Made by a program: the position numbers and the translations under genes
Notes under the pieces: generated by a model
The model's input: the letters and a program-made list of their open reading frames with translations, nothing else
What the model was told of the DNA's origin: nothing
The model's database searches: none
In this document: positions 1 to 64,000 of the stretch, piece by piece
Layout of the letters: each line of letters opens with the position of its first letter
Numbering within the stretch: position 1 is the first letter of the stretch
Assembly (NCBI GenBank): GCA_964610305.1
Contig: CAZSVL010000005.1
Span: 14,815 to 78,814 of the forward strand
Length of the DNA: 64,000 nt
Reading direction: 5' to 3'
From: an uncultured Gammaproteobacteria bacterium
GTDB taxonomy: Bacteria > Patescibacteriota > Patescibacteriia > Magasanikbacterales > JBBTXJ01

Positions 1-719
1 ACTTCAGAGGTTTAGATACATCATTTGTAGAGCAGTTGGAAAAGCAGATTTCAGTACCGGAGTGTTTTGATGGCCTCGCCGTTGTACCCAAGTATTCCGT
101 GGTTAAGAGCACGGCTCCAGAGGATTGGCCTGGATTTAACCGGGCGCTGCATTTGCTTTTGGAAATTCTGAAAGGTTCAAGTTTTTTAAAGGTTGATTTG
201 GGAAAGGCAATTGGACCGCAGAATTTATGTGTTATTGGAGACACGCGACGCTTTATGGATGAGCTGAGTAGAGAGACGCCGGGCGACTGCCTTGTGTTTC
301 CTGTTCAGACAGGGCGTCGGTATGCGGGCAAAAGTCCTTTGGAGGCTAGAGCTGAAATGACTACGCAAGAGTTCGGCTTGGATCCGTTTATTGTTGGTTG
401 TTTGCTCTTGACTCATCCAAGGAGGCTTCAAAGAGAGCATTATCTTTATATTGATTGTCCTGGCGCAGAGTATATGCTCATTGGAGAGCGGAAGTTTATG
501 AGCGTTCCCGTGTGGCGACACGCTCCTGGAGGCATCCGGCTTGGCCTGCACCTAAAGCATGAGAGCAGTCAAAAGATCGGCTCTGCTACAGGCTTTAAAA
601 TAGATCTTGGTGGTATTACGGTTGCGGCTGCTGAGATTCCACCTGCTGACCCTCGTGGTCAGAGGGCTGCGCAGATTGATGGTGGACATCCTGACAAAAA
701 AAAGTTGCTAGAATTTTAG
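1..719 (+). CDS. hypothetical protein, 5'-truncated at window edge; paralog of 4225..5262
   Basis: Reading frame is open back to position 1 (ORF-track start at 36 is a TTG). Shares EGFDGLAV(V/I)PK, TPGDCLVxPVQTG, VGC(L/I)LLTH and the C-terminal KLLEF with the protein at 4225..5262. Confidence 0.45.
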   Translation, partial: FRGLDTSFVEQLEKQISVPECFDGLAVVPKYSVVKSTAPEDWPGFNRALHLLLEILKGSSFLKVDLGKAIGPQNLCVIGDTRRFMDELSRETPGDCLVFPVQTGRRYAGKSPLEARAEMTTQEFGLDPFIVGCLLLTHPRRLQREHYLYIDCPGAEYMLIGERKFMSVPVWRHAPGGIRLGLHLKHESSQKIGSATGFKIDLGGITVAAAEIPPADPRGQRAAQIDGGHPDKKKLLEF

Positions 720-762
720 ATTTATTCCGGACATGCTGATGCGCATGTCTTTTTTAATAAGC

Positions 763-791
763 TTGACCACGCTACCTTCTTGTGATACTCT
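763..791 (+). promoter_or_regulatory. candidate sigma70-type promoter TTGACC-17-TACTCT with TG-extended -10
   Basis: Hexamers read directly at 763-768 and 786-791, about 35 nt upstream of the sigma factor start. Confidence 0.3.
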
Positions 792-825
792 CTGTAAGAA
801 TTAGCTAAACTTAGCGTCTTCTATT

Positions 826-1341
826 ATGAGCATGAGCTCTAGAGAACAACAATTCTCCGCGCTTTATGAAGAGCTTGCCGCAAAGGTGTATCGGCACGTT
901 CGTCTTAGGGTAGGATCTGAGCATGATGCTGAGGACATTGTGGCGCAGACGTTTATGAAGAGCTGGGATTACGTGAATAAAGGAAAGATAATCCTGAATA
1001 AAAAAGCGTTTGTTTTCCGTGTGGCGAATAATTTAATTATTGATTGGTATCGCGCTAAAAACAGCAGGCCGATCCCTATGGAAGATGTGGAGGAGGCAAA
1101 ACTGGGTGTTGCAGAAGAAAATTGGGATGAGATTTTAGATGCGCGCCATACATTAGAGCAAGTAGAAAAAGCGCTTGATGAGCTAGATCCATCGTACCGG
1201 GATGCTATTGTGCTTCAGTATATGGAGGGCTATAGTGTAAAAGATGTTGCAAAGAAATTACGTGTTTCAGAGAATGTGGTCTACGTGCGTGTTCATCGGG
1301 GAAGAAAAAAACTTTTGGAACTTTTGGCAGGAGCGATGTAA
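826..1341 (+). CDS. RNA polymerase ECF-type sigma-70 family sigma factor
   Basis: Region 2 (IIDWYRAKNSRP) and region 4 HTH (DAIVLQYMEGYSVKDVAKKLRVSENVVYVRVHRGRKKL) are typical of sigma-24 family. Size 171 aa. Confidence 0.75.
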   Translation: MSMSSREQQFSALYEELAAKVYRHVRLRVGSEHDAEDIVAQTFMKSWDYVNKGKIILNKKAFVFRVANNLIIDWYRAKNSRPIPMEDVEEAKLGVAEENWDEILDARHTLEQVEKALDELDPSYRDAIVLQYMEGYSVKDVAKKLRVSENVVYVRVHRGRKKLLELLAGAM

Positions 1342-1363
1342 GTATTTCATCTTGTCATTCTGA

Positions 1364-1419
1364 ATGAAGTGAAGAATCTAATACGTTCGTAGGGGATCCT
1401 TCGCTTCGCTCAGGATGAC
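1364..1419. repeat. degenerate palindromic element of the GTCAT...ATGAC family, between the sigma and anti-sigma genes
   Basis: Starts GTCATTCTGAA and ends CTCAGGATGAC. Same end motifs as the inverted repeats flanking the GIY-YIG genes. Confidence 0.4.
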
Positions 1420-1435
1420 GGCAAGAAATTAAATC

Positions 1436-2578
1436 ATGAAAAATCATTTTAAAAATTTAGAGAGCAAATACGAGTGGACGCAGGCTCAGCATGAGCGTGT
1501 GAGGAGTAAGCTGCTTGCTCACATGAAATCAACGGTTGCGGACAAACCAAGCCGCGCATCTTTTTCATGGATGAAATTAGCGCCGGCTACATTGGGCGCT
1601 ATGGTTTTTGTTTTGCTTGGTGGTGCTGGCGTAACGGTGGTAGTGGCAAAAGACAGCAGCTCTCATCATCGTCTGTATCCGGTGCGAGTAATGACAGAGA
1701 AAGTGCGCACTCAGCTTACATGGAATGATAGAAAAAAAGCGGCCCGTGCATCAGCCTATGCGGCAGAACGTTTAGATGAGCTTAATGATCTGGCGCAAGC
1801 TCAGGCAGCCGCGGCGGGAAGAGCAAAAAGGACGGTTGATATTGCGGCAGACAGACGTCTTGCCGGCTTTAAAAAAAGCGTTCTGGCAATTAATGACTTT
1901 GCCAATATTGCAAAAAAACAAATGGAAGCTCTGGCAAAGGAGGGTGATGAAGAGGCAGAGGCTTTAGTTGCAGAGTTAGACGCTGTTTTGGATGCAACGC
2001 TGGGTATTATGTATACCGTTGAGACCAGCTCTGAGCCGCATGAGCCTATGCGCAAAGTAATTTCTGTAACACGTCAGCAGATTAGTCCTTTGGAGAGCAA
2101 TGTAGAGATTATGCTCAATAGAGTGGTGGTAGAGAGATGGGAAGGGAGCTCTGTTAAGCAAGCGTCTGGAGAAAGTACGGATTACATTTCACAAAAAAAT
2201 AATGAGTCTCAGAATAAATCAGCTATACAGAAAGTTGTGCAAGCCAAAACAATGCTTAAAAGGGCGGCTGAGCGACTAGAGAAGGCAAGAAGAATATACG
2301 GATATGATGCTGTGCATAGCATGAAAGAGGGTTACCAGCGCGCAGAGAGGATTATTTCTGAGGCTGAGTCTTTGCTAGAAAACGGAAAACCAAGAGATGC
2401 GTATCATCGTGCGGATGAGGCCCTTAGGACGGCCGCGCATATAAGAACATACGCTCCCGTTATCTCGCCCAGAACAAAAGTAATTGTAGATGAATCTAAT
2501 CAACTGAGGTTACACGTGTTGCCGCAATATGAAGCAGATTTGGCTGCAACCAGCACGCAAGCAACAAGTGGAGAATAA
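1436..2578 (+). CDS. putative anti-sigma factor / single-pass membrane protein with coiled-coil periplasmic domain
   Basis: Sits immediately downstream of the ECF sigma factor on the same strand. One TM segment (LAPATLGAMVFVLLGGAGVTVVVA). No catalytic motifs. Confidence 0.4.
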   Translation: MKNHFKNLESKYEWTQAQHERVRSKLLAHMKSTVADKPSRASFSWMKLAPATLGAMVFVLLGGAGVTVVVAKDSSSHHRLYPVRVMTEKVRTQLTWNDRKKAARASAYAAERLDELNDLAQAQAAAAGRAKRTVDIAADRRLAGFKKSVLAINDFANIAKKQMEALAKEGDEEAEALVAELDAVLDATLGIMYTVETSSEPHEPMRKVISVTRQQISPLESNVEIMLNRVVVERWEGSSVKQASGESTDYISQKNNESQNKSAIQKVVQAKTMLKRAAERLEKARRIYGYDAVHSMKEGYQRAERIISEAESLLENGKPRDAYHRADEALRTAAHIRTYAPVISPRTKVIVDESNQLRLHVLPQYEADLAATSTQATSGE

Positions 2579-2580
2579 AA

Positions 2581-2656
2581 AACCGCCACTTTTCTGTGAG
2601 ATCCCGGATAAATTGCTGCGCAATTTTCCGGGATGACATGGAAGGGCGGTTTTTTG
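2581..2656 (+). terminator. long hairpin plus T-run, putative intrinsic terminator; contains an internal ATCCCGGA...TCCGGGATGAC palindrome
   Basis: CCGCC at 2583-2587 pairs with GGGCGG at 2644-2649 and is followed by TTTTTT. The internal palindrome belongs to the same repeat family. Confidence 0.4.
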
Positions 2657-2667
2657 GTTTAAGATAT

Positions 2668-3019
2668 GTCATTCTGAACTTGATTCAGAATCTCACAGAA
2701 GTATGTCAGGATATAAATCTCTCCACTCCCTATTGTCTCTAGAAATCAAGTCTTCTTTCCAGGGACGTTTCCAGGCTTTCAGTTGCTTTTCTCGTGTGAT
2801 GGCTGACTCCGCATTTTCGTGAATGTCGTAATACACTAGTTTGTTTACGTTGTATTGCTTAGTAAAGCTTTCCTTGGCTCCCTCTCTGTGTTGCCACATT
2901 CTCTTTTTCAAATTACTCGTTACCCCAATGTACAAAACCGTATTGGTCTGATTGGATAAGATGTAGACGTAGTACTGTTTGTGCATTGCTGTTAGATCCT
3001 GAATCAAGTTCAGGATGAC
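2668..3019 (-). mobile_element. GIY-YIG gene cassette bounded by 25-bp terminal inverted repeats (putative small mobile element)
   Basis: Left end GTCATTCTGAACTTGATTCAGAATC (2668-2692). Right end GATCCTGAATCAAGTTCAGGATGAC (2995-3019), whose reverse complement is GTCATCCTGAACTTGATTCAGGATC. Each end is itself an internal palindrome. Confidence 0.5.
2693..2986 (-). CDS. GIY-YIG nuclease family protein (about 98 aa)
   Basis: YVYILSNQTNTVLYIGVTSNLKKRMWQHREG is a GIY-YIG/URI motif. ATG at 2986 is the likely start. The ORF-track extension to 3007 uses a TTG inside the inverted repeat. Confidence 0.75.
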   Translation of the reverse strand: MHKQYYVYILSNQTNTVLYIGVTSNLKKRMWQHREGAKESFTKQYNVNKLVYYDIHENAESAITREKQLKAWKRPWKEDLISRDNREWRDLYPDILL

Positions 3020-3080
3020 GAAGGGGTGTTCAGGATGACGAAGGGGTGTTCAGGATGACGAAGGGGTGTTCAGGATGACG
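3011..3080. repeat. tandem repeat, 20-bp unit CAGGATGACGAAGGGGTGTT x 3.5
   Basis: Perfect copies are read directly. The unit begins with the outer end of the right inverted repeat (TTCAGGATGACG) and sits between the GIY-YIG start and the trpS stop. Confidence 0.85.
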
Positions 3081-3081
3081 T

Positions 3082-4119
3082 CTACAAACCAATTTTTTTC
3101 CTGGCTTTTATCATGCTCTTCTCTGCAATAAAATGAGCCTTTCTGTTTGCCAGCTTTGAGAGTACGTCTCTTTTCAGCAGACCTGCACGTTTTTTTCTGA
3201 AGTTGCCAAAGTAATCTGAAATTGAGCGTGCTGTTGTTTGTTTGAGGTCTTTGTAAGAGATGGATTGGCCAGTAAAGCGCATGTTGTCTTTTTCTGAGCC
3301 AAAGTATTCTAGTAGTTTCAGCAGGTTGTACGCTCCAGCTACTCCTTCATTTTTTCCGGCTCCTGGTTTGAGAATCCATTCCCCTTTCCATGCTACAGGG
3401 ATTTTTCCGGTGCTCTCTGTTTTGGCTTTCTTAATTTTTTCTGCAATTGTTTTTGGAGAGTCGCTTAGATTGATGACGTTTTTTTCGCCATGAGATTTAC
3501 TCATTTTTTTATGAGGAGCGGTAAGGCTCATAACACGTGGGGTAGGGGTAAGGATGGGTCTGGCCTCTGGAAAGGTCTTTCCGTATCTATTGTTAAACCA
3601 GCGCGCAATTTTTCTAGTGAGCTCTACGTGTTGTACTTGGTCTTCTCCAACAGGCACGTGCGTCCCGCCGTAGAGTAGAATATCGGCCGCCTGCAAAACA
3701 GGGTAACTAAAGAGTCCATTATTAATATTATTTTTTTGATCTAATGACTTATCTTTAAATTGAGTCATCCGTGAGAGCTCTGCAATGGGCGTAACGCAAT
3801 TAAACATCCAGCCCAGCTCTGTGTGTTGAGGCACGGCCGATTGCAAAAAGAAAACAGACTTGCGATTGTTAATGCCAAGAGCAAAAAGCTCTGCTGCCAT
3901 CATTTTTACATTTTTTTTGAGCTCCTTGCTTTCAGGCGCTTGCGTCAGCACGTGCAAATCAGCAATAAAAAAGAAGCACTCGTTTTTTGGATCATCTTGC
4001 AATTGCTTCCAGTAGCGCAGCGCACCTAAATAATTTCCGATGTGAAGCGGTCCGCTTGGCTGAATGCCAGATACAATAGTGTGTTTCATAGTAGTCTTAT
4101 TGTAATCCCATATAGACAT
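3082..4119 (-). CDS. trpS: tryptophan--tRNA ligase
   Basis: Class I HIGH motif (PSGPLHIGNYLGA) and KMSKS (HKKMSKSHG). Overall TrpRS-like layout. True start may be the internal MKHTIVSG. Confidence 0.85.
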   Translation of the reverse strand: MSIWDYNKTTMKHTIVSGIQPSGPLHIGNYLGALRYWKQLQDDPKNECFFFIADLHVLTQAPESKELKKNVKMMAAELFALGINNRKSVFFLQSAVPQHTELGWMFNCVTPIAELSRMTQFKDKSLDQKNNINNGLFSYPVLQAADILLYGGTHVPVGEDQVQHVELTRKIARWFNNRYGKTFPEARPILTPTPRVMSLTAPHKKMSKSHGEKNVINLSDSPKTIAEKIKKAKTESTGKIPVAWKGEWILKPGAGKNEGVAGAYNLLKLLEYFGSEKDNMRFTGQSISYKDLKQTTARSISDYFGNFRKKRAGLLKRDVLSKLANRKAHFIAEKSMIKARKKIGL

Positions 4120-4224
4120 TTATGCAAAAAAATGCTATGGTGGTGCTACCGCGTCGGCCGGATGCCGGCATGTTCTGGATTCATGTGTGTTTGCTGTAGC
4201 GCAAAACGCTGCAGATTATCATGC

Positions 4225-5262
4225 ATGGAAAAGGAGGAGAAATTGGCAGAGCCAACAAGAAAGCAGCTGATAGCGCTTATGCAATTGCGTTTTGCGCCAG
4301 AGAATAGATTGTCCATTGATAGATGGCTGGCATACATAGCTGGTGTTTGTGGTGGGTTGATTGAAAAAGATGGACTGCAGCGCATCCTGCAGGGCGATCA
4401 CCCCAAAATTCAGATAGACATGGAATCAGTGGGTTTGGTGCCCGACATGCGAAGGTTTCAATTTTTTTGGAATCCCGTAGTTAGCGTTGAGCCTAGCGGT
4501 AAGTATGCCAACCAAGAGATTCTCTGCAGCGCTACGTATCCAGAAAACTGGCGTATGCTTCCAGTGGCAAGGCAAGCCGAGCTTTTAAAGCAGTTTTTTG
4601 ATGAGCTTGATGTCTCGCAGGTGCAGAAGGTTGCACAGGGGATTATGGTTCCTGAGGGTTTTGACGGCCTGGCAGTAATTCCAAAATTTGCAGCTATCGC
4701 AGATTTAGCTCATGACTACACGTTTCCTCCATTCAATGTTGCAATGAAGCGCTTGATGAGAGTTTTTAGCCAAGAATTTGAGGGATTTAAGCGCGACGCT
4801 TTTGCATGGTCTCCGGGCACCGCTGGACTATATGAGCCTACGAGAGCTTTTTTGGAGGAGTTGGCTGAGAGCACGCCAGGCGATTGTCTGGTGATGCCGG
4901 TTCAAACCGGCATACTTCATAGAGGTAGAAGTGTGCAGAGAGCGAGGGTGTGCTACACAGACGATGAGTATGGATTAGACATGTTTTCTGTGGGATGCAT
5001 ATTGCTTACCCATCAGGGGCGCTTGGCAGCTGACGCGCTGCATATCATCTGTCCGGGATCATCCGTTCAAAATTCTCTTCAGAGCCGAGTTGATTGGTCG
5101 TGCAATGGTGTTTGGCAAAAATCATCTTTGGTTGAACTTGTGCGACGCTCGAATTATAAACCCGTGAAAAACAGTGGGTGTGCAACTGCGCATTATCCAT
5201 TTAAAACCGGCGAAACGCAGTCGAGCACTGTGGATGAGAGCGCAAAGCTGCTAGAATTCTAA
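4225..5262 (+). CDS. hypothetical protein; paralog of the edge gene 1..719
   Basis: ORF-track start at 4042 overlaps trpS, so the in-frame ATG at 4225 (MEKEEKLAE) was chosen. Shares EGFDGLAVIPK, TPGDCLVMPVQTG and C-terminal KLLEF with the first gene. Confidence 0.45.
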   Translation: MEKEEKLAEPTRKQLIALMQLRFAPENRLSIDRWLAYIAGVCGGLIEKDGLQRILQGDHPKIQIDMESVGLVPDMRRFQFFWNPVVSVEPSGKYANQEILCSATYPENWRMLPVARQAELLKQFFDELDVSQVQKVAQGIMVPEGFDGLAVIPKFAAIADLAHDYTFPPFNVAMKRLMRVFSQEFEGFKRDAFAWSPGTAGLYEPTRAFLEELAESTPGDCLVMPVQTGILHRGRSVQRARVCYTDDEYGLDMFSVGCILLTHQGRLAADALHIICPGSSVQNSLQSRVDWSCNGVWQKSSLVELVRRSNYKPVKNSGCATAHYPFKTGETQSSTVDESAKLLEF

Positions 5263-5306
5263 ACCAAAAATCCTGCACTTGTTGAGTACAGGATTTTTTT
5301 GTTGTG

Positions 5307-5652
5307 GTCATCCCGGACTTGATCCGGGATCCAGGGAATACGGATATAAGTCTCTCCATTGAGGATTATGCTCTTCTATCAGATCAAGCTTCCATTTGCG
5401 TTTCCAATTTTTGAGCTGTTTTTCACGCGCAATAGCTTGGCTAGCAGATTTATATTCCTCAAAATGAACCAATTTTGATACATTGTATTCTTTTGTAAAT
5501 CCTTCTGCTTCTTTCTTTTTGTGTTGCCATGTTCGTTTGAGTACGTCGTTGCTTACACCGATGTAAATCGTACCATTTCTTTTACTAGCTAATATGTAGA
5601 CGTAGTACGATTTTGCCATATACACTGGATCCTGAATCAAGTTCAGGATGAC
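5307..5652 (-). mobile_element. second GIY-YIG cassette bounded by 25-bp terminal inverted repeats
   Basis: Left end GTCATCCCGGACTTGATCCGGGATC (5307-5331). Right end GATCCTGAATCAAGTTCAGGATGAC (5628-5652), identical to the right end of the first cassette. Confidence 0.5.
5308..5619 (-). CDS. GIY-YIG nuclease family protein (about 103 aa)
   Basis: YVYILASKRNGTIYIGVSNDVLKRTWQHKKK motif. ATG at 5619 is the likely start (track start at 5640 is again a TTG in the repeat). The C-terminal LDPGSSPG residues and the stop codon are encoded by the left inverted repeat. Confidence 0.75.
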   Translation of the reverse strand: MAKSYYVYILASKRNGTIYIGVSNDVLKRTWQHKKKEAEGFTKEYNVSKLVHFEEYKSASQAIAREKQLKNWKRKWKLDLIEEHNPQWRDLYPYSLDPGSSPG

Positions 5653-5658
5653 GATGTA

Positions 5659-7485
5659 TTACACTTCTATCACCACCGGAAGCACCATCGGCCTCTTGCG
5701 CGTTTTTTTAAACAACATGCTGCCTACTTCGTCCCGGATTTTATTTTTGAGAATGTGAGGGTCTGTGCCCGCCTTTTTATCATGCGCTGTTGCTAGTTTT
5801 TTCACTGATCTTCTTAGGTTTTCTATGAGCTCTCTGTTTTCTTTGAGGTACACAAAGCCGCGGCTTATAATGTCTGGATTATGAATCAGCTTTCCAGATT
5901 TTGTATCAAGCGTGCAGATCACCACCACCATGCCTTCTTCTGCTAGCACTTGTCTGTCGCGCAATACAATTTGGCTTTCGTTTGATACGCCCAGGCCATC
6001 AACAAATACATAGTCTGTTACCACCTTTTTCTTGGTGAGCTCTCCGTTTCCTTTTTTATCAAACTCCATTATCTGGCCGTTGTCTGCCACATAGATGTGA
6101 TCCTTTGGCCAACCAAGACTCTCTGCCACGGATGCGTTTTCGCGTAGCAAAAAGTGATTTCCTTCAATAGGAATATAATATTTTGGCTGGAAAAGCGTAA
6201 TCATGAGTTTTAGATCTTCTTTTTTTCCATGACCGCCCGCGTGCACGTCCATCATAGAGTAGTGTATTACGCGCGCCTCTTTTCTGTAGAGCGTGTCCAT
6301 GAGTCTTTGCACAGAGCGCTCGTTTCCGGGAACCACAGAAGAAGAAAAGATTACCGTATCGGTCTTTCTAATTTTCACGCTGCGGTGATCGCCGTTTGCA
6401 ATACGCATAAGTGCCGCGCGGCTCTCGCCTTGCGCGCCGGTGCATACAATTACAATTTTATCATCATCGTAGTTATCAATTTTGTTGATAGGGATGATGG
6501 TGTCTTTTTTTATGGGCCTAATAAAGCCAAGTTCTCTGGCAATCTCTACGTTTGTTTTCATGCTGTAGCCTTCAAACGCAACTTTTTTGCCGTGGACTTC
6601 CGCCAGATCTACAATTTGTTTTACGCGCGATAGCAAAGACGCAAACGTTCCAATAATAAGTCTGCCCGGCGCTTTTTCTATGATCCTGTCCAGCGTCTCG
6701 CCAATTTCTTTTTCTGAAATCTGATGGCCGGGGCGGTTGGCGTTTGTAGAGTCTCCCATAAGCGCCAAAACACCCTCTGATCCCACCTTAGCAATTCTCT
6801 GCAGATCTGCTGGTGGTTCACCAACCGGGTGAAAATCAAATTTCCAGTCTCCGGTGTGGATTACTGTGCCGTTTGGTGTTTTTACTACAATGCCGGCAGA
6901 GTCTGGAATGTTATGGTTGATGTGAAAGAAGCTCACTTCAAAATGTCCCAACTTAAGAACGTCTGTAATTTTTGACACCTTTATTTTAAGCGGAGGAGTA
7001 TTAAAATCTGTCTGGCGTTTTTTAATGATGCCGGCAGATGTTGGCAGGGCATAAATAGTTGGGTTTCCAATGTTAGGAACGGTGTGGGGGATTGCGCCAA
7101 TGTGGTCATAGTGACCGTGCGTAATGATAACGCCACGGATATTTTTTTCTTTTCCTTTTAGATAGCTCATGTTTGGCACAATGTAATCTATGCCAGGCAT
7201 GTCTTCTTCTGGAAATTGAAGACCCATGTCTATGAGGATGATGTCATTTTTGTACTCCAAAAGAGTGCAGTTGCGTCCAACCTCTTCTAATCCGCCAAGC
7301 ACAATAACGCGTAGCTTGTCGCCGCTTGGTGGTGGGACGGCAGCGGGCGTCCGTCTCTGTGGAGCTCGCCTTTTGTTTTGTCCCTGTCTGTTGTGAGGGC
7401 GCCGCTTTTGATGCGATTTTGCGCCCGTGGTTTTTCCGGCTGGTCGTCTTTGTTGCTGACGCCGCGGAGATGATTTAGTTGTCAT
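5659..7485 (-). CDS. rnj: ribonuclease J (metallo-beta-lactamase/beta-CASP RNase)
   Basis: HxHxDH motif (VIITHGHYDHIGA) and RNase J-like domain order. About 55-aa basic N-terminal extension (PRRQQQRRPAGKTT...). Confidence 0.85.
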   Translation of the reverse strand: MTTKSSPRRQQQRRPAGKTTGAKSHQKRRPHNRQGQNKRRAPQRRTPAAVPPPSGDKLRVIVLGGLEEVGRNCTLLEYKNDIILIDMGLQFPEEDMPGIDYIVPNMSYLKGKEKNIRGVIITHGHYDHIGAIPHTVPNIGNPTIYALPTSAGIIKKRQTDFNTPPLKIKVSKITDVLKLGHFEVSFFHINHNIPDSAGIVVKTPNGTVIHTGDWKFDFHPVGEPPADLQRIAKVGSEGVLALMGDSTNANRPGHQISEKEIGETLDRIIEKAPGRLIIGTFASLLSRVKQIVDLAEVHGKKVAFEGYSMKTNVEIARELGFIRPIKKDTIIPINKIDNYDDDKIVIVCTGAQGESRAALMRIANGDHRSVKIRKTDTVIFSSSVVPGNERSVQRLMDTLYRKEARVIHYSMMDVHAGGHGKKEDLKLMITLFQPKYYIPIEGNHFLLRENASVAESLGWPKDHIYVADNGQIMEFDKKGNGELTKKKVVTDYVFVDGLGVSNESQIVLRDRQVLAEEGMVVVICTLDTKSGKLIHNPDIISRGFVYLKENRELIENLRRSVKKLATAHDKKAGTDPHILKNKIRDEVGSMLFKKTRKRPMVLPVVIEV

Positions 7486-7627
7486 ATTTGTTGCGCGATA
7501 AAATCGCGAAAGATATAAAGAAAGTTAAAGTTATTGATTATTAATTTTTAGACACCCACTAGTTTAGTTGGTGTTTTGTGTCGGGATCCTACCGCCTGCT
7601 ACGCGGCTCCAGGATGACGCTTGCGCG

Positions 7628-9562
7628 TCATTTTTTCCAGACCTGTTTGGTCTTGATATACCACTTTTCAATGGTGTTAAAACGATCAGACGGTGTCAGA
7701 ATTCTAGACACCTCTGCCCCCTTAACATTAGAAGAGCCGGCGTAGGTGTACGTTGGAGCGTACAAAAAGACGGCTGGGTATTGTTTTTGCAAAATTTCTT
7801 GAAAGGCTACATATTTAAGGCCGCGCACCGTATCGTCCGTGCTTTCTCTGGCTTGCTCTAGCAGACCATCGGCCGCGCGATTCACAAAGTTAGCCAAGTT
7901 AAGCCCAGGGTAATCTGTTTGAGAAGAGTGCCAGAAAGGAAACGGATCTGGGTCTGCGCCAATAATTTCTCCATAAAGCAGAACATCATATTGTCTTGGA
8001 CGCAAAACTTCTGCATTTACATCTCTTGGGTTTGCGGTGTGTATGCTTACTTGCACGCCCAACTCTTGCCACATGGTAGCCACTTCTTTTGCCACGGCAG
8101 CAAGTTCCTGATCATTTACGGTAGTTATGGTGATTTGCAGTGGCTCGCTATTTTTAGCGCGATAAATGGCCTGCGTCTCTGACATTTCTGAATCTATAAG
8201 TTGCTGAATTTGCTCAGCAAATGGGTCTTCCGGTTCCTGCTCTGGATTCTCTTCTCTAGTTTCTTCTGACTGCTCTTCTGTCTCTTCTGCCGCAGCAATA
8301 TCTTCTAACTCAGCTCTTATTTGTTTATCACGAAGCTCAGCATACTCTTGCGGAGAAATTTCTTTCCAGCCAGCTGCAGAGATAAGCTCTAGAGCCTTGT
8401 CATAATCTGAGCCGTTCTCATGAAAACGCTCTTCATATCCCAGAAAACCTTCTAAAATAGGGGAGTTAATTATAGCCCCTTGTCCGTCCAAAACGTCTGT
8501 TAAAATTTTCTTTTTATCTACAATAAGATCCAGTGCTTGTCTAAGGCGAACATCTGCAAGTGCCTTATGCTGTTTTGAGTTGAAAAACAGAGCGGTGTAT
8601 TGCGGTAGCTGCAGTTCTCGCAGCGCAATGTGTTTTCTCTCCAAGTCTGATTTAAATTTTTTGGGAACAAAATGCAGCCCTTCTACACGTTTGCTTCGCA
8701 AGTCTTGTACCGCAAGATCATACGTGGGATAAAAACTAAATTGAATACCGTCTAAATACGGCGCGCCGCGGTGAAATTTATCAAATCGTTCTAGGGCTAA
8801 ATGCTGCACAAGGCCAGCGTCTGTTCTGACCAGCTCAGTAAACATAAAGGGGCCGTTTCCAATAGGCTTGCTATTATAAGGAGAAAGACGCGCGTTTCGC
8901 GGTTCAATATTTGCCCAAATATGTTGCGGCACTATGCCGGCGGTTAAGCTGCCTAAAAACGGCGCAAATGGTTTTTCTAAAACAAATTGCACGGTGTTAT
9001 CTGTTGGTGCGGAAACCGTGACGCCCTGAAAACTCACACGCAGCGGGCTGGCGTAGGTTGGGTCTTGAATGCTTTGAAAAGTAAAGACTACGTCTTGGGC
9101 AGAAAGCGGCTCGCCGTCATGCCAAAAAAGGTTCTCTGCAATGGTAAACGTATACGTAGTTTTATCCGCAGAGACTTCATAACTGCTGGCAATGTCAGTG
9201 GCTAGGTTTCCTGCCTCATCGTATCGCAAAAGTCCTGAGAAAAGCAGACGCGCAATATCGGTATCAACTTCATTTGCGGCCGCGTAGAGCGGGTTTATAA
9301 ACTGCGGCGCTCCCACCACTGCCTCTCTATAGAGGCCTCCTTGCTTGGGCATTTTTTCAAAAAATCTTGTGCTGGCGCTAAAACCAAGGCCAACTATGCC
9401 TATTATAAGAACGGCAATAGTGCCCTGCAGCGCCCTTTTTTCTTTTACCGAAAGAAAACGTCCCACATACCGCAACTGAGAGAGCGACGGCCATTTTTTG
9501 GGAGTTTTAAGATGTTTTATTGTTTTTTGTAATCTAGCAAGGAAGTGACTAGTCCACTTCAT
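7628..9562 (-). CDS. ABC transporter substrate-binding protein, family 5 (OppA/DppA-like peptide/nickel binding)
   Basis: N-terminal TM/signal anchor. SBP_bac_5-like segment FWHDGEPLSAQDVVFTF. Contains an acidic low-complexity insert (EETEEQSEETREENPEQEPEDP). Confidence 0.7.
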   Translation of the reverse strand: MKWTSHFLARLQKTIKHLKTPKKWPSLSQLRYVGRFLSVKEKRALQGTIAVLIIGIVGLGFSASTRFFEKMPKQGGLYREAVVGAPQFINPLYAAANEVDTDIARLLFSGLLRYDEAGNLATDIASSYEVSADKTTYTFTIAENLFWHDGEPLSAQDVVFTFQSIQDPTYASPLRVSFQGVTVSAPTDNTVQFVLEKPFAPFLGSLTAGIVPQHIWANIEPRNARLSPYNSKPIGNGPFMFTELVRTDAGLVQHLALERFDKFHRGAPYLDGIQFSFYPTYDLAVQDLRSKRVEGLHFVPKKFKSDLERKHIALRELQLPQYTALFFNSKQHKALADVRLRQALDLIVDKKKILTDVLDGQGAIINSPILEGFLGYEERFHENGSDYDKALELISAAGWKEISPQEYAELRDKQIRAELEDIAAAEETEEQSEETREENPEQEPEDPFAEQIQQLIDSEMSETQAIYRAKNSEPLQITITTVNDQELAAVAKEVATMWQELGVQVSIHTANPRDVNAEVLRPRQYDVLLYGEIIGADPDPFPFWHSSQTDYPGLNLANFVNRAADGLLEQARESTDDTVRGLKYVAFQEILQKQYPAVFLYAPTYTYAGSSNVKGAEVSRILTPSDRFNTIEKWYIKTKQVWKK

Positions 9563-9592
9563 ATAGTTGCGGATTTTATGAAATCCGCTGAT

Positions 9593-9811
9593 TTAAACAA
9601 AGAGATTTGCCAGTGCCGTGGCAAAGAAAAGCAAGGAAAGAAGAATAGTAGCACGGTAGAGCATTTTGTCAACACCGCGCTTAGTTGAGTATACATTTGA
9701 AGATCCTCCAAACACACCAGAGAGGCCGGTGCCCTTCTGCTGTAATAAAATGACCGCAATAAGCGCAATGCTTACAACCACCTGTAGTCCTGTTAGAAAA
9801 GTTTGTGTCAT
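9593..9811 (-). CDS. secG: preprotein translocase subunit SecG
   Basis: 72 aa with two TM segments and the LLQQKGTGLSGVFGGSS signature typical of SecG. Confidence 0.75.
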   Translation of the reverse strand: MTQTFLTGLQVVVSIALIAVILLQQKGTGLSGVFGGSSNVYSTKRGVDKMLYRATILLSLLFFATALANLFV

Positions 9812-9899
9812 GAAGTATTCTAGTTCTTAGGAGAGTATAGCATGGTAGCGTGTTTGGGTCAAGGGTGTGGGGGTAGCGTTTAGGGTGTAGCCTCTTAGC

Positions 9900-9986
9900 G
9901 TCATCCGCAGCTTGATTCAGGATCCAGGTAGGAATATAAGACGTACTCTATTTCTGCCCTAGATTCTGAATCAAGTTCAGAATGAC
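9900..9986. mobile_element. miniature gene-less derivative of the GIY-YIG inverted-repeat element (two repeats about 37 bp apart)
   Basis: GTCATCCGCAGCTTGATTCAGGATC (9900-9924) and GATTCTGAATCAAGTTCAGAATGAC (9962-9986). The internal GGAATATAAGACGTACTC resembles the GGATATAAGTCTCTCC that follows the repeats in the gene-carrying copies. Confidence 0.5.
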
Positions 9987-10050
9987 AAGCTGGACTACAC
10001 ACACCCTATACCCTAACCGCTACACGCTGAGGATATGCTATAATAGGTGC

Positions 10051-10812
10051 ATGTCATTTTCGGCAACCGATGGAGCCAAAAAACCGTTTTGGAAAAAGCC
10101 GTGGGGAATAGTACTCTTGGTGGTAGCAGGCATTTTTTTGATAATGCTTATTCTTTTTTCTTTGCTCACACTCTCCTTTTATAACCGGCTTTTGGCAGGA
10201 GAAGATTTATCTGAATATGCAGGAAGGAGCAGCTTTACGCAATCAGAAGCGTACGACAGAGCAGTGGAGTCAGAAGTTGCTCTTGCAGAGGTGGGCAGCA
10301 CGGATGATCCAAGTCTTGGCAATGAAAGCGCGCCCATAGAGATAGTAGAGTTTTTAGATTTTGAATGTCCTTTTTGCGCGGCGGAGTTTCCTATAATAAG
10401 AGAGATAGCCACCAAAAATCCAGAGCTCATAAGATATGTTGTAAGAGATTTTCCGCTAGAAGATCAGCATCCCGGAGCCACGCTTGCATCTGAGGCAAGC
10501 GAGTGCGCACATGAGCAAAATAGGTATTGGGCATATCATGATAAACTTTTTCAAAATCAACAGCCTTTCAGCAGAGAGGTGCTCATAGATTTAGCAGGGC
10601 AGGTGGGATTGATGGTAGATGATTTTACGCAGTGCTTGGATGAAGAGCGATATAAAACAGAGGTAATGGAAGATTTGCAGGCCGGAATAGATGCAGGCGT
10701 AGTGGGAACACCAACATTTTTTGTAAACGGATTTAAATTGCAGGGAGTAATTCCAACGGAGGCATGGGAAGAAATAGTACAACTAGCCGCTTCATTGCAG
10801 GTTTCATTGTAG
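10051..10812 (+). CDS. DsbA-like thiol:disulfide oxidoreductase, membrane-anchored
   Basis: CPFC active site (EFLDFECPFCAAEFP) and thioredoxin fold. N-terminal TM segment. Start set at ATG 10051 because the track start at 9982 lies inside the repeat element. Confidence 0.7.
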   Translation: MSFSATDGAKKPFWKKPWGIVLLVVAGIFLIMLILFSLLTLSFYNRLLAGEDLSEYAGRSSFTQSEAYDRAVESEVALAEVGSTDDPSLGNESAPIEIVEFLDFECPFCAAEFPIIREIATKNPELIRYVVRDFPLEDQHPGATLASEASECAHEQNRYWAYHDKLFQNQQPFSREVLIDLAGQVGLMVDDFTQCLDEERYKTEVMEDLQAGIDAGVVGTPTFFVNGFKLQGVIPTEAWEEIVQLAASLQVSL

Positions 10813-12896
10813 GCGCACTCTTTTTTGGGTGGGGGTTTTTTGTATTAGATGCAATGCCCACGCAAGCGGTGGGAGTAGGGGCGCATACGCTTAAAGACAT
10901 CTACAACGCCGGAAAAGGAAAAAAGCCAGAGAAAAAAGGTCCCATTTGTACTGGCGCAAATGCCGGCACACCTATGTGTACTCCTCAGTGTTGGAAAAAA
11001 GAGGACTGTAATGCAGTAAAGGGAGCAACAGGCGCAGACAGCATTTGGGAGGGTAATAAGACTACAGAGGTAATCTGCGGCCCAAAGGAGGATGGCTGGG
11101 GATTTTGTTATCCTGCGCCGGCAGATATCGCTCTTCAGGTTCCCATTGGCAGTTTGACTACGGCAAGCAATGCGGTTCAGTACGTAAAAGCTGCATACGT
11201 CTTTCTTTTGGGTATAGCAGGATTGGTTGCGGTAATAGTATTTATGCACGCCGGATTTTTGTGGCTGACTGCTGGCGGCAATGCGGCAAATATAAGCAGA
11301 GCAAAAGAATATATCCAAAACGCCAGCCTGGGAATGCTGCTGGTTTTTGGTAGCTACACCTTTTTATCAGTTATTAATCCAGATTTAGTAAATCTTAAAG
11401 TACCACGCGCGTATTTGTTTAGAAACCAAGCCTTGGATCTTCAAACGGCAAAAAATATGGAAGGGCAGTTTTGCGATACACAGAACGATGCGCTGGCATG
11501 CAAAGCAAGTTGTCAGGGTTGCGCGTGTGTGGGAATTAGAGAGAGCGGCATGAGTGTGCTTGGAAAATATGTTGCATGGGGAAGTACCGCCCTGGCAAGT
11601 GCTGGTTTGCTTGGTGGTAGCGGGATTTCTGCTTTGGCGCGCGGTGGTTGGTGGATAACTAAGAAGATAGGCAGCTTTTTTAAACACACGCACAGAGTAG
11701 TAGGTGCAACACTGGGCCCAAAGGCAAATGTTTTGTTATTTTTGGGAGAGCTGGCGGCATTAAATAGTGGAAAAGAAGCTTTTGAAGAATGGCTGGGAGG
11801 GAATCATGGCTTGCCTTTTGGAGGTGACAGGTTGGGGTTGTGCATAGCGGATAAAAATAAAAATATACCCATTGGTGGTAAATGTGTAGATGTAATTAAT
11901 TGTAAGGCAGGAGGTGGCAGCAAAGAGCTCAAATGTTTTCAAACAGATTGGATACCAAATGTAGGCGGTTTTGGATTTAAGATAGGTATTTGCTCTGATG
12001 GATCAGAAGGTTCTGCATGCGCAAATAATAATGATTGTGATACGCCCCTTATGTCTTGTGTGGATGGTCCAGATAACAGCAAATGGTGCTCAAAAGGAAC
12101 TAGTAGAAGTCAGGGAAGTCCATGCAATACAAACAATTGCCAAGACGATGCGTGTAGAAGATCGGCGCAGTGTGCGTCTGGATTGAGGTGTGCAATTGTA
12201 GAGGAGAACTGGTCTTCTTCTCTTCCTTTTGCTGATACTAACGGACACGGCTGGTGTGTTGATGGTTCCGGACCTACCGGTGCCGGAGGTTTGGCGGCGT
12301 GCACAGCAGATGGGGATTGCGACAAAACGGCAGGTGGACAACAGTTAAAATGTCTTGATGGGACTCTTGGTGGTGCACAGGGCAGTAAATCAAAAATCTG
12401 CACTTCTTTATGTGATAGTGATAAAAAATGTCAGGATATATGTCCGGAAGGAAAGACCTGTGTCTGTAGAGAAAATTCTGAGAAACGAAAAGTTTGTATG
12501 GCTCCATCAGCAAAGGTCGGGCAAGGAGAGCAGTGTGATACTAATGCATGTGAGGGCGATCTAAAGTGTACAAAATATAAAACTGATCTTGGGCGCGTAT
12601 GTACTAAAGGCGGATTAAATGATGTATGTACCATACAGAAAGAGTGTGGAGAAGGGTTATTGTGCGGCTTTAAGAGTGCTGAACAGACTGTCTGTATGGT
12701 AAAGGCGCCATTGCTGGTTCCATGTGAAAGTACCGATGAGTGCGTAGCTGTATACGGGGCAGAGTCACCTGCATTTTGTACGGAAGGAAGGATTGGACAG
12801 GTGAAAGTTTGCACACTCGGTTCCATAGGTGCGGTTTGCGCGTCTGACAATGATTGTAATGAAGGATCCTGTAAATACAATAAATGCAGCGAGTAG
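10764..12896 (+). CDS. large secreted/membrane cysteine-rich protein with a TrbC/VirB2-like pilin hairpin
   Basis: Signal or TM segment at the N-terminus. Two-TM hairpin [67 protein letters not shown] resembles T4SS pilin-like proteins. About 450 aa of Cys-rich repeats follow (C-x-DC-x-C periodicity). Exact start uncertain. Confidence 0.5.
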
Positions 12897-12941
12897 CCCA
12901 TACACTTGCAGCGTTTGAGAAACTGTGGTATGCTAACGCGC

Positions 12942-15785
12942 ATGCCAACGGTAAAATCTTCTTCAAAGCAGCCTTTTGATAAAATTTCTATAGTTGGAGC
13001 GCGTGAGCATAACCTCAAAAACGTCTCCATAGAGCTGCCAAAAAACAAGCTTGTAGTGATTACTGGCCTTTCTGGTTCCGGTAAATCTTCTCTTGCTTTT
13101 GATACCATTTATGCAGAGGGTCAGCGCAGATACGCTGAGTCTCTTTCTTCTTATGCGCGGCAATATATGGAGCTGCGAGACAAGCCAGATGTAGATGAGA
13201 TTACCGGCCTCTCCCCAACGGTGGCCATAGACCAGCGCGCCATGAGCAACAACCCGCGCTCTACGGTGGGAACCACCACAGAAGTATATGATTTGCTCCG
13301 TTTACTTTTTTCTAGAATTGGGCAACAGCATTGTCCGTATTGTGATGAGCCGGTAAAAGCGCACAGCGCAGGGCAAATAGTAGAAGAGATCAGAAAAATG
13401 GCCAGAACAGAGGCAGATATTTATCTTTTGGCGCCTCTTTTTGAAGATGTAAAAATGAAACCAAAAGAGTTGCTTCAGCGGCTAGAGAGAACTGGCTATG
13501 ATACCGTCCGTGCCAACGGCCTGCTTATGCCACTGAAAAATTTTGCAAAACACGCAAAGGCAGATACACCTTATACGGTGGAGTTGGTTATCCGCCACAT
13601 TACAGATATAAAAAGACAAAAACTCATGCAGCCGGTAGAGCAGGCGCTAGAATATGGAAACGGAAGGCTGCTAGTTTTAGATGAAGATACGGGAGATGAG
13701 CATGTGTTCTCAACCCTAGCGCGCTGCGGATCATGCGCCAGATCTTTTGATCCGGTTGAGCCCCGCAGTTTTTCATTTAACAGCCCTTATGGCGCTTGTC
13801 CGCGATGTACGGGACTAGGCATCACCCTAGAGGTTGATCCAGAATTGGCTATTCCCAACCCAAGGCTTACGCTGGCAGAAGGAGCCATTCAACCATGGAC
13901 AAGAATTACCGGCAGCAATGATAAATATCATAAACTACTAGAGGCCGTAGCGCGGGACGAGGGATTCTCTGTTCACACGCCAATACAAGACATGCGTCAG
14001 CGCGCTCTGGATTTGGTTATGTACGGAACAGACGGACGCATGCATGATGTAGAAGGAAAACAAACCGTATATGAAGGAGTAATACCAAACTTAACGCAGC
14101 GCCACGCCAGCACGGATTCTGATTATGTGAGAAAAGAAATAGAGCAGTACATGAGAGAAAAGCAGTGCCAGACGTGTAATGGGCAGCGATTAAAACAAGA
14201 AGCGCTCAGCGTTAAAGTGTGGGATTATTCTATTGCAGACATTGTGCAAATGAGCATAAATGAAGTAGTGGTATTTTTTGAGCAAAAACAAAAAAAGACT
14301 GGGCTAGAGAGCAAATTTGAAGAGATTGCTCAGCCTATTTTTAAAGAAGTGCTGACAAGAACGCGGGATCTGGCGCAAGTGGGACTAGGCTATATTCAAA
14401 TGGACAGATCCGTTGCTACGCTCTCTGGCGGAGAAGCGCAGCGCGTGCGGCTTTCTACGCAACTATCTACTGGATTAACCGGCGTTATCTATATTTTAGA
14501 TGAGCCAAGTATTGGTCTTCATCCAACGGATAATCTTAAATTAATAGATACGCTCAAGCAACTGCGGGATCTGGGTAACACGGTTATTGTGGTAGAGCAT
14601 GATCAGGAAATGATGGAGCATGCGGAGTATTTAGTAGATGTGGGGCCGGGCGCCGGAAAACATGGCGGAGAAATTATTGCGCAGGGAACCGTGGAGCAGG
14701 TTAAAAAGTTAGAAACGTCTACGGCTAGACATTTGGCTGGAAAAGATAAAATTGAGGTTCCAAAAAAATATAGGAAGACTAACAAGAAAAAAGTTATTAC
14801 GATTGAAGGCGCAACCGAAAATAATCTTCGCAACATTACGGTTGATATTCCGCTTGGTACGCTGTGCTGCATTACCGGAGTATCAGGTTCTGGAAAATCT
14901 ACCTTGGTTATAGATATTTTGGGCAAAGCGCTCTCAAAGCATTTTCACAGAGCAAAAGCAGAGCCCGGAGCTCATAAAAAATTAAAGGGTCTAAAAAATG
15001 TAGATAAAGTTATCGCCATAGACCAAAGCCCTATTGGAAGAACGCCACGATCCAACCCTGCAACATACACGGGCGTATTTACGGCTATCCGCGATGTGTT
15101 TACCAATGTGCCAGAGGCTAGAGCGCGCGGTTATGATGCCGGAAAGTTTTCTTTCAATGTAAAAGGTGGCGGACGTTGTGAGGCCTGCGCTGGAGAAGGA
15201 TATGTGCGAATCCCGATGCAATTTTTGTCTGATGTTTTTGTGGAATGTGAGGCGTGCGAGGGAAAACGCTATAACAAAGAAGCTTTGGATATTCACTACA
15301 GAAACAAGACTATTGCGGATGTTTTGAACATGACGGTAGAAGAGGCGCGTAATTTTTTTTCTGACACGCCAGCTATTGTAGACAAGTTGAAACTATTAGA
15401 GGATGTTGGTTTGGGGTATGTGCAACTTGGCCAGCCTGCAACCACGCTCTCTGGAGGAGAGGCGCAGCGTGTAAAATTAGCAACAGAGCTTTCCAGAAGA
15501 GCAACCGGAAAAACACTTTATATTTTGGACGAGCCAACAACCGGACTCCACTTTGATGATATAAAAAGATTACTCCACGTGCTTAACGCACTGGTAGATA
15601 AAGGAAACACGGTGCTCATAATTGAACACAACCTAGACGTAATAAAAGGAGCAGACTGGGTCATAGACATGGGTCCAGAGGGTGGAAGAAAAGGCGGAGA
15701 AGTAGTGGCGCAAGGAACACCAAAGGACGTAATAAAAATAAAAGAAAGCGTAACCGGATCATTTCTAAAACCACTACTAAAATAA
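12942..15785 (+). CDS. uvrA: excinuclease ABC subunit A
   Basis: GAREHNLKN, two ABC modules ([28 protein letters not shown] and [11 protein letters not shown]), two LSGGEAQR signatures, and zinc-finger CxxC pairs. Track start at 12906; ATG 12942 preferred. Confidence 0.9.
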
Positions 15786-15858
15786 AAGCGGCCACGGCCG
15801 CTTTTTGGGTTGACAAGCAGGCCATCTGTGATACCCTAATTTAAACCAAGGAGGCAGC

Positions 15859-16269
15859 GTGCTAGCAAGAGGAATGAGAGAGTGGGAGATGTTAGATTGG
15901 ATTGTGTTTAGTGTCATTGGTTGTATAGTCTCTGGGTTTATTGGGTTGGCAACGGCAGATGCAGCTGCGGCTAGAGATAAAAAAGTTGCCGCATCATCGT
16001 TTGCAACAAACATGGGCGAGTTTGTTACAGCGTTTGAAAATCCTCAGGAGCCGAATGTTAGATTCAAGTCTAAAGACGAGTGCGCCAAGACAACACACGC
16101 CTGGATTACCTATGATGCGGTTTCTTGGCAGACTCCTCCTGCAGTGGCCACGGTGAAGCTTAAAAGGAAGAGCGTGGCTTTGTATCAGCGGGTGACATGC
16201 GGCTGGGTTAAATCAAAGAATGAAAATCGGCTGACAGTAACGGTTTGTGACTGCAAGCTGGCACTTTAG
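15859..16269 (+). CDS. hypothetical small membrane-anchored protein
   Basis: GTG start at 15859 with a strong SD (AAGGAGG) 4 nt upstream. One TM segment (IVFSVIGCIVSGFIGLA). No known motifs. Confidence 0.4.
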   Translation: MLARGMREWEMLDWIVFSVIGCIVSGFIGLATADAAAARDKKVAASSFATNMGEFVTAFENPQEPNVRFKSKDECAKTTHAWITYDAVSWQTPPAVATVKLKRKSVALYQRVTCGWVKSKNENRLTVTVCDCKLAL

Positions 16270-16273
16270 TTTT

Positions 16274-16301
16274 TTAGCGCGAGGAAAAGTCGCGTTTTTT
16301 G
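16274..16301 (+). terminator. intrinsic terminator (GCGCGA...TCGCG hairpin plus T-run)
   Basis: Read directly after the stop at 16269. Confidence 0.5.
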
Positions 16302-16333
16302 TTCTGTTCATTTTATTGCCATAATGGTTCCAT

Positions 16334-17251
16334 ATGAATATCTACGCAAATAAAAATTACTGGATGATCGGTGGTACATTTTTTGCTGCTTTATTTATAG
16401 CAATGCTTTTTTTGGTGCAGCCAGTATTGGGTAGGTTGCTACCAACAGGTTATATAGGTGGAGAGCTGGTTATGAGCGCTGCTGGCACAGAGGTGTATTT
16501 TGTAAACGTGGATGGATTTAGGTACGTATTTCCCAACGAAAGAGTATATTTTAGTTGGTATGAAAATTTTGAAAGAGTGCGGCATGTTTCAGGATACGAG
16601 CTTGCAAGTATTCCTTTAGGTGGTGTGGTGCGCTATAGGCCAGCAACAAGATTAATTAAAGTGCCTGATGATCCTAAAGTGTACGCGGTCAAAGGCGGCG
16701 GAAAAGTGGCTTGGATTACCACAGAAGAATTGGCGGTAGAGCTTTATGGAACAGATTGGAATCAGAAAATTGATGATATGAACCCGTCATTTTTTGTGGC
16801 TTATGAGGTTGCAGACCCTATCATGGAAGCCGATGATTTTCATACAGACTTCATCAGAGAAAGCACTCCTACGGTTAGCTCAGATATTGGCTGCGGCGAT
16901 TATGCAGAGAATTTAGAGACATGCTCTTCTTATAGATGTCATAGGCCGGCGCTTTTGCCGCTTGTTGCAACACCTTCATACAGTAACATAATGGGTATGG
17001 TTGGTGATGAGTGCAGGGTGGCCACCGGTGTAACTGAAACAGCAAATGCAATTTCGGTAATTTGTATGTACTCTGCAGATGATTTGCCTGCGATAGCTGA
17101 GCATCAGAGATTGGTAGACAACGCTACTTCAATTACCAGTAGAACCTCTGTCAAATTTGGGGACGATGGTGTGCAAACGGAAAGCATTACAACCATTGAC
17201 GGAGTGGAATATGAGACGCCGTGGGTAACCGCGTGCGTGGCATCAGAATAA
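16334..17251 (+). CDS. hypothetical secreted/membrane-anchored protein
   Basis: N-terminal TM/signal (MIGGTFFAALFIAMLFLVQPVLG). No recognisable catalytic motif. Confidence 0.45.
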   Translation: MNIYANKNYWMIGGTFFAALFIAMLFLVQPVLGRLLPTGYIGGELVMSAAGTEVYFVNVDGFRYVFPNERVYFSWYENFERVRHVSGYELASIPLGGVVRYRPATRLIKVPDDPKVYAVKGGGKVAWITTEELAVELYGTDWNQKIDDMNPSFFVAYEVADPIMEADDFHTDFIRESTPTVSSDIGCGDYAENLETCSSYRCHRPALLPLVATPSYSNIMGMVGDECRVATGVTETANAISVICMYSADDLPAIAEHQRLVDNATSITSRTSVKFGDDGVQTESITTIDGVEYETPWVTACVASE

Positions 17252-17255
17252 TATT

Positions 17256-17284
17256 AAAAAATCGCCTTAGACGGCGATTTTTTA
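17256..17284. terminator. bidirectional intrinsic terminator shared by convergent genes (A-run, ATCGCC-TTAGAC-GGCGAT, T-run)
   Basis: Perfect 6-bp stem flanked by AAAAA and TTTTTT, between the converging 16334..17251 (+) and rplS (-) genes. Confidence 0.6.
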
Positions 17285-17632
17285 TTTCTTGGTTGCAACT
17301 TTTTTCTCCTTTAAGCGTTTCTTGAATTTTGGATCGCGGATAAAACCAAGTTTTGAGCGGCGGACCTTGAGGGTTTTTACCACCTCTATGCGGTCTACCA
17401 GTGGTGAGTAGATAGGAAATATTTTTTCTACTCCCACACCGTTGCTTACCTTGCGTACCGTAATGGTGGCGCCTGGTTGTTTGCCGTGTTTTGCGGCAAT
17501 AACGGTTCCTTCAAAAACCTGCACACGCTCTTTTACTTCACCTTTTTTTCCAACATCTTTAATTTTTTGGTGAACCCGCACAATCATGCCAGATTTTATC
17601 TGTGGTTTTTCTGCGGTTGTGGTTTCTGTCAT
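17282..17632 (-). CDS. rplS: 50S ribosomal protein L19
   Basis: GMIVRVHQKIKDVGKKGEVKERVQVFEGTVIAAKHG...TITVRKVSNGVGVEKIFPIYSP matches bL19 throughout. Confidence 0.85.
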   Translation of the reverse strand: MTETTTAEKPQIKSGMIVRVHQKIKDVGKKGEVKERVQVFEGTVIAAKHGKQPGATITVRKVSNGVGVEKIFPIYSPLVDRIEVVKTLKVRRSKLGFIRDPKFKKRLKEKKVATKK

Positions 17633-17729
17633 ATGCGCATCATTGTAGCAGGCATGTAAATATATGTCAATACGTAGTGCCTCATTTACAGATGTTTGAT
17701 ATTATAGAAGCGTAAGTACGTAATGTTAT

Positions 17730-19247
17730 ATGAAGAAAAATGAAGTAGTCCCGCCAACAGAGAGCGATTTTGATGGAAAAACAGAGAGACCCAAATCTTT
17801 TCTAGAAAAATTTAGACATGAGGGTGGTGGAAAGCTCAATAAGTTGGGCCGCATGGGTGCGCTTATTGTTTTAATGAATACGATGCCTACTCTAGAAGGG
17901 CAGTCTTTTGCCATGGATCAAGAGCCGGCAAAAAAATCTGGGACTATTGAGGACACCATGAGCGGCCCCGATATGGAAGAGCTTAAGGAGCTGCGGCCAA
18001 ATAATATTACCATAGATGATCATGAAATTACGCTGGATTATTCTGATGGATCAGGTGAGGGAACGGCAGAGACGGTGGTGGACGGAGACATGATTACCTC
18101 AGATGGCGTAGCAGAGTTTGAATACGGAGGAGCAGATTATGGTAATGCAGAGTTGCAGGAGAGTGAGAGAGACAATATAAAAGATCAGCTAAGAACCGTT
18201 ATAGATGGAGCACTCGCCGATTATAGTGAATGGGGAATAGATACTGATTCTGCGGTAGATAAAGTCTCTATTGGTGGGCCGGTTAGTTCTAGTCCAGAGG
18301 GAAATATTACACAGAAGGGGCAAGATGCAAATCAGAGATTATCAGAGCAGCGCGCGGAGATAATGAATGAGGTGGCGCAGGAGCTTTTGCAAGAATATGG
18401 TTTTAGTGAAGACATGGTGAGTGTTGATTTTTATGGAGAGGGCGTCTCTGGTGATATTACGGATTTAACCGATAGGCTAGAGAATGATTTGGGATTTGAT
18501 TTTGAGGGAAGTGATGATCAGGTGCGCTTAGAGACAAATGAATTTGTTGCAGATTATCATGATGGCAATTGGGATGCTATTTTTGATAGGCTTCCTGATG
18601 ATCTAGCGGAGAGTCCTGCACAAAAAGAAGCCCTCAAGCTAAAAATTGCAGAAATTTATGATCAGGAAATAGCGGCCGAGCGGTCTGCTGATGTGCAAGT
18701 ATCGCTTGAGAGCAAAGATGTAAAAGTTATAGCGCCAGAGAACCAAATGGCTACGACAGAAGATACGCCGCCAAAAAAAGTCGTGACGTTCTTAAAAGAG
18801 TATTATGATCCTGCCAAAAGAGGGTCTAACACACCTGGTGTGAATCCGCCATCTGGACCAACGGGATACCCACCGCCAGAACCTCGTGGGCCTAAGCCTC
18901 CTGTTGAGGGCGGTGTGCCTGTCCCGGTGCCTGTCCCAGAGCAGCCAAAGGATCCAAAGATGCCAGGAAGAGGAGAAACAGGTCCGCAAGGGATTCCATC
19001 TGATCCAGAGATTCCCATAGAGCCGCCGCAAGAAGTATCTGAACCCCAAACCGATCCAGAAGACCCGCCAGAGGATCCTCCAATAAAAACCACTGATCCA
19101 CCAGAGATAACAAAATATGAGAAATTCTTGAGAAGAAAAATGCTTAAGAAGAGCCCTAAGCATTACGTTGGACCTAAGCGAGCAAGAAAGGTAATGTCAA
19201 AACACATAGGAACAAAAGGCTCGGGGGGAAGAGGAGTATTTGGCTAA
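17730..19247 (+). CDS. hypothetical acidic protein with proline-rich C-terminal region
   Basis: Low-complexity PPSGPTGYPPPEPRGPKPPVEGGVPVPVPVPEQPKDP... tail. No catalytic motifs. Confidence 0.45.
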   Translation: MKKNEVVPPTESDFDGKTERPKSFLEKFRHEGGGKLNKLGRMGALIVLMNTMPTLEGQSFAMDQEPAKKSGTIEDTMSGPDMEELKELRPNNITIDDHEITLDYSDGSGEGTAETVVDGDMITSDGVAEFEYGGADYGNAELQESERDNIKDQLRTVIDGALADYSEWGIDTDSAVDKVSIGGPVSSSPEGNITQKGQDANQRLSEQRAEIMNEVAQELLQEYGFSEDMVSVDFYGEGVSGDITDLTDRLENDLGFDFEGSDDQVRLETNEFVADYHDGNWDAIFDRLPDDLAESPAQKEALKLKIAEIYDQEIAAERSADVQVSLESKDVKVIAPENQMATTEDTPPKKVVTFLKEYYDPAKRGSNTPGVNPPSGPTGYPPPEPRGPKPPVEGGVPVPVPVPEQPKDPKMPGRGETGPQGIPSDPEIPIEPPQEVSEPQTDPEDPPEDPPIKTTDPPEITKYEKFLRRKMLKKSPKHYVGPKRARKVMSKHIGTKGSGGRGVFG

Positions 19248-19261
19248 TTAAAAACGCCGCT

Positions 19262-19810
19262 TTATGCGGCGTTTTTAATTATGTCAGCAATTCTTGAAAT
19301 TGATTGTTTTAGTTTTCCATTTCTGTTATCTACCGTATGGTCATAGAGATTTTTGTGCTCTAGCCATTGTTTGGTATAGGACATTCTCTCCGCAATTTGA
19401 TCCTCAGTCATACCGCCTCTGCCTCGGATTCTTTGCTCTAGGTGCTCAAGAGGAGCTGTTATAAGAATAGAAGGTGTATCCGGAAGAAGCTCTTTTGCGC
19501 TCTTTACACCCTTGTAATCAATTTTCCAAATAAACACATCATTGCTTTCCTGCGCTTTTTTAATTGCTTTATAAGAAACACCATAGAGCTGGTCATTGTA
19601 TTGTCTGGCGTGCTCAAAAAATTTATCTTCTTTAAGATCTTCCAAGAATTTCTCTTTAGATACAAAGTGGTAAGGGTTTCCCTCTGATTCTCCCGGTCGC
19701 ATTTTTCTGGTAGTGGTAGTAATAATGCGTTTTATGGGCATGATTTTTTGTAGCCCAGAGATAATGCTGTCTTCTCCTGCTCCGGATGGTCCAGATAAAA
19801 TAATGATCAT
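19262..19810 (-). CDS. gmk: guanylate kinase
   Basis: P-loop ILSGPSGAGED and GMP-binding TTTTRKMRPGESEGNPYHFVSKEKF; layout matches guanylate kinase. 4-nt overlap with the upstream pseudouridine synthase gene. Confidence 0.75.
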   Translation of the reverse strand: MIIILSGPSGAGEDSIISGLQKIMPIKRIITTTTRKMRPGESEGNPYHFVSKEKFLEDLKEDKFFEHARQYNDQLYGVSYKAIKKAQESNDVFIWKIDYKGVKSAKELLPDTPSILITAPLEHLEQRIRGRGGMTEDQIAERMSYTKQWLEHKNLYDHTVDNRNGKLKQSISRIADIIKNAA

Positions 19811-20754
19811 ACTTTTGGCGTTAGCGTTTGCAGAAATTTTGCCAACTCATCCGGGAGCGGAATTTCAAAGTCAACTTTTTTTTCATCAAGATTAGTAAAC
19901 CCTAACTTGGTAGCATGCAAAAAGAGCCTTTTTGCAGAGTCATCAATTTTTTGATTCTGTCTTTTGTGTCTGTAGAGTGGATCTCCCACAACAGCATGAT
20001 CAATGGCAAAAAGATGCACGCGTATCTGATGGGTTCTTCCTGTTTTTGGTTTAACGCTTAGCAATGTTGCGTTTGCGTAGCGTTTTTTTATTTCATAGTC
20101 CGTGATAGCCTCCTTACCTTCTTGAGAATTTGGTCTGGCCGCCATTTTCCCGCCGTTTTTGCTTCTAGCAATAGGAAAATTTATGGTTCCTAGCTCATCT
20201 TCCAGGAGACCATGTACCAGAACAGAATATTCCTTATCTACGGTGCGAGATGCAAATTGGGATTTTAGATTATCGTAAGATTCCTGTGTTAAAGCTATTA
20301 CCATAAGGCCGCTTGCGTCTTTATCTAGTCGGTGCATTATACCGGGACGGAGCTCTGGATCATCGCCAACATCATGAGACTGTGGGTATTTTTGTTTAAT
20401 CCAACTTGCCAGTGTGTGTTTTTCCATTCGGTCTGTTGGGTGTGCCAAGAGACCGAAAGGCTTATTAATAATTACGTATTCATCAGTTTTTTCTATTACC
20501 TCTACTGGTAATGGTTTGCTTTTGTCCTCCGTAATGGCAATACTTGGTTTTGAGACAACGGTTTTAAATACAACAATGTCATTTTCTTTGAGAAAATGGT
20601 GTGGGGCTAAAATAGGATCATTGGCAACCGTGACGCCACCAATTTTAATAATTTTTTGAATTTTACTTCTGGAAATATCAGGAAGCATGCGTACCAAAAA
20701 ATGATCCAGGCGCGAGCCCGCATCGCTTAATTGAGCAATAAATGATGCTTTCAT
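19807..20754 (-). CDS. RluA-family pseudouridine synthase (RluD-like, N-terminal S4 domain)
   Basis: S4 domain at the N-terminus. Catalytic HRLDKDASGLMV motif. KPxG at INKPFGLLAHP. Confidence 0.8.
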   Translation of the reverse strand: MKASFIAQLSDAGSRLDHFLVRMLPDISRSKIQKIIKIGGVTVANDPILAPHHFLKENDIVVFKTVVSKPSIAITEDKSKPLPVEVIEKTDEYVIINKPFGLLAHPTDRMEKHTLASWIKQKYPQSHDVGDDPELRPGIMHRLDKDASGLMVIALTQESYDNLKSQFASRTVDKEYSVLVHGLLEDELGTINFPIARSKNGGKMAARPNSQEGKEAITDYEIKKRYANATLLSVKPKTGRTHQIRVHLFAIDHAVVGDPLYRHKRQNQKIDDSAKRLFLHATKLGFTNLDEKKVDFEIPLPDELAKFLQTLTPKV

Positions 20755-20775
20755 ATGAGCCGCAGTATAGCACGC

Positions 20776-20804
20776 TTGAAAAAAAGCGCAAAAGATGGTA
20801 TTAT
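20776..20804 (+). promoter_or_regulatory. candidate promoter TTGAAA-17-TATTAT for the third GIY-YIG gene
   Basis: Hexamers at 20776-20781 and 20799-20804 with exactly 17-nt spacing. Lies inside the 5' end of the opposite-strand pseudouridine synthase gene. Confidence 0.4.
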
Positions 20805-20813
20805 TTGTGCCGT

Positions 20814-21080
20814 ATGGCTTGCGTCTACATTTTAAGATCAGAAAGTGGAAGGTATTATGTGGGCAGTGCGATTGATGTTGATTCTCGTTTGAGACACCAT
20901 AAGGGCGGATTTACTCATTCAACTGCTCGCATGGGTAAGTTGGAGGTTGTGTTAGTGCAGCAGTATGAGACTCTGAAAGAAGCACGTTTCGTTGAAAGAA
21001 GGATAAAGAGAATGAAAAGGAAAGATTACATTGATAAGATGGTGGCCGACGGAAAAATCAAAATTAAGATGCGTGAGTAG
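20814..21080 (+). CDS. GIY-YIG nuclease family protein (about 88 aa), whose stop codon overlaps the tRNA 5' end
   Basis: VYILRSESGRYYVGSAIDVDSRLRHHKGG is a GIY-YIG motif. Track start at 20742 overlaps the pseudouridine synthase gene; ATG 20814 preferred. Final codons ATG CGT GAG TAG are the first 10 nt of the tRNA. Confidence 0.65.
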   Translation: MACVYILRSESGRYYVGSAIDVDSRLRHHKGGFTHSTARMGKLEVVLVQQYETLKEARFVERRIKRMKRKDYIDKMVADGKIKIKMRE

Positions 21081-21143
21081 CTCAACCGGCAGAGCGCGAA
21101 GCTTATACCTTCGTGGTTCCAGGTTCAAGTCCTGGCTCACGCA
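21071..21143 (+). tRNA. tRNA, anticodon UAU (Ile, AUA-decoding), 73 nt, no encoded CCA
   Basis: Manual cloverleaf: 7-bp acceptor stem GCGTGAG/CTCACGC, D-stem GCTC/GAGC, anticodon stem CGAAG/CTTCG with loop C-U-UAU-A-C, T-arm CCAGG-TTCAAGT-CCTGG, and 5-nt variable loop. All stems are Watson-Crick. Confidence 0.7.
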
Positions 21144-21195
21144 CGAGTAGCCCCGACGCCCGAAGGGGTCGGGGGGCCGACTGAAACGTCGGCCC

Positions 21196-21258
21196 TCAAC
21201 CGGCAGAGCGCGAAGCTTATACCTTCGTGGTTCCAGGTTCAAGTCCTGGCTCACGCAC
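21196..21258 (+). repeat. 63-bp perfect direct repeat of the tRNA 3' portion (D-loop to discriminator); partial pseudo-tRNA
   Basis: Identical to 21081-21143. It lacks the 5' acceptor strand and a D-stem partner. The 52-bp spacer holds two small GC hairpins. Confidence 0.8.
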
Positions 21259-21265
21259 AAAAGAG

Positions 21266-21292
21266 GCCCTTGACTAAGCAAGGGTTTTTTGT
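21266..21292 (+). terminator. intrinsic terminator CCCTTG-ACTAAG-CAAGGG plus TTTTTT
   Basis: Read directly after the partial tRNA copy. Confidence 0.6.
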
Positions 21293-21322
21293 TATGCTTT
21301 TTGCCAATGCCAAGGGGGCTAT

Positions 21323-21685
21323 GTGACAGAAGTGGACACCAGCAAAGTACACAAAGTTTTTGTTGAGTTAAACAATGACAGGAAGATGGGGTTTGTGTAT
21401 TTTTCGTGCAAGAAAGGGGTGAGGAGAGGCACACTTTTTGTGCATAAGCCCGCGCGCGTTAGAACAGCGCGGAGCATCGTGGTAGATGTGGATGGTGGAC
21501 AGGCCGGACACAAAGAAGACGTTACGCTTACACTAGATCCCGATGATTGGGTTTACGTTACCCTTGATAACGCCGGGTATTGCAAGGTGAGGGTGCGGCT
21601 CGCTCAAGTTCAGTGTGCCAATCTTGCAGGTCACGGCCGCTTTTATTTTGAAGTTCAGGGGGCGGATCAAGCCAGAGGAAGGTAA
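21323..21685 (+). CDS. hypothetical protein
   Basis: GTG start with an AAGGGGG SD. No recognisable motif. Could be non-coding. Confidence 0.3.
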   Translation: MTEVDTSKVHKVFVELNNDRKMGFVYFSCKKGVRRGTLFVHKPARVRTARSIVVDVDGGQAGHKEDVTLTLDPDDWVYVTLDNAGYCKVRVRLAQVQCANLAGHGRFYFEVQGADQARGR

Positions 21686-21689
21686 AGTG

Positions 21690-21718
21690 GGACGCTGTGG
21701 AAACGCAGCGTTTTTTTA
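21690..21718 (+). terminator. intrinsic terminator ACGCTG-TGGAAA-CGCAGCGT plus T7
   Basis: Read directly. Confidence 0.6.
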
Positions 21719-21721
21719 TTG

Positions 21722-21749
21722 TTGACACCTATTGACACCTTTTGATACC
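21722..21749 (+). promoter_or_regulatory. three direct repeats TTGA(C/T)ACC phased at 10 bp (candidate operator/promoter) immediately upstream of the HTH gene
   Basis: TTGACACC at 21722, TTGACACC at 21732 and TTGATACC at 21742. The gene start is 14 nt downstream. Confidence 0.4.
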
Positions 21750-21762
21750 ATAAAGCTTAACT

Positions 21763-22008
21763 ATGCCAGAGATTAAGCCACTTGAGGTGTACACCACCAA
21801 AGAAGCGCAGGAGCTTCTTAAGGTAAGCACCAGCACGATGAAACGTCTTTTAAAAAAGGGGCTCATACGTGCAAACAAAGTAGGGGGTCGCTACCGAATT
21901 TTAGGTAAAGAGCTTTTGCGTGTTGTCTCTCCGCAAGCGGAGCAGAAGGCTACAAAAGCGTACCTTGGCCTAAAGAAAAAGGTAGTTGAAGAGATAAAGG
22001 ATTGGTAG
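21763..22008 (+). CDS. helix-turn-helix DNA-binding protein (excisionase/MerR-like HTH_17 type), 81 aa
   Basis: YTTKEAQELLKVSTSTMKRLLKKGLIRANKVGGRYRI is an excisionase-family HTH signature. Confidence 0.55.
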   Translation: MPEIKPLEVYTTKEAQELLKVSTSTMKRLLKKGLIRANKVGGRYRILGKELLRVVSPQAEQKATKAYLGLKKKVVEEIKDW

Positions 22009-22020
22009 GGAGGCCCACTT

Positions 22021-22833
22021 ATGCAAACTATTATAAAGCCAGAACGCTGGCTTAAAATTGATTTTAAAGAATTGTGGCATTTTAGGGAGCTTTTTTATAT
22101 TTTTGCGTGGCGCGATGTGATGGTGCGGTACAAACAGACGGCCATAGGTATTGTGTGGGCCATTTTGCAACCATTTATTATGATGGTTGTTTTTAGTGTC
22201 TTTTTTGGAAAAGTCGCAGGCATTGATAGTGGCGATATTCCGTATCCCATTTTTTCATATATGGGTCTTTTGTACTGGAATTATTTTTCTAATGCGCTCA
22301 ATGGTGCATCTGCTAGTTTGGTGAGTAATCAGGCAATGGTGCAAAAAATTTATTTTCCTCGTTTGATTGTGCCGCTTTCTGGTATTTTTGTATTTTTGGT
22401 TGATTTTGTTTTTGCTGCCGTAGTTTTGGGTGGGCTTATGATTTATTACCACATACCTCCTACCTTTTTGGGTATTGCCATGGTTATCCCTTCATTGCTG
22501 ATCAGTACTATTGCCGCGGCCGGTCTCGGCCTCTTCTTTGCGGCGGTTAACGTAAAATTCAGAGACGTAAGATACGCGCTGCCATTTTTTATCCAACTGC
22601 TTATTTTTGTAACACCGGTTATCTATCCAACCGGTGTGCTTGGAAAATATGAGTGGCTCTGGTTTTTAAATCCTATGAGTGGCGTTATCTCTACCATGAG
22701 AACAGCTATGCTGGGAACGGGCGATATTAATTGGGTGTTGTATGGTGGAGCTGCTGCAGTATCTGTGTTTTTGCTTGTCTTGGGCGTGGTGTATTTTAAA
22801 AAAACAGAGCGTTATTTTGCCGATATTGTATGA
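22021..22833 (+). CDS. ABC-2 type polysaccharide/teichoic-acid exporter permease (Wzm/TagG-like)
   Basis: Six TM segments. N-terminal YKQTAIGIVWAILQPFIMMVVF typical of Wzm/KpsM. GGGAGG SD. Confidence 0.75.
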   Translation: MQTIIKPERWLKIDFKELWHFRELFYIFAWRDVMVRYKQTAIGIVWAILQPFIMMVVFSVFFGKVAGIDSGDIPYPIFSYMGLLYWNYFSNALNGASASLVSNQAMVQKIYFPRLIVPLSGIFVFLVDFVFAAVVLGGLMIYYHIPPTFLGIAMVIPSLLISTIAAAGLGLFFAAVNVKFRDVRYALPFFIQLLIFVTPVIYPTGVLGKYEWLWFLNPMSGVISTMRTAMLGTGDINWVLYGGAAAVSVFLLVLGVVYFKKTERYFADIV

Positions 22834-24095
22834 GGCCGGTAATTCAAGTAAAAAATTTGGGAAAAGAGTACCGCAAGGGGCGGCCAAGTGGTTATGTGGC
22901 TCTTAGAGATGTTTTTGCTGGAATCTTGATGAAGCCGTTTAAGTGGTTAAAGATAAAGGTAAGTGCTCCTGATGTTTTTTGGGCGCTCAAAGACATTAAT
23001 TTTGAAGTACATAAAGGTGAAGTGCTGGGCATAATTGGTTCAAACGGTGCAGGAAAATCTACGCTTTTGAAAGTGCTCTCTAGAATCACCTACCCCACAA
23101 CAGGAGAGGTTCGTATAAAAGGTATGGTGAGCAGTTTGCTTGAGGTGGGAACAGGATTTCATCCAGAATTATCAGGAAGAGAAAATGTTTATTTGAACGG
23201 TTCAGTTTTGGGTATGACGCGAAAAGAGATTAGGAAAAAATTTGATGATATTGTATCTTTTGCAGGAGTTGAAGAATTCATTGACATGCCCATAAAGCGC
23301 TACTCAAGTGGCATGCAGGTACGCCTTGCTTTTGCGGTGGCCGCTCATCTTGATCCTGATATTTTAATTGTTGATGAGGTTCTTGCGGTTGGCGATGCGG
23401 CGTTTCAGAAAAAATCCCTCGCTAAAATGGAGCGCGTAACACGCACGCACGGGCGGACGATTTTATTTGTTAGCCACAACATGAACGCCATTACCCGATT
23501 ATGCAAGCGCGTAATTTGGCTTGATGAAGGAAAAATAAGAATGGAGGGTTCTGCCAATAAAGTGGTAGACGCTTATTTAGAAGAATATGGAGGAGAAAGC
23601 GCACAGTTTGAATTCCCTCAGGTGGAGTCAGATGAAAAGAAAATTGTTTTAGAGCGCATTGGGATTTATGATCATAATGGCAAGCCGCAACGTAAGCTTG
23701 ATGTAAGCAAGCCTTTTGAGGTAAGAGTGGACTACACCGTAAAGAAAGATGTGCAGGGAGGATATGTGGGGGTGAACTTTTTTGACTTGACCACTAACAC
23801 GCAGCTGATGGAATCGTTGGATGTTGACACTAATCCTTCTTTGTATATGCAGCGCCGCGCAGGTTCTTATACAAGCACTTTCAGTTTCCCCGCTGGTCTT
23901 TTTAACGCTATTACGCTAAAATTATTTGTCCACGCCGGAGTTTTTCCAAACACCAAAAATAGCGTGCACAAAAGTATGGGGGATTTGACCATCTCCTTTT
24001 TTGATCACAACAGCTTTGCCACAAAAGTCATGAGTGGAAGGCGAAAAACCAGCTTGCTCATGAAGGTGCCTACACGTGTTATTTCTCGCCACTAG
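22830..24095 (+). CDS. ABC exporter ATP-binding protein (Wzt/TagH-like) with about 170-aa C-terminal extension domain
   Basis: Walker A GSNGAGKST, signature YSSGMQVRLAFA, Walker B ILIVDEVLAVGD, and an extra C-terminal domain as in Wzt. Overlaps Wzm by 4 nt. Confidence 0.8.
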   Translation: MRPVIQVKNLGKEYRKGRPSGYVALRDVFAGILMKPFKWLKIKVSAPDVFWALKDINFEVHKGEVLGIIGSNGAGKSTLLKVLSRITYPTTGEVRIKGMVSSLLEVGTGFHPELSGRENVYLNGSVLGMTRKEIRKKFDDIVSFAGVEEFIDMPIKRYSSGMQVRLAFAVAAHLDPDILIVDEVLAVGDAAFQKKSLAKMERVTRTHGRTILFVSHNMNAITRLCKRVIWLDEGKIRMEGSANKVVDAYLEEYGGESAQFEFPQVESDEKKIVLERIGIYDHNGKPQRKLDVSKPFEVRVDYTVKKDVQGGYVGVNFFDLTTNTQLMESLDVDTNPSLYMQRRAGSYTSTFSFPAGLFNAITLKLFVHAGVFPNTKNSVHKSMGDLTISFFDHNSFATKVMSGRRKTSLLMKVPTRVISRH

Positions 24096-25455
24096 TATGA
24101 ACAATCCACTGATTTCCATTATCATCAGGACAAAAAATGAAGAACGTTGGATTACGTTTTGTTTGGATATGATTGGCAGACAAACGTATAAAAATGTTGA
24201 GGTTATTTTGGTTGATAATCAGAGCACCGATAATACCGTGGCACTTGCTCAAAAGTATCCTTTAAATTTGGTAACCATAGATAAGTATATTCCTGGCAAG
24301 GCGCTTAATGATGGGATAAGGGCGTCTAAAGGCGAATTTATTGTTTGTGTTTCTGCTCATTGCATTCCAAGAGATGAGCATTGGCTTGCTACACTTCTGA
24401 AAAATTTTGAAGATCCGCAAGTGGCTGGCGTTTACGGAAGGCAGGAGCCGCTTGGTTTTAGCACGCCAGCAGACCAGCGGGATTTGGTAATTACCTTTGG
24501 TTTGGATAAGCGCATTCAAAAGAAAGATAGCTTTTTTCATAATGCTAATTCAATGGTGCGCCGCAGTATTTGGGAGCAGTTTCCTTTTGATGAGCAGGCA
24601 ACTAATATTGAGGACCGCATTTGGGGCAAGGCAGTGACGCAGGCCGGCTATAGCTTGGTGTATGAGCCAGAGGCATCAGTATTTCATCATCATGGCATCC
24701 ATCAAGCTAATAAAAAACCAGAACGCGTAGCTGGCGTGGCTCGCATTATTGCAGAAGTAGAAGACCATCTTGAGTTGGATAGATTGCCGGTGTCTCTTGA
24801 TCCCAGCAAGCTTGAGATAATTGCGTTTGTTCCGGTTCGTGGCCTGCCAGTTCAGGTTGGTAATCATAATTTGCTAGAGCGTTGCATAAAGAATCTGAAG
24901 AGTAGCTCATGGATTAAGAAAGTCTATGTGCTGGGCGATGAGCCAAGTTTAGAATCGCTTTGCCAGGCAGTGGGAGCTCATTTAATTGTGCGCCCGCCAG
25001 AGCTCTCAGAAAAAGAAACTTCTATTGATCAGGTTTTGGCTTTTGGGTATCGGCAGGTTTTGAGCATGGGAGTGGTGCCAGATATTGTGGTCTACGCTAA
25101 TTACCTCTTTCCGTTTAGGCCGCCAGCGCTTTTTGACACGCTTATTCACGATGTTCTCTATAAAGGACTAGATTCTGTGATTGCCGCTCGTCCCGAGTAT
25201 GGACCATATTGGGCCAAACAAGAAGGATCTTTTGAGAGAGTGGATTCTGGCTTTGCTTCAAGAGAAGTAAAGCAGCCCATGATGCAGGGGCTTATTGGTT
25301 TGGGGTGCGCATCGGTCCCCAAGTTTATTAAGGAAGGATCAATACTAGGAGAGCGTGTGGGAATGGTTGCATTTGATGATCCGCTGCACAGCATAAAAAT
25401 AAACAGCAGCACGGACCACTATCATAAAAAAATAGCAGAAGTATTTTTAACATAA
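24076..25455 (+). CDS. family 2 glycosyltransferase with C-terminal cytidylyltransferase-like domain
   Basis: N-terminal GT2 (ISIIIRTKNEERW...VEVILVDNQSTDNT). The C-terminal half (IAFVPVRG...VYVLGDE...LIVRPPELS) looks like a nucleotidyltransferase fold; that part is tentative. Confidence 0.55.
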   Translation: MLFLATSMNNPLISIIIRTKNEERWITFCLDMIGRQTYKNVEVILVDNQSTDNTVALAQKYPLNLVTIDKYIPGKALNDGIRASKGEFIVCVSAHCIPRDEHWLATLLKNFEDPQVAGVYGRQEPLGFSTPADQRDLVITFGLDKRIQKKDSFFHNANSMVRRSIWEQFPFDEQATNIEDRIWGKAVTQAGYSLVYEPEASVFHHHGIHQANKKPERVAGVARIIAEVEDHLELDRLPVSLDPSKLEIIAFVPVRGLPVQVGNHNLLERCIKNLKSSSWIKKVYVLGDEPSLESLCQAVGAHLIVRPPELSEKETSIDQVLAFGYRQVLSMGVVPDIVVYANYLFPFRPPALFDTLIHDVLYKGLDSVIAARPEYGPYWAKQEGSFERVDSGFASREVKQPMMQGLIGLGCASVPKFIKEGSILGERVGMVAFDDPLHSIKINSSTDHYHKKIAEVFLT

Positions 25456-25458
25456 AAT

Positions 25459-26511
25459 ATGAAAAATTTTTCCATTTTTGGCAGAGAGGTAGGAGAAGGA
25501 CGGCCCACTTTAATCATTGCAGAGGCGGGACTTAATCATAATGGGCAAATGTCTATTGCCAAGGAGCTCATTGATGTTGCCGCAGATGCGCTCTGCGATG
25601 TAGTGAAGTTTCAAAAAAGAGATGTTCCCAATTTGGTTACCAAGGAATTCATGGATAGCGCCGACACGCGCTTCCCTTCTTTTGGGAGAACATACAGGCA
25701 GATACGCGAGTACGTAGAATTTTCAGAAAGAGAACTTCTAGAGTTAAAAGAATATGCGCAGAGCAAAGACATTGCGTTTTTAGCAACGCCATTTGATATA
25801 CCATCCGCACAAATGCTTGAGCGTATTGGAGTGGAGGCTTACAAAAGCGCCAGTCATAATCTAACACACCTGCCGCTGCTAGAGCATTTGGCAAAACAAG
25901 GCAAGCCAATAATAGCGTCTACCGGCATGTCTACGCCGGAGGAGGTGGACGGGGCAGTGGCGGTTTTGCAAAAATACCAATGCCCATTTGCGCTGCTGCA
26001 TTGTGTGTCTTCTTACCCAACAAGAGCGCAGCTTATTAATTTGCGAGGAATGGATTATCTGCGCGAAAGATACGGAGTGCCCGTGGGATACTCAGGTCAT
26101 GAGGATTTGGCTATGGGATACTTGCCAACACTGGCTGCCGTTGCACGCGGTGCTGCTATTGTTGAGCGTCACATAACATTAGACACTCAAATGGAAGGAT
26201 TTGATCATAAGCTTTCAGTGGACCCATCTTCTCTAAAAAATATGGTGCGCGACATTAGGCTAGTGGATACTATGTTGGGATCAGGAGGAAAGCAACTACT
26301 CCCAGAAGAAATGGTAAAACGTGATCAGCAGCGTGTCTCCATTGTGGCCGCTCACAGTCTGCCGGCAAATACCGTGATTACCCAGGACATGCTTGCATTT
26401 AAAGGCCCGGGAACAGGAATAGCAGCTTATAAAGTAAATGAGGTTGTAGGAAGATCAACAAAAGAATTTATAACAGAAGATACCCTTATTACGTTTGACA
26501 TGCTTGTATGA
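25459..26511 (+). CDS. NeuB-family nonulosonic acid synthase (sialic/legionaminic/pseudaminic acid synthase)
   Basis: RPTLIIAEAGLNHNGQMSIAKELIDVAADALCDVVKFQKR is the NeuB TIM-barrel signature. C-terminal SAF domain present. Confidence 0.8.
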   Translation: MKNFSIFGREVGEGRPTLIIAEAGLNHNGQMSIAKELIDVAADALCDVVKFQKRDVPNLVTKEFMDSADTRFPSFGRTYRQIREYVEFSERELLELKEYAQSKDIAFLATPFDIPSAQMLERIGVEAYKSASHNLTHLPLLEHLAKQGKPIIASTGMSTPEEVDGAVAVLQKYQCPFALLHCVSSYPTRAQLINLRGMDYLRERYGVPVGYSGHEDLAMGYLPTLAAVARGAAIVERHITLDTQMEGFDHKLSVDPSSLKNMVRDIRLVDTMLGSGGKQLLPEEMVKRDQQRVSIVAAHSLPANTVITQDMLAFKGPGTGIAAYKVNEVVGRSTKEFITEDTLITFDMLV

Positions 26512-27401
26512 GCGATGAATTTAGAGGGGAAGATTTAGCTCCGTTAGTTTCTTATTTAACAGAGTACAGAGACTGTCTTGTGTGCGGCAGTGATAACAAT
26601 GAACTGTGGGCTAGTTTTGGTGTCTATAAAGCTGTTCAATGTAGCGACTGCAGTTTTGTTTGGATGAATCCATTTTGTAACAATCGAGGACTCAGCTTTT
26701 ATTATAGAGATTACATTGGCAAAAGGCGGTTGTCTGATGGGAAGAAAATGGAGCAGCGTGCCATCCAGTATCAGGAGGATGGTCGCTTTTTGGAAAATTT
26801 TGTGAAAGAAGGAAAGCTGCTGGATGTGGGATGTAATGGTGGCTTTTTTTTGGCATCACTTTCATCGGGTTTTGATAAGCATGGGGTAGAGATAGACATG
26901 CACGCCGTCATGTATGCGCGAGAACATCATAGATTTGGCAGCCAAGTGCTTTGCGTTGATTTAATGGAGTCTCCATATGAGAATGAGAGTTTTGATGTTA
27001 TCACCATGCGCGGCACAATAGAGCACATGCCTAATCCGGCGGGCGCCATTGAGAAAATTAGCAGCTTGCTAAAACCGGGGGGGTATTATTACGTCACCGC
27101 AACCCCAAATGTAGACAGTCCGGCGGCGCGCATATATCGGGAGCAATGGACGCTTTTTCATCCCGTGCAACATATTTATCATTTCAGTCCGCGAACCCTC
27201 TCTATTTTGTGCGAGCGATTTGATCTGGAATTGATTGCGGAGAGTTTTCCGTATGAGCAGACGCCTTATGCTGATGTTCCCAATGATGTGTCTGCAATTA
27301 TTGATGCAAAACGCCTGCGCGAAGCTGGAGAATCGTTGCCCGTGAGTGGGCCGTTTTGGGGTAGTATGATGAGTCTTGTTTTCAGAAAGAAGAATTTATG
27401 A
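26508..27401 (+). CDS. class I SAM-dependent methyltransferase with N-terminal CxxC...CxxC zinc ribbon
   Basis: Motif I LLDVGCNGGFF and LKPGGYYYV. N-terminal CLVCGS...CSDCSF. Confidence 0.65.
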   Translation: MSDEFRGEDLAPLVSYLTEYRDCLVCGSDNNELWASFGVYKAVQCSDCSFVWMNPFCNNRGLSFYYRDYIGKRRLSDGKKMEQRAIQYQEDGRFLENFVKEGKLLDVGCNGGFFLASLSSGFDKHGVEIDMHAVMYAREHHRFGSQVLCVDLMESPYENESFDVITMRGTIEHMPNPAGAIEKISSLLKPGGYYYVTATPNVDSPAARIYREQWTLFHPVQHIYHFSPRTLSILCERFDLELIAESFPYEQTPYADVPNDVSAIIDAKRLREAGESLPVSGPFWGSMMSLVFRKKNL

Positions 27402-29077
27402 CAATGCGGGAGTACAACCGGAGTTCATCACCGCGAATACTCGGTGTTATTTTAGCGCGCGGCGGATCTAAGGGTGTGCCACGAAAAAATATCAAGCCAC
27501 TTTTGGGCAAGCCTCTTATAGCATATACCATTGAGGAAGGTCTCAAATCCACTCACCTTACTGATTTGATCGTCTCTACTGAAGATAAGGAAATATCAGA
27601 CGTTGCAAAACAATGTGGCGCGCGCGTTCCTTTTGTTCGCCCTGATCATTTGGCAACAGACAACGCAACATCAAAAGCATGCTTGCAACACGCGGTTACA
27701 GAAATGGAAAAAATTACTGGCGAAAAATATGATTACATAATTGAGTTGATGTGCACCAATCCGCTTAAGAGTGTCCAGGACATTGATGCCATAATAGAGA
27801 AGCTGATTGAGACGCGGGCGGATTCCGTAATTGGTGTTGTCCAGCTTGACGACCATCATCCGGCAAGGATCAAAAAAATTGTGGATGATAGAATAGTGGA
27901 TTTTTGTATCCCGGAGCCAAACGGAGCGCGCAGGCAAGATCTAAAACCAGAGGCATACATTAGAAACGGCAGTATTTATGCCATGAAGCGTGATGTGCTC
28001 ATGATTCAAGACCGGCGGTATGGCACGCCAGATTCCAGGCCATACATTTTTCCTCCAGAGCGCTCCGTAAATATAGATAATAAAATAGATTGGGATATGG
28101 TGGAGCGCCGTATGTCAGAAGGAGCTGGTCAGAAGATACTATGCGCAACACCCATAAAGCATTTGAAAGGGGTATATGAATTGTTAGAGCAAGCTGGCCC
28201 AGTTTTGTACCACCCCTATATAAAAAAAGAGGAACTGACATCTTTGCTAAAGAGTGATCAAAGCATAACGGCACTTTTTGTAAATCCAAATAAAATGGGT
28301 TTTGTACTGGATCGGTCTGTGCTTAGCAATACGGGTGTAAAAGTCATCAATACCGCCTCAACCGGGCTCAATCATATTGCAGTAGAGCAAGTGCGGGAAC
28401 TGGGGATAGACATTCTATCTCTTACTGAAGATCGTCACATTATTGAACAGCTACCCTCTACCAGCGAGCTAGCTTTTGGTTTGATGTTGTCTCTGCTTCG
28501 TCCCATTGGGCCGTCTTTTGATTCTGTTAAATCAGGAAAGTGGGACTACGAGCCGTTTATGGGTCATCAGGTTCGTGGGTTAACCCTTGGGGTAATTGGA
28601 TACGGAAGATTGGGCAGTCTTATGGCTGAATACGGAAAAGCATTTGGTATGCGTGTGCTCGTTTATGATCCTCTTAAAAAAATTGATGGAGTTGAGCAAG
28701 TGGCGCTGAGTGTTTTGCTTGAAAACTCAGACGCGGTGTCTTTGCATGTTCATGTGAGCGATCAGACCAGAGGCATGATAAGCGCTTCTGCCATCAGGAC
28801 TATGAAAAAAGGTGCTGTTTTAATTAACACCTCCAGAGGTGAGATTGTGGACGAGCATGCTCTAACAGACGCTTTGCGGTCTGGACACCTAGGCGGTTAT
28901 GGTACTGATGTTTTGGCTGATGAGTTTGAAGACATAGAAAAAAGTCCACTTTTGACAGCTGCCAGAGACGGTTTGCCGGTGATTGTTACGCCACACATAG
29001 GAGGAATGACGTGGGAAGGTCAACAGCTTGCCTTTTCTCATGCTGCTAGAAAGTTTTTGAATAAGGAAAACGTATGA
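27398..29077 (+). CDS. bifunctional: N-terminal CMP-nonulosonate cytidylyltransferase (NeuA-like) fused to C-terminal D-isomer-specific 2-hydroxyacid dehydrogenase NAD-binding domain
   Basis: N-terminal GVILARGGSKGVPRKNIKPLLGKPLIAYTI is a CTP_transf_3 signature. C-terminal GVIGYGRLGSLMAEYGKAFGMRVLVYD Rossmann plus LINTSRGEIVDEHAL...HIGG is typical of 2-Hacid_dh. Confidence 0.7.
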   Translation: MTMREYNRSSSPRILGVILARGGSKGVPRKNIKPLLGKPLIAYTIEEGLKSTHLTDLIVSTEDKEISDVAKQCGARVPFVRPDHLATDNATSKACLQHAVTEMEKITGEKYDYIIELMCTNPLKSVQDIDAIIEKLIETRADSVIGVVQLDDHHPARIKKIVDDRIVDFCIPEPNGARRQDLKPEAYIRNGSIYAMKRDVLMIQDRRYGTPDSRPYIFPPERSVNIDNKIDWDMVERRMSEGAGQKILCATPIKHLKGVYELLEQAGPVLYHPYIKKEELTSLLKSDQSITALFVNPNKMGFVLDRSVLSNTGVKVINTASTGLNHIAVEQVRELGIDILSLTEDRHIIEQLPSTSELAFGLMLSLLRPIGPSFDSVKSGKWDYEPFMGHQVRGLTLGVIGYGRLGSLMAEYGKAFGMRVLVYDPLKKIDGVEQVALSVLLENSDAVSLHVHVSDQTRGMISASAIRTMKKGAVLINTSRGEIVDEHALTDALRSGHLGGYGTDVLADEFEDIEKSPLLTAARDGLPVIVTPHIGGMTWEGQQLAFSHAARKFLNKENV

Positions 29078-29991
29078 TTTCATCCGAGGTTATTCAAAAT
29101 GGACCGGGCAGATCTAGCAGGGTAGATGCCATCAGGCAAAGATTGGTGCGTTGGATTTCTCCAGCCAAGAGAGACAATCTTGCGGTGGTGTTAACCGCCA
29201 CTGTTCAGGTTCCCAGCGGGGTTCATATAAAAAGAACCAATACAGAGCTTCGCCACGATGATTATAAATGGGCTCTTAAAAAATGGCTTGGAAATCAATC
29301 CAGTGTTTCCAAGTTGGTGTTTGTTGAGAATTCTGGGTTTCCGCTGGATGAGCTGAAGGAAATTGCGCAGCACCACAATCCGTACGGCAAACGAGTAGAG
29401 TTTTTATCATTTGATTCAAGTGGAAGACAAAATAGAGACAAGAGTTTTGGGGAATTGATGATTATGCGCTACGCATTGGATAATTCTGTGCTTGTTGCAG
29501 AATCTGACTACATTGCTGAGGTTGGTGGGCGCGTATTTATCAGAAATTTCGACGCAATCATAAAAAGGATTCCAGAGCAGTTTGATGTTATCAGCTGCTG
29601 GCTTGGGAATTTTTCTAATGCCGATCTCAATTTGATTCTCATGAAAAAGAGCTTTTTTGATGAGCGCATTTTTCCGTATTTATCACGTTTTATTGATGTG
29701 GATAGAACGCTATCATATTTTGAGCGAGAATTTTCCAAGGCGGTGCATCTGTCTTTGGCTGATGATTATAGGTGGTATCCCTATCCCGTAGAGCCGTGGG
29801 TGCAAGGCATTGGCGGCGCCAAGAATAAATCTTATGGGCGCGGATTTTGGTACGTGATTAAGGGAACAATTATTACACGGCTGTTTTGCAGACAGTACAA
29901 AATGTCTCACGGTTACAACAGGAAACATATACTAGATATTTGGGACATAAAACCAGAGGCAAGACATAATTCTGTATTAAAGGTTCTATGA
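29074..29991 (+). CDS. hypothetical protein; stand-alone paralog of the C-terminal domain of the 933-aa protein at 39752..42553
   Basis: Shared blocks: KLVFVENSG vs KIVFVDNSA; VEFLSF; GRVFIRNFDAII vs GRVFVRNIDAIV; DYRWYPYPVEPWVQGIGGAKNKSY vs DYRWFPYSHEPVLQGMSGTKNISY. Confidence 0.45.
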   Translation: MISSEVIQNGPGRSSRVDAIRQRLVRWISPAKRDNLAVVLTATVQVPSGVHIKRTNTELRHDDYKWALKKWLGNQSSVSKLVFVENSGFPLDELKEIAQHHNPYGKRVEFLSFDSSGRQNRDKSFGELMIMRYALDNSVLVAESDYIAEVGGRVFIRNFDAIIKRIPEQFDVISCWLGNFSNADLNLILMKKSFFDERIFPYLSRFIDVDRTLSYFEREFSKAVHLSLADDYRWYPYPVEPWVQGIGGAKNKSYGRGFWYVIKGTIITRLFCRQYKMSHGYNRKHILDIWDIKPEARHNSVLKVL

Positions 29992-30443
29992 TATCCGGTG
30001 TTATAACAAAAGATATTGTTGAGCACCATGATGATCGTGGTTATTTTTCAGAATTAGTAAAAATGGGAGAGCCTACTTTTAAAGGTATAGCTCAGACCAG
30101 TTTTTCTCAGACTCATCCGGGTGTTATAAAGGCATTTCATTGGCATAAAAAAACCACGGAGATGTGGTGTCCTCTTTTTGGGAGCGCTCAAATTGTTCTC
30201 TATGATTTAAGAGAAGGGAGCCCAACACAGGGAGAGACTAATGTTTTTTACGGCGGTGGTAGAGCGCGCAAAATTATTGTAATACCGCCAGGCGTGGCTC
30301 ATGGCTACCGCGTTTTAGGTTCTGAGCCGCTGGGAATGCTTTATCACGCAAGTATCCCATATGATCCAAGTGCGCCCGACGAGTTCAGAATACCATTTGA
30401 TCACCCTCAAATAAATTTTGACTGGAAAACGCACCATCGTTGA
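29988..30443 (+). CDS. RmlC-like cupin sugar-nucleotide 3,5-epimerase / ketoisomerase family protein
   Basis: DDRGYFSEL, catalytic HxH region (FHWHKK), and IPPGVAHGYRVLG match the dTDP-4-dehydrorhamnose 3,5-epimerase fold. Confidence 0.6.
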   Translation: MISGVITKDIVEHHDDRGYFSELVKMGEPTFKGIAQTSFSQTHPGVIKAFHWHKKTTEMWCPLFGSAQIVLYDLREGSPTQGETNVFYGGGRARKIIVIPPGVAHGYRVLGSEPLGMLYHASIPYDPSAPDEFRIPFDHPQINFDWKTHHR

Positions 30444-30444
30444 T

Positions 30445-31401
30445 ATGTCTGCACAAAAAAACATTTTAGTTTTGGGTGCTGCAGGTTTTTTGGGATCCAA
30501 TATGATACGGCGCGTTTTGCTGGAAGATAATGTATCAGTTACCGCCGTGGATTCTTTGGATCCGGATTTGTACAGCTCTATGGATAATTTGAATGGAGTA
30601 CTGGACAAGATTACTTTTTTGCAAAAGGATGTTACCAATCCTAAAGTATTGCGAGAGATAATTCCTAATCACGATATTATTTTTTGCTGTGCTGCACAAA
30701 CGTCTCATTTAAGATCAGTGCAAGATCCTCTTTATGATGCAAAAGTGAATTGTATTGGCATTCTTATGCTGCTTGAAGCAGTGCGCACCCTTAATCCAGA
30801 AGCAACGGTTGTCTATCCGTCTACCAGCACCATAGTGGGGAAAGCATTTTCTGATGTCATTGATGAGAATCATAGAGAAAGGCCACTGGATATATATTCG
30901 GCAAACAAAGCAGCGGCCGATAAGTATTTTCAAATTTATCATTCGCTGCATGGGCTGAAAACCATCATACTTCGTTTCGCAAATTTGTATGGACCAGGAG
31001 GTAAGCCCTATCCCATTTTTGGTTTTATGAATTATTTTATTAGCCTAGCAGCTCAGGACAAGTCCATAACGGTTTATGGAGATGGGGCCCAAAAGAGAAA
31101 CACCATGTACATTGATGATGCAACGGACATAATGTGGTCGGCTGCTCACAATCCGCAACTAATTGGAGATCCTTATTATGCGGTTGCTGATGAGCATCAT
31201 AGTGTAGCAGATATTGCCAAACTCATGGTTCAGGTTTTCAAAAAGGGAAGTGTTGAGTTTATTCCGTGGCCAGACATAAGAAAAAAAATAGAGATAGAAC
31301 ATGTGCGCATTTCTCCAGCCGCTCTGCACAGAAGGACGGGGTGGAAGGCGCGTTATAGTCTGCAGGAGGGTCTAAAAAAAACAGCTGCGCATTATGATTG
31401 A
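30445..31401 (+). CDS. NAD-dependent epimerase/dehydratase (extended SDR)
   Basis: Rossmann ILVLGAAGFLGSN and YSANKAAADKY (YxxxK). ATG at 30445 sits directly after the upstream stop; track start 30418. Confidence 0.7.
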   Translation: MSAQKNILVLGAAGFLGSNMIRRVLLEDNVSVTAVDSLDPDLYSSMDNLNGVLDKITFLQKDVTNPKVLREIIPNHDIIFCCAAQTSHLRSVQDPLYDAKVNCIGILMLLEAVRTLNPEATVVYPSTSTIVGKAFSDVIDENHRERPLDIYSANKAAADKYFQIYHSLHGLKTIILRFANLYGPGGKPYPIFGFMNYFISLAAQDKSITVYGDGAQKRNTMYIDDATDIMWSAAHNPQLIGDPYYAVADEHHSVADIAKLMVQVFKKGSVEFIPWPDIRKKIEIEHVRISPAALHRRTGWKARYSLQEGLKKTAAHYD

Positions 31402-32335
31402 AGACAAGCCAATCGTTATAACGGGAGCCTTAGGTCATATTGGATCTGGCTTTATTCATAGAGGAATTACGCCGGGCGAGCATTTTATTTTGATAGACGA
31501 TTTAAGCTCTCAGCGATATGCCAGTATTTTTGGTCTACCAAAAGAGGCGCGGTATACCTTTATACAAGGCGATATAAATGAGATGGATTTTCAAGTAATT
31601 GAAGGTGCGCGTGTTGTTATTCATTTGGCGGCCATAACTGACGCTGCTAGCTCTCATGATAAAGCCCAGGAGGTGGAGCGCGTAAATTATGTGGGTCTAA
31701 AGCGCGTAGCTGACGCATGTTTGCAACATGGTGTACCGCTTATTTTTCCCTCAACCACATCGGTATATGGAAGCCAGGCACAACGCGTAGATGAGACGTG
31801 TAGAGAGTTGGCGCCGCAGAGTCCGTACGCGCAGGCAAAGCTTCAATCAGAAGAATATTTAAGGCACCTGCAAAGCCAAGGCTTAAAATTTGTGATCTGT
31901 AGATTTGGAACTATATTTGGTCCTTCTGCTGGATGGCGTTTTCATACGGCCGTTAACAAGTTTATCTGGCAAGCCGTAAATGGTCAGCCACTTACGGTTT
32001 GGAAAACGGCATGGCAACAACGAAGACCGTACTTAGATTTAGCGGATGCCATAGCTGCGCTCAGATTGATTATAGATAAGAATATCTATGATGGGCATAT
32101 CTATAACGTGCTCACTGCAAATTACACCGTGGAAGATATAGTAAAAAGCATTAAGAAATATGTGCCAAGCGTTAAAGTTAGTTACGTGGATAGCCCCATT
32201 ATGAATCAGCTGTCTTATGATGTTGATGGAAAGAAATTTGAGACGCAAGGATACTGCCCTCAAGGAAGTCTGGATTTAGGTATTTTTAATTCACTGCAAC
32301 AATTAAAAGGAATCAGCTCTACCTATGAATATTAA
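31394..32335 (+). CDS. NAD-dependent epimerase/dehydratase family protein (extended SDR)
   Basis: IVITGALGHIGSG Rossmann and YAQAKLQSE YxxxK. Confidence 0.65.
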   Translation: MIEDKPIVITGALGHIGSGFIHRGITPGEHFILIDDLSSQRYASIFGLPKEARYTFIQGDINEMDFQVIEGARVVIHLAAITDAASSHDKAQEVERVNYVGLKRVADACLQHGVPLIFPSTTSVYGSQAQRVDETCRELAPQSPYAQAKLQSEEYLRHLQSQGLKFVICRFGTIFGPSAGWRFHTAVNKFIWQAVNGQPLTVWKTAWQQRRPYLDLADAIAALRLIIDKNIYDGHIYNVLTANYTVEDIVKSIKKYVPSVKVSYVDSPIMNQLSYDVDGKKFETQGYCPQGSLDLGIFNSLQQLKGISSTYEY

Positions 32336-33494
32336 ACTTCAGCCTGTCATTGATTTTGGCATGATGCCTATTGCCAATGCTTTTGTTAAGCCGGGCCAAG
32401 TACGCGACGAGTATTTTTATAATATGGTGGTTGGCTATGATCCTCAGACGCATGCCATTGGATTATGTAATACCGTACCACCAGAGAAAATGTTTCATGA
32501 TGAGTATGCTTTTTTTTCTTCAACCTCAAAGGCAATGCAGCAGCATTTTTTTGACACTGCTGTTAGACTTTTGCCCTATGCAAAAGAAGGCATGGTTGTT
32601 GAGGTGGGGAGCAATGACGGGATTATGCTGGATGCGTGGAAGCATTTGGGTGTGCGCGCCATTGGGGTAGAGCCTTCAGGAAATGTAGCAGAAGAATCTA
32701 GAAAAAGAGGTCACAGCGTCTTGTCAGAGTTTATGAGTGAGCAAACCGTTGATACGATATTGCAGAAAGGAAAAGTGAGTTTGGTTTTTGGAGCCAACGT
32801 ATCGTGCCATATAGAAGATTTTATTTCTTACATAAAGTGCGTCACAAGACTCATAGGAAAAGAAGGTGTATTTGTTTTTGAGGATCCGTATTTTTTGGAC
32901 ATGGTTGCCAAGACCTCATATGACCAAGTTTATGATGAACATCTATGGTATTTTACGGTTAGTTTTATGAACAAGGTGCTAGCGCCAATGGGGTATCATG
33001 TTTTTGATGCAGAACATATTGGCGTGCATGGTGGACAACTGCGTATGTTTGTAGGCCACAAGGATTCTTTTGAAAAAACAGGAGCTGTTGATTACTGGTT
33101 GTCTTTAGAGCATGATCTTCCTACCAAGTTGGCTTTCTTTAAACACAATATAGAGAAGTCAAAAACAGCTTTGGTAGATTTATTGTATGGGCAGAAGAAG
33201 GCGGGAAAGCGGATGTGTGGTTTTGGCGCAAGCTCTAAGGGTGTTATTGTCGCAAATTACTGCGGTATTGGTCCAGACCTTTTGCCCTTCATCACAGACA
33301 ACACCCCAATCAAGCAAGGAACGTTATATCCGGGAGTCCACATACCGGTTGTTCCACAGGAGCAGTTTAAAAACGTAGATGTGGCCGTGCTGTTTGCGTG
33401 GAATCATTTTAAAGAGATAGATAGAAGTCAAAGAGATTTTCGTGATAGAGGTGGGCAATGGATTACCCACGTTCCTACTCCTAGAATTCTATGA
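32325..33494 (+). CDS. putative sugar C-methyltransferase / SAM-dependent methyltransferase (TylCIII-like architecture)
   Basis: N-terminal LQPVIDFGMMPIANAF resembles NDP-hexose C-methyltransferase N-terminal domains. MVVEVGSNDGIMLD is motif I. Family assignment is tentative. Confidence 0.5.
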   Translation: MNIKLQPVIDFGMMPIANAFVKPGQVRDEYFYNMVVGYDPQTHAIGLCNTVPPEKMFHDEYAFFSSTSKAMQQHFFDTAVRLLPYAKEGMVVEVGSNDGIMLDAWKHLGVRAIGVEPSGNVAEESRKRGHSVLSEFMSEQTVDTILQKGKVSLVFGANVSCHIEDFISYIKCVTRLIGKEGVFVFEDPYFLDMVAKTSYDQVYDEHLWYFTVSFMNKVLAPMGYHVFDAEHIGVHGGQLRMFVGHKDSFEKTGAVDYWLSLEHDLPTKLAFFKHNIEKSKTALVDLLYGQKKAGKRMCGFGASSKGVIVANYCGIGPDLLPFITDNTPIKQGTLYPGVHIPVVPQEQFKNVDVAVLFAWNHFKEIDRSQRDFRDRGGQWITHVPTPRIL

Positions 33495-34567
33495 CCGTGC
33501 CTTTTATTGATTTAAGGCAGGAGGCCGCTCAGATAAAATCTGATTATCTTTCTATTGTTTCAGAGATTCTTGACAGCGGATATTTCATGTTGGGGCAGCA
33601 CGTTGAGAAATTTGAAAAGGCTTTTGCTTTGAGACAAGGCGTGGCTCATTGTGTTGGTTTGAGCGCTGGGGCAGACGCTCTTTATTTGGCACTGCATACT
33701 TTGGGTATTGGCCAGGGGGATGAGGTAATTGTTCAAGGAAACGCATACAATGCCAGCGTTACCGCCATTTTAAGAGTAGGTGCCACGCCTGTTTTTGTTG
33801 ATGTGGATCTGCAGACAGCACGCATGATGACCGGCCAAATTGAGGCCGTCATTACTGAAAGAACTAAAGCGATAATGCCGGTACATTTGTACGGGCAGAG
33901 CAACAACATGGCCGCCATATCTCTTATTGCAAAGCAGCATGGTCTAAGGATCATAGAGGATTGCGCTCAGGCACATGACGCTCTTTGGGATGGAAAGCCC
34001 GTGGGTAGCTATTCAGACATTGCGGTGTTTAGTTTTTATCCGACAAAAAATTTGGGCGCCTTTGGAGATGCTGGTTGTATTGTTACCAACAATTGGGATC
34101 ATGCGGAGAAAATAAGAGCTTTGCGCAATCTTGGACAAGCTAAGAAAAATGATCACATATATGAAGGTTACAATATGCGTATGGACGTATTTGAGGCGGC
34201 GTGTCTTAATTTAAAAATGGAGCACTTATCATCATATACGCAAGCGCGGATTTCAGCCGCACAGTTTTACCACCAGAATCTAAAAAGTGTTACTCCTTTG
34301 GGGCAGGATCCTCGTGCGCAGCATGTCTATCATCTGTATGTAGTAGTGTGTGATGATCGTCAGAAAATAATAGATGCGCTAGAAAAAAAAGATATAGGCT
34401 ACGCCATTCATTATCCTCTCCCGGTTTATGATCAGCCTTTTTTTAAAGGAGAGCGACCAGACTGTCCAAATACTGATAGGCTTTGCAAAAGCATTTTGTC
34501 TCTCCCACTTTTTTCTAATATTAGTCAAGATCAGCAGCAAGAAGTTGTTGCTGCATTATCCATATGA
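33491..34567 (+). CDS. DegT/DnrJ/EryC1/StrS family PLP-dependent sugar aminotransferase
   Basis: FSFYPTKNLGAFGDAGCIVTNN, with the Lys in the PLP motif, and overall layout. Confidence 0.8.
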   Translation: MTVPFIDLRQEAAQIKSDYLSIVSEILDSGYFMLGQHVEKFEKAFALRQGVAHCVGLSAGADALYLALHTLGIGQGDEVIVQGNAYNASVTAILRVGATPVFVDVDLQTARMMTGQIEAVITERTKAIMPVHLYGQSNNMAAISLIAKQHGLRIIEDCAQAHDALWDGKPVGSYSDIAVFSFYPTKNLGAFGDAGCIVTNNWDHAEKIRALRNLGQAKKNDHIYEGYNMRMDVFEAACLNLKMEHLSSYTQARISAAQFYHQNLKSVTPLGQDPRAQHVYHLYVVVCDDRQKIIDALEKKDIGYAIHYPLPVYDQPFFKGERPDCPNTDRLCKSILSLPLFSNISQDQQQEVVAALSI

Positions 34568-35235
34568 ATGAAACAACAAGAATCGTCTCGTATGATCATC
34601 ACAACTTTCCCTTTGCTCCGATAACAGTCAATAATTTTAATACAGAACTTCCAGCACAAGTAACGGATCTTGGTGAGCTTCATGCTGTTGTCAAACGAAT
34701 GGGAATTGAATATGGTCCTATAACATCTGAGTCCTCTCAACAAAGCATTTTTCACGATCTGCACTACAAGTATCAGGAAGAAATGTTCTTGCCCTTGTAT
34801 CGCCGCTTTGTTAAAGAGGTAATTCATCCGCTATATGGTGAGCCAATAGTCTATCAAGCACGGCCAACTTTTAGAGTTCATCTTGTGGGCAACATGGCGG
34901 TGTCTGAGTTTCATAAGGATGGAGATTACAACCACCTTCCGGCGGAGCTTAATTTTTGGGTACCGCTGACACGCGTGTTTGATACTAATGCTGTGTGGAT
35001 TGAAAGTGAGGTGGGGGCGGCGGACTTTAAACCTCATGAGCTAAATTACGGACAGATGCTTATTTTTAAAGGAGTGGCATTAGATCATGGAAACAAGTCA
35101 AACACGACAGACAAAACACGGGTCAGCTTTGACTTTAGAGCTCTGCCCAAGAGGGATTTTGTAGAAACGGGAAAAACAACGCTTACTCAAAAAGTGCCGC
35201 TAGAGATTGGTGGCTACTATGATGTTATACAATAG
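34564..35235 (+). CDS. hypothetical protein (possible cupin/dioxygenase-like fold)
   Basis: No clear motif. HKDGDYNHLP...FRVHLVG hints at a metal-binding cupin. Sits inside the glycan cluster. Confidence 0.35.
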   Translation: MNETTRIVSYDHHNFPFAPITVNNFNTELPAQVTDLGELHAVVKRMGIEYGPITSESSQQSIFHDLHYKYQEEMFLPLYRRFVKEVIHPLYGEPIVYQARPTFRVHLVGNMAVSEFHKDGDYNHLPAELNFWVPLTRVFDTNAVWIESEVGAADFKPHELNYGQMLIFKGVALDHGNKSNTTDKTRVSFDFRALPKRDFVETGKTTLTQKVPLEIGGYYDVIQ

Positions 35236-35236
35236 T

Positions 35237-36352
35237 ATGAGCACGCATAATATAAGAATGGCTGATCCGTGGATTACAGAGCACGAGGTCTCAACTGTGA
35301 CAGACATGATGAGAAATGGCTGGAAGAATTATGATTACGTGGAAAAGTTTGAGCCAGCATTTGCCCGTTATCATGATAGAGTCTATGGGATCATGACTCC
35401 CAATTGTACTTCTGCACTTCATCTACTTTTGCTTGCTTTGGGCATAGAGCAAGGAGATGAGGTTATTGTGCCGGAGTGCACGTGGACAGGATCAGTTGCG
35501 CCTATTACTTATGTTGGTGCGGTTCCTGTTTTTTGTGACATTCAGGTAGATAATTGGTGTTTGGATCCGGATTCTGTTGTCGGGAGAATTACAGAAAAAA
35601 CCAAGGCTATTATTGCGGTAGATCTGTATGGAAATATGCCAGATATGGATCGTTTGCAAGCTATCTGTGATGAGCGCGGAATTTATTTGATAGAAGATGC
35701 GGCAGAGGCTTTAGGATCTAAGTATAAAGGAAAGAGGGCTGGAGCTTTTGGTGTGGGAAGTGTGTTTAGTTTTCACAGAACCAAAACGCTGACAACGGGA
35801 GAGGGCGGGATGTTGCTCCTTGATGATCAAAAGCTATATGAGCGGGCTATGTTCTTGCGGGATCACGGGAGATCAAAGACTGTGTCTTATTACACACTTG
35901 AGGCTACGCCAAAATATATGCCGTCAAATTTGCAGGCGGCTATAGGTTATGCTCAATTTGAGCGACTAGGAGAGTTGGTGGCCAGAAAACGCGAGATTTT
36001 CTTTGGATACAAACAGCGTTTGGCAGATGTGGCGGATATTACCATGAATGAAGAGTCTGAAAACGTCTATAACGGTGTATGGGCGCCATCTGTTGTTTTT
36101 GGATCAAAGCACGGTGTCAGCAAACAGATGGTAATGGCCGGGCTTAAAAAACAAGGGTTGCCATCAAGGCCGTTTTTCTATCCCATGTCTATGCTGCCGG
36201 CATATGCGTGCTACGGTAGTGGAGATTCGGTTAGAAATCCTGTTGCTTATGACGTAAGCGCGCGGGGCATAACGCTACCAGCGGCTTATGATATAACAGA
36301 AGATCAAATGGATATCTATTGTGCCGGCATAAAAAATATTTTACATGGCTGA
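35237..36352 (+). CDS. DegT/DnrJ/EryC1/StrS family PLP-dependent sugar aminotransferase (second copy)
   Basis: VFSFHRTKTLTTGEGGMLLLDD motif. ATG 35237 sits directly after the upstream stop; track start 35207. Confidence 0.8.
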   Translation: MSTHNIRMADPWITEHEVSTVTDMMRNGWKNYDYVEKFEPAFARYHDRVYGIMTPNCTSALHLLLLALGIEQGDEVIVPECTWTGSVAPITYVGAVPVFCDIQVDNWCLDPDSVVGRITEKTKAIIAVDLYGNMPDMDRLQAICDERGIYLIEDAAEALGSKYKGKRAGAFGVGSVFSFHRTKTLTTGEGGMLLLDDQKLYERAMFLRDHGRSKTVSYYTLEATPKYMPSNLQAAIGYAQFERLGELVARKREIFFGYKQRLADVADITMNEESENVYNGVWAPSVVFGSKHGVSKQMVMAGLKKQGLPSRPFFYPMSMLPAYACYGSGDSVRNPVAYDVSARGITLPAAYDITEDQMDIYCAGIKNILHG

Positions 36353-37115
36353 AAACGCTAAAATTGGGATCTGCGCCGCCTTTAAGATGGGCTATAAAGT
36401 GTTGGAGTTTGTGATAAGAGAGGCTCAGTTTAGGCCCGCCGTTGTCTTTACCTCTCACAGAGACGACTCAGAATATGAGGGTATGATTTTTGCGTTGTGC
36501 GAATATTACAACATCCCCTGCGAGAGAAAAGTAAACGTGAACAAGAAAGAGGCGCACAGCACATTGGATTCATACAATTTGGATCTGATGATTTTGGCTT
36601 GGTGGCCATCAATAGTAAAGGGGGAGGCTATCTCAAAAACAGCAAAAGGTTGGCTTAACATGCATCCTAGCCTTCTTCCCTTTAATCGTGGCAAGCATCC
36701 GTACTACTGGTCAATTGTAGAGGGAACGCCTTTTGGCGTAACCCTTCATTTGATAGATGAAGGTGTGGATACAGGCCCGCTTCTTTTTCAAAAAGAGATT
36801 GCCGTTGAGTTTGAGGACACAGGAGAGACGCTTTATCAAAAGGGTTTGGATACTATATATGATCTTTTTGTTGAGAGTTTTGAGAATATCCGCGCTTTAA
36901 AATTGCAACCACTGCCACAGACAGATGCGCACGCCACGTTTAGATTGAGCAAAGAGTTGGATCCTCATACGCAGATAGATTTAGAAAAAGAGTATCGCGC
37001 AGAAGATTTGATAAATCGGCTTCGTGGACGCACCTTTTTGCAAGGTGACAGTGCTTTTTGTGTTCGTAATGGAAAGAAGTATTTACTAAAAATTATTATA
37101 GAGCCTCAAGATTAA
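36345..37115 (+). CDS. sugar N-formyltransferase (Formyl_trans_N family)
   Basis: WLNMHPSLLPFNRGKHPYYWSIVEGTPFGVTLHLIDEGVDTGPLLFQ matches the formyltransferase catalytic core (N/H/D triad region). Confidence 0.7.
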   Translation: MAENAKIGICAAFKMGYKVLEFVIREAQFRPAVVFTSHRDDSEYEGMIFALCEYYNIPCERKVNVNKKEAHSTLDSYNLDLMILAWWPSIVKGEAISKTAKGWLNMHPSLLPFNRGKHPYYWSIVEGTPFGVTLHLIDEGVDTGPLLFQKEIAVEFEDTGETLYQKGLDTIYDLFVESFENIRALKLQPLPQTDAHATFRLSKELDPHTQIDLEKEYRAEDLINRLRGRTFLQGDSAFCVRNGKKYLLKIIIEPQD

Positions 37116-37116
37116 T

Positions 37117-38955
37117 ATGGCAGAGCATTGGTATGGTGTAGCGCAGGACATCGCAGATTGCAAACGCTTGCAAAGGTGGGGTAGAAAAAAGAAATTGACT
37201 ATTATTACCTGTTCGCTTGAAGCGCGCCTTTTTTTGGAGGACAGCGGGACGGAAACTATCTATGTATGGGATATATTTGATATGGAGCAGCTGATTGATC
37301 AGGCTTTTTTTAAGGCAAAAGAAATGACGTTGGAAGATGCCTTTGGTGATGTGCTCTATAAAAAAGCAGCAATTCACCGCATGCATGTGGAATTTTTAAG
37401 TCACGCTGTTGCTTCAAAGATGCTTGCTGATAAAATTGTTGCCTACGTTCAAGAGCGCGCTGGCAGCGTGGTGATCGCCAAAATCTCACACATATTTTTT
37501 GGTCCATATTTTCCGTTGGCTCAGAGAAAAATGCAGCGCAACCCACTATTGCTTGAGTTTATTGTAGAAGTCTCTAATAGAGAGGGTGTAAAAAATGTGC
37601 GCCAGGGAGTGGATATGTTTTTTGCCTCTTTGTGGGCTCCGGTTGTATACCGATATGCCATATCAAAGCAGATCATCTCTGATGCTATGTCTTTGCTGTG
37701 GGGGGCTGCCAGCAAAATAAAGACAATTGACGATTTGCTTGCTTCTCATTCGCAGGTTCATATTCTCAGTATTGGATGGGGAAGGGATTTACATAGGATG
37801 CTTTCTTTGTCAGAGTTGCATCAGGAGCTTGAGGCGTCAGGTAAAAGAGCTGTTCATGTTTTGTGGCGCCCAAAAAAATTATCGGATAAGGATCAGTCAG
37901 TCGGCCCAACATTACGTATTAGAGAACAGATTAAAAAGGGGGTTACGTATGGACCATCCATTTCAATGTTGGGTTTAAAGAGGTGGCGCACGTTGTTTGC
38001 GTTTTATAGATCAGCCGCGCATTATAAAGCGTTTAGCCCAACCTTAGAAAAGCTGAGTAGCTCATCGGTGTACCGATTAAATATTTTGTATAACGCCTTT
38101 TTTTCTTATCGTGAAACATTTTTGACATCATTGATAACTGCAAAAATAATAAAAAAAGTAAGACCAAAAGTCATGTTGGGTTCAGATAGTGGTGGGGAGA
38201 GTGCGCGATCTGAGATGATAGTAGCTCAATCGGCTGGCATAAGGACTGTTAGTACGCCTCATGGGTATCAGGCTTACGCCATGGAGAGTTATAATTATTT
38301 GGCTGATAAGGTTCTCACCTACGGAACAGCTACGGCCGGTATTTTAAAGCACTGTGGTGTTCAGGAAGAGAGAATTTCTGTAGTGGGGTCTAGTCACAAG
38401 CGTTCAGGAAAAAACTCTCTAGGGTCTCCCATTAAAGTGGTCATAGGAACACGAAGTTGGGGAGGGCTGTGGTCTAACTACAGCAGTGTTCATCCAAAGT
38501 TAGATAAGAATTTTAGGGAATTGCTTCATGCGCTTAAGAAAGATGATCGGTTTGAAGTCACCATAAAATCTCATCCCAACGGAGATTTGCACGGATATTA
38601 TGATCTATTAGTTGATCGTATGGGAAGCGACAGAATAAGACATATTGCGGCTGGTTGGAGAGCGGAGGTTTTTGAGCAGAAGTGCGATATTTTAATTTGT
38701 ATGGGAGATTGTCCAAGTCTCTATGTCTCAGCGCTCTACTTAAACAAACCTATAATATTTGTTGAGGGTTGTATGAGTATGACACAGAAAAAAATGGGAT
38801 ACGTGTACGATGGTTGTGCTTCAGTTGTTAGCGATGGCGGGCAGGCATATCTGGCTTGCCTTGCAGATTTAGCAAATGATGCAGAATTTAAAGACGCATT
38901 TGGGATCGTGCAAAATACTGGCAAGAGCGTGTCCAAAATATTAACGACATTTTAA
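37117..38955 (+). CDS. large hypothetical protein (612 aa), paralog of N-terminal 600 aa of the protein at 39752..42553; candidate glycosyltransferase by context
   Basis: Collinear similarity with the 933-aa protein: TPHGYQAYAMESYNYLADKVL vs IPHGYKAYAVRPYDYLARFVL; GTRSWGGLWSN vs ATRSWGGMWSN; KSHPNGDLHGYYDLLV vs KSHPNGDYHEYYDLIV; MGDCPSLYVSAL vs LGDCPSFFVTAL. No family assigned. Confidence 0.5.
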   Translation: MAEHWYGVAQDIADCKRLQRWGRKKKLTIITCSLEARLFLEDSGTETIYVWDIFDMEQLIDQAFFKAKEMTLEDAFGDVLYKKAAIHRMHVEFLSHAVASKMLADKIVAYVQERAGSVVIAKISHIFFGPYFPLAQRKMQRNPLLLEFIVEVSNREGVKNVRQGVDMFFASLWAPVVYRYAISKQIISDAMSLLWGAASKIKTIDDLLASHSQVHILSIGWGRDLHRMLSLSELHQELEASGKRAVHVLWRPKKLSDKDQSVGPTLRIREQIKKGVTYGPSISMLGLKRWRTLFAFYRSAAHYKAFSPTLEKLSSSSVYRLNILYNAFFSYRETFLTSLITAKIIKKVRPKVMLGSDSGGESARSEMIVAQSAGIRTVSTPHGYQAYAMESYNYLADKVLTYGTATAGILKHCGVQEERISVVGSSHKRSGKNSLGSPIKVVIGTRSWGGLWSNYSSVHPKLDKNFRELLHALKKDDRFEVTIKSHPNGDLHGYYDLLVDRMGSDRIRHIAAGWRAEVFEQKCDILICMGDCPSLYVSALYLNKPIIFVEGCMSMTQKKMGYVYDGCASVVSDGGQAYLACLADLANDAEFKDAFGIVQNTGKSVSKILTTF

Positions 38956-38984
38956 GCGCACTAAGCGCATGAAAAGTAACTTTT

Positions 38985-39761
38985 ATGAGAGCATATAATT
39001 CTGGCTTTGTTGACTATAACCCGCAAGGGCTAGTTTTAGAAATTGCTTCAGGGCTGAATCCCACCTTTGAGGCAGATGTATTACTGGAAGCAGACAGATC
39101 ATTTATAGAGCCCTTAACCAAACGAGGTTATGCCGCACTATACGGTGACGCACTGAATCTTCCTTTTAAAGACAAGAGTTTTGATTATATTAGCTGTTTG
39201 CATTTGGCGGAGCATTTTGAGAAGCATGAGTTGGTTCAGTTTTTTTCAGAGCTGCAGCGCGTGGCGTCAAGAGGGTATCTAGAGGTTCCCTCAATTTACT
39301 GGGAACTGATGGCCAACTGTGATGCGCCGCTGGTTGGAGAAGGGACTATAGATGGGCATCATAAACAATTGTGTTTTCTGCACGACGGCGTGCTGCACAT
39401 GATAAGGAAATCTGATGAGAAAAATCCAGAGCATCAGCTACTCAGAGCTCTTTTCTTTAATGCTATCAACGCTGACGCTACGGCGGAAAATATTGAGATA
39501 ATGATGATAGGATTTCAGTGGGAAGGGGAGATTAAGGTAGAGTTTCATGAATCTCTTGCGGCAGTTCCTGAATATTTGAGCAGAGCAATGGTCTATCGGT
39601 TAAAAAAATATGGCGAGAGTAAAAAAAGTAAGACACCGCTGGCGCGGATGATTCACGGATATCTAAAGGCGCTTAAGGATAAAAAAAGAAAGAGAGAAAA
39701 ATCGGACAAGCAACGGTTAAAAGGGCGTAAACAATTTAATATAGAAGATCTTTGCAGGTGA
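38985..39761 (+). CDS. class I SAM-dependent methyltransferase-like protein with Lys-rich C-terminus
   Basis: LVLEIASGLNP motif I-like; GDALNLPFKDKSFDYISCLHLAEHF is a Methyltransf_11 pattern. Confidence 0.5.
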   Translation: MRAYNSGFVDYNPQGLVLEIASGLNPTFEADVLLEADRSFIEPLTKRGYAALYGDALNLPFKDKSFDYISCLHLAEHFEKHELVQFFSELQRVASRGYLEVPSIYWELMANCDAPLVGEGTIDGHHKQLCFLHDGVLHMIRKSDEKNPEHQLLRALFFNAINADATAENIEIMMIGFQWEGEIKVEFHESLAAVPEYLSRAMVYRLKKYGESKKSKTPLARMIHGYLKALKDKKRKREKSDKQRLKGRKQFNIEDLCR

Positions 39762-42553
39762 TTTTTCAGGGCTGTATGAAATACGGTTTTATAACGGAAA
39801 CAATTGAGGATTGTAAGCAGGTTCTAAAATGGTCAGCGTCTGTTGGCAAGGCTGAGATTGTTGTGATTGCTTTGTCTTTGGAATCTTTTGAATATTTTAA
39901 GCGCAACAGTTCTTTAAAGATTTCATGTTTGCATATCTGGGACATAGCAGACATGGAAACTATTATTGATGAGGCGTTTGTTGATGCCGAGCAGTCATTT
40001 AAAGAATGGATGAATCTTTTTTCTGACCGTGAAGATTCTCTATTTGATGTTGCCGTTCAGCACCGTTTTCATATTGAGTTCTTAAACCACGCACATGTTT
40101 GCTTGAGTGTGGCAACTCTAATGGCTACCTATTTTAAAGAGAGCGGGTTAACGTATGTGGTGTCTGCCGTGCATCCGGTTTTTGCTGGCCCCTTTTTTCC
40201 TAATCATCACAAGAATATAAGACGCAGTTTTCTTTTTAAGTCCATTTCTTATGAGATTTTTGTAAGAAAGAATGTTTCCTGCCGTTTTATTGATAAGAGA
40301 TCTTGGTTTGTACTCAAGGCTATTCCCGCTCTGCTTTGGTTTCGTGTGATAAGTAGATTGCTAAGAGATGGGGCTATATTTGTCGTTGATAGGTTGCGCA
40401 AGCGCCCAACACTTGAGCGCATGTTTGCTGCGGGACCCAAGCATGCCGATGTTGTTTGGTCTGGGTGGGGTAATGATTTGTCTGTCTATTTCTTGCCTTC
40501 AGAAGTTCATAGGCTTTCTGTTGAAAGTGGGTACACATCGGTACATATGGTAAGCAGGCCACAAAAGCTGAAGGAGCACAATGCTAACTTTGTTAAGGAG
40601 CATGACAATCTTTTTTTTCATACGCCCGATGAGATTCACAAAGCAGTTTCACATGGTCCTCGGATATCGCTTTTTCCTCTGTCAACGTTGAAGCGGTATG
40701 TAGGATCATTTTTACGATCCACCATTCCTCACCGATTTCGCGCTTTAAAAAATCCTAGCGGCATGCCTTCTTTTAAAGCACTTCTTGCGCTAAAAGGATT
40801 TAGGTGCGCCATGGCATTTAATGTTTTTATTGCTTATAGAGAAGCCTTCTTTTCAAAAGAGCTAAGTCTGGCAATAGCTAAGCGTTTTAATCCTGCTTTT
40901 TTTGTGGGGACCGATAGCGCTAACGTTGCCTGCCGGGCAGAGCTTGCTGTTATGAATGCTCGGGGAGTAACCACTCTTAGCATACCTCACGGCTATAAGG
41001 CCTATGCGGTGCGACCTTATGATTATTTGGCTCGTTTTGTTTTGGCGCCTGGTAGTATGAGTAAATCTCTTGCGGTTTCTGTCGGCGTGCCTGAGGAAGA
41101 TGCAAAGATTGTTGGGTGTCGAGAAATAGGGAGAAAGAAAATTTATGACGCAACTAAACAAAAAGTAAAAGTTGTTATAGCAACGAGGAGTTGGGGAGGT
41201 ATGTGGTCTAATATGGGAGTTGTTCAGAAAGAGTACGATATTCAGCTGCGATCTCTAATTGAAGGTTTGTCAAAAAAGGCATCTTATGAGACCGTAGTAA
41301 AATCGCATCCAAACGGTGATTATCATGAGTACTATGATCTTATTGTCTCTGGGCTTGGTAGTCCATCGGTAAAACATGTTAGTAAGGGGTGGAAGAGGGA
41401 TTATTTTTTGGATCAGTGTGATGTTGCCGTATTTTTGGGGGATTGTCCCAGCTTCTTTGTGACCGCTCTTATGAGCGGGATACCGTGCGTTTTTATAAAG
41501 GGGACCATGAGCAAGTCTCAAAAGAGAATGAATTATTCTTTTGATAGATGCGCTTATGTGGTTGATGATGTTCAGCAAGCCTTAGAAGCTATAGATAGTC
41601 TTGCCTCTGGCACTGAGTTTGCACACGTGGCTTTGGATAAGCAGAACTCACGCGTTGATGAGCTCAGGGGTGCGCAAGCTCCAGAGGAGGTCGCAATGCA
41701 ATTAATTTCAAAATTTTCTATGCCTATCTCAAATGAGAGGAGCCAAAAAACAGATATAGCTCTTTTGCTTGTTGCAACCATTAACATAGGAAACAAGGCG
41801 CTACTAAAGCGCAATAATACCAAAGAGCGTTTGCTGGATTATGAGCAGTCATTGCGTTTGTGGTTGAAACAAAAAAGCATCAGTAAGATTGTTTTTGTAG
41901 ATAATTCAGCATACAGTCTTGATAGTTTAAAAAAGGTTGCGGCAGAGCATAATACGCTTGGCAAAGAGGTTGAATTTCTCTCTTTTAATTTTGTTTCTCC
42001 AACTGATTCAAATATTGCATTGGGCGAACTGGTGTCTATTGATCACGCGCTGGAGAATTCAAAGCTATTGAGTACTTGCGACTCTTTTGTTAAGATGACT
42101 GGCCGGGTATTCGTTCGTAATATTGATGCTATTGTGAAGGATTTAGATGCAGGCTTTCACATGGTCTCCCGGCTTTCTGAGAATTTAACGTATGTAGATA
42201 GCGCTTCTGTTATCTTCAATAAAAAGTTTTATCTTGAAATGGTTTCTGGTTTCTGCAAAGATGAACTTAAGAGAGTGATTGAGCGAGGAGAGAGGACTGA
42301 TATTGAAAGGTTGTTTGCAAAAGCCTTGCATAGAGGTGTTGCGCTAGACTACCGGTGGTTCCCCTATTCTCATGAGCCGGTTTTGCAAGGCATGTCTGGA
42401 ACAAAAAATATTTCATATGCAAAAAGACACAATGCCTACAGAGCACTAAAGATGCATGTTTTTGGGAGAATGTTTTATAGGCTTACCAGAACATCTTGGG
42501 GGGAGAGTTCTGGCCGCAGACATTTAATGGATAGGTGGGGGATAGAAAAATAG
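39752..42553 (+). CDS. very large hypothetical protein (933 aa): N-terminal region paralogous to 37117..38955 plus C-terminal domain paralogous to 29074..29991; candidate nonulosonate/glycan transferase by context
   Basis: Paralogy blocks as listed for the two partner genes. No recognisable catalytic signature. Confidence 0.5.
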   Translation: MQVIFQGCMKYGFITETIEDCKQVLKWSASVGKAEIVVIALSLESFEYFKRNSSLKISCLHIWDIADMETIIDEAFVDAEQSFKEWMNLFSDREDSLFDVAVQHRFHIEFLNHAHVCLSVATLMATYFKESGLTYVVSAVHPVFAGPFFPNHHKNIRRSFLFKSISYEIFVRKNVSCRFIDKRSWFVLKAIPALLWFRVISRLLRDGAIFVVDRLRKRPTLERMFAAGPKHADVVWSGWGNDLSVYFLPSEVHRLSVESGYTSVHMVSRPQKLKEHNANFVKEHDNLFFHTPDEIHKAVSHGPRISLFPLSTLKRYVGSFLRSTIPHRFRALKNPSGMPSFKALLALKGFRCAMAFNVFIAYREAFFSKELSLAIAKRFNPAFFVGTDSANVACRAELAVMNARGVTTLSIPHGYKAYAVRPYDYLARFVLAPGSMSKSLAVSVGVPEEDAKIVGCREIGRKKIYDATKQKVKVVIATRSWGGMWSNMGVVQKEYDIQLRSLIEGLSKKASYETVVKSHPNGDYHEYYDLIVSGLGSPSVKHVSKGWKRDYFLDQCDVAVFLGDCPSFFVTALMSGIPCVFIKGTMSKSQKRMNYSFDRCAYVVDDVQQALEAIDSLASGTEFAHVALDKQNSRVDELRGAQAPEEVAMQLISKFSMPISNERSQKTDIALLLVATINIGNKALLKRNNTKERLLDYEQSLRLWLKQKSISKIVFVDNSAYSLDSLKKVAAEHNTLGKEVEFLSFNFVSPTDSNIALGELVSIDHALENSKLLSTCDSFVKMTGRVFVRNIDAIVKDLDAGFHMVSRLSENLTYVDSASVIFNKKFYLEMVSGFCKDELKRVIERGERTDIERLFAKALHRGVALDYRWFPYSHEPVLQGMSGTKNISYAKRHNAYRALKMHVFGRMFYRLTRTSWGESSGRRHLMDRWGIEK

Positions 42554-42557
42554 AGAT

Positions 42558-43574
42558 ATGAAAAAAGAGAAGATATTTATTACCGGTATTGCAGGTTTTT
42601 TGGGGAGTCACCTTGCGGATGCCTTCATCAAGCAGGGATACCACGTAACCGGATGCGATAACATGATAGGGGGGTATCATGATAATGTGCCGCATGAAGC
42701 GGAATTTTTTCAATATGACTGTACGGATCTTCATGCCATGAAGAAAGTAATGGAAGATGTTGATATTGTGTATCATTGTGCAGCAACAGCGTATGAAGGG
42801 TTGAGCGTCTTTTCACCTCACTTGGTAACTAGAAATATAGTTGATGCCACCGTCTCAACGGTGACGGCAGCAATACACAATAAGGTAAAACGTTTTGTCT
42901 ACTGTTCCTCTATGGCTCGCTACGGAAAAAACAGAGTACCATTTACAGAGGATATGGAGCCGCGTCCGCAGGATCCTTATGGGATAGGAAAACATGCTGG
43001 AGAGCTCATGCTGCGTAATTTATCTGAGGTTCATGGCATGGAGTACGTTATTGCGGTGCCACACAATATAATTGGAGATAGGCAGAAGTACGATGATCCT
43101 TTCAGAAACGTTGCGTCTATTATGATTAACTTAATGCTCAGCGGCAGGCAGCCTATAATTTATGGTGATGGAAATCAAAAGCGTTGTTTTAGTTTTGTGC
43201 AGGATGATATCAAGGTTCTTGAAAAACTAGCATTTACACATGATGCTCACATTTTAAATAATGTTATCAATATCGGGCCGGACGAAGAGTTTGTAACCAT
43301 AAATGAGCTGGCGCAGGTTATAGCGCGTCTTATTGGTTTTGATTTGAATCCTGTCTACATGCCAGCGCGTCCGCAGGAAGTGGAATTGGCGAATTGTTCT
43401 GCTGATAAAGCAAGAAGGTGTCTTGGCTATAAAACCGAGCATTCACTAGAACAAGGACTTCAGGTCATGATTGATTCAATAAAACAGTTGGGAGTAAAAC
43501 CATTCAGATACCATCTTGATTTAGAAATTATAAATGAAAAAACACCTAGAACATGGAAGGACAGATTGTTTTAA
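42558..43574 (+). CDS. NAD-dependent epimerase/dehydratase (extended SDR; UDP-sugar 4-epimerase/4,6-dehydratase-like)
   Basis: IFITGIAGFLGSHL Rossmann; YGIGKHAGE YxxxK. Confidence 0.7.
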   Translation: MKKEKIFITGIAGFLGSHLADAFIKQGYHVTGCDNMIGGYHDNVPHEAEFFQYDCTDLHAMKKVMEDVDIVYHCAATAYEGLSVFSPHLVTRNIVDATVSTVTAAIHNKVKRFVYCSSMARYGKNRVPFTEDMEPRPQDPYGIGKHAGELMLRNLSEVHGMEYVIAVPHNIIGDRQKYDDPFRNVASIMINLMLSGRQPIIYGDGNQKRCFSFVQDDIKVLEKLAFTHDAHILNNVINIGPDEEFVTINELAQVIARLIGFDLNPVYMPARPQEVELANCSADKARRCLGYKTEHSLEQGLQVMIDSIKQLGVKPFRYHLDLEIINEKTPRTWKDRLF

Positions 43575-43623
43575 AGAAGACCAAAGCCTTGATTCTATAG
43601 CTGCGCTCTGATACAGTAGCTTC

Positions 43624-45738
43624 ATGAAAAAAGAAATTGAGAAGTCCTACGATGCCGGGGCTCATGAGGATATAATTTATAAAAAATGGGAAGATGCCGG
43701 ATACTTTGATCCGGATATTTTAGTTAAAGAGGGTGTAGCAGAAAAAGATGCGGAGCCATTTTGTATTATTATGCCACCACCCAATGCAAACGGCTCACTG
43801 CATATTGGCCATGCTGTTTTTGTGACACTAGAGGATATTATGACGCGCTATGCTCGTATGCAGGGTAAGCGTGCGCTGTGGCTTCCTGGTGCAGACCACG
43901 CTGGTTTCGAAACGCAAGTGGTGTATGATAAAAAGCTAGAGAAAGAAGGACGTTCTCGTTTTAAAATGGATAGAGATGAGTTGTGGCAAGAAATTTATGA
44001 TTTTACGCAGTCGCACAAGCACGTAATGGAGGGCCAGCTAAGAAAGCTGGGAGCTAGCTGCGATTGGTCACGAAACAAGTTTACTCTGGAAGACAACATC
44101 ATAAAGACCGTGCATGATACCTTTGAGAAAATGTATGAGGACGACCTTGTTTATCGGGCAGACAGGATGGTCAACTGGTGTACAAAACACCAAACATCAC
44201 TCTCAGAATTGGAAACTAAGCATCCACAACAAACTGATGCGCTTTATTATTTAAAATATGGACCCATCACCGTTGCAACAGTTCGTCCCGAGCCTATTTT
44301 TGCTGACACGGCCGTTGCAGTACATCCTGAAGATGCCCGTTATAAGGATTTGATTGGCACTAAGGTACCTATTCCACTTTCTGGAAAACAGATACCGGTT
44401 ATAGCAGATGAAATGGTGGATCCTGAGTTTGGAACCGGCGCGGTTAAGGTAACGCCTAGTGTAGACCCAAATGATTTTGAAGTTGCCAAGAGACACAGTC
44501 TAGAGATTATAGAAATTGTAGATCAATTTGGAAAAATGATGGAATCCGCTGGAGTCTATGCGGGCATGAGTGTTGCAAAGGCGCGAGAAGCCATAGTGGG
44601 TGATCTACAAAAAGCAGGGGCTATAGAAAAAATTGATGAGAACTATACTCACGCCGTATCTGTTTGCTACAAGTGCAATAGAATACTAGAGCCGCGCATT
44701 TTGCCGCAATGGTTTGTAGCCATGACAAAGGAGCCAAAAAGTGGAGGTAAATCGCTCCGTGATCGTGCCGTTAAAGCGGTTAAAGAGAAGCGAGTACAAT
44801 TTGTACCCAAGCGAATGGAGAAGATATTCATGCATTGGATGGAGAATTTAAAAGACTGGAACATATCAAGGCAGATTGTATGGGGAATTAGAATTCCTGT
44901 TTGGTATAAGGATGATCAGATTCATGTAGGCGATGATCCAGGAGAAGGATGGACACAAGAGACTGATGTTTTTGATACGTGGTTCTCTTCTGGTCAGTGG
45001 CCTTTTGCAACGCTTCAGAATGGAAAAAGCGGAGACTTTGACACCTTCTACCCAACATCAGTAATGGAGACGGGGCATGATATTATTTTCTTTTGGGTCG
45101 CTCGGATGATTATGTTTGGTACCTACGTGGCTGGCGATATTCCTTTTAAAACCGTATATCTGCATGGCATGGTGCGGGACAAGGATCGCCAAAAAATGAG
45201 CAAATCAAAAGGCAATGTTATAGACCCGCTTGGTGTAGTTGATCAATACGGAGCAGACGCATTGCGCATGGCGCTCATTGTGGGAAACACGCCCGGCACG
45301 GATGTCGTAATTTCTGAGCAAAAAATAAAAGGATATAGAAATTTTGCTAATAAGATTTGGAACATAAACAGATTTTTGATGATGAATTTGCCAGAGGATT
45401 TTGAATTTCAAGGAGAATATAAGCCTGGTACTGACAGAGAAAAAGAAATTATGGATCAGCTTGTGCAGGTGGTGGAAAAAACAACTAAAGATATTGATGA
45501 GTTTAAATTTTATCAAGCGGCAGAAGGGCTATACCACTACGTATGGGATGAATTTGCGGCAAAGATAGTAGAAGAATCTAAAGAGAATTTTGAGGATCGG
45601 CAGGATTTGTTGCTTGCTGTTTGGAGCTCAGCTCTTAAGATGCTGCATCCTTTTATGCCTTTTGTGTCGGAGGCTTGCTGGCAGCATTTGCCCATAAAAT
45701 ATAAACGTCAGTTGATAGTTGAAAAATGGCCATCATAA
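43624..45738 (+). CDS. valS: valine--tRNA ligase (compact, 704 aa)
   Basis: PPPNANGSLHIGHA (HIGH), KMSKSKGNVIDP (KMSKS), and ValRS-like editing region GTGAVKVTPSVDPNDFEVAKRH. Lacks the usual C-terminal coiled-coil extension. Confidence 0.75.
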   Translation: MKKEIEKSYDAGAHEDIIYKKWEDAGYFDPDILVKEGVAEKDAEPFCIIMPPPNANGSLHIGHAVFVTLEDIMTRYARMQGKRALWLPGADHAGFETQVVYDKKLEKEGRSRFKMDRDELWQEIYDFTQSHKHVMEGQLRKLGASCDWSRNKFTLEDNIIKTVHDTFEKMYEDDLVYRADRMVNWCTKHQTSLSELETKHPQQTDALYYLKYGPITVATVRPEPIFADTAVAVHPEDARYKDLIGTKVPIPLSGKQIPVIADEMVDPEFGTGAVKVTPSVDPNDFEVAKRHSLEIIEIVDQFGKMMESAGVYAGMSVAKAREAIVGDLQKAGAIEKIDENYTHAVSVCYKCNRILEPRILPQWFVAMTKEPKSGGKSLRDRAVKAVKEKRVQFVPKRMEKIFMHWMENLKDWNISRQIVWGIRIPVWYKDDQIHVGDDPGEGWTQETDVFDTWFSSGQWPFATLQNGKSGDFDTFYPTSVMETGHDIIFFWVARMIMFGTYVAGDIPFKTVYLHGMVRDKDRQKMSKSKGNVIDPLGVVDQYGADALRMALIVGNTPGTDVVISEQKIKGYRNFANKIWNINRFLMMNLPEDFEFQGEYKPGTDREKEIMDQLVQVVEKTTKDIDEFKFYQAAEGLYHYVWDEFAAKIVEESKENFEDRQDLLLAVWSSALKMLHPFMPFVSEACWQHLPIKYKRQLIVEKWPS

Positions 45739-45769
45739 AAAAGAGCCCGCAGCGATGCGGGTTTTTTGG

Positions 45770-46261
45770 TCATGGTGCCCAGTTCTTAAGTCGTCCAAAT
45801 GCGCGGACGTATTTCCTTAGGCGTAGAGAGTCCTCATCAGTGATGGTCCCAAGCCTGGAGGTGTCCATATTGTGTTTGATGTCTGCCATCTTCACGATTC
45901 GTGCAATGGGATTTTCAGCGGCACGCACAATGAAGTCTTCGTACTGTTCACCTTCTCTTTTGGTGAGGCAGTCTACCGCATCCACCACATCTGTCGGGAA
46001 GCCGTGCTCAATCAGTTGACCAAGCGTAACGGTGGTATCCTCAATTACATCATGCAATAAAGCCACCATAACAATTAATTCATGCCAGAGATGGTTGGCG
46101 GTGTCCAAAGTGTGAGTGACATTGAATTTAGCGGCAAGAGAGAGCGCAAGGGTGGAAACCGTAAGAGGGTGCATAATGTAGGGCACACCTATTCTGTCTG
46201 TTTGGCCACGATGAGCAGTGGCAGCTAAAATGAGCGCATCTTCTACTGTTTTTCTTTCCAT
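45770..46261 (-). CDS. HD-domain phosphohydrolase, (p)ppGpp hydrolase-like small alarmone hydrolase
   Basis: HRGQTDRIGVPYIMHPLTV and ALLHDVIEDT match the RelA/SpoT-type HD domain. Start set at ATG 46261 (AAGGAGGT SD, 7-nt spacer); track start 46288. Confidence 0.6.
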   Translation of the reverse strand: MERKTVEDALILAATAHRGQTDRIGVPYIMHPLTVSTLALSLAAKFNVTHTLDTANHLWHELIVMVALLHDVIEDTTVTLGQLIEHGFPTDVVDAVDCLTKREGEQYEDFIVRAAENPIARIVKMADIKHNMDTSRLGTITDEDSLRLRKYVRAFGRLKNWAP

Positions 46262-46325
46262 TGTTCCTACCTCCTTTATTAAAATCATAGCCTTTTAGGA
46301 GGCAATTTGTCAACGGCTCAAATCC

Positions 46326-48359
46326 ATGTCACAATGTAATCTCTTTTGCATGATAGATTACAAAAACGAATTAAACGAGGAGCAGTACAGGGTCGTCACT
46401 CAAGGTGATGGTCCTTGTTTAGTTTTGGCGGGCGCTGGTTCGGGAAAAACAAGAACTATAACCTACAGAGTGGCTTATCTTTTGGAAAAAGGGATCGCGC
46501 CACAGAACATTTTATTGCTCACTTTTACCAACAAGGCGGCTAATGAGATGGTAAGCAGGGTGGAACAGCTACTCGGGAAAAAACCAGAGGGGATCTGGGG
46601 TGGCACCTTCCACAAATTTGGGCACAAATTAATGCGTATGTACGCTGATACTCTGGGGTATAAAAAAGGTTTCACCATTGCGGATGCAAGCGATTCAAAG
46701 GAGCTTATAAAGATATGTATAAAAGAGGAGGGCATGAAAAATGTGCGTGGTTTTCCTGGAGCGGGTACCGTCGGTAACATTTTAAGTTTTGCGCGCAATG
46801 CTCAAATTTCAATAGATGAAGTTTTGGATTGGAAGTATCAACAGTATGAAGCCTATGCGCCTCATTTTCAAAATATAGATGAGCGATACAGAGATAAAAA
46901 AATGACCGCCCAGGTCATGGATTTTGATGATTTATTATTTAATGTGGTTAAACTTTTTGAGCATAACGATTCGCTCAGAGAAAAATACGCCAAGCAGTTT
47001 GAGTACATTTTAGTAGACGAGTATCAGGACACCAATGCGCTGCAGGCAAAGATGATAGATCTGTTAGCGCCACCACAGAATAATATTTTGGTAGTAGGAG
47101 ATGACGCACAGAGTATTTATAGTTTTAGAGCAGCAGATATTCAAAATATTTTGGGATTTGAGCAAAATTATAAAGAGGCAAAAATTTTTAAGCTAGAGGT
47201 AAACTACAGAAGCACACCAGAGATTCTCGCGCTTTCAAATGAGAGTATTGGAAACAATAAAAAACAGTTCGCAAAGGAGCTCAGCGCGGTAAATACTGAA
47301 GGAGAAAAGCCGGAGCTCACCACCTACGCTGACACGGCGCAGGAGGCAACGCAAATTGGCAGACATATTAGAGATTTAATTGACGGTGGCCTGCCTAGAT
47401 CTGAGATCGCTATTTTGTTTAGGGCAAGTGCCCATAGCCAAGAGGTAGAAATGGAGTTGGTAAAGCGTGATATTCCTTATGATTATAGAGGGGGTCAGCG
47501 TTTTTTTGAGAGATCTCATGTGAAAGATGTGTTGGCGTATCTGCGGCTAGCGCATAACCCAAAAGATAGTATTGCGTGGATGCGCGTGCTTTCAATGTAT
47601 GATGGCATTGGCACCATCACCGCACAAAAGATAATCACACGTGTTGTTGAGTTTCCAGGGCTTGCTTCATTAAATGTAGACGTGGTTGCAGAAGGGCTCA
47701 ATGCGCGCTCAAATGTGGGTTGGCAAAAATTTGCGGGAGATGCTCATAGGTTAAAACAAGCAAGAGGAGGCGGGCCCTCCCAGCTGATACGCGCCGTGCT
47801 CGCGGGCAATTATAACGATATTCTAGAAAAAGAATACGAGAACGCAAAAGAACGCATTGAAGATATTCAGCAGATGGCCACGTTTGCAGAGAAAATTAAT
47901 GATCTTGGTTTCTTTTTAGGAGAGGCAACTCTTGCAGAGCAGCATTCAAATAAACTCAACGAAAAAGAAAAAGTACCTAAGGTGGTGCTCTCAACTATTC
48001 ACCAATCAAAAGGTCTTGAGTGGGATACGGTTTTTGTACTCAGAGTAGCAGCCGGACAATTTCCCAGCGAGTACGCTATTGTAGATGAATCAGACTTGGA
48101 AGAAGAGAGAAGGCTTTTTTATGTGGCCTCAACAAGAGCGCGCAAACAACTCTTCTTTAGCTATCCGCTCATGATGGGAAATGATAATCCGTATTTGCTT
48201 GAGCCTTCTCCCTTTGTATCAGAATTGCCCGATTCAGTATTTAAGGAAGTTGACAATGACGACTATCAATTAGTTGATGCAGAATCTGCAGATTATGACG
48301 GCGATGAAAAGCCACATTGGGCGCGTGAATTTCTTAAGAGTATAGACGACTACAGTTAG
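46326..48359 (+). CDS. ATP-dependent DNA helicase, UvrD/PcrA family
   Basis: Motif I LVLAGAGSGKTRTITYRVAYLL, motif II VDEYQDTN, and conserved C-terminal helicase motifs. Real start may be the internal MIDYKNELNEEQ. Confidence 0.85.
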   Translation: MSQCNLFCMIDYKNELNEEQYRVVTQGDGPCLVLAGAGSGKTRTITYRVAYLLEKGIAPQNILLLTFTNKAANEMVSRVEQLLGKKPEGIWGGTFHKFGHKLMRMYADTLGYKKGFTIADASDSKELIKICIKEEGMKNVRGFPGAGTVGNILSFARNAQISIDEVLDWKYQQYEAYAPHFQNIDERYRDKKMTAQVMDFDDLLFNVVKLFEHNDSLREKYAKQFEYILVDEYQDTNALQAKMIDLLAPPQNNILVVGDDAQSIYSFRAADIQNILGFEQNYKEAKIFKLEVNYRSTPEILALSNESIGNNKKQFAKELSAVNTEGEKPELTTYADTAQEATQIGRHIRDLIDGGLPRSEIAILFRASAHSQEVEMELVKRDIPYDYRGGQRFFERSHVKDVLAYLRLAHNPKDSIAWMRVLSMYDGIGTITAQKIITRVVEFPGLASLNVDVVAEGLNARSNVGWQKFAGDAHRLKQARGGGPSQLIRAVLAGNYNDILEKEYENAKERIEDIQQMATFAEKINDLGFFLGEATLAEQHSNKLNEKEKVPKVVLSTIHQSKGLEWDTVFVLRVAAGQFPSEYAIVDESDLEEERRLFYVASTRARKQLFFSYPLMMGNDNPYLLEPSPFVSELPDSVFKEVDNDDYQLVDAESADYDGDEKPHWAREFLKSIDDYS

Positions 48360-48375
48360 AGCCAAGTTTTTTAAA

Positions 48376-48420
48376 TAAAAAACCCCCACGCTTTGCTTTC
48401 AAAACGTGGGGTGTTTGGTT
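48376..48420. terminator. bidirectional intrinsic terminator (CCCCACG...CGTGGGG) between convergent genes
   Basis: 7-bp GC-rich stem with T/A-rich runs on both sides. Confidence 0.55.
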
Positions 48421-48431
48421 TATGAATACGG

Positions 48432-49463
48432 CTACTGATTACGCCGCATCTCACTAAGCGCTACGGTCATCATTCGGGCAGCCGCTTGGTGGAGCGGGGT
48501 AAAGGGCTCTCCGCTTCTGATAGCGGCATCCAGAGTGGTAGCAGTGGTTTTAATCATCTGCTCTGAACCTTCTGCCGCTGATCCAATGGACTCAATGAGA
48601 CCTTCTGCCAGACTGGGATCCATGAGGTGTTGCACGTTTGAGCTCTCTAGCAGGGCAATGAGAGCGGAAACAGGCGTCAGATGTGATGGAAGATCCTCTT
48701 GATGAATCTCATCAGTTGAAGCTCCTACGCCAGCCATCCATTCAACAGCGTGAAGCAGGGTGCTGTCAGCCGTCATGCCGTCAACCTTACCCGTTACACT
48801 GGGAAGAGCTCTTCTCATGGAACGGATGATATCCTCGGAGAGGAATGGCCTAATACCGCATTTAGCGCATTTGGCAGAATCAAGATTGAAGGCATAAACA
48901 TTGACACTAACAGGCGTCTTGCAACCAGGACATCCTCGTCTTGCGTACATGCCGTCACAATCCAAGTAGCCTGCAACATCAGGAATCAGATCATGGGCGC
49001 TTAGCCTCTGTAGATCATCAGGCGTGATATCAGACAGCAGACTCCAAGGGTCAAACCGACCCACATCAATAGGCTCTTCCCCATCCCTGTCTTCACACAA
49101 GTGCCAGCTGATGGGGGAAAGACTTCTGTTGGCCATCTGGTTGCCAATTAAGACTTTGGCGGCAGCCAGGTCTTCGCCACGGATTACTCCCACAATTTCG
49201 TCATCACGGGTGGTGCCTTCAAGCTTCCAAACGTACCTGATGGTAATCTTGGTAGAGTCACGCCTTCTTTGCAGATAATAGCGGCGGAACCACTCTTGCC
49301 TCTCCGGCGAATGATCTCTACGATATTGCGCGATTACCTGCTCTGCCGATTCGGCACCGGGAGCGATCAATAGTGAGCTGTGGTCAAGGTTATCACCTTC
49401 AAGCGGCGGCAATGGCACGGCGATGCTCGGCAGCTGGGGTCTGTAGATACTTAGATCTTTCAT
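48432..49463 (-). CDS. hypothetical protein with CxxC...CxxC zinc ribbon; tandem paralog of 49460..50632
   Basis: GCPGCKTPVSVNVYAFNLDSAKCAKCGI. Shares D(V/T)GRFD...L(L/I)(S/G)D(I/M)(T/P)P(D/E)... and the ribbon position with its upstream neighbour. Visibly GC-richer than surrounding genes. Confidence 0.45.
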   Translation of the reverse strand: MKDLSIYRPQLPSIAVPLPPLEGDNLDHSSLLIAPGAESAEQVIAQYRRDHSPERQEWFRRYYLQRRRDSTKITIRYVWKLEGTTRDDEIVGVIRGEDLAAAKVLIGNQMANRSLSPISWHLCEDRDGEEPIDVGRFDPWSLLSDITPDDLQRLSAHDLIPDVAGYLDCDGMYARRGCPGCKTPVSVNVYAFNLDSAKCAKCGIRPFLSEDIIRSMRRALPSVTGKVDGMTADSTLLHAVEWMAGVGASTDEIHQEDLPSHLTPVSALIALLESSNVQHLMDPSLAEGLIESIGSAAEGSEQMIKTTATTLDAAIRSGEPFTPLHQAAARMMTVALSEMRRNQ

Positions 49464-50632
49464 GATGCCTCCTTTGAGGGGCTTTTGTTCTCCGTTAAAA
49501 CGTTCTTTCCTAGGTCACGAACAAGCTCTTCAATACTCCAAACGAAAATTTGAAGCGTTTTGACAAGAAGGCTTCGTTGCCATTCAAATAACTCGCCATG
49601 CTCTTTTTGTAGAGCCTTATCAGAACCACGAATCCAATCATTGAGTGAAGAGAGGATGCGTAGTTGTGTTCTGAGTTCTTCCAGTTTGACTTTTCTTTTT
49701 TTTGGCTCATATTGAGCATAGCATGTTTCAGCAACGCGCATAAAAGCTTCTCTGTGTACGCCTAGGTGCAAAATGCTTGCGGCAGAATTTTTGTACAACC
49801 AAGAGATGTTATCTGGATTCCATGATACATAATCTGGATTGTCTGATTCTGGACGATACGTCCTTCCGTAATACGAGAGCGGCATGCCCAAAAGCTTAAC
49901 TTTGTAGACCCAGCAGAATATGGGAAGCGCTGTTACATCCAAAAGTAGTGTTGCATTCTCAACATGCTGCGGAACGGAGGCGTGCAGGATTTGCGGACCG
50001 TCGCTTTTCCTGAGATGCTTTAAAAAGCGTTTAATGGTTTTATCAAGGATTTCTCCGTGATCTCCTATATTGTCACACACAGGACAATTGAACTCTGGTG
50101 GGTACAGGGTAAGCATGCGTCTTCCTACCGGCCCGCTGCAGTTAGCGCAGCGCCGTAGAAAAAGCAGTCCATCAAAATCCCAGTCTTCAGAACCAGTTTT
50201 TATTGAAACGGTTCCCCGCTGAGCAATTTCAGCGAACTTTTCATCTGGCATATCACCAATTAGATCAATGTGATCAAACCTGCCCGTGTCCAAAAGCAAG
50301 GTTAGTTGAAAATCATCATAGATTTCCCAACGAATGCCGGTTCGTAGATTCCCGCCGTTGCGCGATGCAATGGCTAGGCGAATGACATCCATGTCTGGCT
50401 CTCCAAAAAATGAAGCCAGCAGCCTGTCTTCGCTTTTTTTTGTGCGATCAGCATCCTGAACTTCGCGCAACAACGTGCGACCCATTTTTTGTTCAATCCA
50501 ATAGATTATTCTGGAGTGGCACCAGGGTCCCTGGAACACGGCTCTGAAACAATCAAATACGGTTGGTTCAGCGTTATCTTCTTGTGTTGTCAAAGGACTT
50601 TCAAAGCGAGTCAATGCAGTGGAAGGTTCCAT
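49460..50632 (-). CDS. hypothetical protein with CxxC...CxxC zinc ribbon; first gene of two-gene operon
   Basis: CANCSGPVGRRMLTLYPPEFNCPVCDN. 4-nt overlap with the downstream paralog. No known family recognised. Confidence 0.45.
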   Translation of the reverse strand: MEPSTALTRFESPLTTQEDNAEPTVFDCFRAVFQGPWCHSRIIYWIEQKMGRTLLREVQDADRTKKSEDRLLASFFGEPDMDVIRLAIASRNGGNLRTGIRWEIYDDFQLTLLLDTGRFDHIDLIGDMPDEKFAEIAQRGTVSIKTGSEDWDFDGLLFLRRCANCSGPVGRRMLTLYPPEFNCPVCDNIGDHGEILDKTIKRFLKHLRKSDGPQILHASVPQHVENATLLLDVTALPIFCWVYKVKLLGMPLSYYGRTYRPESDNPDYVSWNPDNISWLYKNSAASILHLGVHREAFMRVAETCYAQYEPKKRKVKLEELRTQLRILSSLNDWIRGSDKALQKEHGELFEWQRSLLVKTLQIFVWSIEELVRDLGKNVLTENKSPSKEAS

Positions 50633-50722
50633 GCTTTACTCCAATGTGTTTAATGATTTGTGTTTCTATAATGGTACCAGATTAGTAGGAAAAAAGTATC
50701 ATACAAAGGGCGGTTTGTCAAG

Positions 50723-50751
50723 CTTTACAGGATAATGAGGTTATGGTATAA
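50723..50751 (+). promoter_or_regulatory. candidate promoter TTTACA-17-TATAAC (TGG-extended) upstream of ndk
   Basis: Hexamers at 50723-50728 and 50746-50751. Confidence 0.45.
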
Positions 50752-50783
50752 CTGTGGCAACAAAAATTACTTATTATCACGCC

Positions 50784-50834
50784 GTCATCGCGAGGAAGCC
50801 TGCCCCGGACTTGATCCGGGGTGGCGATCCCGCC
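50784..50834. repeat. palindromic element GTCATCGCGAG...CCCCGGACTTGATCCGGGG...GCGATCCCGCC plus T-run (same family as the GIY-YIG inverted repeats)
   Basis: Contains the CCGGACTTGATCCGG palindrome seen at 5311-5327. Its ends match the in-gene copy at 53609-53647. Confidence 0.4.
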
Positions 50835-50881
50835 TTTTTTGACGAGATTGCTTCGCCTGCAGCTCGCAATGACCAAAAAAT

Positions 50882-51370
50882 ATGAATTTTGAAGGAATTC
50901 ACGAAAAAACACTTGTCTTAGTAAAACCAGACGCTATACAGCGCGGGCTTATTGGAGATATCATTTCTCGTTTTGAAAAAAAGGGAATGAAGCTGGTGGC
51001 ACTCAAGCTCTCTCAGCCCGGAAAAGAGGTTTGGGCAAAGCATTACGCTCACATTGCCGATAAGCCATTTTATGGCGCGTATGAAGAATTTATTACCAGC
51101 ACGCCAGTTGTTGCTATGGTGTGGGAAGGTCTAGAGGTGGTAAATGCGGTCCGTCTTATCACAGGCATCACCAAAGCAAGAGAAGCAGAGGCCGGATCAA
51201 TAAGAGGAGACTTTGCCATGAGTGTAGCATGCAACGTAATTCATGCATCAGACAGCGTAGACAATGCAAAAGTAGAGGTAGAGCGATTCTTTAATGGCGA
51301 TGAGCTCTATGAATATGACAGAACAGATTACCTGCATTTATACATGGCGGATGAGCGCGGAGAAGAATAA
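50882..51370 (+). CDS. ndk: nucleoside diphosphate kinase
   Basis: KTLVLVKPDAIQRGLIGDIISRFEKKG with the active-site NVIHASDS region. 162 aa. Confidence 0.85.
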   Translation: MNFEGIHEKTLVLVKPDAIQRGLIGDIISRFEKKGMKLVALKLSQPGKEVWAKHYAHIADKPFYGAYEEFITSTPVVAMVWEGLEVVNAVRLITGITKAREAEAGSIRGDFAMSVACNVIHASDSVDNAKVEVERFFNGDELYEYDRTDYLHLYMADERGEE

Positions 51371-51384
51371 ACCTATCCACAAAA

Positions 51385-51409
51385 AAGACGCCTTCACGGG
51401 CGTTTTTTG
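51385..51409 (+). terminator. intrinsic terminator GACGCC-TTCAC-GGGCGT plus T6
   Basis: Read directly after the ndk stop. Confidence 0.6.
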
Positions 51410-51412
51410 GTC

Positions 51413-51441
51413 TTGACAATCTTAAAAGAGGGTCATATACT
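51413..51441 (+). promoter_or_regulatory. near-consensus promoter TTGACA-17-TATACT
   Basis: 51413-51418 and 51436-51441. Drives the structured region that follows. Confidence 0.5.
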
Positions 51442-51447
51442 AAAAGT

Positions 51448-51632
51448 AGCCTTTATTGACTAGGCACAATACTTGTCCGACAATCTTACGTATAGGGAAG
51501 CCTATATCTCAGCGCCCCGTGGGGCTCTGGTGCGGCTACCCACCTGGCTCGTTAGCTCACGGGACAAGGTATAGCTTAGATTACATGAAGGTAAAGACAT
51601 TAGTCTGAGGCCCCGGTCAGCCGGGGTTTTGG
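51448..51632 (+). ncRNA. candidate structured small RNA or cis-regulatory leader of unknown class
   Basis: About 185 nt with no ORF. Bounded by the consensus promoter and a CCCCGG-TCAG-CCGGGG-UUUU terminator that ends 12 nt before the start of the next gene. Internal GC hairpins (CCCCGUGGGG, GGUG...CACC). Confidence 0.3.
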
Positions 51633-51643
51633 ATTTTAATGAG

Positions 51644-52342
51644 ATGCAAAGAATTATGACTTTCAGACAAGTAATGGTAGAGCTTAAAAAGTTGGGCACT
51701 GCTCAAAACAGAAAAATATATAAGAACCATGGCGGTGGGGATAATGTTTATGGTGTGAGCTACGCCAATTTGTATAAGATTCAAAAGAAGATCAAGACAG
51801 ATCACGATCTTGCAATGAAGCTTTATCAAAGCAATGTGGTGGATGCTATGGTTTTGGGGTTGCTTATTGCAGACCCTAAGAAATTAAGCAGAGCTGAGGC
51901 TGAAGGCCTGGTAAAAGTGGCAGATTTTTCTATGGTTTGTTTTTATATTGGCAGGTTGGTGGCTAAGAGTGGTCACTGGAAACCTCTTATAAAAAAATGG
52001 ACGAAGTCTAAAAAAGAGTATGTACGATCAGCTGGATACGTTACGCTTAGTTCAGTGCTCCGCGATAATGCAGATGAAATTTCTGATGCTTATGCGCTGC
52101 AAGTACTTAAGATCATAGAGAAAGAGATTCACGGATCGCCCAATATAGCTCGTTATTCCATGAATAATGCCGTGATAGCAATAGGCACTTACAAAGACGG
52201 CGTTTATAAAGAAGCAATCGCCGCTGCTAAAAGAATTGGAAAAGTACACGTAGACCACAAAAAAACAAACTGTAAAACGCCAGAGGCCGTCTCTTATATT
52301 AAGAAGGCGCGGGCGCACAGAAAGAAGAAGAAAAAAAAGTGA
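51644..52342 (+). CDS. DNA alkylation repair protein (AlkC/AlkD-like HEAT-repeat glycosylase family)
   Basis: LGTAQNRKIYKNHGGGDNVYGVSYANLYKI matches the DNA_alkylation family N-terminus. Lys-rich tail. Confidence 0.55.
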   Translation: MQRIMTFRQVMVELKKLGTAQNRKIYKNHGGGDNVYGVSYANLYKIQKKIKTDHDLAMKLYQSNVVDAMVLGLLIADPKKLSRAEAEGLVKVADFSMVCFYIGRLVAKSGHWKPLIKKWTKSKKEYVRSAGYVTLSSVLRDNADEISDAYALQVLKIIEKEIHGSPNIARYSMNNAVIAIGTYKDGVYKEAIAAAKRIGKVHVDHKKTNCKTPEAVSYIKKARAHRKKKKKK

Positions 52343-52349
52343 TAAGGTC

Positions 52350-52378
52350 TTGACAAAACAGCAAAATTGTGGTATGTT
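52350..52378 (+). promoter_or_regulatory. promoter TTGACA-17-TATGTT
   Basis: Followed by AAAGGAGG SD and the ATG at 52400. Confidence 0.5.
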
Positions 52379-52399
52379 TCTTCTCTGAAAGGAGGGGAA

Positions 52400-52759
52400 A
52401 TGACTGATACTATTGTCAAAAAGTTTGCCTACGCATTTGCTGGTCTGCATGCAGGCTGGCAGAGTGAGAGCAGCTTTAGGTTTCAGGTAGTCATTGGAGC
52501 GCTCGTCATCTTAGCCGGATTGTTTTTTGGCATTTCGCGGTTTGAGTGGCTTTTTGTTAGCCTTGCTATTGGTATGGTTCTCTCGCTAGAGATGATCAAC
52601 ACTGTGCTGGAGAAATTTCTGGATATCGTGAATCCAGAGCTAGATGAGCGGGTCAGAAAAGTAAAAGACATGGCCGCTGGTGTGGTTTTTATCGCATCTA
52701 TGACAGCAACAGTCATCGGCGTTTTGGTCTTCATTCCATACATAATGGCACTTTATTAG
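52400..52759 (+). CDS. dgkA: diacylglycerol kinase / undecaprenol kinase (DgkA family)
   Basis: Three TM segments; EMINTVLEKFLDIVNPE and KDMAAGVVFIAS motifs. Start at ATG 52400 after SD; track start 52367. Confidence 0.75.
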   Translation: MTDTIVKKFAYAFAGLHAGWQSESSFRFQVVIGALVILAGLFFGISRFEWLFVSLAIGMVLSLEMINTVLEKFLDIVNPELDERVRKVKDMAAGVVFIASMTATVIGVLVFIPYIMALY

Positions 52760-52856
52760 CCGCAAGGGAGCGTAGTACCTTTGTGGTTTTTTATTTGCTT
52801 AAAGTAATGAAAAACGCTACCCTTTAAATAGGTGCATTAATAATAATTCTAATAAT

Positions 52857-53270
52857 ATGCCAGAAATTACGCATAGTTATGCGGCGATCGCTGCCGCAAT
52901 GGCCGCCTCCATAGTTTTGGGAATGCTGTGGTACGGGCCGTTTTTTGGAAAAATGTGGATGAAGCTTGTCGGCATGTCTGAGGCAGACATGAAAAAAGCA
53001 AAAGAGAAGGGAATGGGAAAGACCTACGCCATAATGGTTCTGGCCACCCTTGTAATGACTACGGTTCTCTGCATAGTCTTGCAGGCTTTTGGGGCGGAGA
53101 CAGCAAAAGAAGCCGGAAAAGTTGGCTTTTGGGTGTGGCTTGGTTTTGTGGCTACCACTACGGTAGATGGTGTGCTCTGGAAAAACGAGCCGTGGAAGCT
53201 CTGGGTTTTAAACAACGCGTATCGTCTTATTTCACTTAAGCTAATGGCTATTATTTTAGTCACTCTGTAA
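52857..53270 (+). CDS. hypothetical integral membrane protein (DUF1761-like)
   Basis: Four predicted TM segments. No catalytic motif. Confidence 0.4.
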   Translation: MPEITHSYAAIAAAMAASIVLGMLWYGPFFGKMWMKLVGMSEADMKKAKEKGMGKTYAIMVLATLVMTTVLCIVLQAFGAETAKEAGKVGFWVWLGFVATTTVDGVLWKNEPWKLWVLNNAYRLISLKLMAIILVTL

Positions 53271-53271
53271 T

Positions 53272-53454
53272 ATGAAAAAACATACACTACATACGCTTGC
53301 CGGCTTTACGTTTTTAGTAGCTGCCGCACTTCATTTATCACGGTTTGTGACAAAAGCAGATTTAGCGTATGGCAGCTACGTTATTCCACTGTGGTTTTCT
53401 GTTGTGGTAGGACTCTGGGCGGCCTTTCTAAGTTACAAGAGCTTTAAAAGTTAA
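53272..53454 (+). CDS. hypothetical small membrane protein (60 aa)
   Basis: Two hydrophobic segments. May be spurious. Confidence 0.25.
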   Translation: MKKHTLHTLAGFTFLVAAALHLSRFVTKADLAYGSYVIPLWFSVVVGLWAAFLSYKSFKS

Positions 53455-54188
53455 TGAGAATAAATAAGTTCTTAACACAAGCAAATTATTGTTCACGCCG
53501 TGAGGCGGACCGTTTGATTGAAAAAGGTTTAATCAAAATCAATGACACGGTCGCTCAGCTTGGACAGCAAGTGCAAACGGGCGACCGTGTTTTTGTTGTT
53601 ACCCACCCGTCATCCCGAGCGAGCAAAGCGAGTCGAGGGATCCCGCCAAATTGGACAGAAGTAACTTTAGGCACTGAAGAGAAAATATATCTGGCTTATC
53701 ACAAGCCAGTGGGTGTTATTTGCGCCACTGACACAACCAAACCAGACAACATTATTGACGCCATAAATTATACAGAGCGTGTCTATCCTGTTGGTCGGCT
53801 TGACGTTGCCAGCTCTGGTTTAATACTGCTTACCAATGATGGAGATATTGTTAACAAAATTCTCAAAGGTAAGCAAAAGATAGAGAAAGAGTATGTGGTA
53901 GACGTTGATAAGATTGTAACTGAAAAAAAATTGGGAAAATTAAAAAAAGGTATTGTATTGGACTGGCATAAAACACTGCCTGCAAAAATAAAAAGGACAG
54001 GTACAAAACGTTTTTCAATAACTATAGTAGAGGGAAGAAACAGGCAAATCAGACGCATGTGTGAAGCGGTTGGATGGAAGGTGGTTCGGCTTCATAGGGT
54101 GCGTATTGGTTCGTTGTGTCTTGGAAGTTTAAGGGTGGGAGAATATAGAGAGTTAGAGAGTCCTCCTCTTGACAATAATGGCCAATAA
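53454..54188 (+). CDS. rRNA pseudouridine synthase, RsuA/RluB family (S4 domain plus PseudoU_synth_2), carrying an in-frame palindromic-element insertion
   Basis: S4 domain at N-terminus. YHKPVGVICA (KPxG) and the catalytic Asp in GRLDVASSGLILLTNDG. Confidence 0.75.
   Translation: MRINKFLTQANYCSRREADRLIEKGLIKINDTVAQLGQQVQTGDRVFVVTHPSSRASKASRGIPPNWTEVTLGTEEKIYLAYHKPVGVICATDTTKPDNIIDAINYTERVYPVGRLDVASSGLILLTNDGDIVNKILKGKQKIEKEYVVDVDKIVTEKKLGKLKKGIVLDWHKTLPAKIKRTGTKRFSITIVEGRNRQIRRMCEAVGWKVVRLHRVRIGSLCLGSLRVGEYRELESPPLDNNGQ
53609..53647 (+). repeat. palindromic GTCATCCCGAG...GGGATCCCGCC element inserted in-frame in the pseudouridine synthase linker (encodes HPSSRASKASRGIPP)
   Basis: Same end motifs as the intergenic copy at 50784-50834 and the GTCATCC/GGATC ends of the GIY-YIG inverted repeats. 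Lies between the S4 domain and the catalytic domain. Confidence 0.45.
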
Positions 54189-54216
54189 TGCTAGGTTTTT
54201 ATAAGGTGTCGCCAAA

Positions 54217-54918
54217 GTGGTAGCACAAAAACGCAACACGTCAAAGGACACGTTGCACATCAAAGGAGGACACGACATGGGAGCTGTCATGTCAAGTCGT
54301 CTTGCGGCAGAGTTAGATCATGCGCTTGAGAGGAATGGTTGGTGTATGAAGGATGTCAAAGCACTTGCAGCAGGAGATGTGCTCTCAAAATTACGTCTGG
54401 TGATTTTGGGTTTGGCAGAGGTGGTGACGGTTCAGTATCCGGTGTCGCAATCTGTTAAAGGTGCAGATCTTTCTGCTGAGAGGCTTACTCAAATACTCAA
54501 CGCAGGAACATTCGGTGTTACACGTGAATCAAGACTGGCACTTGAATGGTTAATCGCCAATCGGGCGCCGTTGAAAAATAAGGATTGTGATTTTGTCCTT
54601 TTGACGCACGCTGAACTAGGTCTTAAAAGTGAGGCAAAATCTCCCACACTTAAGCAGATTGCAGATCATGCACGAGCCCTTGGTCTGCGTCTGTGTGATC
54701 CTCGCCATGTCATTGCCCTTGCCTCTTCCGCACAGATTGATGATGTCATGGAGCCCCTTATTGTTATGAGCAGAGGCTTTGTCATCCGTAGCATGGGAGA
54801 AGCTAAGTGCAAATTTCAAATTGAACGCACGGAAACAGGTGATAACCTGGTTTCACGAGTGTTTGACCACTACAGTCAGATACCTGTGGGACGTGGCTTG
54901 TTCATTTTTAGGGTGTAA
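54217..54918 (+). CDS. hypothetical protein
   Basis: No recognisable motif. Visibly GC-richer than neighbours. Confidence 0.4.
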   Translation: MVAQKRNTSKDTLHIKGGHDMGAVMSSRLAAELDHALERNGWCMKDVKALAAGDVLSKLRLVILGLAEVVTVQYPVSQSVKGADLSAERLTQILNAGTFGVTRESRLALEWLIANRAPLKNKDCDFVLLTHAELGLKSEAKSPTLKQIADHARALGLRLCDPRHVIALASSAQIDDVMEPLIVMSRGFVIRSMGEAKCKFQIERTETGDNLVSRVFDHYSQIPVGRGLFIFRV

Positions 54919-54930
54919 AGCAGGTTTATT

Positions 54931-54958
54931 CGATCGTCTTTCGGGCGATCGTTTTTTT
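54931..54958 (+). terminator. hairpin CGATCG...CGATCG plus T7
   Basis: Read directly after the stop at 54918. Confidence 0.45.
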
Positions 54959-54969
54959 ATTGTGATACA

Positions 54970-55800
54970 ATGCGTGTAATGACGAAGCTATCTCCACAAG
55001 AAGTGCAAAAATTCAGAAAAATAGTTTGGGATTACTACAAAAAAAGCGGGCGGAGTTTTCCGTGGCGCAAAACGCGTAGTCCATACAGAATATTGGTTTC
55101 TGAAGTCATGCTTCAGCAAACGCAGACCGAGCGCGTCATGAAATTTTATGGGCCTTTTTTAAAGATGTTTCCTAGTTTTAAAGTGCTTGCTAAGTCGCCA
55201 CTGAAAAAAGTGCTCAACGCGTGGCAGGGGCTTGGGTACAACAGAAGAGCACTGTCTCTTCATAAGATGGCAGATCAAGTGGTAACGGAATCTGGCGGCA
55301 GACTCCCAAAAAGCGTGGAGAGTCTTATGCATCTGCCGGGTATTGGCGCCTACACGGCAAATGCCATCCGAGCTTTTGTACATGATTTGCCAGCAGTTTT
55401 CATTGAAACAAACATTCGCTCCGTCTACATTCACCATTTTTTTTCAAAAAAGAAGAAAGTAAGCGACAAAGAAATAGAAAAATTGGTGGAGAAAACACTA
55501 GATAAAAAAAGACCCAGAGAATGGTATTACGCCCTCATGGACTACGGTGTTCATCTAAAAAAAGTGCACGGCAACCCAAACAAGCGTAGCAAGCATTACA
55601 CCAAGCAATCAAAATTTGAGGGATCGGTACGGCAAGTTAGGGGGGCGATAATTAGAATATTGACTGGTAGCATGGGATTAACAAAGGCAGCTTTATTAAA
55701 AACACTTTCCTTTCCACCAGATGTCATAGAAATAGTTTTGGAACAGTTGCAAAAAGAGGGATTTCTTGATAAAAAGGGAAAGCGTTATGTAATAAGATAA
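54970..55800 (+). CDS. HhH-GPD superfamily base-excision DNA glycosylase (endonuclease III/MutY-like, no Fe-S cysteine cluster seen)
   Basis: EVMLQQTQTERV and LPGIGAYTANAIRAFV helix-hairpin-helix motifs. The C-terminal CxxxxxxCxxCxxxxxC motif is absent. Confidence 0.6.
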   Translation: MRVMTKLSPQEVQKFRKIVWDYYKKSGRSFPWRKTRSPYRILVSEVMLQQTQTERVMKFYGPFLKMFPSFKVLAKSPLKKVLNAWQGLGYNRRALSLHKMADQVVTESGGRLPKSVESLMHLPGIGAYTANAIRAFVHDLPAVFIETNIRSVYIHHFFSKKKKVSDKEIEKLVEKTLDKKRPREWYYALMDYGVHLKKVHGNPNKRSKHYTKQSKFEGSVRQVRGAIIRILTGSMGLTKAALLKTLSFPPDVIEIVLEQLQKEGFLDKKGKRYVIR

Positions 55801-55801
55801 A

Positions 55802-56521
55802 ATGGACTCAACACTCACAATAAAAAATCTTACGAAGAAATACGGTGAAAAAGTTGCTCTAGATAACATCTCGCTAGAAATAAAGAAGGGCGAGTTTTTT
55901 GGTTTTTTGGGGCCTAATGGAGCCGGGAAGACTACCACTATAAACTGTATTGTGGGGATTAATACTATTCAGAGCGGCTCAATAAATTTGTTTGGTTTGG
56001 ATGTAGTTAAAGATTATAGAGAGGCGCGCGCAAAAGTGGGCATCTCTCCTCAAGAGTTTAATGTTGATATTTTTGCGGCGCCAGAGAAAATTTTGTATTA
56101 CGTTGGTGGCTACTATGGCATGAGCAAAAAAGAGAGGAATAAGCGCATAGATGAGCTCTGCGAGCAGCTTGGTTTGCAGGAGCACAGAGATAAGCCCTTT
56201 AGAACACTCTCTGGTGGGCTCAAGCGTAGAGTTATGCTGGCACGCGCTCTTATTCATGATCCAGAGCTTTTGATTTTAGATGAGCCAACGGCCGGAGTAG
56301 ACGTTGAGCTGCGGCTTGAGCTGTGGGAGCATCTGCGGCGCATAAACAAGCAAGGAAAAACTATTTTGTTTACCTCTCATTATTTGGAAGAAGTGGAAAA
56401 ACTCTGCAGCAGAATCGCTATTATTAATAAGGGAAAATTGGTTGCGGTAGAGAACACATCAGAGATGACAAAAGACGGCACGCTTGAAAAGCGGTACTTG
56501 GAATTAACCAAAAAAGTATGA
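55802..56521 (+). CDS. ABC transporter ATP-binding protein (ABC-2 type exporter)
   Basis: Walker A GPNGAGKTT, signature LSGGLKRRVMLA, Walker B LLILDEPTAGVD. Confidence 0.85.
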   Translation: MDSTLTIKNLTKKYGEKVALDNISLEIKKGEFFGFLGPNGAGKTTTINCIVGINTIQSGSINLFGLDVVKDYREARAKVGISPQEFNVDIFAAPEKILYYVGGYYGMSKKERNKRIDELCEQLGLQEHRDKPFRTLSGGLKRRVMLARALIHDPELLILDEPTAGVDVELRLELWEHLRRINKQGKTILFTSHYLEEVEKLCSRIAIINKGKLVAVENTSEMTKDGTLEKRYLELTKKV

Positions 56522-57279
56522 ACTGGGCTGGAATGCTAACACTTTTGGATAAGGAATTTCAAAGGACGCGGCGCGTTTTTGTGCAGACACTTATTACGCC
56601 GTGGATATCCGCACTTTTGTACATATTCATCTTTGGCTACATTGTGGGTCAGCGGATAGATCTTATCTCTGGCATGCGCTACATAGATTTTGTTCTGCCC
56701 GGCATTGTGATGATGAATATTATTCAAAGCTCTTTTGGACAGGCTGGTTTCTCCCTTTATTTTCAGCGGTTTGCTCGGCATATAGAAGAGATGCTGGTGG
56801 CGCCGTTTTCATATTTGGAGATGGTTATTGGTTTTGTGCTAGGCGGCATAGCCCGTGGAATGCTGGTGGGAATAGGTGTGTATGTAATTTCAATATTTTT
56901 CTCTGCTGCAAACATGGCCCACGTTGGACTGTTTCTTCTCTATGGGGTGGCGGTCTCAATAATATTTAGCTTTTTGGGGCTTATTGTTGGTTTGTGGGCC
57001 GAGCAATTTGAGCATCTTTCTATTCTATCCACTTTTGTAATTACACCTCTCATATATGTTGGTGGCGTCTTTAACTCAATTGACATGCTGCCGCCGGCGC
57101 TTCAGACGCTTGTGCGCTTTAATCCTTTCTTTTACTTTGTAGATGGGCTGCGCTACTCAATGCTCGGAATCTCAGAGGCTAACACGGCACTTGGGTGGGT
57201 TGTCATTGTATCGCTAATAATTGTTTTAGGTTCTATCGTATGGTATCTTTTCTACAAAGGTTGGAAATTAAGAAATTAA
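56518..57279 (+). CDS. ABC-2 family transporter permease
   Basis: Six TM segments. 4-nt overlap with the ATPase gene. Confidence 0.7.
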   Translation: MNWAGMLTLLDKEFQRTRRVFVQTLITPWISALLYIFIFGYIVGQRIDLISGMRYIDFVLPGIVMMNIIQSSFGQAGFSLYFQRFARHIEEMLVAPFSYLEMVIGFVLGGIARGMLVGIGVYVISIFFSAANMAHVGLFLLYGVAVSIIFSFLGLIVGLWAEQFEHLSILSTFVITPLIYVGGVFNSIDMLPPALQTLVRFNPFFYFVDGLRYSMLGISEANTALGWVVIVSLIIVLGSIVWYLFYKGWKLRN

Positions 57280-57280
57280 T

Positions 57281-58237
57281 ATGATGCAAGACGCAATCAA
57301 GAATTTTTCAAAACAATTTGAGTGGGAACCAAAGATGGAAAACGGTTCCGTAGAGGATCATGACCGGTTTATTGTCTGTGGGATGGGTGGATCTGCACTA
57401 GCGGCGGATATTCTCTCTGCGGTGGATCCAATGCTGGATATAATTGTTCATAGAGATTACGCACTTCCTTCTCCTCATGATATAAACAAGAGGCTTATTA
57501 TTTTTAGCTCTTATTCTGGGAACACGGCAGAGGTTTTGGACGCGTTTGATTTAGCTCTTGAACATAAAGAAGATCTTGCAATGGCGGTACTTACCACGGG
57601 CGGAGAGTTGCTCAAAAAGGCGCAAGACAACAATGTGTCTTACATTCAAATGTCAGACACCGGTATTCAGCCGCGTTCTGCCCTTGGATTTAATTTGCGC
57701 GGGCTACTTGCCTTTGTAAACAGGCCATCACTCATAAAAATGGTAGAAGAGTTGTCAGAGGAGTTGGGAGATTATAAGAAAGAAGGAGTTGAATTGGCTG
57801 GGCAGCTGCAGGACAAGATTCCTGTTATTTATTCATCAAGCACCAACAGAGCCATTGCCTACAATTGGAAAATTAAACTTAATGAAACCGGAAAAGTCCC
57901 CGCATTTTACAATGTTGTTCCAGAGCTTAATCATAATGAAATGACCGGGTTTGATGTGAGTGAAAAAGCAGGTGGCTTGCTTAAGAACTTAGCGTTTGTT
58001 TTTCTTACTGATGAAGATGACGATAAGCGGAACCAAAAGAGGTTTGAAGTGCTGCAGAAACTCTACAGAGAGCGAGGCATGACCGTAATAAAAAAACCCC
58101 TAGGGGGAGAAGGGTTTGCAAAAGTATTTAACTCGCTTTTACTCGCCGATTGGACAGCGGTCACGCTAGCCGAATACTACGGGCACGAATCAGAGCAGGT
58201 GCCAATGGTGGAGGAGTTTAAAAAACTTATAGCCTAG
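57281..58237 (+). CDS. bifunctional phosphoglucose/phosphomannose isomerase (SIS domain, archaeal-type PGI/PMI)
   Basis: FIVCGMGGSALAADIL SIS motif; size and layout of the PGI/PMI family. Confidence 0.55.
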   Translation: MMQDAIKNFSKQFEWEPKMENGSVEDHDRFIVCGMGGSALAADILSAVDPMLDIIVHRDYALPSPHDINKRLIIFSSYSGNTAEVLDAFDLALEHKEDLAMAVLTTGGELLKKAQDNNVSYIQMSDTGIQPRSALGFNLRGLLAFVNRPSLIKMVEELSEELGDYKKEGVELAGQLQDKIPVIYSSSTNRAIAYNWKIKLNETGKVPAFYNVVPELNHNEMTGFDVSEKAGGLLKNLAFVFLTDEDDDKRNQKRFEVLQKLYRERGMTVIKKPLGGEGFAKVFNSLLLADWTAVTLAEYYGHESEQVPMVEEFKKLIA

Positions 58238-59384
58238 CAACTTCCGCGGCGTCAGCCGCGGTTTTTGTAAGCTGCTCCACGTCAAGAGCTTGCTCTGCTA
58301 TATGAATTTCACTGAGTTTTGCCTTGGTTTCTACCTGCCGTGGCGCAAAAAGAGTGCAGCAGTCATCATGCGGCTGCTGAGAAATCTCCAATGTCCCAAT
58401 GCTCTGGGCTTTTTTTATTATATCCTTTTTATCAAATCCAATGAGCGGGCGCAGTACTGGCATGCTCAGAACTTCAGAAGTGGCGGTCATATTTTCTATG
58501 GTCTGTGATGCCACTTGGCCCAGCGCCTCTCCGGTGATAATAGCTTTTGCTTTCTCTTTTTGTGCGATGCGCTGCGCAATACGCATCATAAAACGACGAT
58601 AGAAAATAATGCGGAATTTTTCTGGTACACTCATCATTATTTTTCTTTGAACATCAGCAAAAGCCACTTCATAAAGCTTCATGTTTGGTTGAAATTTTTT
58701 GAGCACCTCGGTGAGCTCGCGGACTTTTTCAATGCTGAATTCAGAGGTAAACGGGGCAGAGTGAAAATGCACGGGAATAATCTGAGCGCCGCGCTTCATA
58801 ATCTGCCACGCAGCCACAGGAGAGTCTATGCCGCCACTGAGCATCACCACCATTTTTCCTGATACCCCAACAGGCAGACCGCCCGGACCCTGAATTTTTT
58901 TTGTGTAGATAAATGCGGAGCCGTTTGCAATTTCAATAAAACAAGTGTTATCTGGCTTTTCTAGTTTTACGGCTAGGCTGTGTTTTTTATTTATTGCAGC
59001 ACCAACACGAACGTTAATTTCCTGAGAGGAAAGCGGAAAATTCTTATCAGATCTCTGCGTGGTCACTCTAAAGTTTCCAGCTTTGTCACTCATCTGCTCA
59101 AGCGCCTGCTTTTCAATAGCTTCTATATCAAAAGAGACTTTGCTAGCAAAGGCAAAATTGGCGATCCCAAACACATGGCGCAGAGCCTGCGTTACTTTTT
59201 CCACATTAGCTTCTGGTTTAAGCACTAAAAGAAGACGTCCATATAGACGCTTAACATCAACAAGAGATCCCGCAGCTTGATCCTTTAGAACACTCTTTAC
59301 ATTAGAAATCAGCTGCTTTTCAAAGACAATTCTATTCTTGCCCTTCAGACCAATTTCATCGTAGTGCACAATAGCATTTTGCAT
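58227..59384 (-). CDS. thiI: tRNA 4-thiouridine(8) synthase
   Basis: THUMP-like N-terminus and PP-loop VVMLSGGIDSPVAAW (SGGxDS). Confidence 0.8.
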   Translation of the reverse strand: MQNAIVHYDEIGLKGKNRIVFEKQLISNVKSVLKDQAAGSLVDVKRLYGRLLLVLKPEANVEKVTQALRHVFGIANFAFASKVSFDIEAIEKQALEQMSDKAGNFRVTTQRSDKNFPLSSQEINVRVGAAINKKHSLAVKLEKPDNTCFIEIANGSAFIYTKKIQGPGGLPVGVSGKMVVMLSGGIDSPVAAWQIMKRGAQIIPVHFHSAPFTSEFSIEKVRELTEVLKKFQPNMKLYEVAFADVQRKIMMSVPEKFRIIFYRRFMMRIAQRIAQKEKAKAIITGEALGQVASQTIENMTATSEVLSMPVLRPLIGFDKKDIIKKAQSIGTLEISQQPHDDCCTLFAPRQVETKAKLSEIHIAEQALDVEQLTKTAADAAEVARL

Positions 59385-59434
59385 AGCCGCAGTATTACAT
59401 ATTTTTCGCTAAATATCAAGCTATTTGACGTGTG

Positions 59435-59463
59435 TTGACAAATAGGAGATTATATGTTATAGT
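59435..59463 (+). promoter_or_regulatory. promoter TTGACA-17-TATAGT
   Basis: 59435-59440 and 59458-59463, 10 nt upstream of the ATG at 59473. Confidence 0.45.
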
Positions 59464-59472
59464 GGTTCGTTT

Positions 59473-61326
59473 ATGAAATACGTTAAATCTAACACAGAGG
59501 CTCTCCAGGAGAGGCACAAAAAAGTGTACGAGGATTTTTTTGCCCAGCAAGAGGTGGTGATATCTTCAGGCTTTTGTTATTCTATGGCTTCTGGTCTTTC
59601 TTGGCGTGTTGGTGCACCTGCGATTCACCACAAGCTTCCTTTTAAATGCTACGTTGGAATAAGTAGGGGCGAGGCGAAAGGTAAGATTACCGCAGGTAAG
59701 GTGCAGTATTTTTCTGCTCGGTTGAATCAATTTAGAGAGCCGGATTTTGATCCTGTAAGATGGGATGTTGGGATTCCAAGAGTGGAAAAACTTTTAAATA
59801 ATAAATTAGGAAAAGATTTTGACGGCTGTACGGTTTCTGTTTTGATGGAGAGATCAGAGGATAGAGGAATTGACACAGCACTTTCACAGACCATTATTGC
59901 TGCCATATATTTAAGGTATAAGTTGGCTACCGTAACTGAGATAAATAATTTTGCTCGGCTTTCTCACAAAGAGGTGGCGCAGAAGCAAACGCCAATTTCT
60001 AAGTTGTACAGGGAAATTCACACTGAAGGGCTGAAGATTTCTTCTGTTATCCAAATGGGTTCCGCAGCCGGTTCCTCTGGTTTTTCAAATCTTATGTATT
60101 CTGAATTTCCCACCGTACATGTAACTGAAGAGAGAGCCGGAAGTGTGAGGAAACCATATGGGGACCAATCCTACGAGCCTATTAATGTTCTTGACGATGT
60201 GCAGAGAGTAGAAAAAATGAAATGGTGGGGTTATAGGCTTAATGAGCTTTCAGATGTGCAGGGAGAGTTTCCCCTTGAGGTTGTGAGCATCTTTCCGGGA
60301 TCAGCGCGTATTTTATATTCTGCCTCTGCCTACACCTCTAGCGTGCTTTTACCTAGCTTTGATACGTTACGCGACGACATAAAAGAGATGTTTTCTGATA
60401 TAGATACCAATGATAACAAACGCATCCCTCCATTTTTAAAGTATGTAACTCAAGATGGTAAGTATTGGCAAGATTATGCAAGAGGACAAGTTTATTCTCG
60501 TCTGTATCTTTTGCGTGCTCTAGTAAATTTATACAAAAATAAGCTATCTTCAGCTACAACCGAGGATTTTTTGGAAGCCATAAAGTCAATGTTTGGGCTG
60601 AATGCGCCATTTGAAGAGACGCCGTCACGTAATATTCAAACCATTGTTCGAGCTCTTAGGCGTAAGGCAAATCAAAAAGGTATTCCTATTGCTGTTAGAT
60701 CTCACTTTTGGGGAAAGCAGGATGGAAACATTTTAGTATATTTTCCTCCGAAAAAATTTAGAGACGCAATAAATGAGGTGGTAGAAGACATGAAACAAGA
60801 AGTAGATTCTTCTATCCATATAGATTTTAGCTCTTGGCTTGATGGGTGGGGCACAGACGGTATCCGTGTAGAGCAATCCATATCAGACGGAGTATTTTCT
60901 GATTTTACCAACCAAAATGCAAAGCGCGTGATTCAATATGGGCCTAAGGGGATAAAGACAGATATTGTAGAGCGCGTCTCTCGCAGCAAATACGACATTC
61001 TTCTGAGTAAAATTGACGACAAGATATTTGTAGGTGGGCAGGAGTGTACCTCTAAGGATTTACCATCTCAAAAGGCAACCATAGAGATACTATCTGTTTT
61101 AATTGAAAAAGCGGGGATTGCTGTTTCAAATGCTGATTTGCCTAAAAATACTTACACATCATACAGAAATGAGCTTCAGGGCAAGATAATTACGCCCCTA
61201 TGTAAGCTGGTAGAGGATAGATTAGAAAAGAATTTGGCGCTTAAAATAGAGGGTAAATTAATGAATTTTGACGTAACTCTGGATTTGGGCAACCTTAAAA
61301 TTGGTGTTTTAGATAAGATTTCCTAA
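59473..61326 (+). CDS. large hypothetical protein (617 aa) with a possible GHMP-kinase-like glycine-rich motif
   Basis: MGSAAGSSGFS resembles the GHMP kinase PxGSGLGSSAA loop. Otherwise no recognised domains. Confidence 0.4.
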   Translation: MKYVKSNTEALQERHKKVYEDFFAQQEVVISSGFCYSMASGLSWRVGAPAIHHKLPFKCYVGISRGEAKGKITAGKVQYFSARLNQFREPDFDPVRWDVGIPRVEKLLNNKLGKDFDGCTVSVLMERSEDRGIDTALSQTIIAAIYLRYKLATVTEINNFARLSHKEVAQKQTPISKLYREIHTEGLKISSVIQMGSAAGSSGFSNLMYSEFPTVHVTEERAGSVRKPYGDQSYEPINVLDDVQRVEKMKWWGYRLNELSDVQGEFPLEVVSIFPGSARILYSASAYTSSVLLPSFDTLRDDIKEMFSDIDTNDNKRIPPFLKYVTQDGKYWQDYARGQVYSRLYLLRALVNLYKNKLSSATTEDFLEAIKSMFGLNAPFEETPSRNIQTIVRALRRKANQKGIPIAVRSHFWGKQDGNILVYFPPKKFRDAINEVVEDMKQEVDSSIHIDFSSWLDGWGTDGIRVEQSISDGVFSDFTNQNAKRVIQYGPKGIKTDIVERVSRSKYDILLSKIDDKIFVGGQECTSKDLPSQKATIEILSVLIEKAGIAVSNADLPKNTYTSYRNELQGKIITPLCKLVEDRLEKNLALKIEGKLMNFDVTLDLGNLKIGVLDKIS

Positions 61327-61346
61327 AAAGCAGACATAGACGAGGA

Positions 61347-61382
61347 TAAAATAATGGCTCAACAAAGCCATTATTTTGTTTC
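61347..61382 (+). terminator. intrinsic terminator AAAATAATGGCT-CAACAA-AGCCATTATTTT plus GTTTC
   Basis: 12-bp perfect stem, read directly. Confidence 0.5.
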
Positions 61383-61476
61383 TCAGATTTTTCAGTATTT
61401 TTCATTCTCAGATCCGTTAAGATAGTAACAAAGATCTGACGCGGTGTTGGATCAGGTTCCTTCAAGGAGTTCAGTT

Positions 61477-61584
61477 ATGTCGTGTGGTCTCGGTGGTCCC
61501 AACAGCAATCCGTTTGCCCCCAACCCCTACATCACGCCTCCCGCTATCCTGCCTGAGGATGCGCGGCGGATCCTGGGGCAGTAA
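61477..61584 (+). CDS. small ORF, 35 aa, MSCGLGGPNSNPFAPNPYITPPAILPEDARRILGQ
   Basis: AAGGAG SD 7 nt upstream of the ATG. Cys/Gly/Pro-rich. Below the 60-aa cutoff of the ORF track. Confidence 0.35.
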   Translation: MSCGLGGPNSNPFAPNPYITPPAILPEDARRILGQ

Positions 61585-61633
61585 GGGGCAGAGCGGAAAG
61601 GCTTATTGAGTGAGGGCGCAGAGTTCACTCTAG

Positions 61634-61698
61634 GGGATAGGCGTGCGTATCTATCCCCCTTTATACCAAAGCGGAAGTGGTCCGATTTGGTTAGAGGG
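61634..61698 (+). repeat. bipartite hairpin element copy 1 (hairpin A GGGGATAG/CTATCCCC, then CCCUUUAUACC...GGUUAGAGGG long hairpin)
   Basis: Shared with copies 2 and 3. The base of the second hairpin is conserved and the apical parts differ with compensating pairs. Confidence 0.6.
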
Positions 61699-61717
61699 TG
61701 CAAAACAGGAGAGAAAA

Positions 61718-61879
61718 ATGGCACTGGGAATTTTCTGCGCACTTGCTGCTGCCGCGGCCGGTGCGGCTGCAGCAGCTGCTGTAGATGAGGTAACCAGCGG
61801 GTGCGGATGTGGTCATGGGCGCTATGGCCCCACGTACTGTAGTGAACATGCGCCGCCTGATGATTATCCAACTGATTAA
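61718..61879 (+). CDS. small ORF, 53 aa, MALGIFCALAAAAAGAAAAAAVDEVTSGCGCGHGRYGPTYCSEHAPPDDYPTD
   Basis: AGGAGAG SD 6 nt upstream. Ala-rich hydrophobic N-terminus, then a Cys/Gly-rich acidic C-terminus. The track ORF 61643..61879 starts inside the hairpin element. Confidence 0.4.
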   Translation: MALGIFCALAAAAAGAAAAAAVDEVTSGCGCGHGRYGPTYCSEHAPPDDYPTD

Positions 61880-61916
61880 CATGAGGCAAGTATTTACCCC
61901 AAAAGAGGAGGGTGTT

Positions 61917-62027
61917 ATGGATTGTGGTGGATGCATTCCGGGGCCGTATACCGGCTCGTCTGATCATTTGTTGAATGATGATTTGTGCACAAATGAGCTT
62001 ATGGTGGGTACCAGTGTATTATCCTGA
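61917..62027 (+). CDS. small ORF, 36 aa, MDCGGCIPGPYTGSSDHLLNDDLCTNELMVGTSVLS
   Basis: AAGAGGAGGG SD 4 nt upstream. CGGC...P motif similar to the 61477 peptide. Confidence 0.4.
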   Translation: MDCGGCIPGPYTGSSDHLLNDDLCTNELMVGTSVLS

Positions 62028-62131
62028 GCCTACTAGTAATTGCCATTTCTGTGGGACATCTCATGACTCTAGGAGTACGTGTCCCACGATTCCGCGCTGC
62101 TTGGGAGTGATGAGTGGTTGGGAGAATCCTA

Positions 62132-62230
62132 ATGTGTGATCCGATTACCTTGTTGGTTCTCGCTGGCGCTGCAGCGATCGCGACGTCCGCCGCACTTTCG
62201 TCATCGGATGATGATGACTGTCACAATTGA
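62132..62230 (+). CDS. small ORF, 32 aa, MCDPITLLVLAGAAAIATSAALSSSDDDDCHN
   Basis: GGGAGAA SD upstream. Ala-rich hydrophobic stretch then SSDDDDCHN. Preceded by GTGGGACA...TGTCCCAC hairpin. Confidence 0.35.
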   Translation: MCDPITLLVLAGAAAIATSAALSSSDDDDCHN

Positions 62231-62236
62231 GTAGCT

Positions 62237-62296
62237 GGAGGACAATGTGTCCTCCCCTTTATACCTCATCAGAGCGGTTCTGATGAGGTTAGAGGG
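62237..62296 (+). repeat. bipartite hairpin element copy 2 (GGAGGACA-AUG-UGUCCUCC, then CCCUUUAUACCUCAUCAGA-gcggu-UCUGAUGAGGUUAGAGGG)
   Basis: Starts 6 nt after the stop of the 62132 ORF. Confidence 0.6.
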
Positions 62297-62314
62297 CAGC
62301 ACAAGGAGTTTGCC

Positions 62315-62422
62315 ATGCGTTCAGACATTGATGTGATCTTGGACAACACTTCCCCTACGCGGATTCACCGCGACAACATGGGTCAGATTGTGCGGATTGG
62401 TCCACCGATCCTGCGACCTTAG
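62315..62422 (+). CDS. small ORF, 35 aa, MRSDIDVILDNTSPTRIHRDNMGQIVRIGPPILRP
   Basis: AAGGAG SD 7 nt upstream. Confidence 0.35.
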   Translation: MRSDIDVILDNTSPTRIHRDNMGQIVRIGPPILRP

Positions 62423-62437
62423 CCGTAGTTCATACTT

Positions 62438-62499
62438 GGAGGATACGCTTGTATCCTCCCCTTTATACCGCACCAGAGATTTCTGGTTCGGTTAGAGGA
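62438..62499 (+). repeat. bipartite hairpin element copy 3 (GGAGGAUAC-gcuu-GUAUCCUCC, then CCCUUUAUACCGCACCAGA-gauu-UCUGGUUCGGUUAGAGGA)
   Basis: Starts 16 nt after the stop of the 62315 ORF. Followed by further hairpins and a T7 run at 62565-62571. Confidence 0.6.
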
Positions 62500-62632
62500 T
62501 AACGCAATTAAGATACGCGAAGCTACGCAATTGCATATGGCGCGCGTGCAAGGAATTGCATACGTTTTTTTCGCTAGCATGCAGGGTAACCGTATTGCCG
62601 GCTCCAGACAGGTTTTTGGTAAAATTTAGCAA

Positions 62633-62654
62633 CAGCCGCCTTTGGCGGTTTTTG
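62633..62654 (+). terminator. short hairpin GCCGCC-UUUG-GCGG plus U5
   Basis: Read directly. Weak. Confidence 0.3.
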
Positions 62655-62658
62655 CACT

Positions 62659-62832
62659 ATGTACACAAGACTCAAATGCATAAAATGCAATGCAGACGCG
62701 CGTGGCTATGAATGTGCCATGTGCGGCCTTATCATGTATGCGTTTGATGCATTCCATGAGTGTGGTAGTGGTCAAGTACTTCCGCGCTGCGGCGGATGTT
62801 TGACAAATGAGGTGGAATGCGATTGTATATAA
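62659..62832 (+). CDS. small Cys-rich ORF, 57 aa (CxxC x3 plus CxC), zinc-ribbon-like
   Basis: MYTRLKCIKCNADARGYECAMCGLIMYAFDAFHECGSGQVLPRCGGCLTNEVECDCI. No obvious SD. Confidence 0.3.
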   Translation: MYTRLKCIKCNADARGYECAMCGLIMYAFDAFHECGSGQVLPRCGGCLTNEVECDCI

Positions 62833-62855
62833 AAAAGAAAAGAGAGGAGGAAAGG

Positions 62856-63482
62856 ATGAAAAGTGTAATCTTGTTTGACGTGGGTGGAGTGATAGATGGT
62901 GGTGGTGCGGTTTCGGGTAATCAAACTACGCCAGCTCTTTTTTCTGAGAGGTTCGGTGTTGATCCGCAGGCTTTTATTCTAGCTCGTAGGAAAGCATGGC
63001 GTCCTTTAAAACTCGGGAAGATTTCTGTAGTAGATTTTTGGACCTCCATTTTCAACGAGTTGGAAATTCCGGTTGATATCGCCGCAGCAATGGAAGTGTA
63101 TGAGGGTACGATAAGCGCGGTTCCTGGAATGCTGGATCTTGTGTCAGAATTGAATGACGGGGGCTATACTCTGGCGCTAGCCAACAATGAGGGTCGCGAG
63201 TTTGATGATTTGCGTGAAAGTAAGTTCGATTATTTTCGGTTATTCAAACACCGTTTTCCTTCCTGGAAGTTAGGTCTGGGCAAGCCCGACCCTGCTTATT
63301 TCCAGGAAGTGTTGAAACGTGGTAATTGGAGTCCGCAGCAATGCATTTTTGTGGATGATAAAATGATTAACGTGCAAGCCTCAATAAAGGAAGGCATTAC
63401 AGGAATTCATTGTGAAGCAAACGCAAGGATTCTTCGCTCAGCTCTTATCAGCTTGGGTGTTAAACTATTCAATCAGGCTTAA
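62856..63482 (+). CDS. HAD-superfamily hydrolase (subfamily IA-like)
   Basis: Motif I LFDVGGVI, GKPDP, and FVDD. AGAGGAGGAAAGG SD. Track start 62817. Confidence 0.65.
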   Translation: MKSVILFDVGGVIDGGGAVSGNQTTPALFSERFGVDPQAFILARRKAWRPLKLGKISVVDFWTSIFNELEIPVDIAAAMEVYEGTISAVPGMLDLVSELNDGGYTLALANNEGREFDDLRESKFDYFRLFKHRFPSWKLGLGKPDPAYFQEVLKRGNWSPQQCIFVDDKMINVQASIKEGITGIHCEANARILRSALISLGVKLFNQA

Positions 63483-63518
63483 TGCACCCGTCTGAGGAAC
63501 ACTCGCAAGGAGGATGAT

Positions 63519-64000
63519 ATGAAAAAGCTTGACTTTCTGGCATTCGTATCTGCAATGCGCGGCCCCTTGTATCAGTGTGGGCAGATTGCACTGAAGTTAA
63601 AGGGTAAGACGGTCAAGAGGGATAAAGCTCCTGATTCGTCCGTCCAGCTAAGCACGGCTGTAGGTGATGTAGATGAGTTGTGTCAGGAAATAATTCTAAT
63701 GCGCGCAGCAGAGGTTACGCCGTGGATTGAGATTCGTTCTGAGGAACAGAATGTTTGTCCTAAGGCAATCCGAGAGTTGTTTGAAAAAAACAGCTCCCGG
63801 TTTACACTAGTAATTGACCCACTTGACGGGACTGATGAATTTTTTAGAGCTGGGAATGAGTTTGGTCATATGGTTGGAATCCATGACAAACAAAGCGGTC
63901 GTATGAGCTGTGGAATGATATTTATTCCTGAAGAACAAGTGTTGTATTTCGCAATCCGTGGTATGGGTGCGTTTACGGCTTCTGGGTTGTTTGGTGAAGT
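63519..64000 (+). CDS. inositol monophosphatase / CysQ-family phosphatase, 3'-truncated at window edge
   Basis: VIDPLDGTDEF is the IMPase-family metal-binding signature. AAGGAGG SD. No stop before position 64000. Confidence 0.55.
   Translation, partial: MKKLDFLAFVSAMRGPLYQCGQIALKLKGKTVKRDKAPDSSVQLSTAVGDVDELCQEIILMRAAEVTPWIEIRSEEQNVCPKAIRELFEKNSSRFTLVIDPLDGTDEFFRAGNEFGHMVGIHDKQSGRMSCGMIFIPEEQVLYFAIRGMGAFTASGLFGE

Follow-up and report, generated by a model that had tools for sequence, protein, structure and literature searches.

An in-frame copy of a CGTC-tagged repeat in an RluF-like pseudouridine synthase gene of a Patescibacteria-like genome

A short repeat lying inside a conserved protein-coding gene raises the question of whether it was inserted there, whether it belongs to the ordinary protein or whether it is bypassed before the protein is made and, if it was inserted, how often this happened and what keeps it in place. 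The locus considered here is a gene for an rRNA pseudouridine synthase that contains CGTCATCCCGAGCGAGCAAAGCGAGTCGAGGGATC, a 34-base copy of a hairpin repeat (53608-53642, plus strand; positions refer to the window, i.e. the whole 64-kb stretch of DNA that was analysed). The insertion in this RluF-like gene is real, but an event of this type is already known. We consider it likely that a solo copy of a CGTC-tagged repetitive palindromic element (REP), whose class also goes by the name Ssn-related motif (SRM), was inserted in frame, probably once and in an ancestor, and that it has been tolerated and translated, its family being dispersed together with GIY-YIG genes.

The host gene and its insert

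The gene and the parts of its insert, the tag and the 3' arm being assigned from the sequence, are as follows.

53454-54188 (+): host gene, RsuA/RluB/RluF-family rRNA pseudouridine synthase; an apparently intact open reading frame of 244 amino acids
53604-53654 (+): full insert by comparison with orthologues lacking it, HPSSRASKASRGIPPNW; codons 51-67, 51 nt
53608-53611 (+): unpaired 5' tag CGTC, the tag being as defined in PMC3733652
53612-53619 (+): 5' arm ATCCCGAG, beginning with A-T and T-A pairs like the family
53620-53633 (+): interior CGAGCAAAGCGAGT, 14 nt, corresponding to the 34-nt form of the subtype (consensus ...GAGCGAGC-RNA-GCGAGTCGAG...)
53634-53642 (+): 3' arm CGAGGGAT and the conserved C after the stem
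53643-53647 (+): tail CCGCC, common to the intergenic copy at 50783-50834

The protein has the features of the RsuA/RluB/RluE/RluF group: an N-terminal S4 domain (Pfam, residues 1-46), a PseudoU_synth_2 domain (residues 79-205) and the catalytic aspartate in a GRLD motif (G114 R115 L116 D117), which is invariant in the host-protein alignment A1. RluF was its top NCBIfam match (201 bits, below the equivalog cut-off), E. coli RluF (PDB 3DH3) was matched with E=3.7e-51, and the homologues of the gene come from Patescibacteria. The observation of an earlier note on this DNA, which had placed the element in an RsuA/RluB-family gene between the S4 and the catalytic domain, is confirmed. The 39-mer quoted there occurs once, exactly, at 53609-53647 (+), and it keeps the reading frame and adds the peptide HPSSRASKASRGIPP as had been said; the insert length of 13-15 amino acids has to be revised to 17 (51 nt), as given by the alignment with insert-free orthologues.

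The arms (53612-53619 against 53634-53641) would pair in the order A-T, T-A, three C-G, G.A, A.G and G-C, i.e. five canonical Watson-Crick pairs followed by a tandem G.A/A.G and one G-C, of which the tandem would supply the non-canonical pairs of the stem. A hairpin in this copy would thus depend on the G.A mismatches and on a GNA-type triloop, a reading for which we take the d(GCGAAGC) mini-hairpins as the model. Nearest-neighbour folding gave z = +0.7 for DNA and -0.8 for RNA, versus about -3 for the canonical copies of the window, which have perfect 8-bp stems, and detected no significant structure in this copy or in the two orthologous copies, either as DNA or as RNA. The description of the element as palindromic applies only weakly to this copy: ATCCC/GGGAT are its only contiguous canonical pairs, the fold is not significant and the copy is a poor canonical palindrome.

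The insert might also never reach the protein, either because RNA processing or the ribosome skips it (compare phage T4 gene 60) or because the gene is a pseudogene. Nothing direct speaks for this; the nearest circumstance is that, in phages, elements linked to GIY-YIG genes are reported together with the bypass element of gene 60 (10.1101/2022.08.31.505936). Both domains and the catalytic motif are intact, the insert frame has no stop codon, and the three insert lengths known from orthologues are all in frame by way of compensating indels. The RNA structure is not significant, and Rfam gave no match at the insert site, at gathering thresholds or permissive E-values. Such a bypass is very improbable, and translation of the insert, presumably now as a 17-residue coil, is preferred.

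Modelling of the insert as a possible surface loop, proposed as a check in the earlier note, agrees with an insertion. In the AF2 model (mean pLDDT 74.8, pTM 0.54, insert block pLDDT 63) the insert is a coil that connects beta-strands 46-49 and 67-70 where the S4 domain ends, and it occupies a surface loop of the modelled synthase. A REP copy would have landed in this beta-turn, most likely in a single event that predates the divergence of a small Patescibacteria-like clade, and would have been tolerated because of its position in a surface loop and because five of the six reading frames of the element are stop-free.

The repeat family in the window and in other phyla

The relatives of the element in the window, together with the two GIY-YIG genes that they flank, are listed below.

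1354-1378 (+): degenerate intergenic relative GTCATTCTGAATGAAGTGAAGAATC
1393-1420 (-): closest relative in the window, CGTCATCCTGAGCGAAGCGAAGGATCCC, with the same GAGCGA arm type and a 5-nt loop CGAAG
2600-2637 (-): relative GTCATCCCGGAAAATTGCGCAGCAATTTATCCGGGATC, whose long stem is perfect; -19.3 kcal/mol
2668-2692 (+): repeat 3' of the first GIY-YIG gene
2693-3007 (-): first small single-domain GIY-YIG gene, ssn-like (Pfam GIY-YIG E=5e-19), with inverted copies on both sides
2995-3080 (-): repeat 5' of the first GIY-YIG gene (2995-3019), then 3.7 tandem 20-nt copies of the tag plus half-stem
5307-5331 (+): repeat flanking the second GIY-YIG gene
5308-5640 (-): second small GIY-YIG gene, ssn-like (Pfam GIY-YIG E=6e-17); listed start TTG, likely ATG at 5619
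5628-5652 (-): repeat 5' of the second GIY-YIG gene
7583-7619 (-): intergenic relative CGTCATCCTGGAGCCGCGTAGCAGGCGGTAGGATCCC
9900-9986 (no strand): head-to-head repeat pair that encloses no gene, made up of 9900-9924 (+) and 9962-9986 (-)
50783-50831 (+): intergenic relative upstream of ndk; a composite, the outer arms enclosing a CCCCGGACTTGATCCGGGG stem-loop (z = -3.25)
50846-50873 (-): intergenic relative GTCATTGCGAGCTGCAGGCGAAGCAATC, head-to-head with the 50783-50831 copy

Common to these relatives are the YGTC tag, the AT with which the stem begins and the C that follows it. The window contains four occurrences of the pattern CGTCATC...GATCCC, where 0.02 would be expected; for the loose scan, which found about 13 relatives in the 64 kb, the expectation is 2.7. 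The termini that the earlier note had described as shared are real, the intergenic copy at 50783-50831 having CCGTCATC and the 9-nt tail GATCCCGCC in common with the RluF-gene copy. An insignificant nucleotide match to the repeat family had been named there as a possible refutation; the match is far beyond chance, both in the frequency of the pattern and in the recurrence of the exact 34-mer elsewhere.

Each of the GIY-YIG genes of the window lies between inverted repeat copies (2668-2692 and 2995-3019; 5307-5331 and 5628-5652), and the only PDB relative is the UPF0213 protein BH0048 (1ZG2, E=0.004). The family is scattered through the genome alongside these small genes, whose nuclease may spread or maintain the repeat copies. 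To our knowledge, transposition of CGTC/SRM elements has never been demonstrated. The copy in the RluF-like gene is itself solo, and no ssn-like gene flanked by its subtype was found in the 64-kb window.

This subtype, the CCCGAGCGA subtype (GTCATCCCGAGCGA..TCGAGGGATC), is present in at least 120 stretches of DNA from at least 12 phyla, with 71 copies of a 26-nt form and 25 copies of the 34-nt form in unrelated phyla. In the 34-nt form, positions 15-24 are almost invariant though they were left free in the search pattern, and the exact 34-mer of the window also occurs in a Terriglobales MAG and a Peptoniphilus MAG. Of 134 subtype copies, 87 have a T and 31 a C immediately before GTC. The subtype adjoins ssn-like genes, inverted and on both sides, in Bifidobacterium oedipodis (L112) and a Bacteroides (L103). 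GIY-YIG genes lie near it in five of the 120 fetched loci, at 100 nt or less from a copy in only two of them. This proximity supports a link but does not test the association statistically.

Eight Pfam-verified genes carry the subtype in frame among the 134 copies from other phyla. Four of these copies lie between Pfam domains (LigD, MetH, IleRS and a DnaE-type polymerase fragment) and the other four within one Pfam match (UvrC, DAO, PrmC and an MFS transporter). In-frame insertion is therefore not rare for the CGTC REP family, and the view that such insertions are rare outside Rickettsia does not stand, since intragenic REPs are also listed for many species in PMC3733652.

Orthologous copies and the history of the insertion

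The orthologue alignment that the earlier note had proposed supports insertion: of the 120 best homologues, 117 have no such segment, and it falls in a gap of the alignment to E. coli RluF (PDB 3DH3). The insert is bordered by VFV(V/G)(T/G) and (T/K)EV; in the insert-free homologues, among them the 77-78% identical orthologue P0002, the flanks rejoin as VFVxG|KEV, the consensus being V.VDG|KEI. Two orthologues, from loci L002 and L003, have the element at the same site as the window gene. The three inserts are 17, 19 and 24 amino acids long, each restoring the frame, and their interiors measure 14 nt (window), 20 nt (L002) and 16 nt (L003).

The arms are 100% identical in nucleotide sequence in the three orthologues. 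The 16-nt run CCGTCATCCCGAGCGA (53606-53621 in the window) with the 5' arm and the 14-nt run AGTCGAGGGATCCC with the 3' arm are the longest and the joint second-longest three-way identities of a gene that is 61% three-way identical overall, and all third codon positions in the arms are conserved. The 5' arm is read as VIPSE in L003 and as SSRA in the window and L002; the 3' part is read as SRGIP in one frame common to all three. Identity of the arms in spite of the different frames of the 5' arm argues for a constraint on the DNA or for homogenisation, not for selection on the protein, and the arms may have been held by DNA-level constraint or by homogenisation against other copies.

These data bear on whether the segment is an ordinary lineage-specific expansion of the linker, selected for protein function and resembling the repeat by coincidence or secondarily. 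The site is a domain boundary where linker lengths vary, and the single frame of SRGIP would agree with such an origin. The two translation frames of a nucleotide-identical 5' arm, the conserved third codon positions and the absence of the segment from nearly all homologues argue against it, as do the exact 34-mer in unrelated phyla and the excess of the pattern in the window, and a selected linker is scarcely credible.

The number of insertions is less straightforward. In the tree, P0002 groups with the window protein and P0003 to the exclusion of P0004 with 99.5% bootstrap. Since P0002 is nested inside the insert-bearing clade, a single gain requires a clean loss or an allele replacement; the P0002 lineage would have shed the element or acquired an insert-free allele again. 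Alternatively, at least two independent insertions would have taken place at the same codon boundary, one in the ancestor of the window gene and L002 and another in the L003 lineage, the site being a hotspot and P0002 never having had the element. The grouping of P0002 favours this, as do the 21 extra upstream bases of L003, its other 5'-arm frame and its different interior; moreover, recent separate insertions would naturally give identical arms, and different REPs were found near the same recB site in two Xanthomonas species (PMC3733652). On the other hand, all three inserts share features that do not belong to the family, CACCC or GACCC before the tag and P-x-x-W after the element, and no comparable conservation is seen in the flanks of 134 copies elsewhere. 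The frame difference of L003 is accounted for by a 4-nt and a 2-nt indel, and the number of events equals that of one gain and one loss. Repeated insertion is thus unlikely, and a single ancestral insertion is preferred. The metagenome scan gave no closer orthologue above 55% identity, so the gain and loss history is based on four sequences.

Neither the window gene nor L002 shows a target-site duplication or any direct repeat around the insert. Only L003 has an imperfect 7-nt repeat (CGTGGTT/CGCGGTT), which is not counted as one because the codons it overlaps are part of the L002 insert. As no IS-type transposase is associated either, a MITE was rejected as an explanation.

A further reading concerns what keeps such copies in place. 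It is distinctly unlikely, but intragenic copies might be more than debris that is tolerated: they might be kept as DNA sites, for example for Ssn recognition on single-stranded DNA in replication or transformation, and might also be cleanly removable. Two observations fit it, namely identical arms in orthologues of about 70% identity with different frames and an insert-free gene nested in an insert-bearing clade. If it is true, in-frame copies in linkers would be maintained and reversible and might mark the boundaries of intragenic recombination. Orthologous copies with the same nucleotides in different frames provide a natural test of selected DNA sites against homogenised junk.

Comparison with known systems

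The insertion itself changes little, since repeats of this superfamily were known in frame within genes before; it extends three bodies of work to a small Patescibacteria-like genome. One locus joins coding palindromes of the Rickettsia type, CGTC-tagged REPs, for which no dedicated enzyme had been reported, and the single-strand nucleases of the Ssn GIY-YIG type.

Rickettsia palindromic elements (RPE) were reportedly described by Ogata et al. in Science in 2000. One type, RPE-1, is about 100-150 bp long and is not known outside Rickettsia. Like an RPE, the element considered here is a repeated palindrome in frame in a conserved housekeeping gene, absent from most orthologues, kept at orthologous sites across species and, by the AF2 model and the alignments, tolerated at a surface position. 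Unlike an RPE, it has a core of 34 nt and an unrelated host, and the identical subtype occurs across many phyla with a nuclease gene. The earlier description as RPE-like goes beyond analogy to a shared superfamily, because RPE-4 and RPE-6 have been assigned to CGTC families (PMC3733652).

The CGTC-tagged REPs were defined by an unpaired CGTC tag (variants TGTC and CCTC), a stem of 8-9 bp with A-T and T-A as the first pairs, a loop of 4-5 nt, with other lengths noted for some species, and a short unpaired 3' tail (Di Nocera, De Gregorio & Rocco 2013, BMC Genomics 14:522; PMC3733652). The RluF-gene copy has the tag (53608-53611), the C plus CCGCC tail and about 13 relatives in 64 kb; its 14-nt interior departs from the loop of 4-5 nt, and its stem would need G.A mismatches. 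The window repeats are likewise tagged CGTC or TGTC, with an A-T/T-A stem start, a C-rich tail, head-to-head dimers and mostly intergenic positions. A minority of the published REPs are intragenic, notably in genes for DNA repair and replication, tRNA synthetases and pseudouridine synthases (PMC3733652), and the subtype was found here in LigD, UvrC, a DnaE-type polymerase and IleRS. The 2013 survey also reported different REPs at about the same recB site of two Xanthomonas species and found no dedicated enzyme, whereas the window repeats flank GIY-YIG genes. Further differences are the Patescibacteria-like host, outside the five phyla listed in 2013, and the subtype peptides (VIPSE.., DPSTS.., HPERS..), which are absent from the supplementary list (PMC3733652).

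A resemblance also exists to REP/REPIN sequences and their RAYT enzymes (Nunvar 2010; Bertels & Rainey 2011), where short hairpins stand inverted on either side of a small single-copy enzyme gene and also occur dispersed as solo and doublet copies. The tag is CGTC versus GTAG, and the enzyme is a GIY-YIG nuclease versus an HUH tyrosine transposase. A GTAG-REP/RAYT origin of the RluF-gene copy was accordingly rejected on its CGTC tag and the associated GIY-YIG enzyme.

The Ssn system was described by Chenal et al. (2025, Nat Commun 16:2388; PMC11893778). According to that paper, Ssn GIY-YIG proteins of other bacteria, which belong to CDD family cd10448, bind the hairpin in single-stranded DNA, which they cleave a few bases upstream of it, and the C after the palindrome is the most critical base for binding by Neisseria SsnA. 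The SRM pattern given there, HGTCWYN(0-2)YYVSBRHN(0-5)WNVSBRGN(0-2)RNCYNB, has no match in the window, the RluF-gene copy included; by reading, the copy at 5307 appears to miss it at the first base only, and the others seem to have AT-richer stems or longer loops. The pattern cannot serve as a membership filter here because it is too strict for such stems and loops. Copies inside coding sequences, which are considered here, do not appear to be treated in that paper. The arrangement in the window corresponds to its NTS-ssnA-NTS unit, a repeat-gene-repeat array with a single-domain GIY-YIG protein of about 95 amino acids; CGTCATTCCCGCG...GCGGGAATC of the NTS compares with CGTCATCCCGAG...CGAGGGATC here, and, as in SRM/NTS, conservation extends to the three bases that precede the stem and to the C that follows it, and the distribution across phyla is wide.

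Insertion in an RluF-like pseudouridine synthase gene

The repeat copy under study (window 53608-53642, +) lies in an open reading frame of 244 codons (53454-54188, +) whose product carries an S4 domain (residues 1-46) and a PseudoU_synth_2 domain (79-205), with RluF as its top NCBIfam match and E. coli RluF (PDB 3DH3, E = 3.7e-51) as its top PDB match. The 39-mer reported in the earlier note occurs once in the window (53609-53647, + strand), the reading frame is kept across the element and the peptide is as given there. The in-frame repeat is thus confirmed, and its main interpretation as an insertion is supported by comparison with orthologues. Among the best 120 homologues from 5.8 billion proteins, query included, 117 have no residues in this segment, and only the query and its homologues P0003 and P0004 possess it. 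The flanks of insert-free proteins rejoin, with a consensus of V.VDG followed directly by KEI; P0002, an insert-free homologue 77-78% identical to the host protein, has VFVGG followed by KEV. The window insert comprises 17 extra residues (HPSSRASKASRGIPPNW; 53604-53654, 51 nt), which align to a gap after VKVNG of E. coli RluF.

In an AlphaFold2 model built from 27 sequences (mean pLDDT 74.8, pTM 0.54), residues 50-66 form a coil between strands 46-49 and 67-70, with a block pLDDT of 63 at the insert vs 86-92 in the S4 core. Given this placement and the catalytic GRLD motif, invariant in the homologue alignment, the gene looks functional and the insert, as modelled, looks like a loop at the end of the S4 hairpin.

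History of the site among orthologues

DNA was retrieved for the three closest orthologues: L001, L002 (a 15-kb syntenic contig) and L003 (a Tara Oceans contig). The element is found at the same site in L002 and L003 and is absent from L001. Its arms, CCGTCATCCCGAGCGA and AGTCGAGGGATCCC, do not differ at any base between the three carriers and represent the longest (16 nt) and joint second-longest (14 nt) runs of three-way identity in a gene with nucleotide identities of 61% three-way and 67-79% pairwise; the target has persisted with conserved arms. The interior between the eight-base arms differs (14, 20 and 16 nt in the window, L002 and L003, respectively). In L003, four additional bases precede the tag and two more lie in the interior, so that the 5' arm is translated in another frame (VIPSEAKR vs SSRASKA in the window), and the frames rejoin at SRGIP. 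Since the same nucleotides are read in different frames, selection at the protein level cannot account for the conservation of the arms, leaving two explanations: either the DNA itself is constrained, or the arms have been homogenised against other copies.

All three inserts have (C/G)ACCC ahead of the tag and a P-x-x-W pattern following the element, both foreign to the family consensus; these common features favour a single ancestral insertion and speak against two gains at the same codon boundary, although the latter agrees with the neighbour-joining tree, in which insert-free P0002 groups with the window and P0003, leaving P0004 outside (99.5% bootstrap). With P0002 nested in this way, a single gain needs a clean loss or a swap to an insert-free allele. 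A metagenome scan for closer relatives of the host gene found none. Most deserving of follow-up are the orthologous copies that are identical in nucleotides but switched in frame, together with the nested orthologue that lacks the insert.

Gene order in L002 is that of window 49-63 kb (ndk, DNA alkylation repair, DUF1761, pseudouridine synthase, HhH-GPD, ABC transporter). The sole element in its 14.4 kb is the intragenic copy, the window's intergenic copies near ndk being absent there. The insert-free orthologue in L001 (294-986) has an in-frame TGA, read as W in the stored protein, where relatives have Cys (TGC to TGA); with contig coverage of only 2.9x, possible causes are an error in the assembly, a pseudogene and an altered genetic code.

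The repeat family in the window and in other bacteria

The common termini described earlier were borne out: the window contains four matches to CGTCATC-N(15-45)-GATCCC vs 0.02 expected from shuffles, and the target shares CCGTCATC and a nine-base tail, GATCCCGCC, with the copy upstream of ndk. Some 13 short relatives in the window have a YGTC tag, a stem opening with A-T and T-A, a short loop, and a C past the stem, which CC often follows. Canonical copies, e.g. CGTCATCCTGAACTTGATTCAGGATC, fold significantly (z about -3). Two genes are flanked on both sides by inverted repeat copies:

2693-3007, - strand: GIY-YIG gene 1, single-domain, ~95 aa
5308-5640, - strand: GIY-YIG gene 2, single-domain, ~95 aa

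Apart from these flanking copies and the target, all window copies are intergenic, and no cognate GIY-YIG gene for the target's subtype was found within the window.

Several arrangements accompany these copies. At 3008-3080, 3.7 copies of a 20-nt unit, GTTCAGGATGACGAAGGGGT, follow one another with 100% identity; on the minus strand the unit consists of the repeat's CGTC tag and 5' half-stem. The array adjoins GIY-YIG gene 1 on its upstream side and looks like a half-site partially copied again and again. Head-to-head repeats at 9900-9924 (+) and 9962-9986 (-), 37 nt apart with no gene between, could be a REPIN-like doublet or the relic of a lost GIY-YIG cassette. At 50783-50831, outer arms GTCATCGCGAGG...GGCGATC surround CCCCGGACTTGATCCGGGG, the stem-loop of the repeat type flanking GIY-YIG gene 2 at 5307, which suggests one repeat nested inside another, or a hybrid. 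Elsewhere, a 64-nt stretch (21195-21258) identical to the 3' part of tRNA-Ile (anticodon TAT, 21071-21144) lies 114 nt after it, with only 30.5 bits in Rfam and no ARAGORN call, and diverged direct repeats at 38240-38477 and 40968-41211 (71-82% identity over 44-65 nt, 2.7 kb apart) are probably neighbouring paralogous genes.

A scan of one genome per species for the target's subtype, GTCATCCCGAGCGA-N(0-30)-TCGAGGGATC, found it in at least 120 stretches. Hosts among the matches listed include members of Verrucomicrobiota, Planctomycetota, Gemmatimonadota, Acidobacteriota, Bacillota, Bacteroidota, Actinomycetota, Omnitrophota, Pseudomonadota, Chloroflexota, Armatimonadota and Patescibacteria; of the 134 copies in these matches, 71 are a 26-nt form and 25 a 34-nt form. 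Positions 15-24 of the latter, unconstrained by the search pattern, are almost invariant (GC-R-N-A-GCGAG), and the window's exact 34-mer also occurs in a Terriglobales MAG and a Peptoniphilus MAG. In a Bacteroides genome and in Bifidobacterium oedipodis, inverted subtype copies lie on both sides of an ssn-like gene whose product is 49-53% identical to the window's first GIY-YIG protein. Small GIY-YIG genes are thus associated with the repeat family and, elsewhere, with the target's subtype, and the target truly belongs to a pan-bacterial system that pairs repeats with a nuclease.

The description of the target as palindromic stands only for its ATCCC/GGGAT pair, the sole canonical pairing; nearest-neighbour folding of the target was not significant (z = +0.7 for DNA, -0.8 for RNA), and the two orthologous copies fold no better, as DNA or RNA. 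Nevertheless, ATCCCGAG and CGAGGGAT might form an eight-position stem with tandem G.A/A.G, which the 34-nt consensus can, on paper, extend if one T is bulged out, giving another tandem G.A and a loop of three bases with G-C and C-G as its closing pairs. The oligonucleotide d(GCGAAGC) is a stable DNA mini-hairpin, which the extended stem would resemble. Such a non-canonical hairpin would fit an element acting as single-stranded DNA.

Across the 134 copies in the matches listed, 37 stop-free frames reach at least 60 codons to either side of the element; of nine checked by Pfam, eight proved to be genuine genes that carry the element in-frame:

LigD: between the ligase and primase-polymerase domains
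MetH: between the S-methyltransferase and pterin-binding domains
IleRS: ahead of the anticodon-binding domain
UvrC: inside the RNase H-like domain
DnaE-type polymerase: between the HHH and OB domains
D-amino-acid oxidase family (DAO): inside the domain
PrmC: inside the methyltransferase region
MFS transporter: near the midpoint of a single MFS_1 match

Only one of the element's six frames is closed, and the five open ones were all seen in use. Intragenic REPs are concentrated in repair/replication genes, tRNA synthetases and pseudouridine synthases (Di Nocera et al., PMC3733652). With these and the eight genes listed here, the earlier claim that such insertions are rare outside Rickettsia is not correct for this repeat family. 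A very long UvrA-like frame in a Chthoniobacterales MAG (L069, from the subtype scan; site 3587-3632 and the rest of the ORF) has, by eye, about four repeat-derived-looking segments (CHPERSGAKRNGVEGSRGA, RDPSTPPASAGSAQDD, VIPSGAEGAVEGSRR and RDPSAPLRFARDDE), which, if repeat-derived, represent several insertions in one repair gene.

Comparison with published repeat families

The GIY-YIG nuclease may spread or maintain the repeat copies, and the copy in the pseudouridine synthase gene is probably a tolerated passenger. The window elements match the descriptions of two published families. One is formed by the Ssn-related motifs, hairpin repeats on the flanks of ssnA (Chenal et al. 2025, PMC11893778), a gene whose 94-aa GIY-YIG protein recognises the hairpin solely in single-stranded DNA, with cleavage a few bases upstream of it; as to mechanism, these authors only raise an analogy with IS200/IS605 and REP/RAYT. 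The window copies are built like the Neisseria repeat, CGTCATTCCCGCG...GCGGGAATC. The other is the CGTC-tagged REP superfamily (Di Nocera et al. 2013, PMC3733652), with a CGTC or TGTC tag, AT-opening stems of 8-9 bp, loops of 4-5 nt and a short tail, which counts Neisseria dRS3 and Rickettsia RPE-4 and RPE-6 among its members and is said to lack a dedicated transposase. The kind of repeat and its habit of residing in genes are therefore already known; what is new is the host group and the long-interior subtype, in which 14 nt separate the eight-base arms of the target, in contrast to the short loops of the CGTC-tagged REPs.

Follow-up and report, generated by a model that had tools for sequence, protein, structure and literature searches.

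Towards the end of a 64,000-nucleotide stretch of DNA from an uncultured bacterial lineage (the whole of which is referred to here as the window), a GC-rich islet holds a series of very small open reading frames between which a structured element is repeated. This arrangement raises the question of whether the element is a DNA recombination site of an integron-like cassette array, as the first-pass annotation had proposed from the sequence, or part of a novel peptide or RNA system, which it had given as the alternative. To address this, the window was compared with L034, the syntenic locus of a related metagenomic genome, in which the protein upstream of the islet is 64% identical and four more copies of the element are present. 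The evidence base is two genomes and seven element copies.

The claim that the islet is richer in GC than its surroundings was borne out by windowed analysis, with 52.9% GC in the islet (61440–62500) against 43.9% across the whole window, and with 300-nt windows reaching 0.57 inside the islet and 0.34–0.42 just upstream. Recent horizontal transfer was considered as the source of the high GC content and rejected, because the locus, which is syntenic in the two genomes, is GC-rich in both of them and GC2 is raised by the Pro, Gly, Ala and Cys content of the peptides. A 146-aa antisense ORF (61527–61967) was set aside as a by-product of high GC content; L034 has nothing of comparable extent to match it. 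At least six tiny same-strand ORFs had been claimed, and seven were counted, 32–57 aa in length and all on the + strand. Good Shine-Dalgarno (SD) sites, attributed to most of them, are present in five of the seven as AGGAG/GAGG-type sequences 5–8 nt before the ATG. These ORFs and the gene upstream of them are as follows.

59473–61326, + strand: gene of a 617-aa protein with a degenerate GHMP-kinase fold and a C-terminal OmpR/PhoB-type winged-helix-like domain
61477–61584, + strand: ORF1, 35 aa, Pro-rich (MSCGLGGPNSNPFAPNPYITPPA...), with an AAGGAG SD before the ATG
61718–61879, + strand: ORF2, 53 aa, with an Ala-rich hydrophobic N-terminus and an acidic Cys-rich tail
61917–62027, + strand: ORF3, 36 aa (MDCGGCIPGP...), with a strong GAGGAGG SD
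61993–62139, + strand: ORF4, Cys/Pro-rich, about 48 aa from an uncertain start and without an SD; overlaps the end of ORF3
62132–62230, + strand: ORF5, 32 aa (MCDPITLLVLAGAAAIATSA...DDDDCHN)
62315–62422, + strand: ORF6, 35 aa (MRSDIDVILDNTSPTRIHRDNMGQIVRIGPPILRP)
62659–62832, + strand: ORF7, 57 aa, with nine Cys (four CxxC/CxC pairs), zinc-ribbon-like

The micro-proteins are rich in Pro, Gly, Ala and Cys, and two of them have an N-terminus resembling a membrane helix. The Ala-rich hydrophobic N-termini with acidic, Cys-containing tails that had been pointed out are found in ORF2 and ORF5, and both are homologous to one L034 peptide, Rh (45% identity over 44 aa, E=0.001, and 59% identity over 22 aa, E=1e-8, respectively). 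ORF1 matches the L034 peptide Rf (46% identity over 28 aa, E=0.001), ORF4 shows a weak resemblance to Rg (E=0.69) and is the least certain of the seven, and no homologue of ORF3 was found in the peptide comparison with L034. Orthologues of ORF6 and ORF7 in L034 are 82 and 73% identical. The codon differences in ORF6 comprise 15 synonymous and 7 non-synonymous changes (5/4/21 by codon position) and those in ORF7 are distributed 13/10/31 by codon position, so that at least these two ORFs are under purifying selection and are coding. The expectation that the small ORFs would be conserved in a related genome thus holds for four families shared with L034, but not for gene content and order, which differ. 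None of the seven peptides, nor the 617-aa protein, gave anything significant in Pfam, NCBIfam or PADLOC, and ORF7 had no family match and no PDB match. ORF6, although the best conserved of the micro-proteins, is uncalled in both contigs.

The array is bracketed by non-coding flanks (61345–61436 and approximately 62495–62665), each 89% identical between the two genomes (by BLAST for 61345–61436), which is above the 72–77% of the coding DNA. The following features lie in these flanks.

61348–61377, + strand: terminator-like hairpin after the 617-aa gene (AAAATAATGGCT...AGCCATTATTTT), a 12-bp perfect inverted repeat
61374–61432, + strand: promoter-like region with direct repeats TTTTGTTTCTCAGAT and TTTTCATTCTCAGAT, 25 nt apart
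61433–61453, + strand: small 5'-UTR hairpin (GAUCUG...UUGGAUC) ahead of the first ORF
62499–62658, + strand: conserved non-coding tail of about 160 nt, with a mean column identity of 89% in the L034 alignment

The terminator-like hairpin (-20.2 kcal/mol, z -8.3) is conserved in L034. Promoter function of 61374–61432 is suggested by its conservation and position, a sigma-70 consensus scan having given no + strand promoter there. The 5'-UTR hairpin is predicted for each of the two genomes, between which a U·G pair is exchanged for C-G and a G·U pair for A-U; its statistical support is weak (z -0.5 and -1.7). Within the tail are a weak hairpin followed by U7 (62527–62571), an extended -10-like sequence TGGTAAAAT (62617–62625) and a strong terminator-like hairpin, GCCGCC-UUU-GGCGG followed by U5 (62634–62654), with the fold of 62628–62662 at -16.1 kcal/mol and z -3.5; ORF7, which is without an SD, begins 5 nt past this hairpin. 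Judging from these conserved flanks, the islet may be transcribed as one unit.

The 617-aa gene adjoins the islet in both genomes, and its product may regulate the islet promoter. Mevalonate kinases of the PDB were matched (E=1.8e-9) by a profile built from 96 homologues, and the GHMP_kinases_N domain was found in 15 of 49 family members and Trans_reg_C in 1 of 49. The family comprises 631 clusters at 50% identity, while a word-indexed homologue search returned three clusters, also when the 96-sequence profile was used. An AF2 model based on a 3-sequence alignment was poor (pLDDT 43.5) and the Foldseek search with it was uninformative. Neighbouring genes encode, in the window, this GHMP-fold/wHTH protein, ThiI, a HAD hydrolase and an inositol monophosphatase, and in L034 QueA. 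The idea that the small peptides are RiPP precursors gained no support, as there was no maturase-like neighbour and no RiPP enzyme family was matched in the window or L034.

The repeated element was captured by the pattern CCTTTATACC-N(10–40)-GGTTAGAGG, which has exactly three matches in the 64 kb, each of them inside the islet on the + strand, and none in 100 shuffles. Scores in bits refer to R1, a covariance model of the element.

61633–61698, + strand: element copy E1 (P1 61633–61658, P2 61659–61698), 69.8 bits; fold z -2.6, only modestly better than its own shuffles
62237–62296, + strand: element copy E2, 72.8 bits; -40.7 kcal/mol, z -6.1
62438–62498, + strand: element copy E3, the last copy, 69.7 bits; z -7.3, with the conserved non-coding tail after it

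Each copy consists of a short variable hairpin (P1) abutting a long hairpin (P2) that has a bulged U, with a spacer of 0–1 nt between the two and a combined fold energy of about -26 to -37 kcal/mol across copies. The 5' arm of P1 is always purine-rich and SD-like (GGAGGA, GGAAGA, GGCGGAG) and the 3' arm pyrimidine-rich. P2 is a continuous helix of 17–18 bp with one bulged U, 39–44 nt in all, of which the base is conserved (CCCUUUA-U-ACC / GGU-UAGAGGG), most copies retaining a U·G pair within it, and the variable apex of about 20–24 nt covaries. The compensatory substitutions reported for the apex are real, with 6 of 18 pairs changing on both sides among the seven copies. Over the same copies 88.9% of cells in P2 are paired, against 33–58% in slid controls. 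Covariation scores 0.384 here and 0.202 in shuffles, with none of 500 shuffles attaining the observed value; these shuffle controls overstate the significance because seven copies from two genomes share descent. In all seven copies the mRNA-sense strand folds more stably than its complement, by 3–12.5 kcal/mol, since 16 G·U pairs of the sense strand correspond to A·C mismatches in the bottom strand. The conserved sequence lies inside the helix, on both strands, and a function at the DNA level would give the same pattern. The folds were also inspected by eye for loop–loop pairing and for a three-way junction in which P1 and P2 would be closed by a third helix, P0; neither is conserved.

The element is placed in register with translation signals. 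P1 starts 6–15 nt after a stop codon in six of the seven copies (48 nt in the other), and the end of P2 is 6–8 nt from the next SD in both window copies preceding an ORF, the AGGAG of ORF2 lying 8 nt after P2. It had been stated that the element comes after three of the ORFs; the copies are real, but they are better described as lying between cistrons, and the last precedes the non-coding tail. In each genome the last copy (E3 of the window, here W_E3, and R_Ed of L034) has no ORF or SD after it and is conserved as well as the others. A U-run after P2 is absent in all copies and a terminator scan found none, so the element is not an intrinsic terminator.

Searching 86 kb (the window and L034) with R1 found only the seven islet copies, with true copies at 51–73 bits (51.6 bits for R_Ea, a degenerate copy of L034); a 32-bit match was the reverse strand of E2 itself, and all others were below 18 bits. 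Scattering of the hairpins over random intergenic sites had been named in advance as evidence that would count against a dedicated system, but apart from the islet copies there are none, either in 62 kb of the window or in 20 kb of L034. Rfam 15 gave no match at E<=10 in 60500–64000, a region that includes the tail, and at gathering scores only tRNA in the whole window and L034. Matches to the exact core pattern in viral (1), genome (12) and metagenome (19) collections were rejected as chance, being in coding sequence or without a hairpin, and so were 29 matches to a relaxed pattern in viral contigs; exact and relaxed matches alike scored at most 17.6 bits in R1. The islet gave no hits by BLAST in phage and plasmid records, nor did ORF6 and ORF7 by tblastn against phages.

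The explanation we favour, with a probability of roughly 0.42, is that the islet is one transcription unit for micro-proteins and that the repeated element is a cis-acting RNA on its polycistronic mRNA and not a recombination site. It is the second proposal of the first-pass annotation, a peptide or RNA system, that is supported by ORFs which are partly conserved and under selection and by an element that covaries, is specific to the locus and is without a match in Rfam. The element would be a signal for processing, for stabilisation or for protein binding, with the P1|P2 junction and the basal helix forming the recognition site for an endoribonuclease or an RNA-binding protein. Generic stabilising stem-loops need no conserved sequence, so a specific factor must be postulated, which counts against this reading, as do the negative sigma-70 scan, the modest fold of E1 and the degeneracy of R_Ea. 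If the reading is right, the conserved base of P2 and its bulged U would point to a dedicated recognition factor. Cleavage at or near the P1|P2 junction would leave the upstream segment with P1 as a 3' hairpin and the downstream segment with P2 as a 5' hairpin. In an organism that encodes RNase J (the gene lies within the window), P1 and P2 may protect these segments from 3' and 5' exonucleases, respectively, and each micro-protein segment could get its own half-life and translation rate. The operon is possibly switched by the 617-aa GHMP-fold/winged-helix protein through the direct repeats of the promoter-like region.

Two known kinds of mRNA signal resemble the element on this reading. SRPS stem-loops are stable structures just after stop codons in a polycistronic unit, as in the islet, where stable stem-loops occur at cistron 3' ends in what the flanks suggest is one transcription unit. 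They have been linked to processed sites, they set the relative abundance of cistron segments, and they co-evolve with the upstream gene, as P1 appears to. However, SRPS stem-loops are generic and unconserved in sequence, whereas in the islet element a core of 10–12 nt, a bulged U and, in most copies, a U·G pair are conserved between copies and between genomes, and a second hairpin is directly joined on. Among the early genes of phage T7, RNase III signals are repeated, related imperfect hairpins at cistron boundaries along a single long transcript, and upstream mRNA is stabilised by the hairpin that remains at its 3' end. The T7 sites contain an internal loop where cleavage occurs and are located in a phage; the islet element differs in its single bulged U, continuous helix, separate upstream hairpin and cellular host, and no similar DNA was found in the phage records searched.

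An unlikely, if credible, way for the element to work at the RNA level is as a translational operator, its bulged-U basal helix being bound, with no cleavage of RNA, by a repressor or activator such as the 57-aa zinc-ribbon-like protein or one of the micro-proteins. In a variant of this, terminating ribosomes would melt P1, and the freed 3' arm would couple or uncouple translation of the neighbouring cistrons. In favour of this, P2 lies close to the next SD (6–8 nt in the two window copies before an ORF), and P1, with its SD-like 5' arm and pyrimidine-rich, CCUCC-like 3' arm, lies within the footprint of a ribosome terminating 6–15 nt upstream. A conserved Cys-rich 57-aa protein is moreover encoded beside the array in both genomes, yet no RNA-binding domain was detected in any neighbour, and W_E3 and R_Ed, which precede no ORF or SD, are equally conserved.

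It is improbable that the copies are DNA recombination sites of a cassette array, integron-like or new, with the core as the crossover point for micro-protein modules. The layout resembles that of attC sites and CALIN (PMC4889954): one or more promoter-poor ORFs are followed by an imperfect palindrome whose outer arms are conserved and whose apex varies, GTT is present in its 3' arm, here in a GTTAGAG motif, and modules differ in content and order between genomes, the MCDPI block preceding MRSDID in the window but following it in L034. The copies are also mosaic. P1 of W_E3 is closest to that of R_Ec (77–82%), both following the MRSDID gene, its P2 apex is closest to that of R_Ed (75%), both preceding the tail, and P1 of W_E2 (copy E2) is closest to that of R_Ed (74%), both following the MCDPI gene. 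The breakpoints fall between P1 and the apex of P2, and a single event of excision and reinsertion would account for five of the six P1/P2 affinities. The same pattern fits P1 going with the upstream cistron and P2 with the downstream cistron, and deletion or gene conversion between identical cores of 10–12 nt would give the same mosaics.

The hallmarks of attC were taken from PMC4889954, namely an R'' box (RYYYAAC) and an R' box (GTTRRRY) with conserved AAC/GTT triplets, L boxes, an unpaired central spacer, extrahelical bases and a terminal structure of 20–100 nt. Measured by these, the seven copies do not support the integron reading. The AAC triplet is missing from all seven, the 5' arm being CUUUAUACC or UC-/UUCC variants and, when tested as R'', CCUUUAUACC or UCC/UUCC variants. 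GTT is replaced by GCT in R_Ec (GGCTAGAGG), and the seventh base of the GTTAGAG 3' arm is G, not Y. P2, at 39–44 nt, is not of typical attC length, and its continuous helix with one bulged U has neither an unpaired central spacer nor an L box. The bottom strand, which is the attC recombination substrate, folds worse in all seven copies, and the inferred point of exchange is in the 5' core, ahead of the P2 apex, not at the 3' GTT. The claim that there is no integrase in the window agrees with the lack of Phage_integrase among 46 window ORFs scanned with Pfam (about nine ORFs of at least 100 aa being outside the scan), and no such tyrosine-recombinase domain was present in the precomputed Pfam hits of L034 ±10 kb; for CALIN, an integrase nearby is not required. 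Synteny and high GC content in both genomes argue for a locus that is long resident rather than mobile.

Just as improbable is a dual role, in which the RNA would serve as mRNA punctuation and the DNA core as the crossover of an integrase-independent or unknown-recombinase cassette shuffling. Such shuffling would diversify the micro-proteins of a small-genome, probably host-dependent bacterium under the GHMP-fold/winged-helix regulator.

A selfish or neutral repeat, REP/BIME-like or a miniature palindromic sequence, multiplied within the locus and with no role in expression of the small ORFs, is less probable still. Palindromic repeats with conserved ends, known from two genomes, could have such an origin, and REP/BIME are likewise short, GC-rich intergenic palindromes, lying between genes that are convergent or co-directional, that can stabilise upstream mRNA. 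REP/BIME are spread over whole genomes in both orientations, whereas copies of the islet element are restricted to a single operon, all point the same way, keep a fixed register with stops and SDs, and carry a G·U bias on the sense strand. No copies occur elsewhere in the DNA of either locus, no genuine copy was found by the exact core pattern in three public collections, and the element persists at the same locus in both genomes across a divergence of about 36% at the protein level. A ligand-sensing, riboswitch-like leader repeated before several cistrons is hardly plausible: structured, conserved RNA does lie just upstream of SDs, but the conserved nucleotides are base-paired in the one P2 helix, and the loops and junction, which differ in sequence and length between copies, offer no conserved pocket. 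Neither an alternative terminator fold nor an anti-SD fold was found, nor a U-tract or Rfam match (E<=10), and the last copy precedes no gene.

If the reading of the element as a signal on a polycistronic mRNA is right, it represents an undescribed RNA motif that organises the expression of fast-evolving micro-proteins, and a concrete, testable case, from an uncultured lineage, of mRNA punctuated in a sequence-specific manner. An attC-like layout could then come from RNA-level constraints, which calls for caution in integron and CALIN screens. The genes of such micro-proteins are largely missed by standard annotation, and the covariance model together with the regulator family of 631 clusters would offer a handle for finding hidden micro-protein operons. 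Exact-sequence look-ups of the HAD hydrolase, ThiI and ORF7 led to one identical 4.9-kb Logan contig only; ORF2 and ORF5 are annotated as genes in the Logan contig.

The GC-rich islet found between the gene of a 617-aa protein and that of a HAD hydrolase is genuine and unannotated: it is an operon whose micro-protein genes are punctuated by copies of a structured RNA element without an Rfam family. What it offers is a new motif, together with small genes that had stayed hidden in a rare lineage; its distribution is narrow so far and its function is one that we infer. The features of this unit are as follows:

59473-61326, gene of the 617-aa protein (family of ~630 clusters, proteins of roughly 600 aa)
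Upstream flank, strong terminator-like hairpin (z -8.3) that follows the 617-aa gene
61374-61413, direct repeats TTTTGTTTCTCAGAT / TTTTCATTCTCAGAT at a distance of 25 nt, within a nearly invariant stretch from this terminator to the first small ORF
Upstream flank, after the direct-repeat stretch, small 5'-UTR hairpin
Between the 617-aa gene and the HAD hydrolase (62856-63482), + strand, seven small ORFs (ORF1-ORF7)
62499-62658, non-coding tail of ~160 nt downstream of the last element, predicted multi-hairpin fold
62634-62654, strong terminator-like hairpin at the tail end (-16.1 kcal/mol, z -3.5)

The first-pass annotation had described a GC-rich islet with six or more tiny same-strand ORFs, most having good Shine-Dalgarno (SD) sites. 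This description holds, with a GC content of 52.9% (vs 43.9% for the whole window) and clear SD sites at five of the seven ORFs. The high GC is partly due to composition, as GC2 is 0.54 (reference genes, 0.36); GC3, too, is raised (0.52 vs 0.40). Evidence for coding was provided by a related ENA metagenome contig with a syntenic locus (L034), the comparison covering these two genomes and one identical short contig. The L034 orthologue of ORF6 (35 aa) is 82% identical, with 15 synonymous and 7 non-synonymous codon differences and with 21 of the 30 nucleotide differences in third positions. ORF7 (57 aa, nine Cys) follows the same pattern (31 third-position differences, 13 and 10 at the others). 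The L034 peptide Rh resembles ORF5 (E=1e-8) and ORF2 (E=1e-3), all three having a hydrophobic, Ala-rich N-terminus and an acidic tail rich in Cys, and ORF1 is akin to the Pro-rich L034 peptide Rf (E=1e-3). The other ORFs are lineage-specific between the window and L034. No match to the peptides was found in Pfam, NCBIfam, PADLOC, PDB or phage records. Judged by their sequences, the small ORFs are genes. A 146-aa antisense ORF (61527-61967, - strand), which runs across the first element copy (E1) and ORF2, is probably a by-product of high GC, and L034 has no counterpart of similar extent.

The repeated element was confirmed as a short variable hairpin (P1) followed without spacer by a long hairpin (P2) with a conserved base, CCCUUUA-[U]-ACC / GGU-UAGAGGG, and a variable apex. 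Within the window, three matches to the pattern CCTTTATACC-N(10-40)-GGTTAGAGG were found, all of them in the islet, as against none in 100 shuffles. Across seven copies (three in the window, four in L034), standard pairs make up 88.9% of P2 cells, and the compensatory changes proposed for the apex were borne out, both sides being changed in 6 of 18 P2 pairs with a covariation score of 0.384 (0.202 +/- 0.034 shuffled; reached in 0 of 500 shuffles). Pairing fell to 33-58% when the partners were shifted by one to three columns. The sequence of P1 is unlike in every copy, yet 7-10 pairs are always formed, between a 5' arm rich in purines and a 3' arm rich in pyrimidines. In all seven copies the ORF-sense strand is more stable than its complement by 3-12.5 kcal/mol, owing to 16 G·U pairs, with one U·G in the conserved base kept in most copies; this predicted bias points to an element working as sense RNA. 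One L034 copy, R_Ea (12206-12274), is a degenerate variant (CUUUAUCC / GGUUGAG, 51.6 bits) without the A-U pair beside the bulge, which means that some change in the basal helix is tolerated or that R_Ea is decaying.

A search with Rfam, as had been proposed, gave no family for the element even at E<=10. A covariance model was built from all seven copies; it scored these at 51-73 bits and found no others in the rest of the window (62 kb) or in 20 kb of L034. The reverse strand of E2 was its only other sizeable match (32 bits), with all else below 18 bits. Exact-pattern matches in viral, genome and metagenome collections were due to chance, being within coding sequence or lacking the hairpin. 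These results show a real and rare element that is specific to its locus, and not the dispersed repeat that had been considered.

Within the array the elements lie between cistrons. From the stop codon to the start of P1 there are 6, 15 and 48 nt for the three window copies and 7, 10, 7 and 6 nt for those of L034. P2 ends 6-8 nt before the next SD in the two window copies followed by an ORF, while the last copy is followed by the tail. This fixed register, the sense-strand structure, the restriction to one operon, the sequence-conserved helix with its bulged U, and the association of P1 with the upstream gene and of P2 with the downstream sequence would fit a cis-acting RNA signal read by a specific factor. 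A bulged U in a helix is a classical protein-recognition feature. We favour a role in punctuating the mRNA by processing and stabilisation, in which cleavage near the P1/P2 junction would leave every micro-protein segment with a 5' and a 3' hairpin. Such ends would be relevant where an organism encodes RNase J, as this one does (a window gene). The main rival would be a translational operator. The tail has no Rfam match; an attenuator or an sRNA derived from the 3' UTR would be possible roles. The terminator-like hairpin at its end lies 5 nt upstream of the ATG of ORF7, which has no SD.

An integron cassette array, as first proposed, was not supported by the attC-defining features described previously (PMC4889954): none of the seven copies has the AAC triplet, GTT is missing in one, P2 has neither L box nor unpaired central spacer and measures only 39-44 nt, the wrong strand is the better folder, and a tyrosine recombinase was found neither among the 46 window ORFs scanned (in agreement with the annotation) nor around L034. 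What survives of the cassette idea is a difference in module order. In the window, the MRSDID gene comes after the block of several ORFs that ends with the MCDPI gene, and in L034 it comes before this block. Copies are also mosaic, W_E3 having P1 as in R_Ec and the P2 apex as in R_Ed, and W_E2 having P1 as in R_Ed. This places the exchange points within the conserved core, after P1 and before the P2 apex, in contrast to the 3' GTT used by integron attC sites. Deletion, gene conversion or reinsertion via identical 10-12-nt cores would explain them, and a dedicated recombination system has no positive support.

The gene order shared with L034 comprises an ABC transporter, PGI, an opposite-strand ThiI and then the homologue of the 617-aa protein (623 aa, 64% identical), directly downstream of which L034 has its own GC-rich islet (51.5% vs 45.7%) containing its four element copies and at least eight small ORFs. 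The bracketing non-coding DNA is better conserved than coding DNA (72-77%), at 89% identity by BLAST upstream (61345-61436) and 89% mean column identity in the downstream alignment (~62495-62665). The 617-aa protein itself has no Pfam match. Its family profile matches mevalonate kinases of the PDB (E=1.8e-9), 15 of 49 members match GHMP_kinases_N and one of 49 has an OmpR-type Trans_reg_C at the C-terminus. Such matches suggest that the family joins a degenerate GHMP-kinase (mevalonate-kinase-like) fold to a C-terminal domain of the OmpR type; in the 617-aa protein the glycine-rich ATP motif appears degenerate. It is a reasonable guess that the protein regulates the operon through a ligand-sensing GHMP fold, with the direct repeats (61374-61413) as candidate binding sites of its winged-helix domain. 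A further homologue, 39% identical, is encoded on the JGI contig of P0003 (sample 3300072015). After its gene come 930 nt in which no gene was called (3259-4193), possibly a third islet as judged from gene calls, then a pair of small genes (105 and 118 aa) and one more gene of 616 aa.

The gene content of the window is of the small-genome uncultured bacterium type. A tRNA-Ile(TAT) is located at 21071-21144, and a second, weak tRNA-like match (21186-21257; 30.5 bits in Rfam, slightly over the gathering score) was not called by ARAGORN. A long same-strand polysaccharide cluster (22021-43574) encodes a Wzm/Wzt ABC exporter, NeuB, DegT aminotransferases, a C-methyltransferase, an N-formyltransferase, epimerases and glycosyltransferases.

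Follow-up and report, generated by a model that had tools for sequence, protein, structure and literature searches.

The window analyzed here, a stretch of 64,000 nucleotides (64 kb), contains three copies of an element that is a ~60-base structured RNA with two hairpins, located between the tiny genes of one operon; four additional copies are found on L004, a syntenic contig of a relative, and these seven copies are the set used in this work. The element matches no catalogued RNA family and is so far confined to two related uncultured bacteria (metagenome-derived genomes). We favor, at a probability of roughly 45%, the reading that it is a cis-acting structured RNA, formed by the sense strand and recognized by a protein, that acts on mRNA processing, stability, or translation.

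Results

Architecture of the element

The first-pass annotation of this DNA had described three copies in which hairpin A differs in sequence and retains its structure; all of the sequences that it quoted are present where it placed them. The copies and their parts are:

61633–61697, + strand: element copy 1 (49.1 bits with the covariance model)
61633–61658, + strand: copy 1 hairpin A, arms GGGGATAGG/TCTATCCCC (in full GGGGAUAGG / UCUAUCCCC), 8-nt loop
61659–61697, + strand: copy 1 hairpin B, lower stem CUUUA-U-ACC / GGU-UAGAGG, apex AAAGCGGA / UCCGAUUU
62237–62295, + strand: element copy 2 (53.5 bits with the covariance model)
62237–62255, + strand: copy 2 hairpin A, arms GGAGGACA/TGTCCTCC (3′ arm also given as UGUCCUCC)
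62256–62295, + strand: copy 2 hairpin B, apex UCAUCAGA / UCUGAUGA
62438–62498, + strand: element copy 3 (51.8 bits with the covariance model)
62438–62459, + strand: copy 3 hairpin A, arms GGAGGATAC/GTATCCTCC (in full GGAGGAUAC / GUAUCCUCC)
62460–62498, + strand: copy 3 hairpin B, apex GCACCAGA / UCUGGUUC

Hairpin A is G+C-rich (7–10 bp) and variable in sequence, its 5′ arm being rich in purines and its 3′ arm in pyrimidines. Hairpin B (39–44 nt; 17–20 pairs in each of the seven copies) has an invariant lower stem, CCUUUA-U-ACC / GGU-UAGAGG, with one U-G wobble pair and one bulged U, below a variable apex whose arms are complementary; the earlier observation that the base of hairpin B is kept while the sequence elsewhere changes is borne out and is reinforced by the four L004 copies. 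The apical stems, which had been described as complementary, do covary, but those of copies 1 (G.A) and 3 (C.U) each contain one mismatch, the latter in common with the ortholog L004-d; also, the 3′ arm of the copy 3 apex is corrected to TCTGGTTC, the next G belonging to the conserved base.

Hairpins A and B are separated by 0–1 nt in every copy, that is, they form a dumbbell and could stack coaxially, in which case the helix would reach about 25–30 bp. Within the window, each of the conserved cores CCCTTTATACC and GGTTAGAGG is found at exactly three places, all of them element sites; by our own arithmetic, ~0.03 exact matches to an 11-mer core are expected by chance. Two adjacent hairpins are predicted when each window copy is folded alone (z = −2.8, −6.9, and −7.4) and also when 40–60 nt of flanking sequence are added.

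Covariation and the folding strand

A covariance model built from the three window copies and used to scan related loci, as the first-pass annotation had proposed, recovers exactly the four L004 copies (37–56 bits). In a structural alignment of the seven copies, made by hand to fit the structure, 175 of 180 cells (97.2%) hold standard pairs and 15 of the 30 pairs show compensatory changes on both sides; these statistics count cells, not independent events, and the seven copies trace to few duplication events in two related genomes. Controls with slid partners give only 41–56% pairing, and none of 500 shuffles reaches the observed value on any of five measures. The covariation is thus beyond chance, in agreement with the earlier statement that the differences are not ordinary drift, and it held in the four L004 copies, although additional copies might have shown none. 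One insertion is itself compensated: L004-b contains CUUUUA / UAGAAG, the others CUUUA / UAGAG. We conclude that the structure is real.

The seven copies contain 15 G-U pairs, including the invariant U-G pair in the core, and no A-C pairs; this implies that the sense (+) strand is the folding strand and points to RNA, of which the share of wobble pairs is typical. All seven copies are oriented as their genes. When both DNA strands are folded, the + strand is the more stable in all three window copies; the first-pass annotation had called for this comparison because attC sites fold as the bottom strand.

The combination of a diverged apex and an invariant lower stem argues for selection on a recognized site and not for homogenization of copies; gene conversion is disfavored because it would have homogenized the apex too. 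The same combination agrees with the suggestion, made from the conserved base, of a site recognized by a protein.

Four other identities were rejected. A coding sequence across the element is at odds with open frames that begin and end at different points and vary in length among copies; the compensated 1-nt insertion also shifts the frame of L004-b, and the residues encoded by the apex are unrelated while its pairing is kept. An archaeal TATA box (TTTATA) does not suit an organism with sigma-70-type promoters and Shine-Dalgarno sites, nor would any promoter call for compensatory changes in its spacer. The lower stem contains no tandem G.A pairs by inspection, as a K-turn would. For a SECIS element or stop-codon read-through, the upstream stops are mixed (TAA, TGA, and TAG) and the read-through frames close at once.

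The operon and the spacing of the element

All seven copies are intergenic within one orthologous operon of small proteins. In the window, the locus contains:

59473–61326, + strand: upstream 617-aa gene, GHMP-kinase fold with an extra C-terminal domain (predicted fold)
61348–61377, + strand: terminator of the 617-aa gene
61379–61423, + strand: probable promoter/operator of the small-ORF operon
61477–62422, + strand: run of small ORFs with Shine-Dalgarno sites, punctuated by the elements
61477–61584, + strand: 35-aa ORF
61718–61879, + strand: 53-aa ORF
61917–62027, + strand: 36-aa ORF
62132–62230, + strand: 32-aa ORF, stop TGA
62315–62422, + strand: 35-aa MRSDID ORF, stop TAG
62499–62658, + strand: conserved noncoding stretch (88% mean column identity with L004 13628–13812, in an alignment that extends from the last part of hairpin B into the beginning of the next ORF)
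62634–62654, + strand: canonical intrinsic terminator, AGCCGCC-TTT-GGCGG-TTTTT, ending the noncoding stretch
62659–62832: Cys-rich 57-aa ORF, zinc-ribbon-like and without a Shine-Dalgarno site, directly after the terminator

The operon is bounded by the canonical terminator and by a conserved promoter motif, TTTCTCAGATTTTTCAGTA (61379–61397), that is found in five loci in which the flanking protein is only 37–64% identical and that is followed by a −10-like TAAGAT (61418–61423); the position of this probable promoter would place all three elements inside one transcript. The 617-aa gene provides context only and by its fold (AlphaFold prediction with 28 sequences) is neither a recombinase nor a nuclease. 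Beyond the gene itself, word-indexed protein searches with it, even as a 28-sequence profile, return only two relatives, one at 64% and one, without DNA, at 39%; the same search with the 57-aa ORF returns only itself, and PHROGs, PADLOC, and NCBIfam scans of the island proteins give nothing significant. The MRSDID ORF is under purifying selection (compared with L004, 15 codons differ synonymously and 7 non-synonymously), and no other small proteins of the island are as well conserved as it and the Cys-rich 57-aa ORF (z = 26 and 31). A MRSDID-like sequence is also found beside a GHMP-like gene in a distant relative.

The element starts 7–16 nt past the preceding stop codon in six of the seven copies and 50 nt past it in copy 1. 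Where an ORF follows, hairpin B ends just upstream of the Shine-Dalgarno site; of the five such copies, four leave 18–19 nt to the ATG and the fifth leaves 12 nt. Individually, copy 1 is 50 nt from the stop of the upstream 35-aa ORF and 20 nt from the ATG of the downstream 53-aa ORF; copy 2 has the 32-aa ORF's TGA 6 nt before it and the MRSDID ATG 19 nt after it; and copy 3 lies 15 nt past the MRSDID stop (TAG), with the conserved noncoding stretch next. Window copy 3 and L004-d both precede this stretch, in which indels shift the frame between the two genomes, and no conserved ORF follows either.

A fixed distance to the start codon equally fits a translational operator. A protein of the island (e.g., the MRSDID peptide or the Cys-rich 57-aa ORF) would bind the lower stem of hairpin B and sterically block or promote binding of the 30S subunit, providing feedback for each cistron; the E. 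coli thrS operator and the phage coat-protein operators are precedents. We regard this as rather unlikely. The invariant part of the element is the portion of hairpin B closest to the Shine-Dalgarno site, and the conservation of the two peptides, the recurrence of the MRSDID-like sequence, and the 18–19 nt spacing all agree with an operator; however, two of the seven copies precede noncoding sequence, hairpin A would have no role although it always abuts B, the predicted accessibility of the Shine-Dalgarno site differs among copies, and the scans described above detect no RNA-binding domain in any island protein. The two copies that precede the noncoding stretch favor a general role at the level of RNA (processing, stability) over a purely translational one.

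Hairpin A and transcription termination

Hairpin A with the C(C)UUUAU that follows it might instead act as a leaky terminator or attenuator that stops some of the transcripts past each cistron and so generates a gradient of polarity, with hairpin B hiding the AU-rich tract in the read-through transcript. A G+C-rich hairpin of this length, placed 7–16 nt past the stop codon in six of seven copies, qualifies as a terminator stem; the conserved 5′ strand of B opens with UUU(U)AU, and hairpins after precursor genes are common in small-peptide operons. However, the tail, C(C)UUU(U)AUACC, does not qualify as a U-tract (it starts with C and has only 3–4 U in its first 8 nt), and no copy is reported by a terminator scan that requires at least 5 T in 8, although canonical terminators with T5–T7 runs are present in the same locus (61348–61385 and 62634–62654). 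The invariant 3′ strand GGUUAGAGG, the bulged U, and the conserved U-G pair are not needed for termination, and the strict 0–1 nt abutment and conserved length of B would go unexplained. Weak or leaky termination at hairpin A is, we judge, improbable, and with no U-run the element is not the ordinary intrinsic-terminator family that the first-pass annotation had named as the finding that would overturn its proposal.

Two hairpins in about 65 nt are also traits of put. However, the processive antitermination RNAs (HK022 put, lambda nut, and EAR) have a conserved family sequence and are present as a single promoter-proximal copy that acts on RNA polymerase, whereas the element occurs in 3–4 copies along the operon, the first of them downstream of the first ORF; a search of 61300–62900 with Rfam finds no match to a put or nut model.

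Gene order and recombination

The gene order differs between the two genomes: it is ..MCDPIT, element 2, MRSDID, element 3, noncoding stretch in the window and element b, MRSDID, element c, ..MCDPIS, element d, noncoding stretch in L004. The MRSDID gene and the Cys-peptide block are thus swapped, with every breakpoint at an element, which leaves room for a reading in which the dumbbells are single-stranded DNA recombination sites of an integron-like cassette system, with a recombinase exchanging strands in the core between A and B; in a more specific form, the system would be integrase-independent or distantly encoded, with top-strand, bipartite sites that move small genes and are analogous but unrelated to attC/IntI. 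We consider this reading, in the general and the specific form alike, very unlikely.

The elements fill nearly all of the intergenic spacers, so the breakpoints lie in or beside them. As for attC sites, the elements are in direct orientation with the short ORFs between which they lie, the order of the genes around them varies between genomes, and an imperfect hairpin has a conserved base, a variable top, and an extra base on its 5′ arm. The base of B, CTTTA(T)AC...GTTAGAG, bears a loose resemblance to the attC motifs R″ (RYYYAAC) and R′ (GTTRRRY), which pair to form the R box; a single base, on the R″-side arm, is extrahelical. Weak mosaicism is also present: the A hairpins after MRSDID are 0.77–0.82 alike and the B apices before the noncoding stretch 0.75, but these differences in similarity are small and come from 20-nt sequences. 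Short-homology recombination between repeated cores, however, would give the same pattern.

The details of the fold are those of neither attC strand nor core. attC sites recombine as the bottom strand and have an unpaired central spacer and 2–3 extrahelical bases (PMC2727003). The element folds as the top strand (15 G-T vs no A-C pairs), its invariant G-T wobble would be a destabilizing mismatch in DNA, and it has a single extrahelical base and no unpaired central spacer. Its 5′ side is CTTTATACC in five of the seven copies, with AAC interrupted by T, CTTTATCC in L004-a, and CTTTATTCC in L004-c, so AAC is uninterrupted in none; its 3′ side is GTTAGAG or GTTAGAA in five copies, in which the last base is not Y, GTTGAGT in L004-a, and GCTAGAG in L004-c, in which GTT is lost. 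Hairpin B, at 39–44 nt, is below the size range of attC sites, which are longer, and hairpin A is an addition.

A cluster of sites is present, but an integrase is not found: none was detected by a Pfam scan of ORFs of at least 120 aa in 54970–64000, no integrase Pfam family occurs among the called genes over 21.9 kb of L004, and no integrase or tyrosine recombinase occurs in 20 further window ORFs, all from outside 22–48 kb. The neighboring gene has a GHMP-kinase fold. The recombination-site option of the first-pass annotation is therefore the one that we set aside; of its other two, an RNA processing signal and a regulatory RNA, either fits better, although we can only infer a choice between them.

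Distribution of the element

Covariance models find no further copies in the window (R1), in L004 (R1 and R2), or in about 150 kb of the window and related loci, and model searches find none in the loci of seven more distant relatives or in 39 viral loci. The ten loci (seven distinct; L006–L010 and L050–L053) near distant homologs of the GHMP-like gene are without the element and share only the promoter motif and generic hairpins with the window. An exact-core pattern, CCCTTTATACC-N16-26-GGTTAGAGG, matches once in 596 Gb of species-representative genomes (a Pedobacter MAG) and once in JGI metagenomes (inside an opposite-strand ORF, L003 5490–6116); both matches are attributed to chance because neither has the hairpins. 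A looser viral scan gives 39 loci, none scoring more than 17 bits with the model, and blastn of the island against phage and plasmid collections gives no match. At gathering thresholds, Rfam 15 finds only tRNA in the whole window; at E-values up to 10, no hit in 61300–62900 overlaps the elements, and elsewhere the best reach 10–18 bits compared with gathering thresholds of 45–100.

This distribution bears on whether the element is a selfish miniature repeat (REP/BIME, BOX, or Correia type) that spread locally and affects the mRNA only incidentally. Like the REP/BIME and BOX mosaic repeats, which can stabilize upstream mRNA, it is a short, palindromic, modular, intergenic unit in an operon, and a 79% similarity of the B apices between L004-a and L004-c, whose flanks differ, makes B look as if it had been copied as a unit. 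REP/BIME repeats are dispersed in many extragenic copies, often alternate in orientation, and are associated with a RAYT transposase; in contrast, all seven copies are in one orthologous operon and in a single orientation (+), with none elsewhere in the 64-kb window, the 22-kb L004, or the seven distant loci and no real copies by exact core in the genome and metagenome collections. Target-site duplications are absent, the ORFs scanned include no gene of the RAYT or IS200/IS605 type, and the elements keep precise distances from stop codons, Shine-Dalgarno sites, and start codons. We give a selfish origin very little credence.

Discussion

We return to the favored reading, a protein-recognized RNA that acts on the operon mRNA. 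The invariant lower stem would be where a double-strand-specific factor, either an RNA-binding protein or an endoribonuclease, recognizes or cleaves the RNA; an RNase III-type enzyme and an operon-specific factor are candidates. Cutting or binding at the lower stem would partition the operon transcript (~1.2 kb): the upstream piece would carry hairpin A as a 3′ cap that protects it from 3′ exonucleases, and the downstream piece would carry the remainder of hairpin B as a 5′ cap that protects it from RNase J. The outcome would be differing stability and translation of single small ORFs and of the noncoding RNA past copy 3. In this scheme we infer cleavage, binding, and the start of transcription from sequence.

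RNase III requires about two helical turns of double-stranded RNA in a transcript, and the 17–20 pairs of hairpin B supply this in all seven copies. No Ribonuclease_3 domain is present among the window ORFs scanned, the window being a small part of the genome, and no candidate binding protein was identified in the window. RNase J is encoded in this genome; in Bacillus subtilis, structure at the 5′ end of an RNA blocks the 5′-to-3′ exonuclease activity of this enzyme. A cut by RNase III inside the stem of B would leave no B to serve as a 5′ cap, so the stabilizing part of the proposal depends on the position of the cut.

The closest parallels are the hairpins at which RNase III processes the early mRNA of phage T7 between cistrons (R0.3–R1.3) and the 5′/3′ stabilizer hairpins of polycistronic bacterial mRNAs. 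In each, as in the element, sense-strand hairpins of about two helical turns are repeated between cistrons of one transcript; sequence near the recognized part of the stem is also shared, and a hairpin left at the 3′ end stabilizes the upstream message, as may happen here by analogy. Unlike these parallels, the element consists of two abutting hairpins, its invariant lower stem has a bulged U and a U-G pair in place of an internal loop, and it is located in a cellular operon of 32–57-aa proteins, where any cleavage is putative.

Like the element, the thrS, phage coat-protein, and RegA operators are upstream hairpins with a part that is recognized by its sequence, set at a constant, short distance before the Shine-Dalgarno site. 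The element differs from them in being repeated three or four times per operon, with two copies before noncoding RNA, and in that its recognized part would be the lower stem, not a loop.

The practical weight of these observations is limited by their source, two related metagenome-derived genomes, and by small proteins without known function. If our reading is right, the element represents an uncatalogued class of intercistronic RNA, a coaxial dumbbell, whose invariant lower stem marks a specific protein–RNA contact. It would organize the expression of an operon of 32–57-aa proteins in an uncultured bacterium, serving as a compact natural insulator or processing module between cistrons, and it would provide a handle on the regulation of small-protein genes in such lineages, in which these genes are largely invisible to annotation.

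Copies of the element and their distribution

The first-pass annotation described three copies of a bipartite element (hairpins A and B); all three are present in the window as described, each about 60 bases long with A followed by B, and their exact coordinates are listed below. The conserved strings CCCTTTATACC and GGTTAGAGG occur three times each in the 64-kb window, at the element sites only. A 4.9-kb Logan contig of the source genome (L001) is identical to the window and adds zero variation. Four more copies were identified by reading L004, a locus on a 76.6-kb ENA contig of a relative that we found via a 64%-identical homolog of the 617-aa gene upstream of the elements; L004 is syntenic with the window, that is, it contains ThiI (minus strand), a 623-aa gene, and then small ORFs.

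Copies of the element in the window (1–3) and in L004 (a–d, from reading 11840-13920)
Window 61633-61697, + strand: copy 1 (hairpin A 61633-61658, hairpin B 61659-61697)
Window 62237-62295, + strand: copy 2 (hairpin A 62237-62255, hairpin B 62256-62295)
Window 62438-62498, + strand: copy 3 (hairpin A 62438-62459, hairpin B 62460-62498)
L004 12206-12271, + strand: copy a
L004 12508-12571, + strand: copy b
L004 12707-12768, + strand: copy c
L004 13580-13637, + strand: copy d

Window copy 2 and L004-b are positional orthologs, each 5′ of the MRSDID ORF (35 aa in the window; small ORFs are named by their peptide sequences), as are window copy 3 and L004-d, each 5′ of the same conserved noncoding stretch; between these orthologs the stem sequences differ and the structure is identical. 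Covariance-model searches of the window (R1), L004 (R1 and R2), 39 viral loci and seven loci that surround more remote homologs of the 617-aa gene identified no further copies; thus, as far as can be seen, the element is specific to one locus and one lineage, with a very narrow distribution (two genomes).

Structure, covariation and folding strand

Hairpin A has 7–10 bp, a loop of 3–8 nt, and a closing G-C as its sole invariant pair; purines predominate in the 5′ arm, which often reads GGAGGA, and pyrimidines in the 3′ arm, which often reads UCCUCC. Hairpin B has a lower stem, 5′-CCUUUA-U-ACC / GGU-UAGAGG-3′, with a bulged U, and an apex of 8–10 more pairs of free sequence closed by a loop of 3–5 nt; the total stem length is 17–20 pairs throughout. 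A and B are separated by 0–1 nt in each of the seven copies, close enough for their helices to stack coaxially; in the stacked form, the 5′ and 3′ flanks would leave side by side.

Every window copy folds into two directly abutting hairpins, either alone or with 40–60 nt of flanking sequence (z-scores for the + strand, copies folded alone: −2.8, −6.9 and −7.4); when both strands are folded, the + strand is the more stable in three of three copies. In our structural alignment of the seven copies, which was made by hand and fitted to the structure, standard pairs occupy 175 of 180 cells, and two-sided changes occur in nine of ten hairpin A pairs and in six pairs of the B apex. The resulting pairing (97.2%, vs 41–56% when the partners are slid by 1–3 columns; matched on any measure by 0 of 500 column shuffles) bears out the covariation claimed in the first-pass annotation, with the proviso that the seven copies represent a few duplications in two related genomes and the alignment cells are not independent events. 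In L004-b, the otherwise invariant lower stem contains a compensated insertion (CUUUUA / UAGAAG vs CUUUA / UAGAG). As an independent check, a covariance model built from the three window copies only recovers exactly the four L004 copies (37–56 bits, E = 5e-7 to 2e-11), with no other match above 12 bits in the 39 kb searched.

The alignment contains 15 G-U pairs, one of them a U-G invariant in all seven copies, and zero A-C pairs; if the minus strand were functional, all 15 would be C·A mismatches. The sense strand is thus the folding strand, and the frequency of wobble pairs favours RNA over DNA.

Gene conversion does not explain the conservation, because the apex has fully diverged and both strands of the lower stem are fixed; the natural reading is that selection acts on a sequence or shape that is recognised. 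Of the protein-recognised site proposed earlier, the conserved base with its covarying apex stands, and recognition itself is what we infer from it.

Known element classes

No Rfam family matches the element. Of the recombination-site option proposed at first pass, the attC identity is rejected: judged by the defining features of attC sites (PMC2727003), the element folds on the top strand, every copy has an interrupted AAC triplet, the GTT is lost in one copy, and there is a single extrahelical base and no unpaired central spacer; no integrase was found among the genes examined, in 54970-64000 and throughout L004. Membership in an ordinary terminator family, also raised there, is contradicted by the tail after hairpin A, C(C)UUUAU, and by the terminator scan, which no copy passes; true terminators in the same locus carry runs of 5–7 T. 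A leaky terminator role for hairpin A is possible. The element is not coding sequence, since frames, starts and stops across it vary by copy and the apex-encoded residues are unrelated; within the sequence available, a dispersed REP- or MITE-type repeat is ruled out.

Genomic context

Features of the window
5659-7485, − strand: RNase J gene (beta-CASP and RNase J C-terminal domains)
21071-21144, + strand: tRNA-Ile, anticodon UAU
21186-21257, + strand: partial second tRNA copy (Rfam tRNA, 30.5 bits), 42 nt after tRNA-Ile
22021-48359, + strand: unbroken run of ~20 co-directional ORFs (26 kb), many with overlapping starts/stops
59473-61326, + strand: 617-aa ORF, no Pfam family of its own
61348-61377: terminator downstream of the 617-aa gene
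61379-61397: motif TTTCTCAGATTTTTCAGTA, after that terminator, then a −10-like TAAGAT
62634-62654: canonical terminator at the end of the noncoding stretch, abutting the start codon of the 57-aa ORF
62659-62832: 57-aa ORF, Cys-rich with several CxxC pairs, without a Shine-Dalgarno site

Most of the partial tRNA (D-arm through 3′ end) is identical to tRNA-Ile, and its 5′ acceptor strand is degenerate; the pair is a local tandem partial duplication. The host is a bacterium, as the TTGACA-17-TATAGT promoter at 59435-59463, the strong Shine-Dalgarno sites, and the ECF sigma factor and RNase J encoded in the window establish.

The 617-aa family comprises 631 50%-identity cluster representatives (E ≤ 1e-3), each ~600–620 aa. 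In a confident AlphaFold model (pLDDT 91; 28-sequence alignment), the first ~450–480 residues are predicted to adopt the fold of GHMP kinases, with galactokinase and mevalonate kinase as the nearest structural matches (Foldseek E = 1e-10); the protein is neither a recombinase nor a nuclease. Pfam GHMP_kinases_N is matched by 6 of the 28 family members. On visual inspection, the extra C-terminal domain (~485–617) resembles a winged helix of the OmpR/PhoB type.

Just 3′ of this GHMP-like gene lies a motif (consensus TTTCTCrrATwTTTCAGTA) with a −10-like hexamer 20–21 nt later. It is kept in five loci (window 61379-61423; L004 11925-11970; and, around more distant homologs, L006 ~3345-3395, L009 ~3745-3795 and L052 ~4372-4415) although the flanking proteins are just 37–64% identical; it thus probably serves the small-ORF operon as an activator-dependent promoter or operator. 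A repeat of TTCTCAGAT lies 25 nt further along in the window. Downstream are small ORFs with Shine-Dalgarno sites (35, 53, 36, 32 and 35 aa), and the three window elements presumably lie inside one transcript of ~1.2 kb.

The MRSDID ORFs of the window and L004 differ by 15 synonymous and 7 non-synonymous codons, and the 57-aa and MCDPI ORFs are likewise clearly conserved; at least some of the small ORFs are thus genuine genes. The MRSDID peptide (35 aa; window 62315-62422, L004 12591-12698) is conserved better than any other small protein of the island. In a distant relative of higher GC content, a sequence related to it makes up the C-terminal half of a 63-aa ORF (L052 4477-4668), the first ORF called 3′ of the GHMP-like gene; the GHMP-like protein and the peptide may be functional partners. 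The island peptides (window 61477-62230; L004 12028-13572; L006 3464-4290) are variable, Pro/Gly/Cys-rich and 30–70 aa, some with a hydrophobic Ala-rich N-terminus (e.g., MALGIFCALAAAAAG.. and MCDPITLLVLAGAAA...); none matched PHROGs, PADLOC or NCBIfam, and island gene content and order vary between relatives.

The ~160-nt noncoding stretch (62499-62658) is 88% identical to L004 (alignment of 62490-62670) and has zero Rfam matches; together with the 57-aa ORF, it has the layout of a leader, riboswitch-like attenuator or separate small RNA. It contains a 10-mer, GGUAACCGUA, that is also present near the 3′ end of 16S rRNA, perhaps by coincidence.

Gene order

The order is [..MCDPIT] copy 2 [MRSDID] copy 3 [noncoding] in the window and copy b [MRSDID] copy c [..MCDPIS] copy d [noncoding] in L004; because the elements nearly fill the intergenic spacers, the breakpoints of the rearrangement fall within or next to elements. 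Hairpin A similarity is 0.77–0.82 among copies after MRSDID, and B apex similarity is 0.75 among copies before the noncoding stretch; these similarities hint that hairpin A may travel with the upstream gene and the B apex with the downstream sequence, and the differences behind this hint are small and based on 20-nt strings. Either short-homology recombination between the repeated cores or simple linkage of functional modules to their own genes would explain the pattern; a dedicated recombination system is conceivable, unsupported and very improbable.

Proposed function

The element exists, has solid statistical backing and is absent from catalogues: it is a bipartite RNA structure, conserved on the sense strand and precisely positioned between cistrons. 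It starts 7–16 nt 3′ of a stop codon in six of the seven copies (50 nt for copy 1). Five copies precede an ORF, with 18–19 nt from the end of B to the ATG in four and 12 nt in the fifth; the other two (window copy 3 and L004-d) are followed by the noncoding stretch. Because the spacing to the start codon is fixed, a translational operator stays in play as an explanation; the two copies followed by noncoding RNA make a role in processing or stability more likely than a purely translational one.

Hairpin A could also sequester the ribosome-binding site of a tiny, non-conserved reading frame across B, because an NTG (ATG, GTG or TTG) lies 4–7 nt after its SD-like, purine-rich 5′ arm, in the hairpin A loop, in five of the seven copies (copies 1–3, L004-b and L004-d). 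The tiny frames that these starts open across hairpin B are not conserved in length, and in copy 1 and L004-c the frame open across the element is in register with the ORF that follows; hairpin A could thereby act as a translational coupling relay.

The RNase J gene shows Bacillus-type 5′-to-3′ mRNA decay to be present in the organism, which bears on any model of a 5′-hairpin stabiliser. The RNase/processing or regulatory RNA option of the first-pass annotation thus survives as a sense-strand RNA structure between cistrons, with processing a proposed step. The element is best described as an intercistronic cis-acting RNA structure, for which we infer the following function: the invariant lower stem would be a site of protein recognition or cleavage, and the element would partition the operon mRNA, with hairpin A shielding the 3′ end of the upstream segment and the remaining structure keeping RNase J from the downstream segment's 5′ end; the noncoding RNA 3′ of copy 3 would be released or regulated likewise.
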